Notes under the pieces: generated by a model
What the model saw: the letters and a program-made list of their open reading frames with translations, nothing else
What the model was told of the DNA's origin: nothing
Databases searched by the model: none
Assembly (NCBI GenBank): GCA_002269645.1
Contig: NIVC01000051.1
Span: forward strand, 558,001-622,000
Direction of reading: 5' to 3'
Source: Macrostomum lignano
Taxonomy: Eukaryota
Length of the DNA stretch: 64,000 nucleotides
Position numbers and translations under genes: made by a program
Part shown: one piece after another, positions 1 to 64,000 of the stretch
Layout of the letters: every line of letters begins with the position of its first letter
Numbering within the stretch: the first letter of the stretch is position 1

Positions 1-1109
1 TTTTAAATAGAACTATAGTGCGCTAGAAATAACTACTGGAGGTGCATTTTGTAATAAAACCTATTCAGTCAGCAGCTTGAGGACTCTCCTTTGCTCTATA
101 TTTATAGTCAAGAACGAGTCTACATGATTGCTACTCTCTCGGATTGACAGAATAATTGCGTTGACCTGCAGATCAGAGAACACTTGTCGCTGAACTGTCA
201 GTCAGAACTAATTCTCAGTTGAAAGCTTCAAATTGCATGGTGACAAGGGTATATTTAGGCGAATTAAAATCGATCTGTTTAGGTATAAAACACCAAAAAA
301 GCATTCGAAATAGGGGTTGTAATGCACGCAACACAATGTAACACAACCTTATACGAAATGTATACTTTTAATTTTCATATATCAAATTTCGCGTATCAGT
401 TGAAGCACTTACTGGATAATAAAGTGTGGGTCAGCTCGAGTAAAATGTATTATGAAACAACCCGTCTTAGTCAGCTTTTAGGCGTTACTCTGTAGTAGCA
501 AAGTCTATAAGAGAAAAAATGGCTCAACTCAACACAAAAATGTATTGCATTGCAATCACACAGGTATGGTTAAGTAAAATCAAAACGCTCGTAGCTATAC
601 TTAATTATTGTGTATCCAATATTGGACTTAAACTTCAGAGATTGCATTCCCAGTATGCGTAAGCCATTAACAGATTGGGATAAGATTTCTGCCTTTAGCA
701 GGTGATTGGTGTGAAAATTAAAAAAAAAGTTTTAAACAAAAATTGAATATAACTTCATACGAGCATTTTAATACATAATGTTCAATGTGACTAAAAGGGT
801 ATGTTCAACTTCGGGCCAAACTGACTGCAGTATCGATAATTACCGGATTGGTTGAAAAAAGTTCCACCGAAACATCCTATCGAGGTTTTTTCAAGGGAAT
901 TTCCCTTTGAAAGGGAATACAATGGGATTCCATGTCTAGTCGTGGCTCTAGAATACAACTTGTTATAATCTCTCAATATCGCACGTACACATACATACCG
1001 ATAAACCAATGCAGTTGACAGATTTTATATTTTTCTTAATTGTTAGGAATCTGTCTCAGATCCGAGATCTGTAATTTGGCATTTTCTATTCGTAAACTAC
1101 AATAGTAAC

Positions 1110-1420
1110 TTTCTGCTTGGACTCAACCTCAGGGGCATCAGAGCGGTAACCATGGCCGTCTCAGGTCATGGATGCGTTGCTAAGCATCGCTACCCTCAGG
1201 TGAAATCAATTACGCCTCTCTATCTTCATCTGTGACTGGACAGGCTTTTTTAGGACAGGCTCACCTACCTCGGGCCTAACCAGAATTCCACTCCGACATT
1301 TTCAACCTAGAGCGTTCCTGTCAGTTCGTCCACTACCTAAATCCTAAATCCACCTTCTGGACTCTACGGGAAGGTGCGCTGCGGATCGACTAGAAGATCT
1401 TCCTGCGCGACACCGCAGCA
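1110..1420 (+). mobile_element. Degenerate 3' remnant of a non-LTR retrotransposon
   Basis: Broken frame MAVSGHGCVAKHRY resembles the TGHG..H motif preceding the ORF2 zinc knuckle. Downstream GCGCTGCGGA...CCTGCGCGACAC also occurs in the better preserved fragment at 12380-12850. Confidence 0.35.
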
Positions 1421-1526
1421 CTACCTTTTAACTTCCCAGTTACATTTTCAGTTATTAATAAAATAGCAAAACAATACTAGCTTAAGTGTATGTTTTACGC
1501 TGGAGGCTGTAATAAAAAAACACGAG

Positions 1527-4500
1527 TCAGCCCTTTGACGTTCCGCCGCCGCCGCCGTTACGCCGATATGATAGCTCGCGCCTCACGGCTGCGGCAATGG
1601 AAGCGCAGACTTCGTTCGGCTTCTCATGGTAGAAACTGATCAAACGCTTCAATAAGAAGCTGGACTCCACAGCCTGCTTGCTGGTGTCGACTTTGGCAAG
1701 ATTGTTGATCCGAGATCGTCTTAGTTTGAGATCGTCAAGGTTCAGCAGCTGACGGCACTCTGCTGGATTTCCAGGCGACAGCAACACTAACAAACTGAGG
1801 TCCAGTAGAATCAGGTGATGCTGCTGAGATTGAGAACCGCTTCCATCCTGATGCTTCAGCATGGAGCGCTTTGGTTTGCCAATCATAGCTTTGAAGTTGA
1901 TTGCTGGCTCGTGCAGTAGGTCAAATAGTAGCAACTTGCGGGTCGGAACTTTACTGCCGCATTCGCAGACCTATATTGTTAGTCAAAATCTTTTTTTAAT
2001 ATCTGAAAGGTGTGTGTCTTAAAAGAAAGACTTAGCTACCCATAGCTAACTAGACCAAGACCTCTGACTGTTACGTCAAAGTGTCGGTTCAATTCCATAT
2101 CAGGCCAGCCCAAATCATTTAAAAAGGAGGATCAATCCCAAAGCACAGAACGTGTAGATTCCTGACATGATAAAGTCTCCGTGTGTAAATGCGTACCTGT
2201 GTGTGTATCTGTATGGGTGTGCGTTTACAATGGCCCAGGATATGGAATGGCGCTTCCTTATTTAGATTTCAATACACATCACAGGGCCTTGACATGTGAC
2301 TAGAGACGACCTAACTAATTGACTAAAAAATCTCACGCTGAGCTTCGAGCGATCGAGACTCCACGTCGAGGAAGGCAGGGACTCGTTCAGCTGCGCGAAC
2401 GCTCCGCAGAGGCCGTCGACAATTTCGCAGGCGCTAACGTCCGTCAAATGATCTGGGCCACCGAGCACGTCGCTAGCGGTCTGCCTAGCGGAGCGTGCAG
2501 CGCGCACAGCTGAGCTTTGTCGTTGAAAGTCAGAAGCCGCGTCACGGCCAAGTTGCCGCGGCTGACATCGCCGGTCAGCAACAGGTGGTTCAGTAGGCCG
2601 CCAAGACCACTGCGCCAGCGAGCGATTGCGGCTTCGTCAACGTCAGAACCGCCGTCAGCGCCAGCAACGTCGCCGCAGTCCCACAGACAGGTGACGGTGG
2701 CAACTACGGGCTGGTCCTGTTCGGCCAAACCTGCGTACAGCCCGTCAACCCGGTACCGCCGACCCAGCCGACTTTCGCCGAGTCCTTCGCCGTCCGCAGC
2801 CAGACGCAGCGGGCCGAACTTTGCAACGCTCGACAGTGCCTCGGCTGCAGCTGCGCAGAGCTGAGCGTCCTGCCAGAGACGGACAGCATCGGGTGAGGAC
2901 TTGGCCAAAAGTTTCTGTAACTGTCGGCTATGCTGGAGTCGGTCGTTGACTAGACTGAGAACGGCTGTCTCTGCAGCCTCAAGTCGGCTGGTGAGATCCT
3001 TCAGTATCTGTTTTGAGCTGCCGGCCATGTCGATTGACATGAGAGTCTCCTCAGCGGTGAGCGTCTTCCAGTCCTGCGAAATGTATTTTTTAAAGATTTC
3101 GTCTCTTGAGCTCACAGATCACAGGTACAGATTGCGCTAGTTACCTTTCCAATGCTCAGCTGCAGGCAGGAGTCTGCGCCCGGGTTAGCAGCCTGCCATC
3201 GCACCGGCGTAGAATCCCAATCGTCTCGAGCTAGGTGAAGCTGCAAAACTCGCTGCACTCGTTCACTGGACAGGCCGCAGAGCATTGCAGGTAAGTCGCC
3301 AGGCAAAAGTCTCTCGGCTAGACGACTCTCGTACGACGAAGCGAGCTCACTGGCTGCTCGTTTGAGGATGGCCGCGCAGGTGCTGATAGCACAGGCTTCG
3401 ATTTGAGCTCTGCAAACTGTGTCTCGCTGATGGAGAGTCGCGTCGTGAATCGGATTGCTGAGTGTCTGGAATTTTGAGGGCGTATAAGGAATTGATGGGG
3501 ATGCGTCAACTGAAGCACGAAGCCTACAGCTAAGCTTCAGACCACACCGACTGCAATCAATTAACTTCTCGGCAGAGTTGACGATAGAAACCCTTGGGAG
3601 CGGACCTAGTACCTTGATAGAATGTCCGCAACGTTTCAATGTCTGACAAGTTACCGTTAGGAGTTTTACTCAAGGCTAAATTTCCAGGCGGCTGATTTTA
3701 CTTCAGTTTCGTCAACATCGGTCTTATAGAAAACCTACCTGATTCAGCCGTTTGTGCAGCTGTTGGTTCTGCTGCTGCTGCTGATGATGATGATGATGAT
3801 CGTCTAGTCGTACCCTGCCGCAATCGTCCAGAACCAGGGGCCGAATCGTAGCCAATTCAGCTGACAATTGGCGCTGCAGGTCAGTCCTCTCCGAGTCCAA
3901 TCGTGCTTTGGCATCTGTGAATTCGTCAGCAATGCGGGTCTTTAGTCGGTCGGCATTGGTGGCCAGCAGCTCCAACGACTCGGTGTTTTTCGACTGCACC
4001 TGAATGAGGGGATGACGGATTTTGCAAGTAATTTAAAAAATCATTTCCCGGTATGCGTATGAAGTCTTACGAGGAAAACTACCATGGTACGCTCGTAGTG
4101 AGAAATTTATCGAAGAACCAGTCCTTGTCCCTCCTAGCTTTTTTTCTAGCAATGCTGCATACTCTAGGAAGTTCAAAAAATATTGCTAATCATTTCCACA
4201 AGCTTGAAGTTTTATTACGTGTATATTTTACACTGTCAAAAATCAAAACGGCTGTTACTTTTATAAGCTCTATACTGTTGAAATTTTATATCGTCGTAAA
4301 CTTTCGGAGCCTATGGCGAATTTCTGTAGATAATCAACCACTGTACTGTGTTTACTCACCAAGCAGTCTAGCAAGCGCAGAGAAACCGACTGCAATCGCT
4401 GCAGGCTCTGATCCGACTCAAATCTATTAGCGTCGGCTAATAGTTCGACAACGGCCTCGTCCAGTCTCGTGTCCCGGCTAGAATCGCTAGCGACGGTCTC

Positions 4501-7332
4501 GTCGTAGCTGCCACCGCTGATCGGGTCGACGCCATCGGTGGCAGCGCCGCCGTCTCCGTTGAAGAAGCCGCTGCCAACAACGCAGGACAGCGGGAGGACA
4601 AGTCGGCGAATTTGCTGGCTATCTAAGCGCTTGTCCAGTAGAAGCTGGGTCTCGCTGACAATCGAACTGCTGCTGCCAGTGTCCTCATCGAAGTCGTCCG
4701 AGGTTGAGAAGCGCGACAGACGGTACCGAGCTCGTCGAAGCCTCGGCGCCGGCGATGCGGCACCCGACGGTTGAGGTCTGGGCAGCGGTTGCGGTGACTC
4801 CGTACCAGGCTCTGTGCTGATGGAATCGACGGTCGGTTTGCAGTGGACGGCCAGAACGGGTACGTTTGGCAAGTTCACTTGCAGAGACAGCAGGTGATGC
4901 AGCTCCTGTGATAAGGGGATTTTTATTTTGGAATTCTTTCGCTGAAATCGATTGTAATAATAATAATAATAAATTAATTACACTTATCCTGATGGGCAGA
5001 TGTGCAACTGACAGCTCAGCCGCAGCTATTGTGCGGCGCATCCGAAGGCTGTTCAGTCCAAGGACTGGGGGTCGCCACACACACCCCCAATTATCCCAGC
5101 TAATGCTGGCACCCATTTTACAGCTGAGTGAACTGAAGCAATACAGAGTTAAGTGTCTTGCTCAAGGACATAAATTTTTCTGAGTGGGATCAGGAATCGA
5201 ACCTCCGACCTTCAAGTCGTGAGTCCGACGCTTTAACCACTAGGCTGCAACCCCCTAGATGGAAATATTATATGTAAACATGGATACCTAGACGACATGA
5301 TATTTTCCAGCTATCATTATATACTTTTATAAATCGATTATTGGTAGCTAGTGGTGTCTTAGAATACTTAGAAACATCACAAAGACCTCGCGAGCTTGAA
5401 AGCTTTGAAATCAGTCTTTATGCAAATTTATGCGAGAGCTTAACTACAGCAATAAAAAACTTAAATATTAAAGTGTTTCTAACACTAACACTTTAACAGT
5501 CGCCGCGTGACACATTTTATGAAAGCAATACTATGCTGCTCTGTATCAGTAATTAACAAGACATGGTGAACTTTAGGTCCCAGAACAGCGAAACAGCCTG
5601 CACTCACATTAACAGTCGGAGGCTCCTCAGTCACGCAGAGAACCGCTACCGGTTCGGCCGACTTCAACAGTTTGTAGCGACCCAGCCGGACGAGCTGCTC
5701 CGGAGGCGCTAGCAGAGTCAGGCCCGATCGCAGCACGGGATTGTCGATCTGGACGCTGAGCCAGTCGGAGGTCAGGCTGGTCCAAGCGGTGGCCGTGTCT
5801 TCGGGAAGTGAGTCGACAAATCGATCGACTTGTTCGGCAACGTCGACCTCGTCGCTATCATCGGGCCCAGCCGCCGCTCTCAACGGCAAGTAGTAGGGCC
5901 GGTCTCGCCTGTTCAGGTCGAGGCGCTGACTCTCGGAGTGGCGCAGTTTGATTGCGCCAAGACGCCTGCTGCTGCCGTCCTCGTCGGTTGGCGGCAGCGT
6001 CCGCTGTCTTAGCAGCCGATTGATGACGCCGAACTGCAGGCGACGGGAGCAGCCAGTGACTGCGAGTACGGGCGGGGCTCCACCTGCCGACTGAAAGAAA
6101 TGACAAAGCAATAAAGAGCAGACTCGTTGTTGGATAAAAATGCTCACCAAAGCCTCCCAGACCTAAGAAAAAATGATCCACTAAGGAACACTCGTGCTCG
6201 AATCACTTACTGTTTTAACAGAGTTTCAAACAAATGCAATGTTTTGGCACATGCATTATGTCAGTGTCTTGATATAATAATAATAATTAATAATAATGAA
6301 CCGACAGCTCAGCCGCAGCTATTGCGAAGGCTGCGTACGGCTGTTCAGTCCAAGGACGGGGGATCGCCACACACCCTCAATTACCCCAGCTAATGCTGGC
6401 ATCCATTGTACAGCTGGGTGAACTGAAGCAATGCAGAGTTAATTGTCTTGCTCAAGGACACAAATTGTTCCAGTGGGTCGGGAATCGAACCCCCGAGCTT
6501 CAAGTCGTGAGTCCGACGCTCTAACCTCTTGGCTACAACCCCCTTATCACATATTAAATTAAAACATAGATATAAAGCTTTTCCAGGACATTATTTTGTA
6601 ATATTTAATATTATGTATAATATTACGCTAAAACGAGGAGAAACTCTAGGCATAAACCTCGGATTTCGTCTTGAAATTATGACAATCATTTCCGGTTGCT
6701 AGCTCAATATTTTTTACTTGGTATAAAATGGTAGCAATGCCTCACATCCCTTCCGAGGGCCTGTACCCAAGAGAGGGCCGTCAGCACCATAGGCAGCTTC
6801 CCAGCTGCATATACAAGCGTTAGCTACATAAGCACATGTTCATTTGCACTTGTATAAAGCATAATCAAATAGTAGAGCTTGTCCACAACAGGTAGCAAAA
6901 TTTCTAACGAAAAAACCTGGTAACATGAATTGAGCAAAAGGCTCCAACGCTTACATCTGAATCAGTGAATGCTGCACTAGCCAAAGTGCTCGAGCCAGTC
7001 AGCGATCCTGTCAGTAGAGAAGCGTCGATGCCTACCGGCTTTTGCATCGTCAGCTGCTGCGGCGGCGGAGGCGGCGGCAGCGGGTTCTGATCGCCTCTGG
7101 CCACACCAGGCAACGCGTCGTCCAGATGGCAGGCCCAGGCCAAAGCTCGCTCTCTGACTGAGCGCATGCGTCTGTCGAATCGGACCCATCGGCCAAGCGG
7201 GCTTTGCCTGGCTGCAGCTGTTGAACTGGTTGCGACCGACGTTGTCGAAGTGGACGCCGATTTGGCCGCTCGCTCAGTGGAGACGCCGGTCCGTATGGCG
7301 GACAGCTCACGACGAACGAGAAGTCGCAGCTC
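1527..7332 (-). CDS. Module B: degenerate dynamin-like domain, helical region and pseudokinase (DSTYK-like layout); probably the 3' half of a gene starting at 16637
   Basis: Phase-consistent GT-AG exons at 7332-6955, 6090-5608, ~4905-4360, ~4000-3737, ~3645-3145, ~3074-2335 and ~1968-1527. Aligns by eye with module A (RLWQDAQLC, RWRSxLGGLLNHLLL, LAVTRLLTF). The P-loop position reads AVTGCSRRLQFG. One 1-bp frameshift near 2474. Confidence 0.55.
4953..5235 (-). mobile_element. tRNA-headed SINE, copy 1
   Basis: Minus strand has A-box-like TAGCCTAGTGGTTAAAG-type and B-box GGTTCGATTCC motifs, a CORE-like TGTCCTTGAGCAAGACACTTAAC segment and a (TTA)n tail. Homologous to 6275-6544 and 8031-9100. Confidence 0.7.
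6275..6544 (-). mobile_element. tRNA-headed SINE, copy 2
   Basis: Same head, core and (TTA)n tail as 4953-5235; intronic. Confidence 0.7.
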
Positions 7333-7490
7333 CTGTAAGGTCGAATTGTATGGTGGAAGCTCATCCCTAAGAATTTATCGTTCGCTCATCGCTAACACAA
7401 TCAATTTCGTAGCTCTAATGTCGGTAAAACTACTTTATATTAAAGTTTAGTCGTAAGTCAGTCGATCAAGTTAAAAAGCGTCTGCTTCAC

Positions 7491-10400
7491 CTGAATGAGA
7501 TCGTCCTGCTGAGCTCTCTGGTACAAGGCAGTGGCATTAATAGCCAGAGTACGCCCACTAGCAGCGGCTAGGGCTTTGAGACGTTCTCTTCGTTCCGTAA
7601 TTGCTCGCGTTGAAGGCGAGGCTGTTATATTGGCAGTTAACAGACTCTGCAACTCTTCCGGCGTCGCCACCTCCTGAGCAGTCCGATTAGTACTAATTGC
7701 TAGCGAGTCTGTCGATTTCAATAGCAGCGCCACGGCCCAGTCCAGTAGCTGATGGTGACTGCCGTTTCTTATCAACAGAGTCGCCGTCGACGTGGTGGAT
7801 GATGGTGGCAGCGTACCGCCAAAATCGATGGGGTCGTCTAGAAGGCTGTAGACTACGGACACTCGATTGCCTGGCAGCACTGACACCTGAGAATGTGGAG
7901 AGAAGGACACAGATTAAACCTAATCTACATGTGCTTCGATTGTACAAGACAACTTTAACCAGTCTGTAAATGGTACCATTGTACATTCCTGTGTTCTTCG
8001 GTGTACATTGCATTCTCGTCTAGGGGTTGTAGGGGTTGTAGCCTTGTGGTTAAGGGCACCGAACTCACGACTAAAAGGTCGGGGTTTGATTCTGGACCCA
8101 CTCGGAACAATTTGTGTCCTTGAGCAAGACACACTTAACTCTGCAGTTCACCCAGCTGTAAAAATGGGTGCCAGCTAGGGAATACAAAATCCCGAGTTTT
8201 GCCAATCCCGGGATTCTCGGGATCGGGATATCCCGGACTTGGCCAATCCCGGATCCCGACGAATTGGGACGGGATCCCGGGATGCCGGGATTGAAAAATT
8301 TTATAATTTTTGTTGGTCCAATTTTGGTTTACGTAGCCATCTAACCAAGGGATTTCAATCATAAAAGTGGAACAGAATAAAATATTTTGCAAACAAGAAA
8401 CTGACCGTGAGCTCTGAATTGGAGTTATGATGCACGGACTGGCGTAATAGACATGCTTTTTACATGCCAGTATCAGCTCAGGAAAATCACACTTAAATAT
8501 GATGTCACCTGGGAATGATAGCTTACAGAGCTATGGCCCGAGGAGCTGATACCAGGGTAGAATGGGATCAGACCTCACCCTCGCAGGGGCACTTGCCCTA
8601 GATGGAGAATTGGTAGCTTGGGTTGTGGTCTGATAGCAAGGTCCCACTGTTCTAATCCCAACTACATACGGCCAAGAAGTTTTGAAGGTAGGGAGGGACT
8701 GCTTAAAGTAGTCCTACATTATTACCCCTTAAATACCCTCACAACCTGCTAACAGCTTCAGTTTTGTATCCCTATAGCCCTAGCCTTCTATTCACATGCT
8801 TTAATGATAAAGAAATCAAAGTAGGACAACTGGGTTATGATTTTCATCTGACAAATATCTCAGCTGCAAATACTACTATTCGAGAATAAATGATTGAATT
8901 ATTGCGAAACGGTATCGGGATCCCAATGGTCGATCCCGGGATTTTCGAATCCCGGACAAGTGTGATCCCGGGATTTAGGCCTAATTAGCACTGCCAGAAT
9001 TAGCTGGGGTAATTGAAGGTGTGTGGCGACCCCCAGTCCGTACGCGTACGCAGCCTTCAGATGCGCCACGCGATAGCTGCGGCTGAGTTGTCAGTTGCAT
9101 ATTAGGGCATGTGTAGTCAGTCATTCTTACTGTTAGTCGTATTTCGAATTGGGCTTCTTCACAAGCTTCTCAGAACATTGCAAACTTGAAGCGTCGATGT
9201 TCGAATTTTACAATAAAAAGTGTCAGTTGTACATTAAGATACGGTAATGTAAATAAAGTTTTTTGGTACTTCGGACCGCTGTATTACATGTATTGATTAT
9301 GACGAAAAATAAACCCAACACTGACAAGCTACATCAGCTCACCTTCAGCTTGTAAAAGTCAAAACGACACGCAAACGCCGGGAGAGAGTCCGATAGCTGG
9401 GCCAGTGCGCCGCACATGCCGTCGATGAGTTCGCAGGTCTGGGCGGTTCCGATTTGATTGAAGTTTTATGAGGCTGTTTAAACATGTTTTTCAATGCCTT
9501 TGCTTTTTACACACGCAAATAACTGTAAAGATGCTTTAAAAAACCCAGAAACTCTGAAATTTGGTCTGTGTTAACAAAGACGGGATCACGAGAAGTTCAC
9601 CCGACAGGCAATTTTATAGTTGTTGGTAAACAAGCAGCTTGTTTCAGCCTAATCAGCTGGCATCGGTCACACAGCCCCTTGTACATGTAGACTGCGCCTG
9701 TGTTGCTGTAACTGGCACTCTACTAAGGGCAGACGGGCAAGTTGCAGACCCAAGTTCTCGTAGACCCGCAAAGACGACTACTTTAGTTTGTATAATATAG
9801 TCTGCAGTGCAAATTAACTTATTACAACTCAATCACACTCTGATACTCAAAGTCTTAGCGCACCTGAACATCCGTGAGTCTTGTCGAGTTAGACAACAGC
9901 CGTGAGATGGGCACCCCGATAGGCAGGTGCAGAGCGCACAGTTGCCCCGTCTCGCTGAACGTCAACAGTCTGGTCACCGCCAGGTGTCTACCGCGATGCT
10001 GACTGGCCGACGAACCTGCCGACGCTGTCGCCGCCGCGGCTGCTCCACTTCGAGTCGAACTCACCAACAGCAGGTGGTTGAGCAGACCACCGAGGCTGGA
10101 GCGCCAGCGGGACAGAGTAGCCTCGTCCTCGTCGCTTTTTGCTCCGTTGGACTGGTCGTTAAAGTCCCACAGGCTGGTGACGGTAGCAATCAGTTCGTGA
10201 GCAGAGAAGCCAGCGTACGGTGCAGCTAACCTGTAGCTCGGACCCAAACCAGCTTGTATTGGGGCTTCGGCTGAAACGGGTGACACGACATAGGTAAGCT
10301 ACGATGCTTGCTATAACGGATTTAAGCATGGAGTCTAACGATTCTCTGGAAAGTGAAGGGTTAATAACTTCACAGTGGCTGTACGTATCAACTGAAGCAA

Positions 10401-13400
10401 GAGAATAGCCCCAGAGACAAGTTGAAAGGAGAAAAAGATTAAAATAAGCCAACCATTCGCACCCTCGGAATTTAGCAGCTCCAAGTCGGTCTCCAGGCGT
10501 AGAGGTCCGTGTCTGGCAACGTTTACCAGACCGTCTGCCGCTGCCACGCAGAGCTGAGCGTCCTGCCACAGACGGAGAGCCTCCGGTGCGGATCTGAAGA
10601 TTAATACTCAAATTTTCTAGCAGAGACGATATTGTTATCCTATTTTTCTGGCCTAACTGTCAGTTTGAAAATTTTCCGATTGTTCCTTCATCCTAAACCC
10701 TAACGCCAACCCAATTTTACAACTAACCAAGTCAGTCCCCGGTGAAAACGGTACCTAAGCCAAGAAGCATCCCAGAGTCACTTGCGTTGCCCCAGAGTCG
10801 CTGCAGGTAACAGGGGTAAAATAGGAAATAAGTAACTCTAGACGACTCTAAAACGACGAGATGTCACAGTAAAAGTCGCCAAAAAGTCGTCAAAAAGTTG
10901 CCTAAGAGTCAATTTGAGACGCTTTATTGCGTGCTACTCTGAAAGGCACTGGGACGCTTCTGTAATGACTCTGAGGCCGTAGAATCGTATCTGAGGCGTG
11001 CTAGAGTCGCTGTAGAATCACTGAGTTGCACTGCTAGAAGGAGAAGGCTTAAGTGAAACCACAGTTCGGCGCAGGGATCCCATTGTTTGATACGAGGCCT
11101 CTGATTGGTCCTGACTGCAGATACCGGTCGGAAGTAACTTCATCGGAAGTACAAGAGGAACCAGGACCAGAGCAACTGAAGAACCAAGGCTCCTGATCTA
11201 CCAGATCAACTGAGAGAACTACTGACGCAGGAGACTACAGACGAGATCTCACCTGAATCAAGGTAAGCAGTAACCTTCATTGATAACTGGGTTGCCTTGC
11301 TAAGAGCTAGAAGTGATTGTTCTTTGATTACCGAGAAAGGTCTCAGTAATAAGGAACACATCATTGCGTCTAAAGCGTAGCTGCGTCACGTGATGAATTA
11401 GAATCGCACTTTGCATTTATAACAACTCCATTTAGTCTACTTGAGTTAGAAGAAAGTTAAGCGCTGACACAACGACTCTTGGACGAATTTTTCGCGATTT
11501 TTTACAGTTACATAATTCACGTTGCTTTTGCATTGAATTACAGTCGTTTAAGTTGTTAAAAGGTTACAAGATTCGCTAGAGTCAATAGTGATTGGTTTGC
11601 AATGGTTCTTTAGCGATTCTTGTCACGGTAACGTTTTCAACGGGGTCAAATTGCTAGAAAAGTAAAACTTCCTTTATTCATTCGATTAACTGTACTTGTA
11701 TCACCTGCCCATTTGCTGCTTACCTGGCCAGCAGTTTCTGCAGGCCGCTGTTGTGCTGCAGCCGGCTGGTCACAATGCCCATTATCGTGGCCTCCGTCTG
11801 GCGCAGTCGATCTTCAGCCTCGTGAAACAGTCTCTGGGTCATCCAGTTGACTTCAATAGAATCGTAGCTGGTCTCGGCCAGCGACCGGATCAGTTCTCGG
11901 CCAGTCAGCGCGGCTTCCTTGCCGCCGGCCGGCCGGGCAAGTTTGTCCGCTGCGCCGCGAAAGAATCGAACAACGCTGAGCAGGCGAGTCGGCCGCCGTC
12001 GAATCTGTACGTTCAGGGTGAGCTGGGCCAACTGGCTGATGCCGTGAGAAGCCTTGTCGGCTACCGATTGTCCGAGCATCTGAGCTGTTTGCTGGCAATA
12101 GCTCAGGCTGCAGATCCGGGCTTGAAGTTCGCTAAGCTTCTCCAGCAGGGTTTGACGAATGTCCTGAATTGTGTTGTATTTTGGTTTGAAACATTGAATC
12201 TGAAACTCCCACTGAGGAGACGCCGATGGAATAAATAGATGTTTTTCGAAATTCGAGAAGTCGTACATGCTTTGAGAGTGCATGCCATCGCTCTTTGTTT
12301 GAATCTTAGTTCAAACTGACTTAAAATTTTATTGTAAGAATATTATTGAAGTCATCAACTTCATCGGTGTTTTCACTTTCTCAAGGGCATCGCTACCTCC
12401 AGGGAAAATCCATAGGAAGAATGTTCATTCTGCCTCTCCGGTGTTGAGAATGCGGAGCACTACTTCATCTGTGAATGCCCCGTCTTCACTTCTTCACTTA
12501 AGACACAGGCTCACCCACCTCGACCCAAACCCGGATCTCTCCGAAGTTTTTAGGTCCGATAATATCTGCCAGCTCGCCCGCTACCTGAGGGCTACCGGGC
12601 GAACTCTCACTTCCTGAACTCTCCTGGATGGGGACCGCGCTGCGGACACCAGCACCACTGGATTGATCTCCCTGCGCGACACACACCGAAACAGGAGCTG
12701 CCCATGCTTGCCAGGGGTTAACGGAATAGGCGGCAACGCCTCCCTCGCTGTATCCGGATGCTCGGAACCCCCCGCAGCTGAGTCAAGTCACTTTCCCAAG
12801 CCCAGGTACTCCTAGATCATGAACTCAGTCACCTGCTTCCGAATATTAATATAGAATGCCGAATTAGCGAAATGTTGACAGTTATAGCCTCAGAACATTA
12901 TAAGTACTCGTAACTGAATCACGATATACTTCCATGGCTGGCAATACCATTTTGATGTTAGTTTAACCTTGCACTACTTACGTTGCTTTCATAGTATAGC
13001 GCTAAAAGCGACTATTCTTGACTTGCATGTATTTTGTGAGAGGGCTGCTTCACCATTCGTGGAAATTCCGCGCTCACCTGCAGCGGCGCTCGCAGCAATT
13101 CCTCGAAGCGACTCTGCAGTCTACGCACCACCAGGTCCTGCACCAGTTGAGTGATGCGTTCCTTCTTTGCAGCTTCGTCTGTTGAGCCGTCCTCAGACAT
13201 TGGCTGGTCGACGCACCAATCAATAATATCTTGCTTCTCCCGTCGGTAGACTTGATCAACGGTGAACACGAAACTGCGTCTTTTGTCTTTCATGTACTGC
13301 CAAACTTCTCGGAAAATTTTCTTAGTCTCGCTGGTGAGCTGATTGAGCGCCTCCTGGTTGTTGAGCTGACCCTCCGGGTGTAGGAGTCGATGACCAGCCG

Positions 13401-16400
13401 TGAAGGAGCGATACAGACGCATGGAAGCAGTTCGCAGCATCTCAGCTGACAGGTGGAACACGCCCATCTCTCTGGCGCGCAGCATGCCATCCAGCTCGGC
13501 TTCCAGCTCTTTGTACCGCTGCTTGTACAGCTGGTTCCTTTCGGCAACCTCCGGACTGACCTCTTTCAGCGGAACGTTCCAGCGAAGCAGCGATACAAGG
13601 ACCGCGCGGTCCGGTAGTCCCTGGAATCCTTGCAGGCCCAGGGTCTTCGTCAGTATGTTCAAAGCGCGTTTGGCATTGTTCTCCTCGAGCAAGCGACCTT
13701 TTGAGAAGTTTTTACGCAGAGACTCGTCGTCATCGTCTTCGTAGAAGTTCTCGGACTCGTCGGAGTCATCGTCGTCGGAGTCGGAGCCGGGCTCAGCTTC
13801 GTCGCGTTTCAACGCCTCCGGATTGAAGTCGATCTTGTTGATCACGTACAGGATGTTCAGATTGGTGCACTGATTCTTCAGGCGGAGGAGGAACTCGCGA
13901 ACCTGGAGGACGATTTAAAATTTGGGGAAATGGGTAAGCTTACGCCGGATGTTAAATATGCTCAAACAATGCAAGCTTCACGTATTTCCGTGCGCCATCT
14001 TTTTTCGAAATAAATATCATGAACACAGAATCTGAACTTTCCCATTTCCGTTGGACTTTTTCCTAGTCGAATCTTATTCTTTTGAGACTTGACTGTATGA
14101 GAATACCGACTTAAAGGAGCAGAGCAGCTCAGTCAAACGCGTCTGACTCTCGGTGTACACCGCGATGCACAGCCATGAGGGCCTAACCCCACAGCACAGA
14201 GAGTGTACATGTCAGACGATTAGAAAGCCGTGTCTGTTTTACACACTGTGTAAGGATATTTTGTAAGGATATCACATCCTAGTTATTGTTTATATCATAC
14301 AGCATCGTTTAAAGGATCGTTATTTTTTGCAAGCGTCACCAGTCAAAATACAATGATGATTGCATCTTCAATAAAAAATCTAACAAGGTCAGTGCTTTGC
14401 ATACAAATTCAATAATTCAGACTAAATCACGGAATAAAGTGACGAGACTCTTTACTCTTCACAGTTTGTTTAGCCACGGTTGTGTTACTGATCGCTACCG
14501 TAATGTGTTTGACATGGATAGACCAAGAGATCCAGGGTGCGGTCTCCCCCCATCACCGAACTCCGACTTTGCGTACCATCTGAGAAATGCCGTTCATTCC
14601 ATCCAGCATGAACACCAGAGTCTGGTAGAGCGATTGCTCCTGCTGATTGAGAATAGACAGCAGGAAGTCCTCTCGCAGGCATTCCGGCACCTCCATGATT
14701 GAAAAGCCGCTCTGCAACAGCGGGCAGTCAACGCCGATCTCGAGCCAGCAGTTCTCCTTCAGCGACGACCATTCCTGTCGTTCCTCTTCGTTCATGCGGT
14801 CGTGTATGAAGCCTCGGACAAGATTGGCCAGCTCTGGACAGCCTCTCGCGTTGTTGTTGCTCCCGTTGTCGCTGCTCGAGTCCGAGTTCAAATTGAGTCC
14901 CCGGTAGCTGACGTAAAACCTGCGTGAAGTGTCACGTGGTTACGAATCTGACTAGAAGAGCAGACTCTTGATATTAATTAGGAACTCAACTCTACATGCT
15001 TAATTACTTTGCGATCATCTTTTGTAATCATTTGTCTTTGAGATCAGTCAAAGTTTTCACAGTACTATTAACGAAAAATAGTTCACCTCTGAGAGTAGAC
15101 AATCCTGATGACGCCCTTGTCCTCCTGGCCGAAACGGACTGGCAAAACTCGTCGGCCCATTAGGCTGTTAATTAGAGTCGACTTGCCGCTCGTTGGAGCG
15201 CCGCAGACCATCAGCACCTGAGGAGTGGGGGTGTCAGATGAGCTAAAACATTTCGAGATTGGGGATTGCGAGTTGCCAGAGGTACCAGGCGCCAGCACCA
15301 GAGGCGCCAGCACCAGAGGCGCCAGCACCAGAGGCGCCAGCACCAGAGGCGCCAGCACCAGAGGCGCCAGCACCAGAGGCGCCAGCACCAGAGGCGCCAG
15401 CACCAGAGGCGCCAGCACCAGAGGCGCCAGCACCAGAGGCGCCAGCACCAGAGGCGCCAGCACCAGAGGCGCCAGCACCAGAGGCGCCAGCACCAGAGGC
15501 GCCAGCACCAGAGGCGCCAGCACCAGAGGCGCCAGCACCAGATGCGCCAGCACCAGAGGCGCCAGCACCAGAGGCGCCAGCACCAGAGGCGCCAGCACCA
15601 GAGGCGCCAGCACCAGAGGCGCCAGCACCAGAGGCGCCAGCACCAGAGGCGCCAGCACCAGAGGCGCCAGCACCAGAGGCGCCAGCACCAGAGGCGCCAG
15701 CACCAGAGGCGCCAGCACCAGAGGCGCCAGCACCAGAGGCGCCAGCACCAGAGGCACCAGCACCAGAAGCGCCAGCAGGCTAGAGGCTAGTTGATGTGCT
15801 GACGAAATGTAGCAAATAAAAAAGCCAACCTGCCAACCCACCGGTTTCGCGTGGCAGCCAAAGCTTGCCGTGATTCCCGCACTCTCCGGTTTCGTTATCC
15901 AGCCGTTGAAGCTCGCCGCCGCCCCGCTGGACGCCGCCGCCGAAGCGGCATCTCTGCCGCCACTGCCGCCGCTGGAGGCCGGACCGCCCACCAGGCGCTG
16001 CACACCGTCAGCGGTGCTCTGCAGCCGGCGATACGCCCGCATGGTCAGCAGGCGCCAGTTGTGCGCCTCGAATCGGTGCCGATCGAACTGGCGCAGATGG
16101 GGCGAGCAGCTGATTGGCCGCATCCGCTGCAGCCTGTCGCCAAGGCTCGAGCAGCTGCTGCCGCAGTCGAATTCATCTGCGAATTGTGGCGTTCGAAGTT
16201 TTTAATTAACAGTGAAAAGTTAGTTAATCTCCATAAACGCTAACTGACGAGCTTAGAAACGGATTGCTTATCTATCCTTGTTTAAGTCAGGAAGTACATT
16301 GAATAGATAGACAAAGGGATTGGTAATCTATCTAACGGTGATTCAGGAAATAGTACAGATGGATTGCTAATCTATCCAACTGTGATTCAGGGAATAGTAC

Positions 16401-16637
16401 AGATGGATTGCTAGAAATCTAGGAAGTCTAATACTTGAAGACAAATTGCCTGCTTTTACGTGTATCCTAAGTCATTTACATATACTGTAACAACTCACCG
16501 TCATCTGAGTGCTCGGAGCCCTGCTCAAAGTCGCAATACGCCGGCTGATCCCTGTGCATGGTCTGCATCGGTCGGGACTCGAACCCTTCGTTAAGCTGAC
16601 TGCGTCGATAGGAAACTTCCGCATCCTGTTGCATCAT
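7491..16637 (-). CDS. Module A: dynamin/mitofusin-like P-loop domain, helical region and pseudokinase (DSTYK-like layout)
   Basis: Exons 16637-16499, 16176-~15841, ~15243-15087, ~14923-14575, ~13903-13078, ~12292-11724, ~10593-10464, ~10295-9862, ~9440-9343 and ~7886-7491, mostly phase-checked. G1 VCGAPTSGKSTLINSLMG and G4 INKID are present. The C-terminal kinase-like segment lacks HRD and DFG. Confidence 0.6.
8031..9100 (+). mobile_element. tRNA-headed SINE, copy 3, split by an ~0.8-kb insertion
   Basis: The head and core at 8031-8175 continue as ATTAGCTGGGGTAATTG at ~8999, matching the reverse complement of SINE copies 1 and 2. Confidence 0.65.
8176..8983. mobile_element. Putative MITE-like insertion inside the SINE
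   Basis: Interrupts the SINE. Begins TAGGG, ends CCTA, and both ends are dense in ATCCCG/CGGGAT subterminal motifs. The TSD is not clean. Confidence 0.4.
12380..12850 (+). mobile_element. 5'-truncated non-LTR retrotransposon 3' end (zinc knuckle plus UTR), intronic
   Basis: Frameshifted HRYLQG...FCLSGVENAEHYFICECP...RHRLTHLDPNPDLSEVFRSDNICQLARYLRATGR* resembles the CCHC C-terminus of LINE ORF2. Confidence 0.55.
15286..15777. repeat. 15-bp minisatellite (GAGGCGCCAGCACCA), ~33 copies, intronic
   Basis: Near-perfect array lying between the donor at ~15840 and the acceptor at ~15244. Confidence 0.95.
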
Positions 16638-17346
16638 GTGTTGTCGCGCAGTTTTGCAGTATTTATTAACAGTACTTTATTGGTGCTTAGTGAAGTTTCA
16701 ACTGCATGGCAAACTTCATTGTGGTCGACTAAGCTATGTAAAGCTGTCTATCTGCGGCTGTTATAAGCAATGAGAGTTCACATGTTAGCCATGTTAAGCA
16801 GCCATATACGCGGTATCAAAGTTAACTATCAGGTTTAAAACGCAGAGTGGCAAGGGTTGGCATTATGGGCATCAAACTGATGAAGATTGTTTATTTTGCT
16901 AAATAGCTAACTACGAGCGTGTAAACTTATACGAAATGGTTCGATTTCAAAGGTTAGAAATCTGTATCTCTGCACCCCGTGCGGCACTGTGCATCCCTAT
17001 CCCAGAGTACATTAAAGCTACATGTATGTGCGTGTCTGTGCGTGTCTGTACATGCAAATTCAACTACATGCTATAGCATTCAAGCTAGCATTTTCATTGG
17101 TATAATTTAAGCCGCACAGATTTGTATACAACTAATGCGGCTGCCTGCCTGCTGCACAAGTCTGAAATATACTGAGAAACTGTCAAAATTTACCCATGCT
17201 ATAGCTTCCATCTTCAAAACTGACTAATGTAAAATGTGAGAGAAGGCACGGTTTAGACAATAAGCGACAGTAGATCATTTAGAATGGGGATTAATTACGA
17301 GCTAATCCGAAAAGGAAAGGATAAATGTAGTAGAGCTTTACAGCAC

Positions 17347-17730
17347 ATTTGTGTCAAACATTGACAGCGCATTTGTGTCAAACATTGACAGGGCATTTGT
17401 GTCAAACATTGACAGCGCATTTGTGTCAAATATTGACAGCGTATTTCTGTCAAATATTGACAGCGCATTCGTGACAAACATTGCAAGAATGTGTCAAACA
17501 TTGACAGCACATTTGTGTCAAACATTGACAACGCATTTATGTCAAACATTGACAGCACATTTGTGTCAAGCATTGACAACGCATTTATGTCAAACATTGA
17601 CAGCACATTTGTGTCAAGCATTGACAACGCATTTATGTCAAACATTGACAGCAAATATGTCAAACATTGACAGCAAATATTTCAAACATTGACAGCAAAT
17701 ATGTTAAACATTGACAGCATATTTGTGTCA
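17347..17730. repeat. 24-bp minisatellite (TGTGTCAAACATTGACAGCACATT)
   Basis: Tandem units, reflected as 8-aa periodicity in the overlapping spurious ORFs. Confidence 0.9.
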
Positions 17731-19428
17731 AAGACTGATTTCAAAAATTTAATTAAAATAAAATTCAATAACAACAACGACTCTGTTATTTTTTGAGCAC
17801 ATGATAACAAATTCAGCTATGAGTACATGAATACGACGTCCTTTTATAGCAGGTAGATTCAACTACCTGTTAACTTATATTTTTGTGCGTGTAATCATTG
17901 GTTTCCTATCCATGGCATAACGAGCTGCTGTCCATAGTAGTGGCTTTGACACATGCGATATGAGACATGGGGCCAACTTAAAGAGGAAAATGCACAACAT
18001 ATCGAGTGATTCTGTTATGACAGCAATATTGACTGGGTTAGCTGGGACAGCAAGCGTGTGGCAACTAAATATATAGCATAATAGGCCCTGCTTATTTGAT
18101 TTCAATTTCGCTTATATGTAGTAGTACTAATAGTACTAAAATACCAATCCAATTGTAATGCTATATTTATACAGAATTGATTTTGGCAATAAATTGACAA
18201 GCTGTAGGTTGCAACAGTGTATAGTTGAACATATTAAGTAATAGAATAGACAGAGACACAGTTGTTAGACAGATACACACCTTGGGCCGAAGATTCAAAT
18301 TTAATTAAACAATATTGCAGATTGGATAGTCGCATGAATTTTTTCTCGTATTGCTAACAATAATAGACACTTATATTAGGCAAATCCCATGCAAATGTAG
18401 GCCAAAGGAGATTGATATTATATGACAGCCTAAGAACCCAGGTGAATGAACAAGGAATTGAACCACTGACTAACAATAAGACATACAGGTAGAACGTTTA
18501 GAAAAAAACTTTTTTGACTTATAAAACACTAACGCCAAAAGCAGTTTAGAAGAAAAATGGAAACCCAAGTTTTACCAAGAATTTGCGTATGCACCCTACT
18601 GTAAGTAGAATTGTGAGAAATCAACTTGAATAGCGTAGGAACAAAGCATAGGAGCGATCCGAAATAACCAAAAATCACGTTAAGAAAACAGCAGAAATTT
18701 GATAAGCAATCAAAAAGGCATGTATGTATCTCTGCGCGAGGTTCTACTTATAACAGTACACACATAGCAACATAGAGCTCAATTCTTACCGCAGATACTA
18801 CTTAACAACTAGATAAGATCGCAAGCAATATGTGCGTATTATTCAACTGTACTACTTTCTAATAAGTAGCGTGATCTCTCACTCTCTTGATTTCCGACCC
18901 GAGGCTACACACCCTTTCTGTCGCCACTTTTCTGCCCCTATTTTTATCAGTTTATCAGTTCTAGGGGCTAAGCAATGTACATTGCCAGCTGACGAGTGGG
19001 TGATAAAACCACTCCCCACCTAATTTTATTTTACTAGGTCTGGAATGTACATATCTACATTATTTCCTTCGATAAACAAGTGTACATTTCCTTCGCCCCT
19101 GGTAGCCTGATATCGACCCAAATATTTTCTCTAACCTTCTCTACCGTCCATTCTATTGCGCCAGTTTGACAGTCCTGGGGTTGACTATCTGCCCAGCCAA
19201 ATAAATGTACATTTCTATTGCCCTGAGTTTAACGTCTTTAAATATCTAACAATTATATCATAGAAAAATACTAATTAAAAACTTGCTACTGAATAGTGAG
19301 TAGTAACAGTTGTTTTCTCGCAAAGGGAATTAGCGTTCCAATCAATCTAGTCATTATAACTTAGTATCTGGTGCCTCTCACCAAACCGGACAAGAAGTGA
19401 TTACGACAATTAAATTTACTTAGAGTTA

Positions 19429-19568
19429 TTAATTAAAGTGAAACCGAAACTGGAAACCGCTGCCCTGGAAAAACTGATTAAAATGTTGAAAGCCCGGCCC
19501 GCCGCCGCCGCCCTGCTGTTGCTCCGGGTCCAGGGGATCGTGACCTGAGTCGTATTGCTTGCGCTTCT
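19429..19568 (-). CDS. DNAJC3: Alternative terminal exon (4b) of DNAJC3
   Basis: The acceptor CTGCAG|AG has the same phase as exon 4a. It encodes (E)KRKQYDSGHDPLDPEQQQGGGGGPGFQHFNQFFQGSGFQFRFHFN*, which is paralogous to exon 4a and ends in FHFN like vertebrate DNAJC3. Missing from the ORF track. Confidence 0.75.
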
Positions 19569-20925
19569 CTGCAGGTGGAAGGATTCGGGATGTGCATGCC
19601 ATTTATTTCATGTCATATATCAGATATCGAATCTGACCTGACACAAATGACATCATATCTGACATGTTGGTTCACTATGCACATTTTAATGAATGCAGCT
19701 ATCGTATTTCGATTTCAAGTGCACACAGAGCAGAAATTCAGAAAACATTTCAATTGAATTAGTTTAAAAACCTCCGATAAAAAAGCTTCAACCGATCACA
19801 GAAAAAAATCCTGGTAGAAGAAAACAAATACCACGAAATATTCGCCAACTTCGTGCGGCAATAAAAAAATGAAATCGCCAATCCGCTCAGCTCACCACTA
19901 AAGTAATGCAACAACTCAACAAGCAAATACTGCTTTCTATTAATGGAAATCCGTATTGATAATGTCGTTAAACACGCAAAACATCCACAGACATCCAGAA
20001 CATGCGCGGAAAGTTAAATCAACGCTTATGTAAAATCAAACGTTGAAAACCTAATCTAAGGTTAATTTAAATTCCCGCAAGCAACGTAAAATTTGAATTA
20101 GCGCTAAAAGTGCTTTTTTCGAACAAATATGTAGTTTTAAATTTCACAAGTATTTAGAGTAAACAAAACCGCTTAATCAGTTACTTGGCGTATCATTTTT
20201 TCATTTACCCCAAATATTTTTTCAATAAATTAGACTTTCAAAGACATAATTTGAAATTTGGCGCCTATTCAAATTCTCCTAATAATCTTGCAAAGTTGCA
20301 AAACATCTGAGCAGCGTCTTATTATTTCCAAATGAAATGTTAGTACTTTTAGGTGTTTAGGCATAAGATATAATGACACAATAAGAAAATTAGCAACCAG
20401 TTTTTTTAATCTCCTGCAATCTTTGATTCGGGCAACTTTTTTCTTGTAAATTATCTTGCATCGTATTATTAAATCCTTCAGATTTTTAATATAATAAACG
20501 ATAAGCTGATTTATCTAATTTTTCTAGCCAATAACTAAAGCTGTAAAAAAGCTTCAATCAATTCCTAAATTAATCATGCGGTTAAAAACACGGTTTTAGA
20601 TAAAATTAATATAAAATAGCAATTTAGAAAATGCGGTTAGGGAAGCCAGAGAGGGTCTGTGTGATTATTATTAATTTGAATGAAGAACACATACGACTCG
20701 TACATGCAAGACAAACAAAGGCTGACGGTGGCGGCGGCAGCAGCAGTGGCGGCGGTGGCGGCGTGTCTTTGATGTTTTCATATTGATAATCCTTACAGCC
20801 TAATTAAATCAACTTATGGACGGTTCCAGCGCTCTTTGGAAATCTTAATAAACTAATTCTAAATCTTAATTATTTTTAAGTTAAAAATAACGGCACTATA
20901 TATGAATATGAATAAGATTCTCTCT

Positions 20926-23900
20926 CTAGCCAAAGAAGAACTCAAAGTGGCCGCCATTGCCCTGCTGGTGGTGCTCAAACGGATCGAAATGATGAAAGGT
21001 GAAGCCGCCGCCGCCAAACGAATTGAAGCCCTCGTGCTGCTGCTCTGGGTCCAAGGGATCTTGGCCGTTGTCAAACTTTGCTCGCTTCTCTGAACATGGC
21101 GGGTGGATGATTGGGTAGGGGAGGCAGTGAGCGGAGAGAGAGTTCGACAATGAGGAGAGCTCAACTTCTATTGACTGAACTATGAGGAATTTAGAGATTA
21201 ACTAAAAATTTGATTGAAAATATTAACAAGTGAAACTTTTGTGAATTACTCTACTGACTAAGTAGTTTAATTGTAAATATTACCGTTTCCAAGAATTTTT
21301 TTAATTTGATGGTAAACATTCCATATAATCTTTGCATTGTCAGTAATTTTACAGAAATTTTAATTTAGACAACTTTATATAAACTATACTTATTTCAGAA
21401 GTTCAAGGAATATTTAGCAGCATTTTGAATTGTTATAAACATATATGGTAAACTCACTAATTATATTTTTAACGCATTTCAGATGGTCAGTGATGATGCA
21501 AAAGTGAAACTGAGAATTATACGAGACGAATTTCAAGCCGGGATCAAGAAGTACAAAATCTACAAATTAGATAGCTTAGATGTACGTAACATAACACCTC
21601 AATGCCTAGAAGAAGCGATCCAGAATTCCAAGCAACTACTAAAAAAGCACAACATAAAAATAAATAAATTCAATTCTTATTATAGACAAACTAAATATGC
21701 AGCTGCGATATGCTTTTTTAAACCTTTTACCAAAATAGCGACGTAATATTATAGATCGATCGCACAACAAAACCTTGCATACATGAAAAAACTAAGAAAT
21801 TGTAAGTTGAAAGATATTTGGATTTAATTTATGTTGTCATTGTCACTACAATTTGAGCAAGCATAATTGGTATAGCAAGTAGGGAAATGCAAACGCAAGT
21901 CACGTCAATTAATAACATCATCTACTAAAACTTGGCAGATACAAAGTTGCATTTCTCAGTTGAGTTTCATGAAATATATGAATTTATCTTAGCTAACTGC
22001 ACTCTGCATACTGTGTTTATCATCAATTAGTTAAAGGTTGAAAAAATTGTTGAAAGAGTACGAGATTTACGATTTTACAATAACTTTATAAAAATATAAT
22101 TACGGCTAATGCGGATTGCTTTGAATAAGACAACATTGTCAATTTGAATTCAGACAACATTTTCGCTTTGGGTATAGATAAAATTGTCAATTCGAGTTAT
22201 ATAACATTGTAAATATCAGTTTGAAAACATTGTCACCTTGAGCTAAACAACATTTTAACCTTGAGCTGAAGTGACAACATTGTCACTTTGAGTTAGATAG
22301 CATTGTCACTCTGAGTTAGATAGCATTGTCACTTTGAGTTAGACAACATTGTCACTTTGAGTTAGATAGCATTGTCACTCTGAGTTAGATAGCATTGTCA
22401 CTTTGAGTTAGACAACATTGTCACTTTGAGTTAGATAGCATTGTCACTTTGAGTTAGACAACATTGTCACTTTGAGTTAGACAACATTGTCACTCTGAGT
22501 TAGACAACATTGTCACTTTGAGTTAGACAACATTGTCACTTTGAGTTAGACAACATTGTCACTCTGAGTTAGACAACATTGTCACTTTGAGTTAGACAAC
22601 ATTGTCACTTTGAGTTAGACAACATTGTCACTCTGAGTTAGACAACATTGTCACTCCGAGTTAGATAGCATTGTCACTCTGAGTTAGACAACATTGTCCA
22701 CTCCGAGTTAGATAGCATTGTCACTCTGAGTTAGACAACATTGTCCACTCCGAGTTAGACAACATTGTCCACTCCGAGTTAGATAGCATTGTCACTCTGA
22801 GTTAGACAAAACTGTCACCTTGAGTTAGTTGACATTGCCACATTAACAAATGACTCATGCAATTTTATTTTAACAAAAAATCACGACAATGAACACAATT
22901 CAAAACCATATAATAGTAGGATAAAACTGACATTTATATAACAAAAGCTACTCACCCTCATCGGTGAGCACCTCCTTGGCGTCTGAGATGTCAATAAACT
23001 TCCTCTGGGCACTTGCTTTATCGTTGCCCTTGTAGTGATCTGGGTGGTACTGAGCAGCCAGCTTCCGATATGCCTTGAGTATCTCTCGTTTCCTAGCCGA
23101 TCTGGGCACGCCAAGAATCTGATAATAATTTCGTCTGCGCGACGATTTCAACTTTTTCTGCGCATCAGCAATGCCCTCCTTGGCGCGCTGATTGTTCTTG
23201 TCAGTCTCTAGCACCTTCTGGTAGTCGGCAATGGCCTCGTTGAACATGTCCTGATGCTTGTAGGCCTCGGCGCGATTGCACAGAGCATCGGCGTTGCCGG
23301 GCTCCGCTTCCAGGACTCGAGAGCAGACGTCCACAGCTGCCGAGTCGCCATTCTTTGCGCCGCACATGCACTGGTAGGAGTCCATCTGGCGAGTTAAGCC
23401 TGCCGATTTTTGCTTGATAGTTTTTGTCAATTTTTCCAACAACTGCAGGCAGATGTCCCATTGTTTTTCTTCTGATGATTTCACTACGGCATCGAACGCT
23501 TTGGCTACCTTTTTGACCTGTTTATAGTGCTTGAAGCAGTCTTTGTGATCGGGGTCGAGTTTGAGGCATTCGCGAACTTCGTTCAGAGATTGCTCGGGAT
23601 CGCCCAGGCGATAGAACAGGTGGCTGACCCGCAGGTGACCGGCGGTGTTGTCAGTGGTTAAGCGGTTGATTGCTCGCAGATCTGAGGCCGCCTGTGTCAT
23701 TGTTATTTATCAATGTATTGTTAAAAGTGTTGTTATCCGCAACCCAATTCCGTACTTTAAAGATGCCGCAATATCCTACGTACTTTAAAGATGCTGCAAA
23801 CTCCTGTGTACTTTAAAGATGCCGCAACCCTCTTCCGTACTTTTAAAGACGCCGCAACCCTCTTCCGTACTTTAAAGACGCCGCAACCCCCTTCCGTACT

Positions 23901-25869
23901 TTAAAGACGCCGCAACCCTCTTACGTACTTTAAAGACGCTGCAACCCTCTTCCGTACTTTAAAGACGCCGCAACCCTCTTCCGTACTTTAAAGACGCCGC
24001 AACCCTCTTCCGTACTTTTAAAGACGCCGCAACCCTCTTTCGTACTTTAAAGACGCCACAACCCCCTTCCGTACTTTAAAGACGCCGCAACCATCTTCCG
24101 TACTTTAAAGACGCCGCAACCATCTTCCGTACTTTAAAGACGCCGCAACCCCCTTCCGTACTTTTAAAGACGCCGCAACCCTCTTTCGTACTTTAAAGAC
24201 GCCACAACCCCCTTCCGTACTTTAAAGACGCCGCAACCATCTTCCGTACTTTAAAGACGCCGCAACCATCTTCCGTACTTTAAAGACGCCGCAACCCCCT
24301 TCCGTACTTTTAAAGACGCCGCAACCCTCTTTCGTACTTTAAAGACGCCACAACCCCCTTCCGTACTTTAAAGACGCCGCAACCATCTTCCGTACTTGTA
24401 AAGACGCCGCAACCCTCTTCCATACTTGTAAAGACGCCGCAATACTTCTTACCTTAAAGCCTTCTCCAATAGCTTCGTAGGCATCGGCACGCAGAGCTCT
24501 CAGATCGGCGTCCATCGGACTAATCTCCAAAGCTCTAGTCAGGAAATCGATAGCATCGGTGTATTGACCATTCTCAGCCAAGTTGCGAGCATTCTCAGCG
24601 AACTCAGCTAGCGGGGTCAACTGTTCGATCTGTTTGGCAGCCTCCGCATTGCTTGGATCCAATTCTAACACGCGCCTTAGATCGGCTTTCGCGTCGCTTA
24701 GTTGGCCAGTTTTCAAATAAATGCCGCCACGCTGCAGATAGGCGGTGGCAAAGTCCGGTTTGAGCTCGATGACTTTGTCTAAGTCTGGCAGAGCTGGCTT
24801 GGACTTGCCGATAGCCATGTAGACTGTGGCTCGGCGGAAATAGCTCTGATAGTTAGTTGGGTCCAGCTCGATGGCGGCATGATAGTGAGACAAGGCGTCT
24901 GCTAGCTGGCCAGCTGCTAAAAGCTTTTTGCCCAGCTCCAGGTGTTTGTCAATTTCTGCTTGACTGCTGGCCAGAACAGAGTCTAAAATTGAAGGAGAAA
25001 ATAAGGTTAAAACAATGAAATTAGCAACTGAAAATGAATCTACTGAATTGACACTAAAATATCAAAAAAAATTTGTACTTAAAAAGCTGTTAATGAAAAT
25101 TTTAAAATCTTGTTAAAGCCTAATAGAATATAAACCTATTTTACTTATTCTATTAAATGTTATATGCTAAACAAATAGAAGGCAAACTATTGATATTATT
25201 GCTAAATTATTAAATAGTATAATAATTTAAGCAAATATTTTGCTTATAAGAATATACATTACTGGGCCCTAAATTGCATGCCTAGTATAGAATTTTATTT
25301 TAGACTACTAAACTAAATTAGCAATCAAATATTGAAAAGTTAAGCTTTACTAATTGTCATTATTTATAGAATTGTATTGGAATGATTCAACTAATAATTA
25401 GAATTTTAAATTAAAAAACAATATGTAAATCAATGTACAATAAGGGCAAGGCATTATGTATTTTTTATTTTATGTCACCATGATGTAGCAAATAAGGTTT
25501 AATAGATATTAGCTTTGGAGTTGCCTACATTTAAATAAATTTATAGCTTTGTCACTGAATGAAAAACAAACCTAAAGCACAAACAAGACAATTAAAACCA
25601 GGCAAGTGGTAGGGCAGGGGCCTTTGTTTTGGGCTTAATCGTTTGTTCTGACTAAAATGCCATATGCCTAGCAGTTATTAGTTATAGGTAACTAACTACT
25701 AAACAAAAAATATTTTAGCTTTCTATTTACTGAAGGAAAAATACTGAAAAGGACACTGAAAAAAGCAAAATTCAGCTAAGTGAATCTTAAAATTATGCTG
25801 ACCGATTAAGTAGATAACAATAACATAAAGGCAAAAAGAAGAGTTAAAAAGCTCATACCCGAAATCCAT
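20926..25869 (-). CDS. DNAJC3: DnaJ homolog subfamily C member 3 (P58IPK): signal peptide, TPR repeats and J domain
   Basis: Exons 25869-25803, 24982-24453, 23691-22956 and 21089-20926 are phase-consistent. Motifs: KHLELGKKLLAAGQLADALSHYHAA, RRATVYMAIGKSKPALPDL, NEVRECLKLDPDHK and J-domain RNYYQILGV...HPD. Confidence 0.95.
22255..22815. repeat. 23-bp minisatellite (CATTGTCACTTTGAGTTAGACAA) in DNAJC3 intron 3
   Basis: Tandem array with GACAA/GATAG variants. Confidence 0.92.
23740..24445. repeat. 29-30-bp minisatellite (GACGCCGCAACCCTCTTCCGTACTTTAAA) filling DNAJC3 intron 2
   Basis: Tandem array between the donor at 24452 and the acceptor at 23692. Confidence 0.92.
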
Positions 25870-26620
25870 ATGTCAAACAATGCGATAATAATGTAGATTT
25901 CGCGGTATATTCTTGTCGTTCTCGAAAGAAAGCGCATGCTAATATGCGTAAAAGGGGCTAAGCATATATAGACAATGATTTAAAGCACAGAAAAATATTG
26001 TAGTTAATGAATCAAAGTCAACGTTTCTCCACTTTATTCACTATTTCGCAGAATTGGATTACGTATGCAAAGTTAAAAGCGTGCTTCGGTATGGTCAACG
26101 CTGATTGGTTGCTACAGATTTGTCAAAAGCGTAAATTACGGACTATAAATACATGTGCATAGCTTTTCAAATTAAAGGTTTTTTGCAAGATACGGAGTTT
26201 ATTTCAAAATCTGATGCATTGTGTACTCATGGACCACTAGAAGTTACCGTTGTATTCGGACGTAGCTCGTTCAAGGATTGCAATGCTAGTCTTTCTCAAA
26301 ATGACCTTCAAATTTAATTTGCGTAGAGCACTACTAATTTTTGGTTGATGATTAAGTTAGGATCGAAGCTATACAAATAAACCTGTGCGAATTTCACTGG
26401 AGTCTAGTTTTGCTGCAATCGATCAAAATTATTCATGTACACACTCTAGCTGTTGTAATCATGCATGATTTTTAATATGATTAACAAATGATTTACATTA
26501 CTTTAGCTCTGAACTTCAATTAATTGATCGAAAGGATTTTATCTGTGCGATGTACCTAGATTTATATAGTTTTAAACGTCAGTCCTTTAACTAATTCATT
26601 CTCCAGACTGCAGTTAACTG

Positions 26621-27440
26621 CAGGGGCGTCGCCTTGGATTTTATGGTGGGGAGGACAAAGCCAAGAATTCAACATATACATGTACACGATTAAATTTTGG
26701 CACTCATTTTAGCACCGCAGGCACGATCATTTTAGCTCCACCAGGTATTCCTTATAGCATCGCAGGCACTCATTTTAGCGCCGCAGGCACTTATTTTAGC
26801 GCCGCAGGCACTCACTTTAGCGCCGCTGGCACTCATGTACTCATTTCAGAACCGCAGGCACTTACTTTAGCACCACAGGCACTCATTTTAGCGCCGCAGG
26901 CACTCGTTTAAGGAGCCGCAGGCACTCATTTTAGCGCTGCAGGCACTTATTTTAGCACTGCAGGCACTCATTTTAGCGCTGCAGGCACTCATTTTAGAAC
27001 CGCATGCAGGCACTTACTTTAGCACCACAGGCACTCATTTTAGCGCTGAAGGCACTCATTTTAGTTTTAGCGTCGGAGGCACTCATTTTAGCGCCGCAAG
27101 AACTCATTTTGGCGCCAAAGGCACTCATTTTTAGCGCCGAAGGCACTCATTTTAGCGCCGAAGGCACGATCATTTTTAGCGCCGTAGGGATTATAAAAGG
27201 CGCTATATATATTTGGCGCCCTGAAGAAAAATTATTGATCACCACAACGACTCACAAGGTGGGGTGGGGGGACAAAGCATTGACATGTCCCCCCAAAGCT
27301 TTCGCCAGGGGCTAGCGGAATGGGCGGTCTCCTCCGCCTCCTCGCTGCATCCGCCGGACGCCCCCTGCAGCTATGTCAAGCCCCCAAAAGCTTTTACTGG
27401 GGGACATGTCCCCCCCTTCCCCCCGGTGGCGACGCGCCTG
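26621..27440. mobile_element. Non-autonomous hAT-like MITE with internal 21-bp array
   Basis: Ends CAGGGGCGTCGCC / GGCGACGCGCCTG. Flanks GTTAACTG and GTTAAACTG form a ~8-bp TSD. Internal CACTCATTTTAGCGCCGCAGG repeats. A sister copy lies at 56197-57215. Confidence 0.7.
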
Positions 27441-27989
27441 GTTAAACTGTATAACTGCGAATCAACTACAGGTCCATGTTGTACGTGGTCAACAATTAAG
27501 ATGCTCCGCGCCGTGTAAAATTGCTCGATTGTTTGTTCAAAAGCTAAAATTAAAGATCACCACGCAAAAAAGTAACAATTTACAAGTACATGTACATTGC
27601 ATGACTCCTGATTAGTTGACTAAATTTTATTGGTGCCGTAATATTATTTACAATATATGTAGCTACATTGAATTAAAGATTACCACGCATATTTTAGACA
27701 CTGTAGCACGAATTTTAATGCAATCATTACAGAATTAATCAACTCTGCCTGTTAAAACAATTTAATTTAATTTCAATTTCGCCTGTTAAAGCGAATTTAG
27801 GATTGCCAATATATTTGTAATGAGCAAATCGATTCAGTAAGCGGCATAGATTGTGCAGGTGTTATAAATGTATTAAGTCAATAATTTGTATTGCTCTAAA
27901 ATCTGTCATTTGGTCAGTCGTATGCATCCTGTTTGCTAAAGGCTTGCTAGATAGCTTTTAAAGCGTCACTCGGAAAATCTTGTTTTTAA

Positions 27990-30900
27990 ACTTGCCCTTA
28001 ATATGCGAGTGGCACAGCACAACCAGGTGCTCCATGTCCGGGTCCCACATGATGCACTGCGGCCCGGAAGCTCGCAAAGTTGGCTGGCGATTGCCAACAA
28101 GAAAGTCGGCCAATTTAGTCAGCCTGGGCATTGGCGGCTCGATGTTGGCCTTCTCAACAGCGCCGAGCATCGCGGCGGCGACTAATCCGGGCGAGGACAG
28201 GCCGGTCAGAGTCGTCGTGCCGGACGCCGTCAAGGTGACACCCTGCGACTGGGTGCTCATCCTGTTGAGCTGGTGAGGCTCAAACTTGTAGCAGCGCAAT
28301 ATGGACTCGCTAGAGGCCGAGACGAATAATATGCTGCGCTTAGAGTCGTAGGCGAGGTATTTTGCACCCGGAAGTAGGTCCTCACCTGGAAGTGGTTCAA
28401 TGCGAGCTGCATGTCAACCTACAAATCCTGCATGTAGCATTTTCCAACAGAAAACCTCCGTTGTAGAAACAAATATCGTTGTATTAACTCTCTGAAATGC
28501 CCCTGGTGCTGGCGCCCCTGGTGCTGGCGCCCCTGGTGCTGGCGCCCCTGGTGCTGACGCCCCTGGTGCTAAAATTGCCCCTGGTGCTAAAGCCCCTGGC
28601 GCTAAAGCTACCAGTCAGACCAAAGCAATTGTAAACCAAAGCAGACCAAAGCAACTCAGCAATATTTCATTAAATACAAACTTGCTTACAAACATGAAGG
28701 AACAAAAAGCGCCATCTCACCGCAATGCGCCACAATCTTCATCGAGTTGAGATTAAAAACGCAGATTCCAGCGTCCAGATTAGACACGAACAGATACTGG
28801 ACAGTGGTATCCGACCCGGTCGTGTCCATCGAACGGTCGATGAGGTTTGTTTCGAATGAGTTCACGACATCGCCGTCGGCTGTCTCGGCGTTGGAGCTGG
28901 ACACGGACGACTCCGTGCCGCCAAGCTCAATGGGGAAGGTCTGGCTCACGCAGCAGTCGAACGGTCGCCACAAACTGCCGAAACGCTCAGCGCTCGTCAA
29001 GCCGAGGTCGCTGGTCTTGCGTAGAAAATTTGCGTTTCAAAATTTTTGTTACACTCGTGAAAACTGATTTTAAGCAGAAATGATCCACCTGACGGACCTG
29101 AGACTTCAACGACCTGACTGGCTGACCCGAGACTTCGACCTGACTGGCTGACCCGAGACTTCGACCTGACTGGCTGACCCGAAGACCCGAGACTTCACTG
29201 TAGACCTGACTGACTGACCCGAGACTTCACTGTAGACCTGACTGACTGACCCGAGACTTCACTGTAGACCTGACTGACTGACCCGAGACTTCACTGTAGA
29301 CCTGACTGACTGACCCGAGACTTCACTGTAGACCTGACTGACTGACCCGAGACCCGAGACTTCACTGTAGACCTGACTGACTGACCCGAGACTTCACTGT
29401 AGACCTGACTGACTGACCCGAGACTTCACTGTAGACCTGACTGACTGACCCGAGACTTCACTGTAGACCTGACTGACTGACCCGAGACTTCACTGTAGAC
29501 CTGACTGACTGACCCGAGGACCCGAGACTTCACTGTAGACCTGACTGACTGACCCGAGACTTCGACCTGACTGGCTGACCCGAGACTTCGACCTGACTGG
29601 CTGACCCGAGGACCCGAGACTTCACTGTAGACCTGACTGACTGACCCGAGACTTCACTGTAGACCTGACTGACCGACCCGAGACTTCACTGTAGACCTGA
29701 CTGACTGACCCGAGACTTCACTGTAGACCTGACTGACTGACCCGAGACTTCACTGTAGACCTGACTGACTGACCCGAGACTTCACTGTAGACCTGACTGA
29801 CTGACCCGAGACTTCACTGTAGACCTGACTGACTGACCCGAGACTTCACTGTAGACCTGACTGACTGACCCGAGGACCCGAGACTTCACTGTAGACCTGA
29901 CTGACTGACCCGAGACTTCACTGTAGACCTGACTGACTGACCCGAGACTTCACTGTAGACCTGACTGACTGACCCGAGACTTCACTGTAGACCTGACTGA
30001 CTGACCCGAGACTTCACTGTAGACCTGACTGACTGACCCGAGGACCCGAGACTTCACTGTAGACCTGACTGACTGACCCGAGACTTCGACCTGACTGGCT
30101 GACCCGAGACTTCGACCTGACTGGCTGACCCGAGGAGACCCGAGACTTCACTGTAGACCTGACTGACTGACCCGAGACTTCACTGTAGACCTGACTGACC
30201 GACCCGAGACTTCACTGTAGACCTGACTGACTGACCCGAGACTTCACTGTAGACCTGACTGACTGACCCGAGACTTCGACCTGACTGGCTGACCCGAGAC
30301 TTCAATGACCTGACTGATTTGAATGATTAACTTAACAGGACCTACGAGCTAAGAATTCAATAAAGCTTACTTGAATTTTAATGAACCTAACGGCCTAATA
30401 ACATAGTAGATTCCAACGACTCAATGTCATTATCAAACCCAGAGACTTAAAAAATGCAACAACTGTCCAGAACTGACCCGGTGCAGAAGGGTTACAGTAT
30501 AGATAGATAGCCAAGCTTACTTTATTCGATCTTACCAACAATCACGAAATCAACCTGAATATCCGAATTTGATGAGCCCCACACAAAGAAGGAAACTCAC
30601 AGGGAACCTTAACACGCAGTTCAACTCCAGGTTAGTGCCGTAGATGTAATAGCTGCTATCGTCAGCCGCAATCGAAGTCAGACAGCCAAGCGGATAGGGC
30701 ACGCTGATGATGCTGTCTCGCATCATCTGCTCATTGTAGCTGGCTAGAATGGCCATCGCATGGAAACGGACGATCGTGTAAATTTGCTTGTCTTTCGTCT
30801 GAGTGCAATCTGACGCTTTAGCTCGACGCACGTTTCGCTGCGAAATGCGTGAAAATCTCCATTTTGTTAACAAAACCAGTGCACGAGTTATTAAAGCATA

Positions 30901-31518
30901 AGAGCAGCGCAGATATGTTGAATGAACATTCTCAGGAAGCCTTCGGAGACTCGTCCCACAACCAGCGATTCGCTGCGGATACTGTACCGCACAGGCACGC
31001 ACTCATAGACACACTCACGCAGGGTGTACAGCGGCCCCTTGACTCTCTAATCGTCAGGCATGTGCAGTCTCCGTCTCTGTGCCTTGGGGGAATTGGCCCT
31101 CATGGGCCAGTTGTGAATCGCGTTGTGAATTAGCATGTACAGAGACAATTTACAATGAAGACAGACCAACCTGCAGCAGGTAATAGTCAGGCCCAGTACT
31201 AGGCATCATCTCCTGCAAACCGCGCCTGCCAAGCATCAGCAATCGCTGAGACGAATACTTCAGGTAACGCATCCTGGACGGATGATCTCGCAGTTCGCAT
31301 TTGCCCAGGTAAATCAGGTGGCTACAAGCGATTCCTTCGTTAGAACCGTGCTCGTCTAAATCGGGATCGGCGTCCTCTTCGCTGCAGCAGCCGGGTTTCT
31401 TTGTGCCGCCCGAGCGTTGTACTCTACCACTGTCAGTAGTTGGTCTAGCAATGCCAGTCTTGGAGACCGGATGGCTGCTACGACAGGACGAACGGAGACT
31501 CTCGTCTGCGGACTTCAT
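27990..31518 (-). CDS. Multi-exon gene of unknown function, possibly an NHL/beta-propeller protein; boundaries uncertain
   Basis: GC-rich coding blocks at ~31518-31170, ~30830-30600, ~29030-28700 and ~28385-27990 with splice-like edges. Blade-like strings include SIAADDSSYYIYGTN, YLFVSNLDAGICVFNL and KYLAYDSKRSILFVSAS. Confidence 0.45.
28499..28605. repeat. Short 15-bp array (TGGTGCTGGCGCCCC), same family as 15286-15777 in inverted orientation
   Basis: The unit differs by one base from the reverse complement of the 15-kb array unit. Confidence 0.85.
29095..30320. repeat. 32-bp minisatellite (GACCCGAGACTTCACTGTAGACCTGACTGACT) with 26-bp variants, intronic
   Basis: Direct inspection of the tandem units. 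Confidence 0.93.
30900..31150. repeat. Dispersed intronic repeat, second copy at ~53290-53500
   Basis: Shared strings GCACGCACTCATA, GTACAGCGG and AATCGTCAGGCATGT at both loci. Confidence 0.45.
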
Positions 31519-33661
31519 ATCGACTATTTAGATTTTTGGACGAAAGAGATTTTATGAATTGCAACTAACCAACCAGGCATACAGTGGCGCTGAAGCGCTG
31601 TTGTTTGCGGGTTGAAACACTCGGGAACTATGGAAAAAAGGTAGAAGAGTATTTGCTCAATCGCCTGCAGAGGGTCTATGGTTAAAACTTAGTAGACTGT
31701 CTTATGCAAGCTTTCTGGCTTGTACCCACGGGCTCGTATCCACAAGACAACTAACTACGGGCTTTGTGTAACTAATGGAAGCAATTGAGAACTTAAGGGA
31801 CAGCTGAGGGTTATATTTATACTGGTCATAGCAGTTTAATTTGAGCATAACTAGGACTAACTTGAGTATAGAAGAGAATTCACCGTGACTGTTCCTAGTT
31901 TGTTCGAGCAAGCTGTGAATCATCTTCATAAAACTGTTAAATCAAATTCATTCTACGTAGTTTAAATTTGCGCGAAACAAATTTCAAAGGACATTGTTAA
32001 AAAACTCTCCTATACTACTGAAAAAATATAAGTAAATATACGAATTCAGAATAAAGCCCCATGGGGCTAGCTCGCATCATGTTTTGATGAATTTTGATTA
32101 GAATTTTAATCATGTCTCTATTTTTTTGAGTCATTAACTAAAATACTTTGTCCTCGTCAGCGAGGCTTCATTAATTTGAAACTTTATCCAAGATTTCCTG
32201 TCGAGGTTTAACACGGGGAGCACTAGAAAGTTCCAACTTTTATCCCCAACATGGCATTGGAGGCCCCTATATTCTCTTAAGGGATCTTTTTTGGTCAGAC
32301 CATGGGTTGGGAAACTTTTTTACTCATACCTTAAGGGCCAGATAGAGAACCCAGCGCGTGACTGCGGGGCAGAGGGAGAAAGAAAGAAGAGAGGAGGGAA
32401 TAAAGAAGAGAGAAGAGAGAAGGGAAATGAGAGGGGAGAAGGGGGAGAGGAAGAGAAGAGGAGAAAAGAGAGAAAAGGGAGAGGAGAGATTGTAGAGAGA
32501 GCTGAGAAGAGAAAACCGGATTGCTATTGTGAAATTTCAAAGGACCCCAGGGCCGGATAGAGAGGCTTTACATGCCGGAGTTGGCCGACCCCTGGTCAAG
32601 ATATAGATGGGACACAACACTCTGATTTAGAAATGACATACGGTAATTACGAGCTACATTACCAACATTGAAATTCCAGAATTCCGGAATATAAAATGCA
32701 GAATTTCAGCAGTTGTGTATCGCCAGGTACACGTAGCTGTAATTAATTATTTCAATTTAAAGTAAATCTAGATAAATAAAAACATGCCAGCAGGACAAAG
32801 TACAGTTCAGTTTTAAAAAATATTTTGGTATGATGTTTGATGATACGAGTATATTTCTTCTCGTTTAAAATACAACAGGCTTGTCTAAAAAAGTTAATTT
32901 CACTTTATATTGTTTTAATAGAAATAAAAAGTTCGCAAAAAGCTAGAAAAGCCTCTGCATCCCCGCAGCAGGGGGTCGATCTGGATAAACGTCTCTACAC
33001 AGCTCATCAATTCATCTGGATAAATGTGATAATAAATGGGGATTAATTAAAAAATAAACATCGAGACAAAACAGATCAAATTTTAATTGAAGATCACACT
33101 TGATTGAATAATTACTTTTATGACGATGGCATTTAGATCGCTTCATCACTGGGTAAGACAGGCGTAGAAATATGCAATCATAGCGGAATAAATGGTACAT
33201 CAGTCCAACAATCAGCACTTATATACTTTATGAAATTGGTCCAATACAAACGTTATACGTATCCACATAGTTCCGGCGCTAGCGTTACTACTTATTTTAC
33301 TACTGTAAGTAGCATATAAAGTATTTTATGCCGATACAGTGATATAAGAAAATCTTTCTCAATGACTTAAAAACTATTGTTAAAATAAAATTTATATAAG
33401 GGTCTGTTTTGTACGCTTGTATTGAAGAATATATTTGTCTTGAAAATAGCACCGCTTTTCTCCGAATTTAATTCTCCTTTGTTGACTTTTAATAACTTGT
33501 AATAACTGGTGCACTATACAGTAATGTGAAATAGCTGTATTACTGTACAGTAATACAGTAATATTATTTACTAGGAAAAGAATCACAAACTTGATAATCG
33601 ATGTTGAATCTCAAAGAAGACGAAAACGTTTAAAACGTAGTATATGGTTTTCAACATTACT

Positions 33662-36600
33662 TCAGGAGCTGCTAGGGAAGGGCACAGATCTTGGATTGCC
33701 GTAGAAGCACAGGTAGCAATCCTCTAGCAGGCGGTTGCCCTGTTCTGGAGGCGGTGTGTTGCCTGTTTTGTCTTGAAGATCGCGAAGCCACTCTTCAAGG
33801 CCATCGACGCGGGTCACCTCCGGGATGTTGTAGCCATCGTTGCAGCCTGGAAATTCAATCATTTATGAACTGGTTAGAATGGGGCTGGCATAGGGATCGG
33901 GATGGGGATGGAATGGGTGATAGGGATGAAATCGGGATGGATTAAGCAGAATGTGCGGACACGGGAATAAGCTAGTCTGAACTCACCGCCCTCCCTATCG
34001 GCCATGCTATCGAAGAACAGCCAGTGGTTGGGCTCGGCCCTCAAGAAGCAGACGTAGCTGGTGCAAATACAGACAACAGCCAGCAGATCCATGACTGTCT
34101 GACTTTTAACAATTTGTCCGGGTCTCTTATATTTCTCCAGGATATGCCTGGGATATTTAATCTTGATTGGCTCGTGCGTTTTTCCCTTTCTGTGATCCGC
34201 AAACGCCTTGTAGCACGGTTCGCAATAGGTGTAGTCTCGGCCGGAGTCGTGCTTGAGAAAGCACTGATGGCACTCGATAGTGGCAAAGTTGCCGCAGATG
34301 TTGCAGGCCCTGGCGGTGTCCGGCAGCAGGTTGGTGATGTTCAACTGCAGCACTGGCAGGATGCGGTGGAACATTTTATATGACTTCCCAGATCGAGGCA
34401 TCTGCAGAATCAGGCACTGCGGCGGCTCGCTAAACTGGATTAGCGACAGGTGCAGCAGGGTCTCAGTGTCCGCGATGTGCTCGCGTGCACCAGTGGACTG
34501 CGGCTGCTGCTGCTGCTGTGGGAACGCAAATGATGCTAATTGGCTCAATGGGGAGTTGCTGAGATGCCAATTGGCTCAATGGGGAGTTGCTGAGATGCCA
34601 ATTGGCTCAATGGGGAGTTGCTGAGATGCCAATTGGCTCAATGGGGAGTTGCTGAGATGCCAATTGGCTCAATGGGGAGTTGCTGAGATGCCAATTGGCT
34701 CAATGGGGAGTTGCTGAGATGCCAATTGGCTCAATGGGGAGTTGCTGAGATGCCATGGCTGATGCCATGGCCAAAGCTAAAAAACTCAAAGCTGCAAATA
34801 CCTGTTGTGTTTTTAGTTAATTGATGAATTCAATTCAGTTGGAGACACCTGGGTCTCGCTCAATATATTTATAGTCATGTGCACGTTGACAACAGTGTTG
34901 TCACATACATGTAGTCATGTGCACGATACCATAATTGAACGCACGATGCATATAATTAGGTAACTGAACAATTCTAGCCTCAAAGTTAGTCAGTTAGTTA
35001 ATACACCTAGGCCCGATGCAAAGTCACTACAATACCCCAGGCGAGATAGATTATAATTTCAAGGCACAGCGAGAGCTTTTTCAGTTTTACACATTTCAAT
35101 GCCAAGAAGCCAATAGTAATGACTAAAGAAGGCAGTTTAAATATTACTTCTATTGCAATATTTCAGCCTCCGCACCCAGGGGGTAATTAGATTGCAAGTC
35201 CTTAAGCCAATAGTCTCAGTATTAATTCAAAAGACACACCTGCTGTTGCTGCTTCTGCTGTTCGAAAGGCAAATCGGCCCGATCAAGAAACAGCTGCAGC
35301 ACATGGGAGCTCTGCCCAGTGCTCAGTTTGATGAACGGCTCATGACGGAGCACGTGGTCCAGCAGCAGGTTGATGAACTCCTCAGGATCTGCGGGTTGGG
35401 TTGAAACGACATGAGGATAAAGTAGAAGGCATGAGGGGGCTTTTGGGACAAAATTTTTCACGTCCTCCATAATCCCATTAAATCCATCCATATTATCCCC
35501 GACAGAATCAGAAAAAAGGGGGGTCGCACTTACTCCAAAAACTTCGAACATAATCCCATTAAATCCATCCATATTATCCCCGACAGAATCAGAAAAAAGG
35601 GGGGTCGCACTTACTCCAAAAACTTCGAACATAATCCCATTAAATCCATCCATATTATCCCTGACAGAATCAGAAAAAAAGAGGGAGTCGCACTCGCTCA
35701 CAAAACGTCCTCCATAATCCCATTAAATCCATCCATATTATCCCCGACAGAATCAGAAAAAAGGGGGGTCGCACTCGCTCACAAAACGTCCTCCATAATC
35801 CCATTAAATCCATCCATATTATCCCCGACAGAATCAGAAAAAAGGGGGGTCGCACTCGCTCACAAAACGTCCTCCATAATCCCATTAAATCCATCCATAT
35901 TATCCCCGACAGAATCAGAAAAAAGGGGGGTCGCACTCGCTCACAAAACGTCCTCCATAATCCCATTAAATCCATCCGTATTATCCCCGACAGAATCAGA
36001 AAAAAGGGGGGTCGCACTCGCTCACAAAACGTCCTCCATAATCCCATTAAATCCATCCGTATTATCCCCGACAGAATCAGAGCATAACAGGTGTCCTACT
36101 TGTTCCGAAAACTTCGAACATAATCCCATTATAATCCACTGACATCCACCCATAGCATCTTCGAAACAATCAGAAAATAATCTGAATTCTTCTCCCCACA
36201 TTCAATCCGCAACGTGCTACCACATCCCTAAAACTTTAAATCCCCTAACCCAGGGTCCTTACCCTTTGAAAAAAAATTAAATTTTCTCTAAAATGTTTCC
36301 AGTTGTCTCTCCAGGTTCTTATTACAAAGCGCACGAGCCTAATTACAAGAGTAAGTACCGATGCAAACTTGAATGCAGCGAGTACATGAGAAAATATTGG
36401 CCCGGCGTTGATATCAATGTCCCTAATATTAATCTAGCTCTCCAAAGACACTGGTTTCATAAGTATGGAGTAACCTACGTAAAAGATTACGACAGCTACT
36501 ATAACTTTGCAGAAATCATTAAGCAATTGTAGTTGCCAACTACAAGGTTGTACCTTGTAGAGTGTAGACGTAAGTTCTAAAAATAAAACCCATGCCATGC

Positions 36601-48600: not shown

Positions 48601-51600
48601 AAGCCTTTTGAAACTCTGTGGCTGCTTGGAAAAACTCATTGTAGGATTGTTGCTCCTTATTTATTAGCCCAGTAAATCGTTTCTCTGCTTGTGCTAGCTT
48701 TTCCAATTCAGATATCTGCTGTGTACTTTTTCGCTTCATTTCTTATTTTATTTTATTTTTAGTTAAAAAATTGACGACCCACTGACACCAGTTTTCTACC
48801 CACTGCCATTTTTTTGACAGCAAATCCTATGACACAATCAAAGCGACTCAGGTAAGAGTTCCCAGTCAGGAAAATCAGAATGAAACTAATCTTGGTCCTG
48901 GTCAAACACTGACATTTACATACAATGGATGTTCGTCTTTGGTTAGTGTGCACAGTCTTAAGAGCGGCTTCCATATGACATTTCAATTCAAGACAAAGGG
49001 TAGTGCGGATGCGGCTCGTGCTAACGTTGACAAGCATGATGCGGATGTGGCTCTGATCAGTAACTTTTGGGCGTACATGTTCAAGGAGTTTAGTGTATCG
49101 AATGGGAGCACAGAGTTGGAGCGAATCGCCAACTTTGGAATTGTCTATGACGCTCATTGTTTGATCGAGAATCCTGATTTTATTCAGTTGGGAAGTGGTG
49201 CGGGTTTTATTGCAGACGAAAAAGAAGGAGATATCAATGACAGTGGTTATAAAAATAGGAAGAAGAGATACAACTATGCATTGCAAGGTGCTGATGATGC
49301 TGCTAAGAACCCGCTGTATCGGTCTGTTGATGTATTTGTACCACTGAGATTCATGAGTGGATTCTGTAATACATTTAATCGACTGACCAGTAACTTTAGC
49401 TACACCTTTAGGATGACTAGAGATAATCGCAATAGAGTGTTGTGGACTGGGGCGGATCACACAAGGATGGAGGTGAAGCTAACCGGAATCGAGCTGTATT
49501 TGGAAGTCATTGAGCCAAAGACTGCACTAAAAGCAGACTATCTTAAGGCAATAGAGAAGGACATTGATGTTGCATACACGGCCTACATGTGTCGAGATGA
49601 GCGAAACGAAACTAGAACAAACATCCGCATTAAAGAGGTATCATGCAGCAATCCAAGGTATATTATTATTAACATGAGAAACCCAAATAGCATTATACGC
49701 TACATGCATGGAGACGTGCGGTCCATTCAGCATGAAATCAGTGATAATCTTTACCCTGCACTGCCACAAAATGGAGATTTCAGTCAGAACAAGATTAGCA
49801 AATTTTACAGCGAGTTGGTCGACTTGGCTGTGAAAGAGAACAATGGAATTGCTATCACTGCTCTTCAATATGGAACTCTATATCCGATGTTTGGCGCTGA
49901 TGTGTCTGCCAGACAAATGCCTACTGATAACAGCCCTGTGAATATCGTGACTAACATTGAGAGGACTGCCGCAACACCCGTGGACCTGTACATTATCTAT
50001 GCATTTGAGAGGAAGGTGAAGCTTAACATGATCAACAATTCATCCAGTAAAGTTTAAATTTTTTTTGGGTGAAAAAAATGGAAGCGATTGCTGAAAGACT
50101 AAATAATATTGTTTCTCACTCCAAGGAGAGCATTCCTATTACAATAACTGGGCGAATAAATGACTCAAACGGGATATTTGTTCAAAAATTAGAGCAGGCG
50201 ATTAGCCTGGATCCAGGTGCTAATTACCATGTCTATCTTAACGACTTCACTGGTTGGTCAAACGTTCCCAATGTGACGGCAGCAAATAATAAGTTTTATT
50301 ACAAATGGAAAGGTGCAGCAGCAGAACCTGTGGTATTCCCTGTGAGCACGCAAAGTGTGGATACCCACAATTACTTTCTAGAAAACGTCTTTACTAAAAG
50401 AGGCCATTTTGAGACACCTGATATGAGTAAGCCAGATAAAAAACTGTTCCCTGTCAAACTAGCCTATGATCTCACTGTAATGAGAGTGGTCATGCAAGTT
50501 CACAAAGATGCGGAGGTTGAGTTTAAAGATGACACTTGGTATAGGGAATTGGGATTCGAGAAGAAAGTTTATAAGGCAGAATCCGCGGCGCGGACCGCCA
50601 CTCAAGCGTCAGGGGCCGTTAGCATGGCCCGGGAAAACGTAAGCGGTTTGTTCTTAGCACCCAATATTGCAGACATTGTAAAGGGTTTGAATATTCTAAT
50701 CAAAAGTAATATCAGTCTTGATTGGGTATTTAAGGGAAAGCGAACGAATATTTTGTACAACATCTCTAACTCTGTTGCTGGAGGACAGATGCTGGTAGAG
50801 AAACCAAATCCAGTGAAAAGAGTTGTATTGAGTAATAAGGAGATTCACGAGATTGTGCTACAGTTTGAGACTGAAGATGGGGTGGGTGTTGATTTCAACG
50901 GTGAATAGTTTGTATTGACGTTAATCATTGAGAGAATGTGAGAAAAATTACAATTGCCTAATGATTTCTGCAAAGTTATAGTAGCTGTCGTAATCGTTAA
51001 TGACTACTCCATACTTATGAAACCAGTGTCTTTGGAGAGCTAAATTAATATTAGGGACATTGATATCAACGCCGGGCCAATATTTTCTCATGTGCTCGTT
51101 GCATTCTAGTTTGCATCGGTACATACTCTTGTAATTAGGCTCGTGCGCTTTGTAATAAAAACCTGGAGAGACAACTGGAAACATTTTTAGAGAAAATTTA
51201 ATTTTTTTTCAAAGGGTAAGGACCCTGGGTTAGGGGATTTAAAGTTTTAGGGATGTGGTAGCACGTTGCGGATTGAATGTGGGGAGAAGAATTCAGATTA
51301 TTTTCTGATTGTTTCGAAGATGCTATGGGTGGATGTCAGTGAATTATAATGGGATTATGTTCGAAGTTTTCGGAACAAGTAGGACACCTGTTATGCTCTG
51401 ATTCTGTCGGGGATAATACGGATGGATTTAATGGGATTATGGAGGACGTTTTGTGAGCGAGTGCGACCCCCCTTTTTTCTGATTCTGTCGGGGATAATAT
51501 GGATGGATTTAATGGGATTATGGAGGACGTGAAAAAATTTGTCCCAAAAGCCCCCTCATGCCTTCTACTGGATAAAAAGGTATGTCATGTTTTCTGGGGA

Positions 51601-54019
51601 TCTGGGAGAGTAGGGACTTAGTCTGGGGATCTGGGGGAGTAGGGACCTAGCCTAGTATTGGAAACAAGGCGTTAAATATTAAATCACCTTTTTCTTCGCC
51701 CATCATTCCTGGAATGATGTCGAGATCGTTAAGACATTTTCGCAGCTTCAGAACTTGCCTAGCGCTGACAAACTTATTTCTAAAAGCATTTGACAGTGGT
51801 AAAAATATATGAGAACACAAATTCAATATAAAATTGTAGGTCAGGGTAGGTGTCGCTCACCTTCTCAAACAGTTTACAATACCTTCGCGCAAAGTATTCT
51901 TGATTTCCTCATAATTATCGATGTCTTTAGCCTGACCAGGCCGCTCTAGGACGCCATCGAATGCGTCCACGGTGGCAAACATGGCGAATAGCGTTGAGTC
52001 CAGATAACAAGAGTTGTGATGTCCCTGGACACCGCGATTGCGACCGACCAAATTGTCCAAGTCTTCTAGGCGAATTCGAGGCTCAGTTGGACCCGCAATG
52101 GTTGCAAAGTCACCACTGCCAAATTGGTGAGGCAGAGCCTCGGCTCCTCTGGGACGATCGGCCTGGTTATTGGCATTTCGCACTGGCTCAATCAGGCTCA
52201 GAAAGGTGAACCACAGATCAGGCTGAACATCTGGATGCACGGCTCGCACTTGGCTAGAAGGCACGAACCCGTGGCCTCCGCGTTCAACTCCTTCGTTGTC
52301 ATCAAGAGCAACGCCAACAACCAGATCTGTTTGGTTTGGAATGAAACCGAACCACATAACCATGCCGACCTTGTCCAGGAATGTTAAATTGACATGCGAG
52401 TCAATTCGAATGCCTTTACTCTCCATCAGTGCCTGCGCCTCGTCGCGACGTGGATCAAACGAGTTGAGAGGCTGCGCAGGCGGCTGATAACTCTGACCAG
52501 CATTTGCGCGGCTCTCTACAAAATATGAACATTGCAGCATTTTTACAGCCTTGGCCTGTCAAGTAGAGCATTAATCCTTTAAATACTAGCAGAATTCAAT
52601 TTTATAGATTCAACTTACGAGATACTAGGTTTATTAATCTAAGTAATTCAATCCTAAGCAAAATCGAGGGCAACTCAACCAACCTGCCAATCTACGATCA
52701 AAGTCTTTCTCTCGCTGCAAATGGGCCTCTTCAACAATGAGACAACACTCGGGTTTGCCTTCAAACATATGACGATTGCCCAACCAACATGACGAATTGG
52801 GAACTCGATGGTCAAACTCCACGCCAGCCAGATGTTTTGGTCCGTTTGCATCCAGTCTACCCAGCCATTTGATCAGGCCCCGCCTGTACTCATTCTGTCT
52901 GGCGTCCAACTGCAGCACTACCCGATCGTCAATGTTAAGCAGCTGGTCAGCTGGGCAATCTTGAACCGGATCCAACCAGCGAGCGTCCGCTAGAATCAAT
53001 CGGCGATCGCGAGCTTCTTCTGGGCGCACCTTCAACAGTTGTCGAGTGTTGTCATCAGGCAACACGGATATTATCAATGGCTGGCCATCGTCTACTTTGC
53101 GATCGCAGCTGACAAAACCAAAATAGAGACCGTCTGGGTCTTTCGGTTTTGTCCAGCTAGGCAGAACACCTTTGAACCGAACTTCACACTTTAACGAGTT
53201 TGTCGCCTCTAAAAAAGCAAATTATGTGAGCCAGTTAAAAAAATCGGACTTTTCAAGGGCAACCAAAATGATTTCGAATAAAAAAGAACGCTATATTGTA
53301 GACGAGCACTCTGCTGACTCCTGAGCAGACACAAACTAGCGTACCAATCCTTAACGCAAGCACGCACTCATACACACGCTCACACAGGCTGTACAGCGGT
53401 TCTGTGACTTTTTAAATCGTCAGGCATGTACAGTCTGTGGCTTGGAGGTCGGCCATAATGGCTGTGAATCACACGACAATCCCAAGGCCAATATTTCGTG
53501 CCTCGAAATGAATGACTCAAACTCTGAGCGAAAAATTACCCGGTTTTCCTATTGCAAAGGAAACCTTAAGCACTTGAGACTCAGAGACACCAACTAACCT
53601 AGATTCTCAACAAAACTGGGATCGCGAACAGACACGATGCTACCAACTTGGAAGCGTTGGGCCAATTGAAAATTACTCGAAACACAAAAATCGTATCGCT
53701 TGTGTATTGGCACAGCTAGCAAAATCCGGGCTTCTTCAGCTGTTAAAGGTATTTTTTCGCCTTTATACATCTGGCAAAACAAGGATTCGAACTCCAATGA
53801 GCGACACAATGGTGCAAGTTGATTTGCACCTCCTCTGTCAGGTGCAATAAGCCACAATAAGCCAGAATCCATCTGATGTGTCCTTGCTTCTATCGGATCT
53901 TTGTTTCCAATTTTTACGGTGACAGACGTTTTGTACCGATTCATGAAACACTTAAAACTGCCGGGATTTTCTGTGTCGCTAGGCAGCTCAATCTGGCGCA
54001 CTTTTACCAAACTTTCCAT
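33662..54019 (-). CDS. CYLD: CYLD-like deubiquitinase, copy B (CAP-Gly domains plus USP domain); catalytic His codon deleted; Polinton in intron 4
   Basis: Exons 54019-53599, 53208-52684, 52515-51861, 51779-51688, 35388-35240, 34515-33987 and 33846-33662 join in frame. Motifs: GVQGHHNSCYLDSTLFAMF, EEKDPEEFINLLL, CICTS-YVCF, WLFFDSMADREG, GYNIPEV, DCYLCFY. The start codon is a candidate. Confidence 0.9.
34538..34760. repeat. 31-bp minisatellite (GTTGCTGAGATGCCAATTGGCTCAATGGGGA), ~7 copies, CYLD-B intron
   Basis: Units start at 34555, 34586, ... 34741. The same array is in the CYLD-A intron. Confidence 0.92.
35421..36534 (+). repeat. Left terminal inverted repeat (~1.11 kb) with 8 copies of an ~81-bp unit
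   Basis: GACAGAATCAG recurs at 35501, 35582, 35663, 35746 and on to ~36070. Reverse-complementary to 50946-51569. Confidence 0.92.
36293..36532 (+). CDS. 79-aa orphan ORF encoded inside the left TIR
   Basis: Open in both TIRs despite several substitutions and an in-frame indel; A-rich start context like the other element genes. Confidence 0.55.
   Translation: MFPVVSPGSYYKAHEPNYKSKYRCKLECSEYMRKYWPGVDINVPNINLALQRHWFHKYGVTYVKDYDSYYNFAEIIKQL
36698..36777 (+). promoter_or_regulatory. Heat-shock element array plus TATA-like box inside the Polinton
   Basis: Four perfect alternating nGAAn pentamers (aTTCt-aGAAt-aTTCt-aGAAc) at 36711-36730, a 22-bp palindrome TTCTAGAATTCGAATTCTAGAA at 36698-36719, and TATAATATATA at 36767-36777. 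Confidence 0.65.
36864..37796 (+). CDS. Two-exon orphan gene of the Polinton (~245 aa, charged/helical)
   Basis: Exon 36864-37138, donor CG|GTAAGA, 199-bp AT-rich intron, acceptor TTTTTAG at 37337. Exon 2 continues in phase and needs one 1-bp correction near 37408 to join ORF 37452-37796. Confidence 0.5.
38273..38764 (-). CDS. Parvovirus VP1u-type phospholipase A2 domain protein (adintovirus PLA2X-like)
   Basis: LPGYKYCGPLN calcium-loop motif and PVNELDSVCMWHDVKY catalytic HD motif; ORF is open. Confidence 0.85.
   Translation of the reverse strand: MQRSGGKLDSHGLIEKLPHPNKGWTLPGYKYCGPLNPLEIQLDKNNNPNPGHEPVNELDSVCMWHDVKYRDFPEEKNRWDKEMLRRLDNIGASSGFRESIARKLVKAVIFGKTKLGLGISAEGGCTGREGWCMGCSVAGFILCAPNEELGRLLKELGVERAIK
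38796..39820 (+). pseudogene. Retroviral-like (rve) integrase, split by a 1-bp frameshift at ~39181
   Basis: DDE triad in HQADLL, TDPGKEF and VERFN; YALTITDVASRY strand motif. Confidence 0.92.
39837..40293 (+). pseudogene. Small virion/core-like protein with LPLAALIPIIAGAVSAAGGVAGGV motif (adenovirus pX-like); two 1-bp frameshifts
   Basis: Adding one A to each of the A-runs at 39928-39932 and 40000-40003 gives a continuous ~150-aa frame. Missed by the ORF track. Confidence 0.55.
40418..44258 (+). pseudogene. Protein-primed family B DNA polymerase with N-terminal extension and EndoVII-like insert; several frameshifts and stops
   Basis: ExoI VVYADFEC, ExoII HNAKNYD, ExoIII YL.TDVFLLADVF, PolA YLDANNLYGWAM, PolB KLANNSVYGK, PolC YTDTDS, KMKDE, KSKG. 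Confidence 0.95.
44344..44742 (+). pseudogene. Adenain-like (C5) maturation cysteine protease with two frameshifts
   Basis: GSHW (His) and YYFDSYG (Asp); after the shift LQGLSSDICGELC (Gln/Cys). Confidence 0.88.
44709..45435 (-). pseudogene. Conserved Polinton/adintovirus hydrophobic hairpin protein (GasderminX-like family), one frameshift at ~45015
   Basis: FRLVEI...FFDYSNMIL, two hydrophobic segments, a basic patch and, after the shift, ISRAIED.FVSEDEFKTI. Family assignment is from memory. Confidence 0.55.
45513..46172 (-). pseudogene. Orphan coiled-coil-like protein with an in-frame TAG at 46005-46007
   Basis: ATG at 46172 is in frame with ORF 45513-45896 across a single stop. Confidence 0.5.
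46189..46987 (-). pseudogene. A32/FtsK-like genome-packaging ATPase, frameshift at ~46590
   Basis: Walker A VGSSGSGKT, Walker B LIVFDD, RGRH arginine motif, IAQ sensor. Confidence 0.93.
47030..47135. repeat. ~5 x 21-bp direct repeat (AGATGTGTCATTTTGGGACTT) upstream of the ATPase gene
   Basis: Direct inspection. Confidence 0.8.
47176..47595 (-). pseudogene. Small virion-like protein: GxG motifs, amphipathic helix, Pro-rich linker, C-terminal KKGSGFKFD
   Basis: ATG at 47595 and the final stop at 47176 are in the same frame; two internal stops fall in a short-repeat region with apparent compensating indels. Confidence 0.5.
47612..48739 (-). CDS. 375-aa Q/P-rich Polinton protein with a conserved-looking C-terminal helical motif
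   Basis: Open ORF. C-terminal GKGISEIYKRVAVLLGATKTG...EFVNILDKML resembles the RL.LL.AS..AG...E...IL..L motif common in Polinton proteins. Confidence 0.65.
   Translation of the reverse strand: MKRKSTQQISELEKLAQAEKRFTGLINKEQQSYNEFFQAATEFQKALGKIPEAPQIQPQPQTRPQPQQSQPQQQQLKVTDNIFGPVERVEHDGKYVFGISMWRKNIYNEPVEYYIDINKKHISVVKGSETKSIPFTETLLNFMTKNQERISDKQLKNYKDLVTFSLARDIEILKVPEVLKHMYDSGVNLTRFKKYKHFKQWFDLPDQAEVIKYLEQQQQQQQPQPQQQHFTEVLRQMKNADPTQVAKYKNDHPDAWQHLEQHSPDRMNRIKQRVFTPQQRQAPHDSSISGSEQSFASPPQQLQAQPTPQPQDQPPSTGKGISEIYKRVAVLLGATKTGMKDENRKEFVNILDKMLERKYIDKRARELLLSRFNKK
48771..50057 (+). CDS. Double jelly-roll major capsid protein; 5' end damaged (start and one T-run)
   Basis: NFWAYMFKEFSVSNGSTELE, VPLRFMSGF, LYP, YPMFGADVS, alternating beta-strand pattern, and position next to the penton gene. 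Confidence 0.82.
50078..50941 (+). CDS. Minor capsid protein (penton); premature TAG at 50906-50908
   Basis: AISLD...YHVYLNDFTGWSNVPNV...NNKFYY and IHEIVLQFETEDG..VDFNGE; the frame continues FVLTLIIERM after the stop. Confidence 0.8.
50946..51569 (-). repeat. Right terminal inverted repeat (~0.62 kb) with 2 copies of the 81-bp unit
   Basis: Reverse complement of the left TIR minus six repeat units. Confidence 0.92.
50948..51184 (-). CDS. 78-aa copy of the TIR-encoded orphan ORF
   Basis: Near-identical to 36293-36532. Confidence 0.55.
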   Translation of the reverse strand: MFPVVSPGFYYKAHEPNYKSMYRCKLECNEHMRKYWPGVDINVPNINLALQRHWFHKYGVVINDYDSYYNFAEIIRQL

Positions 54020-54079
54020 CACCAATTGCTTGTTCAAATAGAAATCTAGAAATCCCACAGATCCCCATCCCATAGAAAT

Positions 54080-55415
54080 CTGTGGGATGGGGAGCTGTGG
54101 GATGTGGAGCTGTGGGATGGGGATCTGTGGGATGGGGATCTGTGGCATGGGGAGATGTGGGATGGGGAGATGTGGGATGGAGAGCTGTGGGATGGGGAGC
54201 TGTGGGATGGGGATCTGTGGGATGTGGAGCTGTGGGATGGGGATCTGTGGGATGGGGAGCTGTGGGATGGGGAGCTGTGGGATGGGGAGCTGTGGGATGG
54301 GGATCTGTGGCATGGGGAGATGTGGGATGGGGAGATGTGGGATGGAGAGCTGTGGGATGGGGAGCTGTGGGATGGGGATCTGTGGGATGGGGAGATGTGG
54401 GATGGGGATCTGTGGGATGGGGAGCTGTGGGATGGGGAGATGTGGGATGGGGATCTGTGGCATGGGGAGATGTGGGATGGGGAGATGTGGGATGGAGAGC
54501 TGTGGGATGGGGAGCTGTGGGATGGGGATCTGTGGGATGGGGAGATGTGGGATGGGGAGATGTGGGATGGGGAGCTGTGGGATGGGGAGATGTGGGATGG
54601 GGATCTGTGGCATGGGGAGATGTGGGATGGGGATCTGTGGAATGGAGAGCTGTGGGATGGGGAGCTGTGGGATGGGGATCTGTGGGATGGGGAGCTGTGG
54701 GATGGGGAGCTGTGGCATGGGGATCTGTGGCATGGGGAGATGTGGGATGGGGATCTGTGGCATGGGGAGATGTGGGATGGGGAGCTGTGGAATGGAGAGC
54801 TGTGGGATGGGGATCAGTGGAATGGGGAGCTGTGGGATGGAGAGCTGTGGGATGGGGAGCTGTGAGATGGGGAGATGTGGGATGGGGAGCTGTGGGATGG
54901 GGATCTGTGAGTTGGGGAGCTGTGGGATTGGAGAGCTGTGGAAAGGGGAGCTGTGGGATGGGGAGCTGTGGGATGGAGAGCTGTGGGATGGGGAGCTGTG
55001 AGATGGGGAGATGTGGGATGGAGAGCTGTGGGATGGGGATCTGTGAGTTGGGGAGCTGTGGGATGGGGAGATGTGGGATGGGGAGCTGTGGGATGGGGAT
55101 CTGTGAGTTGGGGAGCTGTGGGATTGGAGAGCTGTGGAAAGGGGAGCTGTGGGATGGGGAGCTGTGGGATGGAGAGCTGTGGGATGGGGAGCTGTGAGAT
55201 GGGGAGATGTGGGATGGAGAGCTGTGGGATGGGGATCTGTGAGTTGGGGAGCTGTGGGATTGGAGAGCTGTGGAAAGGGGATCTGTGAGATGGGGAGCTG
55301 TAGGATAGAGAGCTGTGGGATGGGGAGCTGTGGGATGGAGAGCTGTGGGGTGGGGATCTGTGAGATGGGGAGCTGTGGGATTGGAGAGCTGTGGAAAGGG
55401 GAGCTGTGGGATGGG
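54080..55415 (+). repeat. G-rich 15-bp minisatellite (TGTGGGATGGGGAGC variants)
   Basis: Long array with GGG/GGGG runs; lies between the CYLD-B start and the CYLD-A 3' flank. Confidence 0.95.
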
Positions 55416-56196
55416 AATAACTAAAATAGGCCCATTGGGACTGCAATTCAAGAGAACTTAGCGCATGACTGCGGGCCAGAGGGAAAGAGAAGAAGCAAGG
55501 GAATAAAGGAGAAGAGAGGAGAAGAAGGACGAGAGAAGGAGAGAAGAGAAAATATATTAAAAAGTGGAGAGGAAAGAAATGGGAGACGAGAGCAGAGATG
55601 AGAGATTATAGAGAAGAGAGCTGAGCGGACCGGATTGCCATTGTGAAGTTTGAAAGGAGCCGAGGGCCGGTTAGAGAGGCTCTGCAGGCCGGAGCGACCC
55701 CTCTGGTCAAGCTACAGATGGGACATGACACTTGATTTAGAAGTGAAATACAGTAATTACCAACATTTAAAATACAAAATTGCATCAGTTGTGGGTCGCC
55801 AGGTTCAGCTTGTACTAATCTGGATAAATAAAAACATGCCAAGACAAGTCAAGATACGATTCAGTTTTCAATAATATTTTGTCATAATGTTTGCTGATAC
55901 GAGTATATTTCTCGTTTAAAATATAACAGGCTTCTCTAAAAAGTTGATTTCACTTTGTTTTGTTTTTAGTACAGAATGAATTTTTTTTTGCAAAAAAGCA
56001 AGAAAAGCCTCTGCATCAGCACAGCGGGGGGTCGATCTGGATAAGCATTTGGAAACGCGAAACCGTTCTACACATTTACAGGTGTGATGATGATGATAAA
56101 TAGGGATTAAAAAAATAATAAACATCGAGACAAAACAGTTAAAACTTTCATTAAGGATCACACTCGATTGAATAATTTTTTATTGATTGACGATGA

Positions 56197-57215
56197 CGGA
56201 GGTGTCGCCATGGATTTTACGGTGGGGGGACAAAGCCAAGAATTCTGCATGTACATAACTAAATACCTACATGTACATTATTTTGAGAATTGGTGTTGTC
56301 AGCGCTCATTTTGATGCCACAGTCACTCATTCTGGCGCAGTAGTCACTTATTTTGGTGCCACAGTCACTCATTTTGGTGCCACAGTCACTCATTTTGGTG
56401 CCACAGTCACTCATTTTGGTGCCACAGTCACTCATTTTGGTGCCACAGTCGCTCATTTTGGCGCCACAGTCACTTATTTTGGTGCCACAGTCACTTATTT
56501 TGGCGCCACAGTCATTTATTTTGGTGCCACAGTCATTCATTTTGGCGCCACAGTCACTTATTTTGGCGCCACAGTCATTTATTTTGGTGCCACAGTCATT
56601 CATTTTGGCGCCACAGTCACTTATTTTGGCGCCACAGTCATTTATTTTGGTGCCACAGTCATTCATTTTGGCGCCACAGTCATTTATTTTGGTGCCACAG
56701 TCATTTATTTTGGTGCCACAGTCATTCATTTTGGCGCCACAGTCACTTATTTTGGTGCCACAGTCACTTATTTTGGCGCCACAGTCATTTATTTTGGTGC
56801 CACAGTCACTTATTTTGGTGCCACAGTCATTCATTTTGGCGCCACAGTCACTTATTTTGGTGCCACAGTCACTTATTTTGGCGCCACAGTCATTTATTTT
56901 GGTGCCACAGTCACTTATTTTGGTGCCACAGTCATTCATTTTGGCGCCACAGTCACTTATTTTGGTGCCACAGTCACTTATTTTGGTGCCACAGTCACTT
57001 ATTTTGGCACCACAGTCACTCATTTTGTCGCCACAGTCACTCATTTTGGCGCCACAGACATTCATTTTGGCGCCGAAGGCACTCATTTTGGTGCCGCAGG
57101 TGCTATGCTTTGGAGCTCGTAAGCAAAATTATTGATTTCCATAACGGGTCACAAGATGGGGTGGAGCATTGGCATGACAAAGCATTGACATGTCCCCCCG
57201 GTGGCGACGCCCCTG
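56197..57215. mobile_element. hAT-like MITE with internal 21-bp array (sister of 26621-27440)
   Basis: Ends CGGAGGTGTCGCC / GGCGACGCCCCTG. Shares GGATTTTA.GGTGGGG.GGACAAAGCCAAGAATTC with the sister copy. Flanks GACGATGA / GATGATGG. Absent at the paralogous site near 33120. Confidence 0.75.
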
Positions 57216-57749
57216 GATGATGGCATTAAATCGTTTAATCACTGGGTGAGACAGCGTAGAAATATGCAATTACAGTGGAATAAATGGTACACATCAGATC
57301 ACCAACCAGAAATATATGAAAAGAAAACTCATTTAATTAAAAATTAATCAATTTGGTCCAATACAAACGCTATATGTGTATACATTATACGCTTCCGGCG
57401 CTTGACCTACCACTTATTTTACTACTGCAAGTAGTATATAAAAGTATTTTATGCCGATTCTGGAGTAACAACGGACTTAAAATTATTGTTAAAGTTAAGT
57501 TCTATACAAGCGTCTGTCTTGTATTGTAGACTCTTATTTGTTTTGAAAGTTGAACCGTTTTTCTCCGAGTTTAATCCTTCGTTATTGGTTTTAATAGCTT
57601 TCGCACTCCTCTTATTAAAAGTATTTACAAATTATATTATTTACTGGGAAAAGAGAGAATCGCTAATTTGGTAAATAAAAACGATGTTGAATATCAAAGA
57701 ACACGCAAACGTTTAAAAAGTAGTATACACTGGTAGTGTCAATATTACT

Positions 57750-60700
57750 TCAGGAGCTGCTAGGGAAGGGCACAGATCTTGGATTGCCGTAGAAGCACAG
57801 GTAGCAATCCTCTAGCAGGCGGTTGCCCTGTTCTGGAGGCGGTGCGTTGCCTGTCTTGCCTTGAAGATCGCGAAGCCACTCTTCAAGGCCATCGACGCGG
57901 GTCACCTCCGGGATGTTGTAGCCATCGTTGCAGCCTGGTAAATTCAATCATTTATGAACTGGTTAGAATGGGGGGTGGCATAGGGATACATATGAAACAG
58001 AGATGGAATGGGGATGGGGATGAGTAGTAGGGGTTAGCAGAACACGGCCGACACGGCGGAGATAGGAGGCGGGGTAGTGCATTGGGATAGGAGGAGGCCG
58101 CCTATCTCTCAACATAGAGACGGTTAACACTGCAGAGATAGGAGGAGAGGCGGCCTATTTCTTTGTACTTGGGATGGTTAACACTGCAGAGATAGGAGGA
58201 GAGGCGGCCTATTTCTTTGTACTTGGGACGGTTAACACTGTAGAGATAGGAGGAGAGGCGGCCAATCTCTTTGTACTTGGGACGGTTAACACTGCAGAGA
58301 TAGGAGGAGAGGCGGCCTATCTCTTTGTACTTGGGATGGTTAACACTGCAGAGATAGGAGGAGAGGCGGCCTATCTCTTTGTACTTGGGACGGTTAACAC
58401 AGCAGAGATAGGAGGAGAGGCGGCCTATCTCTTTGAACTTGGGATGGTTAACACTGCAGAGATAGGAGGAGAGGCGGCCTATCTCTTTGAACTTGGGATG
58501 GTTAACACTGCAGAGATAGGAGGAGAGGCGGCCTATCTCTTTGAACTTGGGATGGTTAACACTGCAGAGATAGGAGGAGAGGCGGCCTATCTCTTTGTAC
58601 TGGGGACGGTTAACACTGTAGAGATAGGAGGAGAGGCGGCCTATTTCTTTGTACTTGGGATGGTTAACACTGCAGAGATAGGAGGAGAGGCGGCCTATCT
58701 CTTTGTACTTGGGATGGTTAACACTGCAGAGATAGGAGGAGAGGCGGCCTATTTCTTTGTACTGGGGATGTTCAGCACTGTAGAGATAGGGGAAGCGGCT
58801 AACTTTTGCACACAAAAAACAATTTTACTACCTGGACAAATAAGAAGGGGTGGCTGCTGCAGAGTAACTGCCTGGGGCCTGGATTGGCCTGGATTTAGCT
58901 GTTTTTTCTTGCATGCACTGTACAGTGTTTACTGGCTGGTCTTTGTTGCTTTACTAAGTGTACTTACTGATAATAGATAAGTCTATTGGGTCAATTACTG
59001 GACGCCATATATTGTACCTGGAAACATTTAGCATTCATTCAACTAACCCACTCCATCTTATCTCTGCAGTGTTAACCGTCCCCAGTACAAAGAGATAGGC
59101 CGCCTCTCCTATCTCTGCAGTGTTAACCGTCCCAAGTACAAAGAGATAGGCCGTCTCTCCTCCTATCTCTACAGTATTAACCGTCCCAAGTACAAAGAGA
59201 TAGGCCGCCTCTCCGCCTATCTCTGCAGTGTTAACCATCCTAAGTACAAAGAGATAGGCCGCCTCTCCTCCTATCTCTACAGTATTAACCGTCCCAAGTA
59301 CAAAGAGATAGGCCGCCTCTCCTCCTATCTATGCAGTGTTAACCATTCCAAGTACAAAGAGATAGGCCGCCTCTCCTCCTATCTCTACAGTGTTAACCGT
59401 CCCCAGTACAAAGAGATAGGCCGCCTCTCCTCCTATCTCTGCAGTGTTAACCATCCCAAGTACAAAGAGATAGGCCGCCTCTCCTCCTATCTCTGCAGTG
59501 TTAACCATCTTTATGTTGAGAGATAGGCGGCCTCCTACTATCCCAATGCACTACCCCGCCTCATACTCGTATCTCCGCCCTGTCGCCCTGCTTACCCCTA
59601 CTACTGGGATGGAATGGGGATGGCAAGGGGATGGGAATGAAATGGGAATTGGGGATGGAATGCAAGACGATGAGAGAGAGAGGATGCTGAGGCGGGCAGC
59701 TAGTCTGAACTCACCGCCCTCCCTATCGGCCATGCTATCGAAGAACAGCCAGTGGTTGGGCTCGGCCCGCAAGAAGCAGACGTAGTGGCTGGTGCAAATA
59801 CAGACAACAGCCAGCAGATCCATGACAGTCTGACTTTCAACCACCTCTCCAGGATTCTGATATTGCTCCAGGATATGCCTAGGATATTTAATCTTGATTG
59901 GCTCGTGCGTTTTTCCCTTTCTGTGATCCGCAAACGTCTTATAGCACGGTTCGCAATAAGTGTAGTCTCGGCCGGAGTCGTGCTTGAGAAAGCACTGATG
60001 ACACTCGATGGTGGCAAAGTTGCCGCAGATGTTGCAGGCCCTGGCGGTGTCCGGCAGCAGGTTGGTGATGTTCAACTGCAGCACTGGCAGGATGCGGTGG
60101 AACATTTTATATGACTTCCCAGATCGAGGCATCTGCAGAATCAGGCACTGCGGCGGCTCGCTAAACTGGATGTTGCTCTGGATTAGCGACAGGTGCAGCA
60201 GGGTCTCAGTGTCCGCGATGTGCTCGCGTGCACCAGTGGAATGCGGCTGCTGCTGCTGCTGTGGGAACGCAAATTATACAAGCGTTGCTGTCATGTCATG
60301 GCTTAAGGATGAGTTGCTGAGATGCTAATTAGCTTTAAGAGGAGTTGCTGAGATGCTAATTGGCTTAACCACTTGTCTACGACAGAATTCCTTCCCCACA
60401 TCTCTATCTTACCAAATGGCAAGCACTGCATGCCATAGACAATTTAGATCTGCGCTGTACACTTCGAATTTCAAAACAGTTGCTTTATTATGCACAGGCA
60501 AGAAAACGCTTTCTCAACAGGAGAAGTGACATCTTTGACTGGAGAATAGTCTATGGCCAACCTAGAAAAAAAGGCAAGAGGGAGGGAATACAGGCATGAA
60601 AAGTTAACTGCAAGAATTTTTACTGGTGCCTCCTTAGCTCACCACCCCAACTTACCAAATCTACAATGCAAGCGGTCAGACAGCGACGGCAAGCAGCCAA

Positions 60701-63491
60701 GCAAGCCTTGCGAAACTTGGGCCTCGACAGCGAATCGAGCGATGAGTCGAGCGATGACTCATTTTTCACTGCCGAGAGCGAGGGAGAGGACGGTGACGAA
60801 AATCAAGAAGGCAACGATGGACCGGAGGAAGACGATCAGGGAATGATGCACGATGATTGGAGATCAGTAACTCCAGAGACTGATGCTCGAGCTAATTCCC
60901 TTCCCGAGTTCCTCGGGGCAAGCGGAGTCAATCCGGGATTCTCCGTACCTGCTGATGTTGACGACGGCTGGACAGCCATTTTCGAGCAATTTTTACCCGA
61001 TGAGTTGCTGCTTCAGATGTGCATGTGGACAAACAAGAGAGCGCAGCTGGATATTGCCAAGTTTCAAGAAGAACACGGAGACGATGAACTGCCTTACGGG
61101 CTCAGAACGTGGAAGCCCTGCACTGTTTCTGAGATGAAGAAGGTGATCGGCGTTATATTATATACCGGAGTTGTACAGAAACCGGAGGTGACGGCTTACT
61201 GGTCCACGGACCCGTTTTACTTTCATCCCTACTTTCAAAGCATGAAGATGCTTCCTCGCTCGCGGTTTCAACAAATCATGTCATGGCTGCGTTGCTATGA
61301 CTGTCTTGACTTCGACGCTGGTGATCCCTTGTGCAAGATCAGGCCGTTCCTAGACATGGTCCAGACAGTTTGCAAGAACAGCTACCTGCCCGGTCAAAGC
61401 ATTGCCGTTGATGAAGCGCTGCTGCTCTATAAAGGGAGGCTGATTTTTAAGCAGTACATGCCCAACAAGAGAGCCAAGTTTGGCATCAAATTGTACTGCC
61501 TTGCAGAGTCTTCTACAGGCTACATGTGGAACTATCTGATACATTCAACCACCATTGCGAATGAACAGTTCGGCAACGATGTGCCGCAGCTCTCAATCAG
61601 TGAGAGAGTCGTCGTAGAACTTTGTCGCGACATTCTGGACCTTGGATATCGGGTCTTTTGCGACAGTTGGTTTTCATCGGTGCGACTGGCCAAGTTCCTT
61701 CTGACCAGAGGAACAACCTTAACTGGGACCGTTCGCAAAGACCGAGGCGTTCCACCGATTCTGCGAGATATGCTCTTGCAACCACCGAGTCATTCCTTTG
61801 CCCGACATGGTGACATCCTTGCTGTGAAGCTGGTTGACAGGCGAAGCTCAGGAACAAAGACGGTCTATCTGTTGGACTCCGCTTCAACGGCTGCTAGCTC
61901 TTTGGTTAGCCGGGTACTGCGCGGTGGTGTGGAGCAGCAGCTGCTGAAGCCCAACTCGGTTTTGCAATATAATCACAACATGGGAGGTGTGGATCGGATG
62001 GATGCCGCAGCCCAGCCTTACAGCGCATGCCGCCGAACGCACAAATGGTTCGCAAAGTTGGCGGTGTTTCTGCTACAGCAGCTGGTTCGCAACTCCTGGA
62101 TTGTGTACCGACATCTAGGTGGATCCATGAGCTTTCTCAGCTACACTGAAAGGTGTGTAAAGCACTTGATTGAAAGCAGCGGAAATGGTCGATCGAGAGT
62201 TAAGCGTCAGGCTCTTCCCCGTCAGCCAGGCGACATTCATCACCGGCTGGAAAAGCTACCCGCTACCGCAGCACAAGAACGGCCTACCAAGCGTTGCCGA
62301 GTTTGTTACCAGCGCAGACTGAAAAAGCGGACCGTCTACTTCTGCCAAGGCTGTGACGGTCAGCCTGGGCTTTGCCTGGAGCCGTGCTTCTTTGAGTGGC
62401 ACTCGGCTAACTGATTGCTGGCGCTTTGCTGAAACTGTAATCGAACTGTTGCTAAAATTATTTTCATTCACTTGCATGCAGCTTCATTTGCCCTTATGTT
62501 CTCAAGATTTACCTTTGTGCATGCAATGTATGTCGTTTTCTATTTGTTTTGTGACACTCCGACGCAGTATGACAATACAAACAGTTTTTTGGCCTTGGCA
62601 TGCATAGCATTCCATTTGGTTGAGTCAGACAATGATTCTGTCTAAACTCGCTTTCCCATCGACTTCAAATCTGTCTATGGTCAATTGACAGAATGAACGA
62701 TGGCATGCACAGCATGCCACTGGTAATCATAAGGTTAAGGAGGAGTTGCTGAGATGCTATTGGCTTAAGGAGGAGTTGCTGAGATGCCATGGCTCAATGG
62801 GGAGTTGCTGAGATGCCAATTGACTCAAGGAGGAGTTGCTGAGATGCCAATTGGCTCAAGGAGGAGTTGCTGAGATGCCATGGCTCAATGGGGAGTTGCT
62901 GAGATGCCAATTGGCTCAATGGGGAGTCGCTGAGATGCCAATTGGCTCAAGGAGGAGTTGCTGAGATGCCAATTGGCTCAATGGGGAGTCGCTGAGATGC
63001 CAATTGGCTCAAGGAGGAGTTGCTGAGATGCCAATTGGCTCAATGGGGAGTTGCTGAGAAGCCAAGGCTTAAAAGTCGGGAAGCTGATACCTTAGACCGA
63101 ATAACTTATGATACCAGGGACAGCGAAGGCGTTAGCAGTTTTACTCATACATATTACAATGTCAATAATAATAATAATACAACAATAGAAGCCAGGTTTA
63201 ATATCTGTTCGATTGCTAGTTCTGTAGCAAATACTTTTTTCAATATAAACTTGAATTAAAGTAATTTAGCTGAATTATACAGATAAAAGAATAAACTCAG
63301 TCAGATTTTAATAGTCGATTTTATTTAATTCAAAAGACACACCTGCTGTTGCTGCTTCTGCTGTTCGAAAGGCAAATCGGCCCGATCAAGAAACAGCTGC
63401 AGCACATGGGAGCTCTGCCCAGTGCTCAGTTTGATGAACGGCTCGTGACGGAGCGCGTGGTCCAGCAGCAGGTTGATGAACTCCTCGGGGT
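57750..63491 (-). CDS. CYLD: CYLD-like deubiquitinase, copy A, last three exons (5' part beyond the window)
   Basis: Exons 63491-63343, 60258-59715 and 57934-57750, paralogous to copy B; retains CICTSHYVCF and FFDSMAD. Confidence 0.9.
58023..59605. mobile_element. 1,583-bp gene-less foldback element with Polinton-type termini (candidate mini-Polinton)
   Basis: Starts AGTAGTAGGGGT, ends ACCCCTACTACT. 6-bp TSD GGGATG at 58017-58022 and 59606-59611. Arms are inverted arrays of a 54-bp unit (~12 left, ~9 right) around a ~250-bp spacer. Absent from the CYLD-B intron. Confidence 0.8.
60369..62734 (+). mobile_element. piggyBac-family transposon, 2,366 bp, TTAA TSD
   Basis: TTAA at 60365-60368 and 62735-62738, CC...GG termini, splits the host 31-bp array. 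Confidence 0.9.
60666..62414 (+). CDS. Intact piggyBac transposase, 582 aa
   Basis: Acidic N-terminus; DDD triad in AVDEA, FCDSWFSS and MGGVDRMD; C-terminal Cys-rich domain CRVC...YFCQGC...LCLEPCF...H. Confidence 0.93.
   Translation: MQAVRQRRQAAKQALRNLGLDSESSDESSDDSFFTAESEGEDGDENQEGNDGPEEDDQGMMHDDWRSVTPETDARANSLPEFLGASGVNPGFSVPADVDDGWTAIFEQFLPDELLLQMCMWTNKRAQLDIAKFQEEHGDDELPYGLRTWKPCTVSEMKKVIGVILYTGVVQKPEVTAYWSTDPFYFHPYFQSMKMLPRSRFQQIMSWLRCYDCLDFDAGDPLCKIRPFLDMVQTVCKNSYLPGQSIAVDEALLLYKGRLIFKQYMPNKRAKFGIKLYCLAESSTGYMWNYLIHSTTIANEQFGNDVPQLSISERVVVELCRDILDLGYRVFCDSWFSSVRLAKFLLTRGTTLTGTVRKDRGVPPILRDMLLQPPSHSFARHGDILAVKLVDRRSSGTKTVYLLDSASTAASSLVSRVLRGGVEQQLLKPNSVLQYNHNMGGVDRMDAAAQPYSACRRTHKWFAKLAVFLLQQLVRNSWIVYRHLGGSMSFLSYTERCVKHLIESSGNGRSRVKRQALPRQPGDIHHRLEKLPATAAQERPTKRCRVCYQRRLKKRTVYFCQGCDGQPGLCLEPCFFEWHSAN
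62739..63060. repeat. 31-bp minisatellite in the CYLD-A intron (continues at 60305-60368 on the other side of the piggyBac)
   Basis: Same unit as 34538-34760, ~13 copies in total. Confidence 0.9.
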
Positions 63492-63534
63492 CTGCGGTTG
63501 GTTTGAAAATGACATGAGAATAAAAAGGTATATC

Positions 63535-64000
63535 ATGTTTTCTGGGGATCTGGGAGAGAAGGGACTTAGTCTGGGGATCTGGGAGAGTAGGGACTTAGTC
63601 TGGGGATCTGGGAGAGTAGGGACTTAGTCTAAGGAACTGGGAGAGTAGGGACTCAGCCTGGAGATCGGGAAGAGTAGGGACTTAGCCTGAAAATCTGGGA
63701 GAGTAGGGACTCAGCCTGGAGATCGGGGAGAGTAGGGACTTAGCCAGGAGATCCGGGAGAGTAGGGACTCAGCCTAGGGATCTGGGAGAGTAGGAACTCA
63801 GCCTCAATCCTGAGGAGTAGGGACCCAGACTAAGGATGAGAGAGTAGCGACCCAGCCTAGGGATCTGGGAGAGTAGGGACTTAGTCTGGGGATATGGGAG
63901 AGTAGGGACTCAGCCTAGGGATCTGAGAAGGAGTAGGGACCCAGCCTATAGAGATCTGATAAACAGTAGGAACCCAGACTAAGGATCTGGGAGAGTAGAG
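63535..64000. repeat. ~30-bp minisatellite (TCTGGGAGAGTAGGGACTTAGTCTGGGGAT variants), runs off the window
   Basis: Degenerate tandem array; only ~2 units at the paralogous position 51590-51650. Confidence 0.88.

Follow-up and report, generated by a model that had tools for sequence, protein, structure and literature searches.

A coherent gene of 17 exons separated by GT-AG introns lies entirely on the minus strand of the window, a 64,000-nucleotide stretch of Macrostomum lignano contig NIVC01000051.1, where it starts at position 16637 and ends at position 1527. The gene is deposited as BOX15_Mlig031520g1 and encodes protein PAA92483.1 (P0002; 1,953 aa), which exact spliced mapping places on 16637-2444 with 100% identity in 16 GT-AG exons. 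Specifically, the deposited CDS stops at a TGA at 2446-2444, owing to a frameshift at 2471/2470, and does not include exon 17. Counted through the frameshift, the conceptual full-length protein measures 2,137 aa rather than the ~2,400 aa estimated in a preliminary description of this DNA, whose account had also missed the frameshift. Two tandem homologous modules, A and B, make up the protein; they are already fused in the public model, and the fused gene model itself is not new. The M. lignano annotation was built by StringTie/TACO RNA-seq assembly (Wudarski et al. 2017, PMC5730564), and transcription units were then split at trans-splice and poly(A) sites mapped by experiment (PMC5730564). 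This pipeline left the two-module model uncut, which therefore provides indirect transcript evidence for one gene. Each module would comprise a G domain similar to those of BDLP and mitofusin, followed by an extended helical stalk and, at the position of the DSTYK kinase, a C-terminal domain. Scans of the window for Rfam families and tRNAs gave no hits, and a literature search on the gene identifier returned nothing relevant. The features are as follows.

16499..16637, minus strand: exon 1, aa 1-46; ATG at 16637, donor GTGAGT (PAA92483.1 mapping)
15842..16176, minus strand: exon 2, aa 47-158; precedes the module A G domain (PAA92483.1 mapping)
15287..15777, no strand: non-coding tandem repeat in intron 2, 15 bp x 32.7 (TRF)
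15087..15217, minus strand: exon 3, aa 159-201; G1 GAPTSGKS at 15202-15179, degenerate G2 region PVRFGQEDKGV at 15142-15110
14577..14919, minus strand: exon 4, aa 202-316; degenerate G3 IMEVPEC at 14699-14679 (family DxPG)
13078..13902, minus strand: exon 5, aa 317-591; G4 NKID at 13839-13828, acidic linker, first long stalk helices (stalk assigned from AF2 helices and Foldseek matches to BDLP and mitofusin)
11724..12163, minus strand: exon 6, aa 592-737; stalk and the helix preceding the kinase position (…RLQHNSGLQKLLAR)
10463..10593, minus strand: exon 7, aa 738-781; conserved block APEALRLWQDAQLC…GPLRL
9864..10270, minus strand: exon 8, aa 782-917; start of the module A kinase-position domain, putative β3 LIATVTSLW at 10193-10167, without Lys
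9343..9438, minus strand: exon 9, aa 918-949; putative αE and catalytic-loop remnant …CRFDFYKLK at 9363-9343 (tentative register, below significance)
7491..7886, minus strand: exon 10, aa 950-1081; remainder of the module A kinase-position domain, literal DFG at 7826-7818
7333..7490, minus strand: intron 10, 158 nt, GTGAAG…CCTTACAG, phase 0
6955..7332, minus strand: exon 11, aa 1082-1207; module A end (ELRLLVRRELSA) and Ser/Thr/Pro-rich module B head
5608..6090, minus strand: exon 12, aa 1208-1368; module B G-like domain, P-loop position GCSRRLQF at 6054-6031, G3 position LLAPPEQ at 5715-5695
4360..4905, minus strand: exon 13, aa 1369-1550; G4 position VHCKPTVD at 4848-4825, followed by linker and stalk
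3739..3999, minus strand: exon 14, aa 1551-1637; module B stalk with a His/Gln run
3145..3465, minus strand: exon 15, aa 1638-1744; module B stalk
2334..3073, minus strand: exon 16; module B pre-kinase helix and first half of the kinase-position domain, donor AGC|GTGAGA at 2334/2333
1527..1970, minus strand: exon 17; module B end (…AAAVRRELSYRRNGGGGGTSKG), acceptor ATATAG|GTC, stop TGA at 1529-1527

The repeat in intron 2 is spliced over in all three protein models (P0001, P0002, and P0003), with the junction across this intron also present in P0001 and P0003. At the other end of the gene, P0005, P0041, and P0042 bear out the join between exons 16 and 17 (SKLS|VCECGSK).

A BLASTP comparison of module A with module B revealed 32.6% identity over 553 aa (E=2e-63) and a second segment of 28% identity over 176 aa (E=9e-8). 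At the level of sequence, this homology is far beyond chance and bears out the tandem arrangement put forward in the preliminary description. Three phase-0 intron positions are common to both modules, with A316/317 corresponding to B1368/1369, A591/592 to B1637/1638, and A949/950 to the module B junction SKLS|VCEC. The two modules are also each other's nearest relatives: their C-terminal domains are 42-43% identical, as against 21% to P0004 (BOX15_Mlig003289g1-3, 1,076 aa), a single-module M. lignano paralogue and the closest full-length relative.

Both modules are dynamin-like in their N-terminal part, as supported by Pfam, Foldseek, and hhalign. Module A matches Pfam Dynamin_N with E=7e-7 (29.8 bits versus a cut-off of 27), while in module B the G domain is apparent solely from homology to module A (E=9e-8) and to the G-domain profile of DSTYK-like proteins (hhalign E=9e-6). 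The AF2/Foldseek comparison of the G domain and stalk covers module A, where the two regions are modelled with a pLDDT of ~65-88 and find BDLP (2j69) as the best Foldseek match (E=5.6e-12), together with SynDLP, IniA, Drp1, mitofusin-1, Fzo1, and the C. jejuni DLP pair structures 5owv and 5oxf. The dynamin half of the earlier fold assignment is thereby upheld (BDLP, mitofusin, and Drp1, E=6e-12). The protein showed neither a transmembrane segment nor any strongly hydrophobic stretch.

The G motifs have eroded unequally in the two modules. In an alignment with 24 relatives, module A reads EDKGV at the G2 position, where the family has PCTSR, and EVPE at the G3 position, where the family has DxPG. 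Module A thus keeps G1 (GAPTSGKS), the phosphate-binding loop, and G4 (NKID), the motif for guanine specificity, and has lost the G2 Thr of switch I and the DxxG of switch II, in agreement with what had been read from the DNA earlier. Module B has lost all four motifs, including the P-loop, whose position now reads GCSRRLQF, again as first described. The complete set of G1 GxxxxGK[ST], G2 Thr, G3 DxxG, and G4 [NT]KxD is absent in both modules. Judged from these motifs, module A may bind guanine nucleotide yet would not hydrolyse GTP, and module B would bind no guanine nucleotide.

A HMMER scan of 1.84 billion representatives returned only M. lignano paralogues and metazoan proteins of ~850-1,190 aa. 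P0004 matched over module A residues 16-829 with E=1.6e-49, and proteins named DSTYK or DSTYK-like matched with E values of 5e-13 to 1e-4. The sampled metazoan matches are named DSTYK, DSTYK-like, or uncharacterized by NCBI and carry Dynamin_N, most of them with Pkinase or PK_Tyr_Ser-Thr. An hhalign comparison with a DSTYK-like profile gave E=7e-42 over 731 columns, with E=8e-32 for the G domain and E=3.7e-10 for the middle helical region, which aligns query 31-338 to template 310-646, the kinase starting at ~646. The link to the DSTYK family is real, and the nearest relatives outside Macrostomum are DSTYK and DSTYK-like proteins with Dynamin_N and Pkinase. M. lignano also has a canonical DSTYK (P0029), with HRD, DFG, Pkinase (1e-39), and Dynamin_N (2e-19). 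Word-indexed homologue searches with single pieces retrieved M. lignano itself or nothing, and in the results of a profile homologue search bacterial dynamin-family proteins and generic kinases predominated, without any DSTYK orthologue. The automatic UniRef names for fragments, 'PI3K/PI4K domain-containing' and 'GED domain-containing', were rejected, as Pfam did not reproduce them. An orthologue with the same double layout, suggested earlier as something to look for, was not found in the HMMER scan, where none of the 31 other hits reaches 1,200 aa. The preliminary description had also called it established that DSTYK combines a dynamin-like region with a kinase; the domain hits show this architecture, but no paper describing the DSTYK N-terminus as dynamin-like was found in the literature searched (DSTYK with dynamin, GTPase, or AlphaFold).

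The locus is best explained, with a probability of roughly 60%, as a fused, tandem-duplicated DSTYK-family gene that has undergone motif loss, with the consequences proposed for it here. An intron-bearing module from a diverged, Macrostomum-specific DSTYK branch would have been duplicated in tandem in the genome; loss of the first copy's stop codon would then have fused the two copies into one gene.

Each module ends in a domain of ~320 aa, located where DSTYK carries its kinase. HRD and the β3 Lys are absent from both of these domains. The preliminary description was right in reporting no HRD in either module and wrong in reporting no DFG, since module A contains a literal DFG at aa 970-972 (7826-7818). 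At the sequence level, Pfam gave no kinase hit on the C-terminal regions at E values up to 10, phmmer and a profile search of these regions against the PDB found nothing significant, and hhalign of the C-terminal region alone against the DSTYK-like profile returned E values of 0.26-0.59. A DSTYK-kinase HMM scored the Macrostomum C-termini negatively, and a Macrostomum HMM matched DSTYK-like proteins weakly and consistently only at the helix before the kinase. The AF2 models of this domain have low confidence (pLDDT 28-50 in module A, mean 51.6 in module B). In module B, the model follows a β-β-β-αC-β-β-αD-αE order, with an N-lobe-like part at pLDDT 65-77 and an unresolved C-lobe, and its top 50 Foldseek matches are all kinase domains (E 0.086-0.4, TM ~0.15-0.2), with some circularity because the AF2 input MSA included real kinases. 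The register against real kinases differs between two MAFFT runs, and the terminal helices resemble the αH/αI pattern of the family. The modules had been described as dynamin-like plus pseudokinase; the dynamin-like part holds by Pfam, Foldseek, and hhalign, whereas the kinase fold is putative, with exclusively kinases among the structural matches (best E=0.086) but no significant sequence match.

Position in the DSTYK layout and the weak fold signal suggest that these domains are pseudokinases, and the models are consistent with relics of the DSTYK kinase that, lacking the β3 Lys and HRD, would not transfer phosphate. The strongest competing explanation, which we consider possible though clearly the less probable, is that the ~320 C-terminal residues form a Macrostomum-specific domain that replaced the kinase, mainly helical with a small β-sheet, so that the gene would encode a doubled protein of dynamin-like and novel domains. 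That no sequence method ties the region to kinases speaks for such a replacement, as do the low AF2 confidence, the disagreement in detail between the module A and B models, and the unstable alignment register. Against this, the homology to DSTYK-like proteins is collinear as far as the start of the kinase, and the length of the domain is roughly as expected for a kinase; 20 of 22 DSTYK-like relatives lack HRD plus DFG, which offers a plausible path of erosion. The N-lobe-like order of strands and helices, the Foldseek matches exclusively to kinases, the DFG/TFG/NFK column, and the αH/αI-like tail likewise argue for a kinase relic.

Compared with other M. lignano protein models, which read through the site into the downstream frame, exon 16 lacks one base between 2471 and 2470. 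Beyond the frameshift, homology can be followed in the next frame as far as the donor at 2334/2333, and 194 codons remain open. Of three partial module B models from other M. lignano annotation, two (P0005 and P0041) reach the same C-terminal end with only a few residues different; the third (P0042) matches only up to HHLILLD, ~98 residues before the end of the protein, and then diverges. A short intron restoring the frame was rejected, as the sole GT…AG pair at the site spans 16 nt. The full length of 2,137 aa presupposes that the missing base is an error of the assembly or peculiar to this copy; if real, the frameshift would cut off the last ~190 aa of the protein. The assembly was polished with Pilon, which argues somewhat against a simple sequencing error.

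We consider it unlikely that the locus is a decaying pseudogene, in which a redundant copy of a DSTYK-like gene in a genome of recent polyploid origin would have accumulated motif loss, low-complexity inserts, and the frameshift alike through neutral erosion. A frameshift that persists despite Pilon polishing would fit such decay, as would degeneration across all catalytic motifs, the Ala/Ser, His/Gln, Pro, and Gly runs in the protein, and a double layout for which no orthologue was found elsewhere. However, ~2,137 codons in 17 exons contain a single disruption, all splice sites are GT-AG, and the frame stays open past the frameshift, which other M. lignano models read through. Strongly conserved blocks are kept among modules A and B and the older paralogues P0004 and P0006 at only 21-43% overall identity, and they include a common non-ancestral replacement of G3: the blocks LQKLLA+S.P.A, LGGLLNHLL, and LAVTRLLTF…QLCALH are found in A, B, and P0004, and E-[VI]-P at G3 in module A, P0004, and P0006. 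According to the RNA-based model, the locus is also transcribed and spliced.

The join between the modules bears on whether they belong to one gene. Exon 10 ends at 7491 with the donor CAG|GTGAAG, the intron running from 7490 to 7333, where the acceptor CCTTACAG|GAG opens exon 11 at 7332. This phase-0 intron of 158 nt is the one originally proposed, and PAA92483.1 uses exactly this junction, in support of a single gene with two tandem modules. Reading through into intron 10 adds VKQTLFNLID before a stop TGA at 7460-7458. Exon 11 (7332-6955) opens with ELRLLVRRELS and carries the module A tail and the module B head in one open frame. VRRELS is encoded at 7317-7300 and again at 1586-1569, close to the final stop; its recurrence at the end of module B agrees with the earlier identification of ELRLLVRRELS as the true end of the module A kinase-like part.

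We judge it improbable that the modules are two genes, in which the module A mRNA would stop at or near 7460-7458 by intron retention, the module B mRNA would be SL-trans-spliced at 7333, and the giant gene would be an annotation artefact of a polycistronic precursor. In favour of such an arrangement, ~39% of M. lignano genes are trans-spliced and ~7% of assembled transcripts are multi-gene precursors (PMC5730564). A trans-splice acceptor moreover resembles a cis acceptor, and an in-frame Met (…FDRRMRSV…) lies shortly downstream of 7332. Yet the annotation pipeline split units at mapped trans-splice sites and kept this locus whole, and the frame is open and phase-matched across 7491/7332. In addition, the first 12 residues of exon 11 complete the last helix of module A and match the C-terminus of module B (VRRELS); this segment would serve no purpose if a separate module B mRNA began with it. 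A trans-spliced module B mRNA, or a module A-only isoform retaining intron 10, may nevertheless exist. Mis-assembly was rejected as an origin for the tandem arrangement, given the identity of only ~33% between the modules.

Read as a fused duplicate, the gene resembles DSTYK (dusty/RIPK5) and metazoan DSTYK-like proteins in having a Dynamin_N G domain, a helical middle, and a C-terminal kinase-position domain, with significant homology across the G domain and middle; many DSTYK-like relatives also lack HRD and DFG. It differs in carrying two modules per polypeptide, in a kinase-position domain that is unrecognisable by sequence, and in the loss of G2/G3 in module A and of all G motifs in module B. 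P0004 shares the degenerate G3 (E-I-P), the conserved pre-kinase helix, and the LGG..NH and TFNDK..LC.LH blocks; unlike module A, it is a single-module protein that keeps the G of DxxG, and its C-terminal domain is only 21% identical. In the structural models, the predicted G domain and helical bundles find their best matches in the BDLP/mitofusin/Fzo1 branch, but the Macrostomum protein has neither a transmembrane/paddle segment nor the catalytic switch residues and adds a large C-terminal domain. In bacteria, DynA fuses two dynamin-like modules that act together in one chain (PMC12998192). The presence of two dynamin-like modules together makes bacterial DynA and DLP pairs an analogy only, given their independent origin and their lack of a kinase-position domain. 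A difference in GTPase activity would also set the Macrostomum protein apart from these bacterial proteins.

The protein might be a soluble, non-catalytic assembly protein; the scaffold role put forward in the preliminary description is putative. Speculatively, the G-like heads of modules A and B might form an intramolecular pseudo-dimer by packing against each other in imitation of the GTP-dependent G-G dimer of dynamin-like proteins, and the protein could take part, beside the intact M. lignano DSTYK, in a membrane- or lysosome-linked process served by canonical DSTYK. A more specific proposal, which we regard as doubtful, is a two-headed pseudo-dynamin in which a GTP-binding, non-hydrolysing module A pairs with a nucleotide-free module B to mimic a locked G-G dimer, with the kinase-derived domains as docking platforms. 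If true, this arrangement would yield a constitutive tether of membranes or organelles, or else a regulator of canonical DSTYK, and it would expose DSTYK as a dynamin-kinase fusion with an unstudied GTPase half.

The locus is a lineage-specific, tandem-duplicated DSTYK paralogue, an unusual pseudo-enzyme that is missing nearly all of its catalytic residues and whose general impact is modest. DSTYK itself is a disease gene with a poorly understood molecular mechanism, associated with urinary-tract malformations and the spastic paraplegia SPG23. Our searches show that the whole DSTYK family consists of a BDLP/mitofusin-like dynamin module fused to a kinase, a relationship whose discussion was not found in the literature searched. 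Animals have repeatedly produced DSTYK paralogues with dead kinase motifs, and the Macrostomum gene is an extreme case, doubled and with every catalytic centre eroded while particular non-catalytic blocks are kept. If functional, it would show which parts of the DSTYK scaffold are important in the absence of enzymatic activity, a question that is testable in M. lignano, which is tractable to transgenesis.

The minus-strand gene at 16637-1527 encodes two tandem homologous modules, A (aa 1-1093) and B (aa 1094-2137), each with a dynamin-like G region, a helical middle and, where DSTYK has its kinase, a C-terminal domain of ~320 aa. The modules can be aligned over their full length, with 32.6% identity over 553 aa in the C-terminal halves (BLASTP, E = 2e-63) and 28% over 176 aa in the G regions (E = 9e-8). 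GAPTSGKS, NKID, both copies of VRRELS and the final stop lie at the places that the preliminary description implied.

Features of the two-module gene
15287-15777, 15-bp repeat in 33 copies, intronic
15202-15179, minus strand, GAPTSGKS of module A
13839-13828, minus strand, NKID of module A
7826-7818, minus strand, DFG of module A (aa 970-972)
7491, minus strand, end of exon 10, donor CAG/GTGAAG
7460-7458, minus strand, stop reached ten codons into a read-through of the exon 10/11 intron
7332, minus strand, start of exon 11, acceptor CCTTACAG/GAG
7317-7300, minus strand, first VRRELS
2446-2444, minus strand, TGA ending the deposited coding sequence
1586-1569, minus strand, second VRRELS
1529-1527, minus strand, final stop

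In the alignment of A with B, three introns fall at the same positions, all in phase 0, which points to a genomic segment with its introns already in place as the unit of duplication. Exon 11 opens with the 12 residues that end module A and match module B's C-terminus, then continues stop-free into module B's head; the first copy has therefore lost its stop codon. An HMMER scan of 1.84 billion representatives found this double layout in no other protein.

That scan, made with module A, returned 32 proteins, four of them from M. lignano: P0001, an N-terminal fragment of the gene itself; P0004, a single-module paralogue (BOX15_Mlig003289g1-3) of 1,076 aa (E = 1.6e-49); P0005, a model covering part of this same module B; and P0006, of 746 aa. 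The remainder are mostly from animals and about 850-1,190 aa long, with a few shorter. The 16 matches whose records were consulted belong to cnidarians, hemichordates, nemerteans, a brachiopod, M. lignano and two metagenome/Logan entries, and NCBI or UniRef gives nine of them the name 'dual serine/threonine and tyrosine protein kinase(-like)'. The relatives carry an N-terminal Pfam Dynamin_N match and, in most of those scanned, a C-terminal Pkinase or PK_Tyr_Ser-Thr match, which bears out the earlier statement that DSTYK joins a dynamin-like region to a kinase; no paper in the literature searched describes the DSTYK N-terminus as dynamin-like.

When a profile of the Macrostomum proteins was compared with one of 22 DSTYK-like proteins, the probability was 100% (E = 7e-42, 731 columns). 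By region, hhalign matched the G domain (E = 8e-32) and the helical middle up to the kinase boundary (E = 3.7e-10), with none for the C-terminal domain (E = 0.59); module B alone matched in its G region (E = 9e-6) and in the helix preceding the kinase (E = 1.3e-3). The canonical M. lignano DSTYK, P0029, has Pkinase (1e-39) and Dynamin_N (2e-19) matches and both HRD and DFG. Of the 22 closest DSTYK-like proteins (P0007-P0034 set; identified members include hemichordate, nemertean, Nematostella and Lingula proteins), only two have retained HRD and DFG together and 20 lack the pair. Together with the several such paralogues each in hemichordates and nemerteans, this suggests that degenerate 'pseudo-DSTYK' copies are widespread.

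An AlphaFold2 model of module A, built from a 25-sequence alignment, reached a pLDDT of about 65-88 in the G domain and long helical hairpins and 28-50 in the last 320 residues. Foldseek matched it in the PDB to BDLP (2j69, E = 5.6e-12), SynDLP, the C. jejuni DLP pair, IniA, Drp1, mitofusin-1/2 and Fzo1; the dynamin-like part proposed earlier thus has support at the level of fold, specifically of the BDLP/mitofusin type. The two-module protein has no transmembrane segment. Alignment with the family upheld the proposed motif losses, namely of the G2 Thr and DxxG in module A and of the P-loop in module B.

GTPase motifs of the two modules against the DSTYK-like consensus
G1, consensus GxxNCGKSS: module A GAPTSGKS, kept; module B GCSRRLQF, lost
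G2, consensus PCTSR: module A EDKGV, lost; module B Ser (SSRR) at the Thr position, lost
G3, consensus DxPG: module A EVPE, lost; module B APPE, lost
G4, consensus NKxD: module A NKID, kept; module B CKPTVD, lost

The sequence E-[VI]-P in place of G3 is common to module A, P0004 and P0006; catalytic death of the G domain thus preceded the internal duplication and has been conserved since.

The C-terminal domains gave no kinase signal by any sequence method used, and two MAFFT alignments against real kinases placed them in different registers. A second AlphaFold2 run, on the C-terminal 308 aa of module B, had a mean pLDDT of 51.6. Its first ~120 residues (pLDDT 65-77) show strands and helices in the order seen in a kinase N-lobe, then an alphaD/alphaE-like pair, beyond which no fold is resolved; the underlying alignment included true kinases, and the best-modelled strands lie in columns with residues from the three Macrostomum sequences only. 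All of the top 50 Foldseek matches were protein kinase domains, including FGFR4, B-Raf, DYRK1A, CDKs and the ROR1 pseudokinase, at a best E of 0.086 and a TM of about 0.15-0.2. Because of this N-lobe-like model with its all-kinase matches, together with collinearity, a fitting length, a tail resembling alphaH/alphaI and the erosion seen among relatives, we favour a 'kinase relic' as the likelier reading (probability roughly 0.6). A novel, non-kinase domain, which would leave the other parts of the main explanation intact, is possible but doubtful. The preliminary interpretation is weak here: its term 'pseudokinase' follows from position in the DSTYK layout. HRD is missing from both modules, as described earlier; the reported absence of DFG does not hold for module A, whose literal DFG falls in the column that reads TFG in P0004 and, in module B, NFK. 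Under the favoured register, the putative beta3 strand lacks its Lys.

The deposited protein PAA92483.1 ('hypothetical protein BOX15_Mlig031520g1 [Macrostomum lignano]', 1,953 aa; UniRef name 'Dynamin N-terminal domain-containing protein') is in the cluster of a database protein that an exon-derived query matched at 99% identity. Over minus-strand positions 16637 to 2444 (contig NIVC01000051.1 of assembly GCA_002269645.1, Mlig_3_7) the window encodes it with 100% identity, in 16 exons whose introns are all GT-AG by exact spliced mapping. Similarity to module A nevertheless carries on in the next frame at 2474-2334 and further in an exon at 1970-1527, which leaves the coding segments 2468-2334 and 1970-1527 unannotated. 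The frame switches because a single base is absent from exon 16 between 2471 and 2470 (minus strand, …CCG CTA GCG AC GTG…), and the deposited coding sequence therefore ends prematurely. Rescue by an intron was rejected, the sole GT…AG pair there being 16 nt long. Three partial models of module B from another M. lignano annotation (P0005, P0041, P0042) read RPLADVLGG… uninterrupted across the site and confirm the exon join SKLS/VCECGSK. With the frame conceptually restored, the protein is 2,137 aa long, not ~2,400 aa as first estimated. The frameshift is either a residual PacBio/Canu error, in an assembly that had been Pilon-polished, or a very recent lesion of this copy. With the 194 codons downstream still open, a decaying pseudogene is improbable.

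The proposed joining of the modules coincides with exons 10 and 11 of the deposited model, separated by a 158-nt phase-0 intron, so that one model spans both, as the preliminary description had it. The Mlig_3_7 annotation derives from RNA-seq assemblies whose transcription units were divided wherever experiments had placed an SL trans-splice or poly(A) site (PMC5730564); that the two-module model was left uncut gives indirect transcript support for a fused gene and makes separate trans-spliced genes improbable, although further module-specific isoforms are possible beside the fused transcript. In the exon 4 region (about 14690-14640), the older model P0003 lacks 17 residues (VPECLREDFLLSILNQQ) present in P0001 and P0002, among them the degenerate G3 position of module A; the skip reflects either alternative splicing or an artefact of prediction.

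Other features of the window
22951-25061, minus strand, upstream neighbour, a DNAJC3/p58IPK-like TPR and DnaJ gene (DnaJ E = 2e-18), in agreement with the TPR-annotated gene beside the locus in the NCBI record
33877-34575 and 59554-60273, minus strand, near-identical ORFs, by eye the C-terminal part of a CYLD-like protein
about 38.2-51 kb, both strands, Maverick/Polinton-like integrated element
51860-53221, minus strand, exons CYLD-like by eye
60600-62411, plus strand, uninterrupted PiggyBac-type transposase ORF of 604 aa (Pfam DDE_Tnp_1_7, E = 4e-69) with a C-terminal zinc finger
17340-17732, 35.2-36.1 kb, 53.6-55.5 kb, 56.2-57.2 kb and 58.0-59.5 kb, long minisatellite arrays

In searches of single ORFs, separate ORFs of the integrated element matched a protein-primed B-family DNA polymerase (DNA_pol_B_2), spread over several frames and accompanied by an Endonuclease_7-like segment, and a double jelly-roll capsid-like domain; integrase-like and packaging-ATPase-like ORFs were recognised by eye. 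The PiggyBac-type copy may be active or domesticated. Within the CYLD-like exons, the ORF at 52637-53221 (minus strand) has a sub-threshold CAP-Gly match and that at 51860-52558 (minus strand) no Pfam match; the near-identity of the two C-terminal ORFs suggests a local segmental duplication. The arrays, with an extreme GC skew of 0.66 at 54-56 kb, are in keeping with the high simple-repeat content reported for this genome.

The model of the fused gene had been made public beforehand, and UniProt's name for the protein already records the Dynamin_N match. New are the identification of the gene product as a DSTYK-type module doubled in tandem, a motif-by-motif account of how both modules have degenerated, the unannotated 3' exons with the frameshift, and the placement in a Macrostomum-specific branch alongside an intact DSTYK. 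Non-catalytic blocks are conserved across module A, module B and P0004. By inference, module A may have kept guanine-nucleotide binding without hydrolysis, module B would be nucleotide-free, and both C-terminal domains would be unable to phosphorylate. Speculatively, the two heads might pair as an intramolecular pseudo-dimer; two-headed bacterial DLPs such as DynA also combine two modules (PMC12998192). Equally speculatively, the protein would help assembly in the canonical DSTYK pathway without any catalysis of its own.

Follow-up and report, generated by a model that had tools for sequence, protein, structure and literature searches.

Polintons, or Mavericks, are recognised as elements of 13 to 25 kb with terminal inverted repeats (TIRs) of 100 to 1500 bp, target site duplications (TSDs) of 5 to 8 bp, usually 6, and AG...CT ends, with genes for a protein-primed PolB, an rve integrase, an adenain-like protease, an A32 ATPase, a double jelly-roll major capsid protein and a single jelly-roll minor one. 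An OTU domain with a Cys-His dyad marks the PolB N-terminus in these elements and in adintoviruses. Among adintoviruses, the Alpha class of Starrett 2021 has a PF03175-type PolB with strong bidnavirus matches, hexon and penton that group with Mayetiola cognates, and a virion-module phospholipase (PLA2) that carries a pX-like domain at its C-terminus (PLA2X), called by HHpred, while the Beta class is marked by GasderminX and cupiennin-like genes and has a PolB worded as "divergent." The Spodoptera Sf Mavericks 1 and 2 combine an EndoVII-PolB and PLA2 with strong bidnavirus similarity (PMC5803895); they have been classed as Alpha adintoviruses (PMC8502044), and Spodoptera elements fall within the Alpha panel of Starrett Fig. 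S2. Vertebrate Mavericks (PMC8097293), 96% of whose copies are defective, are described in a main text from which the word phospholipase is absent. For flatworms, supplementary tables 2 and 3 of Jeong et al. (PMC10748475) count 748 pPolB1 loci linked to an integrase, spread over 8 of the 73 genomes, with 175 and 78 rows in two of the assemblies; in those tables the platyhelminth set consists of coordinates, with genes, capsid lineage and cargo undescribed there.

The window analysed here is 64,000 nucleotides of Macrostomum lignano (GCA_002269645.1, contig NIVC01000051.1, positions 558,001 to 622,000, forward strand), and it very probably holds a recently integrated copy of a multicopy, Alpha-adintovirus-like Polinton family of this worm. 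With boundaries read from the sequence, the element spans 35421 to 51569 (16,149 bp), from AGTAGAAGG at its left terminus to CCTTCTACT at its right, so that its tips, AGTAGA and TCTACT, are of the AG...CT type. A perfect GGATAA duplication, with a chance expectation of ~3e-4, flanks both termini. The TIRs are of unequal length (~1.1 kb left, 0.62 kb right): the outermost 32 nt are exact, the outer part is identical at 344 of 346 positions (35948 to 36293 against 51185 to 51530), and the inner ~240 nt hold 13 mismatches and 2 gaps. An 81-bp tandem unit is present in 7.7 copies in the left arm (35460 to 36081) and in fewer than 2 in the right. Size, TIRs, TSD and ends thus all lie within the Polinton ranges, and the two TIRs and 6-bp TSD of the preliminary description are borne out. 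The element shares with vertebrate Mavericks (~17 kb) its TIRs, 6-bp TSD, AG...CT ends and accessory regions beside core modules (PMC8097293), whereas those elements end in (AGT)2 or (AG)3 rather than AGTAGA and have another gene order. Coordinates of all features are collected in Table 1.

Table 1. Features of the element and of its host gene, in window coordinates
Feature	Coordinates	Strand	Details
Host CYLD-like gene, copy A	33665-54034	-	Element in intron between exons 51689-51779 and 35240-35388
TSD, left copy	35415-35420		GGATAA
Left TIR	35421-36534		AGTAGA tip, tandem unit, inner part with ~80-aa ORF
Orphan ORF within left TIR	36281-36532	+	Mirror copy 50948-51208, minus strand
Accessory slot, two same-frame orphan ORFs	36864-37796	+	36864-37142 and 37401-37796; AT-rich spacer
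Parvovirus-type PLA2, unbroken	38273-38764	-	PF08398 E 1.2e-13; YxGPxN and HD motifs
rve integrase, two frames	38796-39820	+	PF00665 E 2e-4; D, D, E motifs present
Adenovirus pX-like core protein	39991-40293	+	Hydrophobic N-terminal helix; PF05829 E 4.4e-4 (weak)
Protein-primed PolB, EndoVII/HNH insert, candidate TP-vOTU N-terminus	40400-44258	+	Start not defined
C5 (adenain-like) protease, three pieces	44250-44742	+	PF00770 E 0.0046; His, Asp, Gln/Cys motifs present
Two-helix membrane protein (SLATT-like), two pieces	44841-45399	-	NF033634 E 0.015 (weak)
Two orphan ORFs	45513-46175	-	46005-46175 weakly similar to pX-type genes in their N-half (E 0.2)
A32-like packaging ATPase, two pieces	46189-46987	-	PF04665 E 0.003; Walker A and B present
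Small basic ORF	47341-47718	-	Holds the GxG-hydrophobic motif twice; core or membrane-lytic candidate
375-aa Q-rich ORF, unbroken	47612-48739	-	PZ-like by eye
Double jelly-roll major capsid protein (MCP)	48770-50057	+	407 aa open; break near 5' end
Probable penton (minor capsid protein), unbroken	50078-50908	+	E 2e-18 to a profile built on 13 of the 24 loci
Right TIR	50946-51569		Ends TCTACT
TSD, right copy	51570-51575		GGATAA
Paralogous copy B, same exon and intron	63325-63601	-	Empty site GAATAA ~63519-63524

The host gene is CYLD-like; its best matches are from Macrostomum lignano (93 to 98%), and it belongs to a cluster of 4 paralogues. The element lies in one of its introns, ~30 nt upstream of a 3' splice site. 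The insertion would have stretched this intron from ~145 nt to 16.3 kb, its AG and final ~30 nt being retained. Since copy A, the insertion-bearing paralogue, is without the His-box histidine, the host probably tolerates it there. An empty site had been claimed for the same window, and one is present: its 6-mer differs from the TSD by one mismatch (GAATAA against GGATAA), and its flanks share 191 of ~200 bases on one side and 72 of 78 on the other with those of the element. It belongs, however, to a tandem CYLD-like paralogue and not to an allele. That the whole structure is an assembly chimera, a repeat consensus pasted into the host gene, is extremely unlikely given the perfect 6-bp duplication at both exact termini, flanks that run on continuously with the paralogue's intron, and cargo contigs whose depth in runs X3 and X7 equals that of the flank and which show 0 differences there. 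Such a chimera would fit with no junction-spanning contig among the 32 of ~28,000 pieces listed, and with the empty-site joints found in three runs at 1.4 to 1.9x flank depth, but empty joints occur in the reads because the host gene has paralogues. An adjacent piggyBac ORF (582 aa) is unbroken, a point against our preferred reading.

The replication and integration genes named in the preliminary description, pPolB and rve integrase, are present by motif and by homology, though split over frames. The integrase match to PF00665 falls below the curated cutoff; integrase homologues occur at 10 of 24 IMG/VR loci that carry the same PolB type. PolB is recovered as seven collinear pieces across 41.0 to 44.2 kb with Exo I-III and Pol A-C motifs and has 1201 homologues, the named insect PolBs being 34 to 36% identical to the piece tested. 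Its N-terminus is a candidate vOTU domain, assigned by position and by reference to PMC11071308, with an invariant Cys and a near-invariant His among 40 relatives, both in the window piece, as a candidate dyad. PF03175 matches one piece alone, and weakly (3e-4), and was not matched at E 0.01 in six full-length PolB relatives. The latter result fits Starrett's wording for Beta polymerases, and we considered a hybrid adintovirus with a Beta polymerase and an Alpha capsid; however, in the Spodoptera Mavericks EndoVII-PolB occurs alongside PLA2 and a strong likeness to bidnaviruses (PMC5803895), Spodoptera elements fall within the Alpha panel, and EndoVII-PolB recurs with PLA2 at 4 of the 24 loci. 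We therefore abandoned the Beta or hybrid reading as highly unlikely. Pfam gave 0 matches to gasdermin, one of the Beta markers, in 30 ORFs.

The protease, ATPase and jelly-roll capsid were likewise found. Pfam matches of the first two are weak and are joined by homologues at E 4e-14 and 4e-21, respectively; among the 24 loci, protease homologues occur at 10 and ATPase homologues at 11 to 13. The MCP has a predicted structure with a pLDDT of 91.8, superseding an earlier model from 8 sequences (pLDDT 41.5), and the newer model matches virophage, iridovirus and PBCV-1 capsids, the best being at E 1e-20 (Sputnik MCP, E 1e-20, TM 0.66). In the best 50 BFVD rows, identity to named folds is at most 12%, and no close named adintovirus hexon is among them, while 13 unnamed sequences from ENA, JGI and Logan contigs are 68 to 77% identical. 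Judged by its sequence, the capsid is of an unnamed lineage. The ORF that follows the MCP is probably a penton by homology and position; Pfam and PDB returned no match for it, and profiles of MCP, PolB and penton run against PDB sequences yielded nothing informative. The claim of a full gene set therefore holds as an inventory, but the integrase, PolB, protease, ATPase, MCP and membrane genes are split over frames.

PLA2, the Alpha marker of Starrett 2021, is solidly matched (PF08398 E 1e-13); its match to AAV VP1 is weak. Adeno_PX matches a separate ORF, at 39991. Pieces of the membrane gene match a profile from three IMG/VR loci at E 4e-9 and 3e-5. Of the several membrane-entry genes proposed earlier, then, PLA2 stands, the pX-like (4e-4) and SLATT-like (0.015) genes are weak, and an amphipathic helix in the ORF at 47341 has no statistical support (p 0.20). 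Neither the PZ-like label of the Q-rich ORF nor a pVI-like label has support (E 2.5 or worse; Atlas blank). Four small accessory ORFs together contain 5 instances of a GxG-hydrophobic motif that was picked post hoc, against 1.1 expected (p 0.006), while 2867 aa of the remaining ORFs contain none, a hint that the instances may be protease sites. In the left accessory slot, the AT-rich spacer begins with a splice-donor-like GTAAGA, and the second ORF is weakly HTH-like; we infer that the two ORFs may be spliced across the spacer. A resemblance of the cargo ORF to the left-end gene of L017, seen by eye, was dropped (BLASTP E 0.29), and family searches with the TIR orphan ORF were without match. 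Among the 24 loci, PLA2 occurs at 4, the membrane gene at 2 to 3 and the penton-like gene at 13. Most of the cargo thus reads as standard for the class, and the orphan cargo previously claimed shrinks to a few small ORFs besides the left accessory slot. On the biology of the class, the integrase would insert a linear, TIR-ended genome through a 6-bp staggered cut, TP-vOTU-pPolB would copy genomes by protein priming at AGTAGA ends, ATPase, MCP, penton and protease could package them, and PLA2, pX-like and membrane proteins may serve core condensation and entry.

The preliminary call of a Polinton/adintovirus of an already known class was right: TIRs and TSD, PolB, integrase, protease, ATPase and MCP all agree with it. 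Likened by description, the Spodoptera Sf Mavericks share EndoVII-PolB, rve integrase, A32-like ATPase, adenain-like protease and PLA2 with the M. lignano element but come from another host phylum, and here the pX-like ORF lies apart from PLA2. Three unnamed Polinton-like IMG/VR contigs of 15.6 to 17.6 kb (L017, L018 and L025) all share the PolB class, protease, PLA2, ATPase, penton-like and pX-like genes and a PF21738-type MCP; L017 and L025 also have the membrane gene, and L017 has TIRs of ~650 nt. They differ in gene order and strands, in mostly unbroken genes, in a remote MCP (best E 9e-16) and in lacking homologues of the accessory ORFs present in the window. No close relative was found in IMG/VR, and locus scans with MCP, a PolB piece, the cargo ORF and the penton-like ORF returned 0 loci; scanning metagenomes with PolB brought up 16 distant loci (37 to 67% over the best segment), with 0 accessory-gene homologues. 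What is new appears to be the lineage, the gene set itself being known from the Spodoptera Mavericks and IMG/VR contigs.

"Structurally complete," as the element had been called, is apt for its ends and gene set but not for its coding, since at least 12 frame changes break the six split genes as assembled; unbroken core ORFs throughout, the mark of an intact Maverick, are not what this assembly displays. PolB alone has 6 frame changes, with a single stop within aligned segments, at a frame boundary. In contigs from run X7, the core stands at a depth of ~700 to 3000 against ~16 for flank and cargo (contig depth is not copy number), and cargo at 36.8 to 38.3 kb is at single-locus depth. Three DNA-like runs, each from a different study, agree in the order of their core-to-flank depth, and in run X13 family termini are joined to other flanks. 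The element is a member of a multicopy family, with a single-locus accessory slot. Bases absent from the window account for 10 of the 12 indel rows listed, while single-locus pieces show 0 to 1 gaps against it, one having 3. Of 40 substitution rows listed, ~20 are core sites where all or most of the contig depth disagrees with the window; these are largely transitions, and the copy has also truly diverged. Run X13 is mRNA-like, with a loose end that matches a host-gene exon-exon junction and all 30 bins covered; as expression evidence it was set aside, since contig depth cannot rank genes and DNA may have been carried over from many copies.

The breaks were slightly more probably caused by errors in the long-read consensus of an unpolished repeat than by decay, the former having somewhat better than an even chance and the latter somewhat worse. 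By the same token we give not quite even weight to the element being truly dead, whether decayed after insertion or integrated in trans by family members as an already defective genome. The frame changes and private transition-rich substitutions suit a dead copy, as do the defective majority of vertebrate Mavericks (PMC8097293) and a best DNA run that contains 0.61 of the sampled words, but the TIRs are near-identical, the indels come with almost no in-frame stops, and they are biased toward missing bases. A reading in which the family is an exogenous worm virus, infectious at present, and this copy a fresh provirus is unlikely. The complete morphogenesis set with intact motifs, young TIRs, variable accessory slot and 13 unnamed MCP relatives are consistent with such a virus; however, the similar core-to-flank depth in the three DNA-like runs fits integrated copies, a close relative is absent from IMG/VR, and the MCP relatives may be endogenous copies of other small animals.

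A recently integrated family member remains our preferred reading, and the locus exemplifies a known class with clear boundaries. Polymerases of this kind seem to be catalogued in the host already, since we take the two flatworm assemblies with 175 and 78 rows to be M. lignano; a description of the family was not found in the literature searched. Its value lies in a dated-looking insertion with a paralogous preinsertion control, a divergent capsid lineage and a laboratory-tractable host. Should the breaks stem from the assembly, intact Polintons in long-read assemblies would be undercounted by surveys that rely on ORFs. We can only speculate that M. lignano still harbours an active, unnamed polintovirus lineage, a young family of tens to >100 copies that swaps genes in its left-end slot and has close capsid relatives in environmental samples; we regard this as improbable, and the slot here would possibly hold a spliced HTH-like gene transcribed from within the host intron. 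The worm is kept in culture and is transgenic, so that, if such a lineage is active, natural particles or fresh insertions would be directly observable, which would test whether animal Polintons form virions.

The Polinton (Maverick/adintovirus) in the window is real and well bounded. It spans 16,149 bp, starts with AGTAGAAGG, ends with CCTTCTACT, and is directly flanked on both sides by GGATAA, a match expected of random 6-mers with a computed chance of ~3e-4. The two arms of its terminal inverted repeat (TIR) are identical over the first 32 nt and at 344 of 346 bases of the outer segment, bearing out the TIRs and 6-bp target-site duplication claimed in the preliminary description. The inner ~240 nt retains 225 identical positions, with 13 mismatches and 2 gaps between arms, while an 81-bp unit is present in 7.7 copies in the left arm and fewer than 2 in the right; joints skipping such units are present in read contigs. 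An orphan ORF of ~80 aa is common to both arms, and TIR identity falls from 99% to ~94% across the part containing it. GC content is 39.8% in the element and 45 to 48% in the flanks.

When 30 ORFs were scanned against Pfam, only PLA2 and EndoVII reached curated cut-offs. All catalytic motifs looked for were found in the separate gene pieces. The model of the major capsid protein (MCP; pLDDT 91.8, built from 109 sequences) matches the capsids of Sputnik, iridovirus, and PBCV-1 (best E 1e-20, TM 0.66). The 276-aa ORF that follows is, by position and size only, a probable penton, and members of its family turn up in 13 of the 24 IMG/VR loci that share this PolB class (E 2e-18). The membrane gene, encoding two hydrophobic helices, has homologues in 3 of these 24 loci. 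One small ORF weakly resembles the N-terminal half of IMG/VR pX-type genes (E 0.2), and the pX gene is possibly split between it and the separate ORF at 39991 that carries the pX motif.

Features of the element, its host genes, and the remaining window
Feature	Coordinates	Strand	Evidence	Frame changes
Element	35421-51569			
CYLD-like copy A	54034-33665	-	protein mapping	
CYLD-like copy B	from beyond 64000 to about 57750	-	protein mapping	
TIR orphan ORF, left	36281-36532	+		
TIR orphan ORF, right	50948-51208	-		
Slot orphan ORFs	36864-37142; 37401-37796			
PLA2			Pfam E 1.2e-13	
rve integrase			Pfam E 2e-4	1
Adeno_PX			Pfam E 4.4e-4	
PolB	41.0-44.2 kb		Endonuclease_7 E 2.2e-5 with DNA_pol_B_2 E 3e-4	6
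Protease			Peptidase_C5 E 0.0046	2
ATPase			Pox_A32 E 0.003	1
MCP			DJR-like E 8e-6	1 (5' end)
Two-helix membrane gene	44841-45399	-		1
Small pX-like ORF	46005-46175	-		
piggyBac transposase	60666-62414	+	DDE_Tnp_1_7 E 4e-69	
TPR + DnaJ exons	22948-25061	-	DNAJC3-like	
P-loop exons	13012-15240	-	dynamin-like by eye	

The element had also been described as structurally complete with a full gene set. Its genes and motifs are present, but as assembled it is not coding-intact, with at least 12 frame changes in PolB and the other broken genes; PLA2, the penton-like ORF, and a 375-aa ORF are unbroken. Seven relatives align to PolB in collinear pieces, and the aligned segments hold a single stop, placed at a frame boundary. 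We give assembly error somewhat better than an even chance, given the near-identical TIRs, the near absence of nonsense codons, the few gaps in single-locus read-contig pieces, and the window's lack of bases in 10 of the 12 indel rows listed (of 62). Real decay of the copy A insertion is favored instead by ~20 core rows, among 40 listed of 468, in which contigs are unlike the window at all or most depth, and by the intact piggyBac ORF nearby. The reads do not separate the two, because read contigs drop rare variants.

On both sides the element is bordered by exons of a CAP-Gly/USP (CYLD-like) gene, whose best matches, two of four hits, are Macrostomum lignano proteins (93% and 98%). Mapping one such protein onto the window yields two tandem copies. 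The element interrupts a copy A intron 32 nt upstream of its 3' splice site; this intron would otherwise measure ~145 nt. An empty site in the same window had been claimed; an uninterrupted intron with GAATAA at the insertion site does exist, but in copy B, so that this empty site is, on sequence, a paralogue. A read-contig joint omitting exactly the element was found in three of four runs examined; its 7 letters fitting either side suit GGATAA rather than copy B, and it may represent an empty allele or another paralogue. Copy A lacks the TSHYV-box histidine codon (near 34057) that copy B retains, this histidine being catalytic in CYLD, and a four-residue stretch of copy B is also missing; copy A may therefore be catalytically dead. 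A copy B intron carries an unbroken 582-aa piggyBac ORF with a Cys-rich C terminus, absent from copy A. Elsewhere, the TPR + DnaJ gene has an intron with a 29-bp minisatellite, and the P-loop exons encode GxxxxGKS and a helical region; piece 13015-13914 had no Pfam match. Many intronic minisatellites (periods 15 to 54) occupy 15287-63998, including a 54-bp array in both orientations at 58122-59506, and their copy number differs widely between paralogous introns. Short dispersed inverted repeats (5000-6542 versus 8032-9104; 73 to 82% over 110 to 150 nt) are perhaps small nonautonomous elements.

The stretch occurs in 20 of the 24 runs listed (7 studies, a single organism), the best covering 0.61 of its sampled words. 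The depth of individual core contigs in run X7 ranges from ~700 to 3000, against 15 to 18 for the flank and most of the 36.8-38.3 kb cargo (one stretch, 28); the same holds for X1 and X3. Since contig depth is not a copy number, we read this only as a core in many copies and a cargo in one or two. In three runs a joint passes straight from the PLA2 end into sequence next to the TIR, so other family copies fill this left slot differently. In the mRNA-like run X13, three contigs (median 255 nt) join the family terminus (35421) to other flanking DNA, i.e., further insertion sites. Accessory regions adjoining the core are described for vertebrate Mavericks (PMC8097293). Neither slot ORF had a homologue in Pfam, NCBIfam, PHROGs, or 40 fetched loci, nor did the second in IMG/VR or phages; its HTH-labelled Atlas cluster (0.92, 146 shared features, family on 15% of members) is a lead only.

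PolB's best relatives are at most 40% identical. MCP relatives comprise 13 unnamed sequences at 68 to 77% identity, two at 42 to 44%, and two short fragments at 82 to 98%, probably from the same host; nearly all others fall below 35%, and the best 50 BFVD fold matches are all at most 12% identical. By these sequence comparisons the lineage is divergent. Spodoptera Mavericks share with the element EndoVII-PolB combined with PLA2 (PMC5803895), and Starrett's Fig. S2 (PMC8502044) has Spodoptera elements in its Alpha panel; the element is likely an Alpha adintovirus. The unnamed IMG/VR contig L017 has TIRs, the same core, and PLA2, pX-like, and membrane genes, but a different gene order. Between its TIRs, over positions 1-15967, lies what appears to be a whole Polinton; the core genes are unbroken, and its left end carries a 211-aa orphan.

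The literature searched on Macrostomum with Polinton or Maverick yielded no description of the family. Two assemblies, with 175 and 78 integrase-linked pPolB1 loci, are presumably those of M. lignano. These counts form part of the 748 such loci that Jeong et al. (PMC10748475) list, spread over 8 of the 73 flatworm genomes. Searches for a prior description gave no matches in the supplements of PMC12801592 or the searched part of the supplement of PMC8502044, and the family may be named in supplements outside the search. Other reports mention Maverick expansion in Dugesia and Orthopolintovirales in Rhabditophora. The element is of a known class, broken as assembled, with an unnamed capsid lineage.

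The sequence itself shows the 6-bp duplication made on insertion, the linear ends formed by the TIRs, and the gene set. By analogy with its class (PMC11071308 and PMC8502044), replication would be protein primed by TP-vOTU-PolB, rve would integrate the genome, the ATPase would package it into jelly-roll capsids subsequently matured by the protease, and PLA2 would assist entry. A bolder reading, which we consider unlikely, is that the virus is active in its tractable worm host.

Follow-up and report, generated by a model that had tools for sequence, protein, structure and literature searches.

A tandem CYLD paralogue lacking the catalytic histidine: non-catalytic copy or early decay

Two copies of the deubiquitinase gene CYLD, which we call A and B, lie head to tail in the 64,000-nucleotide window, the whole stretch of DNA analysed here, and copy B lacks the codon for its catalytic histidine. 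Two readings compete: copy B may have become a non-catalytic "pseudo-enzyme", or it may be a gene just starting its decay. Our tentative preference is for a tandem CYLD paralogue without the triad histidine that still codes for protein and whose reading frame has been maintained. A second in-frame deletion, a partial homogenisation of the exons between the copies and a virus-like element of the Maverick/Polinton type in an intron of copy B all bear on the choice.

Gene model and the missing histidine

Joined together, the exons of copy B (Table 1) form an ORF of 2556 nt with no internal stop and with GT-AG at all introns. Over these 2556 nt and at the 12 splice sites there is no frameshift, premature stop or lost splice site. 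The model aligns colinearly with the USP domain of human CYLD (2VHF_A, phmmer E 1.3e-74, chain 2-369) and with the Macrostomum lignano CYLD from the N-terminus on. Scored against Pfam, the joined model matches CAP_GLY in two stretches (36.6 bits, cut-off 26.5) and UCH (24.7 bits), while the single exons scored separately gave no matches. The CAP-Gly motifs are degenerate in copy B, as they are in M. lignano CYLD. The eight Cys/His zinc ligands of the B-box do not vary among six sequences, and copy B has them all. Thus copy B carries the USP fold, the Cys box, the Asp, the B-box and CAP-Gly, and only the catalytic His of this set is absent. The AlphaFold2 model (pLDDT 90.2, pTM 0.90) predicts a CYLD-like fold, with CYLD structures 2VHF and 3WXE-G as best Foldseek matches (TM 0.84-0.87). 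AlphaFold2 is insensitive to small deletions and we used the model only to place them, not to judge their tolerance; the two deletions of copy B fall in a turn between strands and in a loop after a helix.

The earlier note had described the Cys and Asp motifs, all CAP-Gly exons and all splice phases as intact. This held for the Cys box, the Asp, the frame and the splice sites of copy B itself; a CAP-Gly and Cys comparison against copy A lies outside the window, since exons 1-4 of A are beyond position 64000. The sole NSCYLD motif of the window (52015-51998) is that of copy B.

Copy A, read on the minus strand, has ACC AGC CAC TAC (59793-59782, His codon 59787-59785) where copy B has ACC AGC TAC (34062-34054), with the junction at 34056/34057. 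The absent triplet can be placed as CCA or as CAC, and either way T-S-Y stands against T-S-H-Y. The exact, in-frame 3-bp loss that the earlier note had reported is therefore seen as claimed. In the HMMER alignment with the USP domain of human CYLD (2VHF_A, whose 374 residues agree with residues 583-956), what copy B lacks is chain position 289 (His871), where the histidine is an unmatched target residue for copy B and is present in copy A; the assignment of the SHY histidine to the CYLD triad is borne out as well. The Asp of FFDS, a motif of both copies, aligns with chain position 307 (Asp889) and the Cys of NSCYLD in copy B, its Cys485, with position 19 (Cys601).

Histidine occupies the catalytic column in 138 of the 141 homologues covering it, so its loss in copy B is not chance variation. 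The chance that a one-codon deletion at random strikes the triad is well below 1%. Because a one-codon deletion has removed the triad histidine, copy B is predicted to work no longer as a Cys-His-Asp protease.

Searches beyond the window returned few relatives. A protein word-index search with exon 6 of copy A gave 8 distant matches (identity <=45%), an exact-protein look-up gave no match, and neither version of the junction was matched in a scan of metagenome DNA. The best match of the neighbouring DNAJC3-like gene is at 55%. A match between 30985-31070 and 53352-53436 was considered as the 3' end of the duplicated unit and rejected as a dispersed repeat, because it falls in intron 1 of copy B with exon 1 of copy B upstream of it.

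Table 1. Features of the CYLD locus, in positions of the window
Feature	Position	Strand	Remarks
CYLD copy B, whole model	33662..54019	-	7 exons, 851 codons; ATG 54019, stop TGA 33664-33662
Copy B exon 1	53599..54019	-	N-terminus and first half of degenerate CAP-Gly
Copy B exon 2	52684..53208	-	CAP-Gly region
Copy B exon 3	51861..52515	-	third, degenerate CAP-Gly; Cys box NSCYLD 52015-51998
Copy B exon 4	51688..51779	-	
Copy B exon 5	35240..35388	-	acceptor 32 nt from Maverick end
Copy B exon 6	33987..34515	-	B-box, His-less His box, FFDS Asp 34017-34006
Copy B exon 7	33662..33846	-	includes stop codon
3-bp deletion site in copy B	34051..34062	-	ACC AGC TAC GTC, junction 34056/34057
12-bp deletion site in copy B	~34435..34446	-	vs copy A 60163-60186
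57-nt patch of exon 6	B 34096..34152, A 59827-59883	-	~20% diverged; remaining exons ~1.7%
CYLD copy A, part within window	57750..63491	-	exons 1-4 beyond position 64000
Copy A exon 5	63343-63491	-	
Copy A exon 6	59715-60258	-	
Copy A exon 7	57750-57934	-	
Copy A His-box segment	59782..59793	-	ACC AGC CAC TAC, catalytic His codon 59787-59785
piggyBac-like transposon in copy A intron 5	60368..62734	+	TTAA flanks; Pfam DDE_Tnp_1_7 E 3.7e-69
Maverick/Polinton-type virus-like element	35421..51569	.	16,149 bp; TIRs, 6-bp TSD, empty site in A, Pfam
Target-site duplication GGATAA	left 35415..35420, right 51570-51575	.	
Left terminal inverted repeat	35421..36534	.	1114 nt, including 7.7 copies of an 81-bp unit
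Right terminal inverted repeat	50946..51569	.	624 nt
PLA2-like ORF of Maverick	38273..38764	-	parvovirus-type phospholipase A2-like domain, PF08398 E 1.2e-13
rve-type integrase region of Maverick	38796..39820	+	one apparent split, over two frames; partial core match to Pfam rve, E 1.9e-4, below curated cut-off
Protein-primed DNA polymerase B gene of Maverick, broken	41714..44258	+	Pfam PF03175, PF02945 on first piece
A32-like packaging ATPase region of Maverick	46189..46987	-	apparently split once between two frames; Pfam Pox_A32 E 2.5e-3
Double jelly-roll major capsid protein candidate of Maverick	48939..50057	+	Pfam DJR-like_dom E 5.8e-6, 26.2 bits, cut-off 27

Second deletion, exon homogenisation and the inserted element

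Besides the triplet, copy B has lost 12 bp in frame, as the earlier note had seen, and with them four residues (Q-S-N-I in copy A). None of 147 homologues has a gap at this site. The residues missing at both sites are present in M. lignano CYLD and in all outgroups, and by this comparison of sequences both deletions are derived in copy B. One explanation, which we consider a serious though somewhat doubtful one, is that copy B is a nascent pseudogene: redundant beside A, it would have just begun to decay, the two deletions being its first lesions and its clean exons the product of recent conversion from A and of earlier selection. Two independent deletions at highly conserved core positions are in keeping with this. 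So is the signature of slippage at the longer one, where copy A has a flanking 6-bp direct repeat, ATCCAG; the deletion fits replication slippage and its in-frame length may thus be mechanical. Against it, a gene in decay should first collect mainly frameshifts, stops or splice defects, the very classes absent from copy B, and one of the two indels takes out exactly a triad residue. Both coding indels are in frame, whereas only 6 of the 46 flank indels have a length that is a multiple of 3 (P ~0.017).

The exons of the two copies are about 3% diverged and their flanks about 20%. Divergence at silent sites is 0.069, far below the ~0.2 of the flanks (P = 9e-5), and the exon substitutions form a mosaic, with an identical run of 218 nt (P = 0.012) and a cluster of 12 differences in 60 nt (P < 2e-4). 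The low silent-site divergence and the mosaic together indicate, at the level of sequence, that exons have been homogenised between A and B. It follows that part of the integrity of copy B may have been copied from A and not selected, a point in favour of the nascent pseudogene. In addition, both deletions sit in the most A-like tracts, nearly identical to A, and for this reason may be young; the signals of selection could then all predate the loss of the histidine.

We estimated dN/dS between A and B at 0.27 overall and 0.18 outside the diverged patch of exon 6. Neutral evolution, which the earlier note had weighed against its reading, is rejected for both copies together (p 0.001-0.004), but a neutral copy B beside a constrained A is not clearly rejected by the substitution tests (p 0.04-0.15), which leaves room for the nascent pseudogene. 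Amino-acid changes polarised with M. lignano CYLD number 2 in B and 1 in A. We rejected a faster protein evolution of copy B on these counts, which are too few to test; their symmetry is not what a decaying copy would lead one to expect.

At the local indel-to-substitution ratio, a neutral copy B should have acquired about 4 frameshifting indels in exons 5-7 after the exons were last homogenised (none seen, P(0) = 0.015) and about 10 over the whole CDS since the Maverick insertion (none seen, P(0) = 5e-5); these expectations derive from AT-rich non-coding flanks and may overshoot two- to threefold. That no frameshift has accumulated since the insertion argues for a frame maintained in copy B after it, and against a nascent pseudogene.

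The insertion itself lies in intron 4 of copy B, so that copy B is indeed the one with the endogenous virus, as had been noted. Maverick/Polinton elements are defined by a length of 12-25 kb, terminal inverted repeats and a 6-bp target-site duplication (PMC8097293). Like the known ones (PMC4028283, PMC8097293), this element combines 16.1 kb of length, long TIRs starting with AGT and a 6-bp TSD with a pPolB, an rve integrase, a putative A32-like ATPase and a candidate DJR capsid protein. Unlike them, it is degraded and has interrupted frames for polymerase, integrase and ATPase, no recognised cysteine protease or minor capsid protein, and an additional PLA2-like ORF. Copy A retains the empty site, a single GAATAA at ~63518-63523. 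The TIR arms are 96.7-96.9% identical, with the unique part of the right arm at 96.7% against the left arm. At least 4 frame changes and several in-frame stops break the polymerase gene (PF03175, DNA_pol_B_2, E 3e-4), which has 317 homologues, several of them with PF03175; those with PF03175 need all three frames. The Pox_A32 match reaches 17.8 bits against a cut-off of 22.8. Scanning the ORFs of the element with Pfam gave no match to a cysteine protease or a minor capsid protein, and scanning further ORFs at E up to 10 added nothing.

The Maverick has enlarged intron 4 of copy B from ~144 nt to 16.3 kb, about 100-fold; the other introns measure 81-724 nt. This enlargement is in line with a gene on its way out, and a 16-kb insertion 32 nt from the acceptor could impair the splicing of copy B. 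The last 32 nt of the intron are nevertheless preserved, including a branch-point-like CTCAT. With these nucleotides in place and no frameshift since the insertion, we rejected the possibility that the Maverick killed copy B. We lean, with due caution, towards regarding it as a passenger in the intron.

Maintained copy or early decay

CYLD acts centrally in restraining NF-kB-type signalling, and its catalytically dead form serves as a laboratory substrate trap. Pseudogenisation is the commonest fate of tandem duplicates, and this general expectation counts for the decaying copy. For the maintained copy, the protein of copy B would have to be made and folded and to go on binding ubiquitin chains and/or CYLD partners while leaving them uncut. 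Its counterpart would then be the engineered human mutant H871N, which lacks catalytic activity and brings down ubiquitinated RIP (PMC3049778), and next to the active copy A it could serve as a trap, a competitor or a scaffold. Non-catalytic adaptor functions of CYLD have been described (PMC10919355). By the same analogy, the loss of the histidine predicts that copy B does not cleave K63 or M1 chains in the canonical way; it might then act as a decoy or dominant negative, as the earlier note had suggested.

Put together, we hypothesize, as a possibility we hold rather loosely, that copy B is an expressed and selectively maintained pseudo-CYLD, a natural equivalent of the H871N substrate trap that would bind K63/M1 chains or CYLD partners and tune signalling via the active tandem copy A, and that arose independently of the tardigrade case discussed below. 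The literature that we searched holds no description of a natural CYLD pseudoenzyme.

It is very unlikely that the missing triplet is an error of assembly or consensus, or that A and B are mis-joined alleles. The 3-bp deletion lies in neither a homopolymer nor a simple repeat, and an in-frame loss of 3 nt is atypical of consensus errors. The two copies stand head to tail on one sequence, with flanks about 20% diverged and ridden with indels (1 per ~23 nt), with different transposon insertions, such as the piggyBac-like element of copy A with its uninterrupted transposase ORF of 582 codons (60666-62414), and with different minisatellite lengths. This is far beyond allelic variation, and we rejected alleles or an uncollapsed haplotype.

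Most improbable of all is that copy B is still an active deubiquitinase through a non-canonical general base. In its favour, USP53 and USP54 were for a long time wrongly annotated as inactive (PMC12037411), and USP39 and USP52 have been claimed to be active even though triad residues are missing (PMC10919355). Yet USP53 and USP54 keep their catalytic histidines and lack only conserved residues before them (PMC12037411), whereas in copy B the His itself is gone with S and Y as neighbours. The only nearby His (P-N-H-W, in both copies) sits in the turn separating the strands of the His and the Asp and lacks conservation among homologues, and human H871N is inactive (PMC3049778).

If copy B is retained, a His-less paralogue next to an active copy would amount to a clean evolutionary experiment on CYLD's non-catalytic functions and one more entry on the short list of USP-fold pseudo-deubiquitinases. 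If it is only a decaying duplicate, the locus is still a tidy case of exon-limited homogenisation between tandem paralogues, with a datable Maverick insertion in an intron and the empty site kept in the sister copy, and otherwise ordinary.

Relation to known systems

With human CYLD (2VHF, 3WXE-G), which is K63/M1-specific, copy B shares a collinear USP domain with inserted B-box, the same Cys box and Asp motif, and N-terminal CAP-Gly. It differs by its four-residue deletion, its degenerate CAP-Gly motifs, an identity of only ~36-45%, and a poly-Q insert at the exon 5/6 junction that is common to copies A and B. The engineered H871N lacks the same histidine, is inactive and retains ubiquitinated substrate; the loss in copy B is natural, is a codon deletion and not a substitution, and occurred in a lineage-specific tandem paralogue.

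Among USP-fold proteins, USP39/Sad1 and USP52/PAN2, and formerly USP53/54, offer a parallel in keeping the fold while missing one or more canonical catalytic residues, with scaffold or regulatory roles proposed. USP39 and USP52 are, however, ancient conserved orthologous families with demonstrated cellular roles, whereas copy B, known from sequence, is a young duplicate confined to its species or lineage. USP53 and USP54 proved active and have kept their His, unlike copy B (PMC12037411).

Within the 141 homologues, only one other protein has an intact Cys box and no catalytic His, the CYLD-like protein of the tardigrade Paramacrobiotus metropolitanus (XP_055337670.1; P0080). There the His was lost by substitution plus a small insertion, the protein has a C-terminal RING-type domain, and the lineage is unrelated (38% identity). 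An earlier duplication of CYLD was also retained as the vertebrate 'CYLD-like' (PMC5381560); this is a whole paralogue family, and the homologues of that kind that we recovered keep the His, unlike copy B.

A model for the proposed role of copy B is FLIP(L), the pseudo-caspase paralogue of caspase-8/-10 (PMC7586951), a duplicated protease paralogue without catalytic competence, which modulates the pathway of its active relative. FLIP(L) belongs to a different protease clan and its function is experimentally established (PMC7586951), whereas a comparable role of copy B beside copy A would be one assigned by analogy.

The CYLD pair and the lost histidine

Self-comparison of the window placed two CYLD genes, copy A and copy B, head-to-tail on the minus strand in colinear blocks. 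Spliced unaltered, the seven exons of copy B give 2556 nt without stops and with GT-AG at all introns, and the 851-residue product is collinear with the human CYLD USP domain (chain 2VHF_A, positions 2-369, E 1.3e-74). The joined model matches Pfam CAP_GLY (36.6 bits) and UCH (24.7 bits), keeps 8 of 8 B-box Cys/His ligands and aligns from its extreme N-terminus onward with flatworm (Macrostomum lignano) CYLD proteins, the closest relatives found (56% identity in the USP domain, 39% over the full length). The earlier note had the Cys motif, the Asp motif, all CAP-Gly exons and all splice phases intact; this holds within copy B's own seven-exon model, copy A being represented in the window by exons 5-7 only, with exons 1-4, including the Cys box, beyond position 64000. 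Both copies carry a Gln-rich insert of ~20 residues across the exon 5/exon 6 junction, missing in every aligned homologue, M. lignano included.

Features of the CYLD locus (positions within the window)
Feature	Positions	Strand	Remark
Colinear blocks	32765-35421; 55817-63524	-	copy B; copy A
Copy B E1	54019-53599	-	
Copy B E2	53208-52684	-	
Copy B E3	52515-51861	-	
Copy B E4	51779-51688	-	
Copy B E5	35388-35240	-	
Copy B E6	34515-33987	-	
Copy B E7	33846-33662	-	
Copy A exon 5	63491-63343	-	
Copy A exon 6	60258-59715	-	
Copy A exon 7	57934-57750	-	
Gln-rich insert	35240-35263 / 34495-34515; 63343-63366		copy B; copy A
57-nt patch, exon 6	34096-34152; 59827-59883		copy B; copy A
Maverick insertion	35421-51569		16,149 bp, copy B intron 4
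PLA2-like ORF	38273-38764	-	in Maverick
piggyBac-like transposon	60368-62734	+	copy A intron 5
piggyBac-like transposase ORF	60666-62414	+	582 codons
31-bp minisatellite, undivided	34532-34755		copy B
Minisatellites	54080-55415; 56308-57099; 58122-59506; 62737-63065; 63542-63998; 26699-27194		
87-nt repeat	30985-31070; 53352-53436		downstream of copy B; copy B intron 1
DNAJC3-like exon	22948-23700	-	
Dynamin-family P-loop ORF	15083-16123	-	

In exon 6, copy A reads ACC AGC CAC TAC (59793-59782) and copy B ACC AGC TAC (34062-34054), confirming a 3-bp deletion exactly where the earlier note had placed it, with its junction at 34056/34057. HMMER alignment to 2VHF_A, whose 374 residues are consistent with human residues 583-956, maps the copy A histidine to chain position 289 (His871), the Asp of FFDS to 307 (Asp889) and the Cys of copy B NSCYLD to 19 (Cys601). 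The lost codon is thus the triad histidine, as had been proposed; when copy B is aligned, S767 and Y768 of its model stand next to each other and the human His falls between them as an unmatched insertion. The other deletion, 12 bp long and likewise in frame as reported, removes four residues (Q-S-N-I in copy A), and in copy A ATCCAG stands as a direct repeat on either side of the site, a signature of slippage. M. lignano retains both features, so the two deletions are derived in copy B. A confident AlphaFold2 model of the copy B USP domain (pLDDT 90.2, pTM 0.90), with CYLD crystal structures as top structural matches (TM 0.84-0.87), puts the His site at a turn joining two strands, and the site of the four lost residues in a loop that follows a helix; models of this type are insensitive to small deletions, so it serves only to locate the lesions.

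An exhaustive profile search gave 799 homologues. The His column is occupied by His in 138 of the 141 sequences covering it. One exception is without the entire His-box segment, probably through a gene-prediction gap, one is a garbled prediction, and one is genuine: a CYLD-like protein of the tardigrade Paramacrobiotus metropolitanus (P0080, XP_055337670.1), with the Cys box intact and the His absent, a candidate for a second, independent natural His-less CYLD. This protein has a RING-type zinc finger at its C-terminal end. A gap at the four-residue site occurs in none of 147 homologues. Two predicted proteins (P0010, and P0011 from Coryphaenoides rupestris) contain the His-box region twice, with His in both, which points to tandem duplication of CYLD in other animals, or to fusion of gene models there.

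The intron 4 insertion and its surroundings

The endogenous virus that the earlier note saw in copy B is borne out as a Maverick/Polinton-type insertion in intron 4. Its terminal inverted repeats (1114 and 624 nt) start AGT and differ in length through the copy number of an 81-bp unit; the 6-bp target-site duplication is GGATAA, and in copy A the site is still empty and has one GAATAA. ORFs match an rve integrase, a protein-primed DNA polymerase B (confirmed by 317 homologues, several with PF03175), a PLA2-like domain and, as candidates, a double jelly-roll capsid domain and an A32-like ATPase, features that fit these elements as described (PMC4028283, PMC8097293). The element is degraded: the polymerase matches homologues only across all three frames, with at least 4 frame changes and several in-frame stops, and the integrase and ATPase regions show one apparent split each. 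The unique parts of the arms are 96.7% identical, and the insertion is therefore, judging from these arms, much younger than the CYLD duplication. It enlarged intron 4 from ~144 nt to 16.3 kb (other introns of the gene, 81-724 nt) and leaves 32 nt between itself and the exon 5 acceptor downstream, sparing a branch-point-like CTCAT and a pyrimidine-rich stretch. The PLA2-like domain is of parvovirus type (PF08398, E 1.2e-13), with an H-D motif in translation; the Maverick literature examined makes no mention of such cargo.

Copy A intron 5 holds a piggyBac-like transposon, antisense to the gene and with TTAA on both sides, whose transposase ORF is uninterrupted (DDE_Tnp_1_7, E 3.7e-69); its target was a 31-bp minisatellite with an undivided counterpart still in copy B. 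The locus is dense with minisatellites: a 1.3-kb array of 15-bp units stops 60 nt upstream of the copy B start codon, two arrays of 54-bp units in opposite orientation fill copy A intron 6, and a 21-bp array downstream of copy A has a relative at 26699-27194. An 87-nt repeat (83% identical) could be mistaken for an edge of the duplicated unit, but it is dispersed, with one member inside copy B intron 1. Neighbouring genes are one for a TPR/J-domain protein resembling DNAJC3 (p58IPK), represented by an exon (top database identity 55%), and an ORF with a dynamin-family GTPase P-loop at its end.

Divergence and selection

Between the copies, the non-coding flanks have diverged by ~20% (K about 0.2) and carry an indel every ~23 nt. 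Coding sequence differs by 3.0% over 863 aligned nt, a comparison resting on small counts (26 substitutions, 2 indels, both in frame). By Nei-Gojobori counting, synonymous and non-synonymous differences come to 12.5 each in 286 codons (dS 0.069, dN 0.019, ratio 0.27), dS being far under flank divergence (P = 9e-5). The differences form a mosaic: one run of 218 nt is identical (P = 0.012), whereas 60 nt elsewhere contain 12 differences (P < 2e-4). A 57-nt patch of exon 6 stands at old divergence (pS 0.36); exons outside it have pS 0.045 and a dN/dS ratio of 0.18. Low synonymous divergence and mosaic differences are best read as repeated homogenisation of the exons by gene conversion, one patch being left unconverted. 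This patch lies just upstream of the His box, and its 12 differing positions make six amino-acid changes, several charge-reversing, in a nearly identical exon; it represents either a remainder of the original divergence that conversion did not reach or a surface loop that is diversifying.

The substitutions reject strictly neutral evolution of both copies (p 0.001-0.004); for a neutral B with A constrained the result is borderline only (p 0.04-0.15). Indels are more telling than these substitution tests. Among flank indels 6 of 46 are multiples of three, which gives P about 0.017 for both coding indels being in frame. With the local ratio of indels to substitutions, taken from the AT-rich flanks, a neutral copy B should carry ~4 frameshifting indels within exons 5-7, counted from the last homogenisation (P(0) = 0.015), and ~10 across the whole CDS, counted from the Maverick insertion (P(0) = 5e-5); none is present in either case. 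The frame of copy B thus appears to have been kept by selection until recently, even if the indel expectation is 3x too high.

Explanations for copy B

We consider a retained non-catalytic paralogue the single most likely reading of copy B, and hold it tentatively. It is favoured because the lesions are exclusively frame-preserving and one takes exactly a triad residue, because all other functional elements are intact with no frameshift since the arrival of the Maverick, and because inactive CYLD binds substrate and has adaptor functions: H871N, a catalytically inactive human mutant, co-precipitates ubiquitinated RIP (PMC3049778), and adaptor roles of CYLD are described (PMC10919355). Copy B protein would then bind ubiquitin or partners, as a trap or scaffold alongside active copy A. 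The main rival, a nascent pseudogene whose clean exons come from conversion by A and earlier selection, is a serious though somewhat less probable alternative. Both deletions may be young, since they sit in the tracts most A-like, and the selection signals may all be older than the His loss, the tests being silent on the period after it. The sequence context and the deep A/B divergence make an assembly artefact very unlikely. Residual non-canonical activity is also very unlikely, the catalytic His itself being missing; in the apparent parallel of USP53 and USP54 the histidines were present all along (PMC12037411).

A retained, non-catalytic copy B would be a putative functional pseudoenzyme. 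A natural CYLD without the His is not described in the literature searched. Vertebrate CYLD duplicates exist (PMC5381560), and the homologues recovered here, including the predicted proteins with two His boxes, keep the His. USP39 and USP52 are already known as USP-fold pseudo-deubiquitinases, but belong to ancient families (PMC10919355). The closest analogue in function is FLIP(L), a pseudo-caspase that is paralogous to caspase-8 (PMC7586951). As the evidence stands, copy B is a duplicated protease minus a catalytic residue, a kind already known.

Follow-up and report, generated by a model that had tools for sequence, protein, structure and literature searches.

A gene-less foldback element of 1583 bp (58023-59605) sits in an intron of a CYLD-like gene of Macrostomum lignano. 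It is a real insertion with Polinton-type ends and a foldback shape; positions refer to the window, the whole stretch of 64,000 nucleotides analysed here. Judged by sequence, a Polinton-type end is the best fit and probably the correct one, summed over the three Polinton readings weighed below. The leading explanation among them, which we put forward tentatively, is that the element derives from a Polinton/Maverick family different from that of the full-length Polinton nearby, has lost its genes and its autonomy, and is moved in trans. It is based on the sharp Polinton-type ends, a 6-bp flank match, an empty paralogous site, the lack of genes, and an arm plan that resembles that of the neighbouring (resident) Polinton.

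Anatomy and insertion site

The element consists of two inverted arms joined by a middle (spacer) of 248 nt, and each arm follows the same plan of a 12-bp end, a 99-nt lead and an array of a 54-bp unit. Both termini read AGTAGTAGGGGT and are identical in inverted orientation at 12 of 12 positions, the identity ending at the next outer base; the perfect 12-bp terminal match reported in an earlier sequence-only reading of this DNA was thus found at 58023 and 59605. In the alignment the two arms pair over 567 nt with an identity of 91.4%, which makes them long terminal inverted repeats, and the best ungapped arm pair covers 467 nt at 94% identity. The two inverted arrays named by the same reading hold 12.4 copies of the unit on the left (58122-58790) and 8.5 copies, inverted, on the right (59051-59506). 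They had been put at about 85% of the element; measured, they occupy 1125 of 1583 bp (71%), and about 84% is reached once both unique 99-nt leads are counted. The spacer, described beforehand as non-coding and of about 250 bp, indeed lacks a coding signal. With its long inverted arms, tandem subrepeats and non-coding middle, the element belongs to the foldback structural class, which is a shape reached by several superfamilies and not a lineage.

Private variants are present in each arm, and the left and right leads are identical at 88 of 105 columns. The identity between the two ends changes along their length, with 12/12 at positions 1-12, 14/35 (ungapped) at positions 13-47 and 49/52 at positions 48-99; two compensating 6-nt indels separate the leads within positions 13-47. 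The break of the right array in mid-unit beside the spacer, near 59050, is a plausible candidate for a deletion junction. Two origins of the spacer were rejected, namely decayed array units (290 of 500 shuffles were equally good) and a self-complementary stretch (51 of 300 shuffles were equally good). Within the window there are no other copies of the unit, the lead or the spacer, and the element finds no match among prokaryotic genomes, plasmids and phages, collections that are uninformative on animal copy number.

Table 1 Coordinates of the element, its flanks, the host introns and the neighbouring Polinton in the window
Feature	Position	Strand	Remark
Neighbouring full-length Polinton in paralogue A, terminal repeats with 81-bp array	35421..51569	.	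6-bp duplication GGATAA
Counterpart intron of paralogue A (empty site)	33847..33986	-	
Host intron of CYLD-like paralogue B, carrying the element	57935..59714	-	GT-AG
GGGATG, left flank copy, probable target site duplication	58017..58022	+	chance rate 5/158 intron positions
Left terminus, perfect 12-bp inverted repeat starting (AGT)2	58023..58034	+	motif as in PMC8097293
Left 99-nt lead, outer arm domain, degenerate copy of the array unit	58023..58121	+	0/500 shuffles reach the match to the unit
Left array, 12 units of 54 bp (last 53) and a degenerate inner unit	58122..58799	+	
Unique middle, 248 nt, 40% GC	58800..59047	.	coding, RNA-family and self-complementary signals absent
Right array, 8 units (innermost 51 bp) and a part unit broken mid-unit	59048..59506	-	
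Right 99-nt lead and terminus, ending (ACT)2	59507..59605	-	
GGGATG, right flank copy	59606..59611	+	

Spliceosomal introns are present in this animal DNA, and the minus strand of the window carries two CYLD-like genes in tandem, assigned by a match to PDB 2vhf (E 5e-35) and the presence of CAP-Gly domains. Between the two paralogues, the exons on either side of the intron are identical at 186 columns out of 194 and at 509 out of 546. Set against the empty intron of paralogue A, the element is a sharp insertion in paralogue B, beside the gene that hosts the Polinton, as had been stated before. The CYLD introns here accumulate insertions, one Polinton included.

Exact flank duplications among lengths of 1 to 30 bp occur at 1 and 6 bp only, and every length from 7 to 15 bp carries at least three mismatches (3, 6, 7 and 6 at 7, 8, 9 and 10 bp). 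The 6-bp flank match is probably a target site duplication, although this is not proven, since GGGATG is frequent in the intron (a chance of about 2-3%) and the hexamer count of the paralogous intron fits either reading. A 6-mer duplication arises by chance at 5 of 158 positions of the host intron, 2 of 113 of the paralogue intron and 99 of 63,988 of the window; the paralogue A intron carries the 14-mer predicted by a 6-bp duplication, and its hexamer count also fits no duplication. The sequence-only reading had claimed a perfect 6-bp duplication: the flank match is exact as claimed, and its status as a duplication is unproven against the 2-3% background, so that the caution voiced with that claim, a chance match in a GGGATG-rich intron, was well placed. 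Duplications of 8-9 bp, named there as evidence for other elements, are not present at this copy (6 and 7 mismatches). A TA target, with the ends lying 4 or 7 nt further in, was rejected; the implied AG-TA-CT targets are absent from the paralogous intron.

These observations also bear on a non-mobile origin, by local inverted minisatellite duplication or as an assembly artefact. The window is rich in minisatellites (53 tandem-repeat rows) and the chance background of the flank duplication is 2-3%, both of which speak for such an origin. The insertion is nevertheless sharp against the paralogue, no second copy of unit, lead or spacer exists in the window as a source of duplication, and the unique leads at both ends and the private variants of the arms are unlike a read-through fold-back artefact, so we regard a non-mobile origin as highly improbable.

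Polinton-type ends and comparable elements

The element ends AGTAGT..ACTACT are exactly (AGT)2//(ACT)2, which PMC8097293 gives as the commonest end motif of vertebrate Mavericks. In the same source, the terminal motif together with a perfect 6-bp duplication serves to map vertebrate Mavericks, the motif being (AGT)2//(ACT)2 or (AG)3//(CT)3. AGTAGT or AGAGAG stands at 69 of the 127,982 positions of the window. The element ends and the end of the large Polinton are identical at 8 of 9 bases, in line with the AGTAG(A/T)AGG that had been noticed in both; an 8-of-9 match to the resident end is found at 14 of 127,982 positions, four of which are the termini themselves, i.e. about 1 in 10,000. The Polinton end signature proposed earlier is borne out by the exact motif and the 6-bp flank, with the TA-target readings excluded. 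The genes of autonomous Polintons (pPolB, integrase, ATPase, protease and capsids) are absent, the open frames are borne by the repeats only, and no Polinton family is found among the Pfam matches of the element.

Autonomous Polinton/Maverick elements have the same (AGT)2//(ACT)2 ends, a 6-bp duplication, which is probable for the element, and long terminal repeats; these repeats measure 46-1447 bp in the PMC8097293 set, and the element has about 570 paired. It differs from them by the absence of the pPolB, integrase, ATPase, protease and capsid genes, by having one tenth of their size, and by arms that are looser near the ends. The zebrafish Polinton-1N1_DR, -2N1_DR and -4N1_DR, listed in supplement 3 of PMC9341512, are like the element Polinton-class non-autonomous derivatives (by the naming rule of PMC4455052). 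They are multi-copy families of 15,469, 11,092 and 10,436 bp, whereas the present element is one copy of 1,583 bp, nearly all terminal repeat; the comparison is by catalogue rows, not sequences. No account of a gene-less Polinton derivative below 2 kb was found in the literature, a scope outside which lie the Repbase entries and most subscription papers. Transpovirons and Tlr1 are likewise linear dependants with inverted-repeat ends, of Polinton-like class (PMC5499653). They encode a helicase and other genes, and transpovirons are about 7 kb and reside in mimivirus particles, in contrast to the gene-less element. Further general background is contained in parts of PMC6431247, PMC8969392, PMC5499653 and PMC11296320.

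The shape of the element raises a different reading, in which it is a foldback from a different, cut-and-paste superfamily (hAT6, an unassigned group with 6-bp duplications, or Mutator/P with a chance duplication) and its AGT end is coincidental. The array units would then be extra binding sites for a transposase, by analogy with Galileo. The foldbacks Tetris, Galileo and FB have the same long, internally repetitive arms with unequal repeat numbers and a non-coding middle, and foldbacks likewise follow the order of a flank domain, a tandem domain and a middle that is non-coding (PMC4079207). Another non-autonomous element with inner tandem arrays lies at 56184-57215. In cut-and-paste elements, short perfect ends usually give way to divergent subterminal sequence, a pattern that counts for this reading. 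The target site duplication of Galileo is 7 bp. Tetris, which is assigned to Mutator and has a modular shape, makes duplications of 8-10 bp (PMC4079207), whereas the element has a probable 6-bp duplication and AG..CT ends; with 3, 6, 7 and 6 mismatches at 7-10 bp, the 8-10-bp or 7-bp duplication needed for a Mutator-type foldback or Galileo is absent. Duplications of 6 bp are also made by IS3EU/GingerRoot (PMC10045372) and by hAT6 (PMC12730594), and small gene-less IS3EU members measure 1.5-4 kb. IS3EU/GingerRoot ends are TA..TA or TG..CA, in contrast to the AG..CT ends of the element, and membership was rejected on this ground; hAT6 was compared on duplication length alone, which fits. Since the 8-of-9 match to a proven Polinton end also falls at only about 1 in 10,000 positions, a cut-and-paste foldback is an unlikely reading.

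The neighbouring Polinton and the unit hairpin

In the neighbouring Polinton, matches to integrase, pPolB, protease, ATPase and capsid were obtained, the majority of which fall short of the Pfam curated cut-off. Several genes of this Polinton extend across two or more frames, and those for integrase, polymerase and ATPase are disrupted. The hexamer duplicated at its flanks occurs just once at the empty site in paralogue B, which confirms the 6-bp duplication, and its own two ends agree at 38 of 39 positions. Of the 81-bp unit, its left terminal repeat carries 7.7 copies and the right one about two. Tandem arrays in terminal repeats, unequal in both cases, are therefore not unique to the element. 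Because the neighbour's terminal repeats also carry an unequal array, the element looks, by analogy, like two Polinton-type arms with the interior deleted.

The neighbour itself was rejected as the parent. By the Repbase rule, elements are grouped by ends when positions 1-11 differ at no more than one site (PMC4455052), and the two elements differ there by 3 mismatches. Compared with the neighbour's terminal repeat, the left lead, right lead and unit give scores reached by 300, 282 and 232 of 300 shuffles, so that the arm sequence is not common to both; the neighbour's genes are moreover frameshifted. The mismatches and the shuffle-level scores agree with the earlier suggestion that the helper may be another family. 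The window contains one Polinton, with arms not common to the element, and hence no autonomous partner with the same terminal repeat. The preferred derivative is helped by the occurrence elsewhere of Polinton lineages close to the resident, 7 out of 4802 candidates having capsid proteins 69-77% identical.

Each 54-bp unit contains a palindrome with a 9-bp stem and an 11-nt loop, as the sequence-only reading had described, and a 9-bp stem appeared in 3 of 2000 shuffles of one unit. Folding of the unit gave z = -1.95 on the plus strand (10/200 shuffles as good) and -3.20 on the minus strand (0/200). An equal stem was present in one of eight other tandem units tested in the window, and the 81-bp unit of the resident Polinton has no such hairpin (z +1.32). 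None of the nine stem pairs is changed on both sides; six are invariant and one shows a change from G-C to G-T (16 distinct of 20 units). The stem, which makes up 33% of the unit, received 3 of 13 distinct substitutions (18 of 20 units used), and with so few substitutions selection on the hairpin is neither shown nor excluded. A selected hairpin finds no support, there being no covariation. When the single strand is folded (1499 of 1583 nt), the arm-to-arm panhandle dominates and three looped-out surplus units of the left array form a hairpin. The picture of an element built from hairpins as a selected structure is therefore not supported, and nor is a role for the unit hairpins, as covariation is lacking and the panhandle displaces most hairpins. 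Most simply, the split palindrome may serve as a double-strand site, repeated along the array, to which a dimeric protein binds, and not as a functional hairpin, by analogy with the Galileo repeats described in PMC4079207.

Two word-index searches with about 8000 candidates each, one frame being searched at near lengths and the other at shorter lengths only, found no relatives of the 18-residue repeat frames. Against the Atlas the frames scored 0.82 at best, with recognition 854, which is the chance level, and their Pfam matches are repeat noise. In either open frame 5 of 13 substitutions are synonymous, where 22-25% would be expected, and one substitution creates a stop. A coding role was rejected, with no relatives and no clear synonymous bias. 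No Rfam match indicating a structured RNA was obtained at E up to 1.

A closer relationship would make the element a packaged satellite of the neighbour that borrows its polymerase, integrase and capsid and uses the hairpins as replication or packaging signals. Eight of nine terminal bases in common, a 6-bp duplication at each of the two elements (a probable one at the smaller) and insertion in neighbouring paralogues are consistent with it. Two weak matches of the spacer to the resident, both chosen after the search, point the same way: 23/27 nt in an intergenic stretch (0/150 shuffles reach its score of 34; a control stretch scores 31) and a 12-mer in the inner terminal repeat (9/300 shuffles as good). 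The arm sequence, however, is not common with the neighbour, whose genes are frameshifted, and covariation of the hairpins and a hairpin in the 81-bp unit are both lacking. The element also has one tenth of the usual Polinton genome size. Intact Mavericks measure about 17 kb within about 10%, which PMC8097293 reads as a capsid constraint, and packaging of a 1.6-kb monomer is disfavoured on this account. The helper-satellite pair with capsids borrowed from the neighbour thus finds no footing in the broken integrase, polymerase and ATPase frames of the neighbour or in a size far below that of Mavericks, and we consider it very improbable.

Proposed mobility and its meaning

For the preferred derivative of another Polinton family, two terminal repeats, each comprising the 12-bp end, the 99-nt lead and the 54-bp array, would have been joined by the 248 nt after loss of the coding interior. 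The excised single strand would close into a panhandle via its arms, following the published Polinton model. A protein-primed polymerase of the helper would initiate at the AGT repeats through jumping back and so copy the strand, after which the double strand would be integrated, with a 6-bp stagger, by the helper's retroviral-like integrase. The copy number of the unit would change by slippage, and capsids would be unnecessary for any of these steps. Protein-primed copying by jumping back is described in PMC8097293, and the model is summarised in PMC4196379. The folding of the single strand as a long panhandle counts for this derivative, and the uneven divergence of the ends at positions 13-47 fits, weakly, an inherited asymmetry better than even decay in place. 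Against it stand the single copy in hand, the absence of a parent or helper within the window, and a lead identity of 88/105, lower than a working panhandle origin would lead one to expect, given 38/39 for the resident ends. The case is made in PMC8097293 that virions of limited size are the main vehicle by which vertebrate Mavericks spread, and PMC3014272 reports no non-autonomous Polinton copies in Anolis. Among the matches listed, moreover, small gene-less elements named for 6-bp duplications, such as the zebrafish DNA-6-N and DNA6 families of 0.5-4 kb, are placed under IS3EU, hAT or no superfamily; some of them could be of the present type.

The same end and duplication evidence applies to a one-off remnant, in which a full-length Polinton of another family inserted here, one deletion later removed its interior, and the short form itself never moved. 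The right array broken mid-unit at the spacer and the left array ending in a degenerate unit are as at a deletion junction. Degradation affects 96% of vertebrate Maverick loci (PMC8097293), TIR-only Polinton remnants are described in C. elegans (bioRxiv 10.1101/2024.01.15.575659), and the CYLD introns have gained other insertions, one of them a Polinton. On the other hand, the spacer holds no convincing trace of a Polinton gene (the best tblastx match to the resident Polinton has an E of 0.048), both ends and the duplication are perfect, and the divergence of the arms is uneven and concentrated at positions 13-47, contrary to what decay in place predicts. A remnant is the main rival, though on the whole not likely.

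A bolder form of mobility is a dispersed, MITE-sized family of Polinton parasites, copied as free linear DNA by the protein-primed polymerase of the helper and inserted by its integrase, with the arrays out-competing the helper for an end-binding protein and maybe with several copies per helper capsid. We consider this improbable.

Non-autonomous Polintons are known at 10-15 kb, and what is new here is one this small. How animal Polintons move, by self-synthesis in the cell or as virions only, is still argued from sequence (PMC8097293). Should the element prove a lone remnant, it would be an ordinary fossil whose use lies in indicating a second Polinton family for the genome. If it belongs to a multi-copy 1.6-kb family with fresh 6-bp duplications, polymerase and integrase would act in trans on a substrate far below a normal capsid load, and the family would mark out minimal Polinton ends. 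Polintons would then, if the reading is true, join the superfamilies that reach the foldback shape, and a dispersed satellite would define the minimal cis sequence for the replication and integration of an animal Polinton.

CYLD-like genes as hosts of insertions

Two tandem CYLD-like paralogues on the minus strand occupy about 32300–64000 of the window. Comparison of paralogue A, which carries the full-length resident Polinton, with paralogue B, which carries the gene-less 1,583-bp foldback element (58023–59605), revealed that different mobile elements have accumulated in the introns of each gene, and each paralogue provides the empty site for the insertions of the other.

Features of the paralogues and of the resident Polinton (35421–51569)
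Feature	Position	Remarks
1.03-kb insertion	56184–57215	Missing from paralogue A
piggyBac-type element	about 60369–62734	TTAA flanks, transposase frame
81-bp arrays	35460–36138 and 51420–51530	Terminal repeats of resident Polinton
Phospholipase A2-like domain	38273–38773	In resident Polinton
Adenovirus protein X-like ORF	39991–40293	In resident Polinton

The 1.03-kb insertion has hAT-like ends and an inner array (21-bp unit, 37.7 copies), and the duplication that flanks it, about 8 bp long, is degenerate. A second, related copy is located at about 26621–27290. The piggyBac-type element has inserted into a minisatellite with a 31-bp unit in paralogue B, and its transposase frame (60600–62414, 604 aa) is open and matches PF13843 (E 4e-69). 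An array of a 15-bp unit (88.8 copies, strong G skew) was observed at 54080–55415; its unit is based on GGGATG, the motif also present at the target site of the foldback element in paralogue B. Elsewhere, one 15-bp repeat occurs at both 15287–15777 and 28499–28603, in opposite orientation and 13 kb apart.

The resident Polinton

The 81-bp arrays in the terminal repeats are unequal, with 7.7 copies at the left end versus about two at the right. The reading frame of the major capsid protein is uninterrupted, and relatives were found at 69–77% identity. Frameshifts were identified in the integrase, pPolB, and ATPase, reflecting either decay or assembly error.

Spacer and leads of the foldback element

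Two weak matches, both selected after the search and borderline against shuffles, link the unique 248-nt spacer of the foldback element to non-coding stretches within the resident Polinton (58821–58847 with 38092–38118, and 59018–59029 with 36291–36302). The leads, the outer domains of the two arms, differ by two compensating 6-nt indels (58035–58069 versus 59559–59593), and the distance from terminus to array therefore stays constant at 99 nt, which possibly reflects a spacing constraint.
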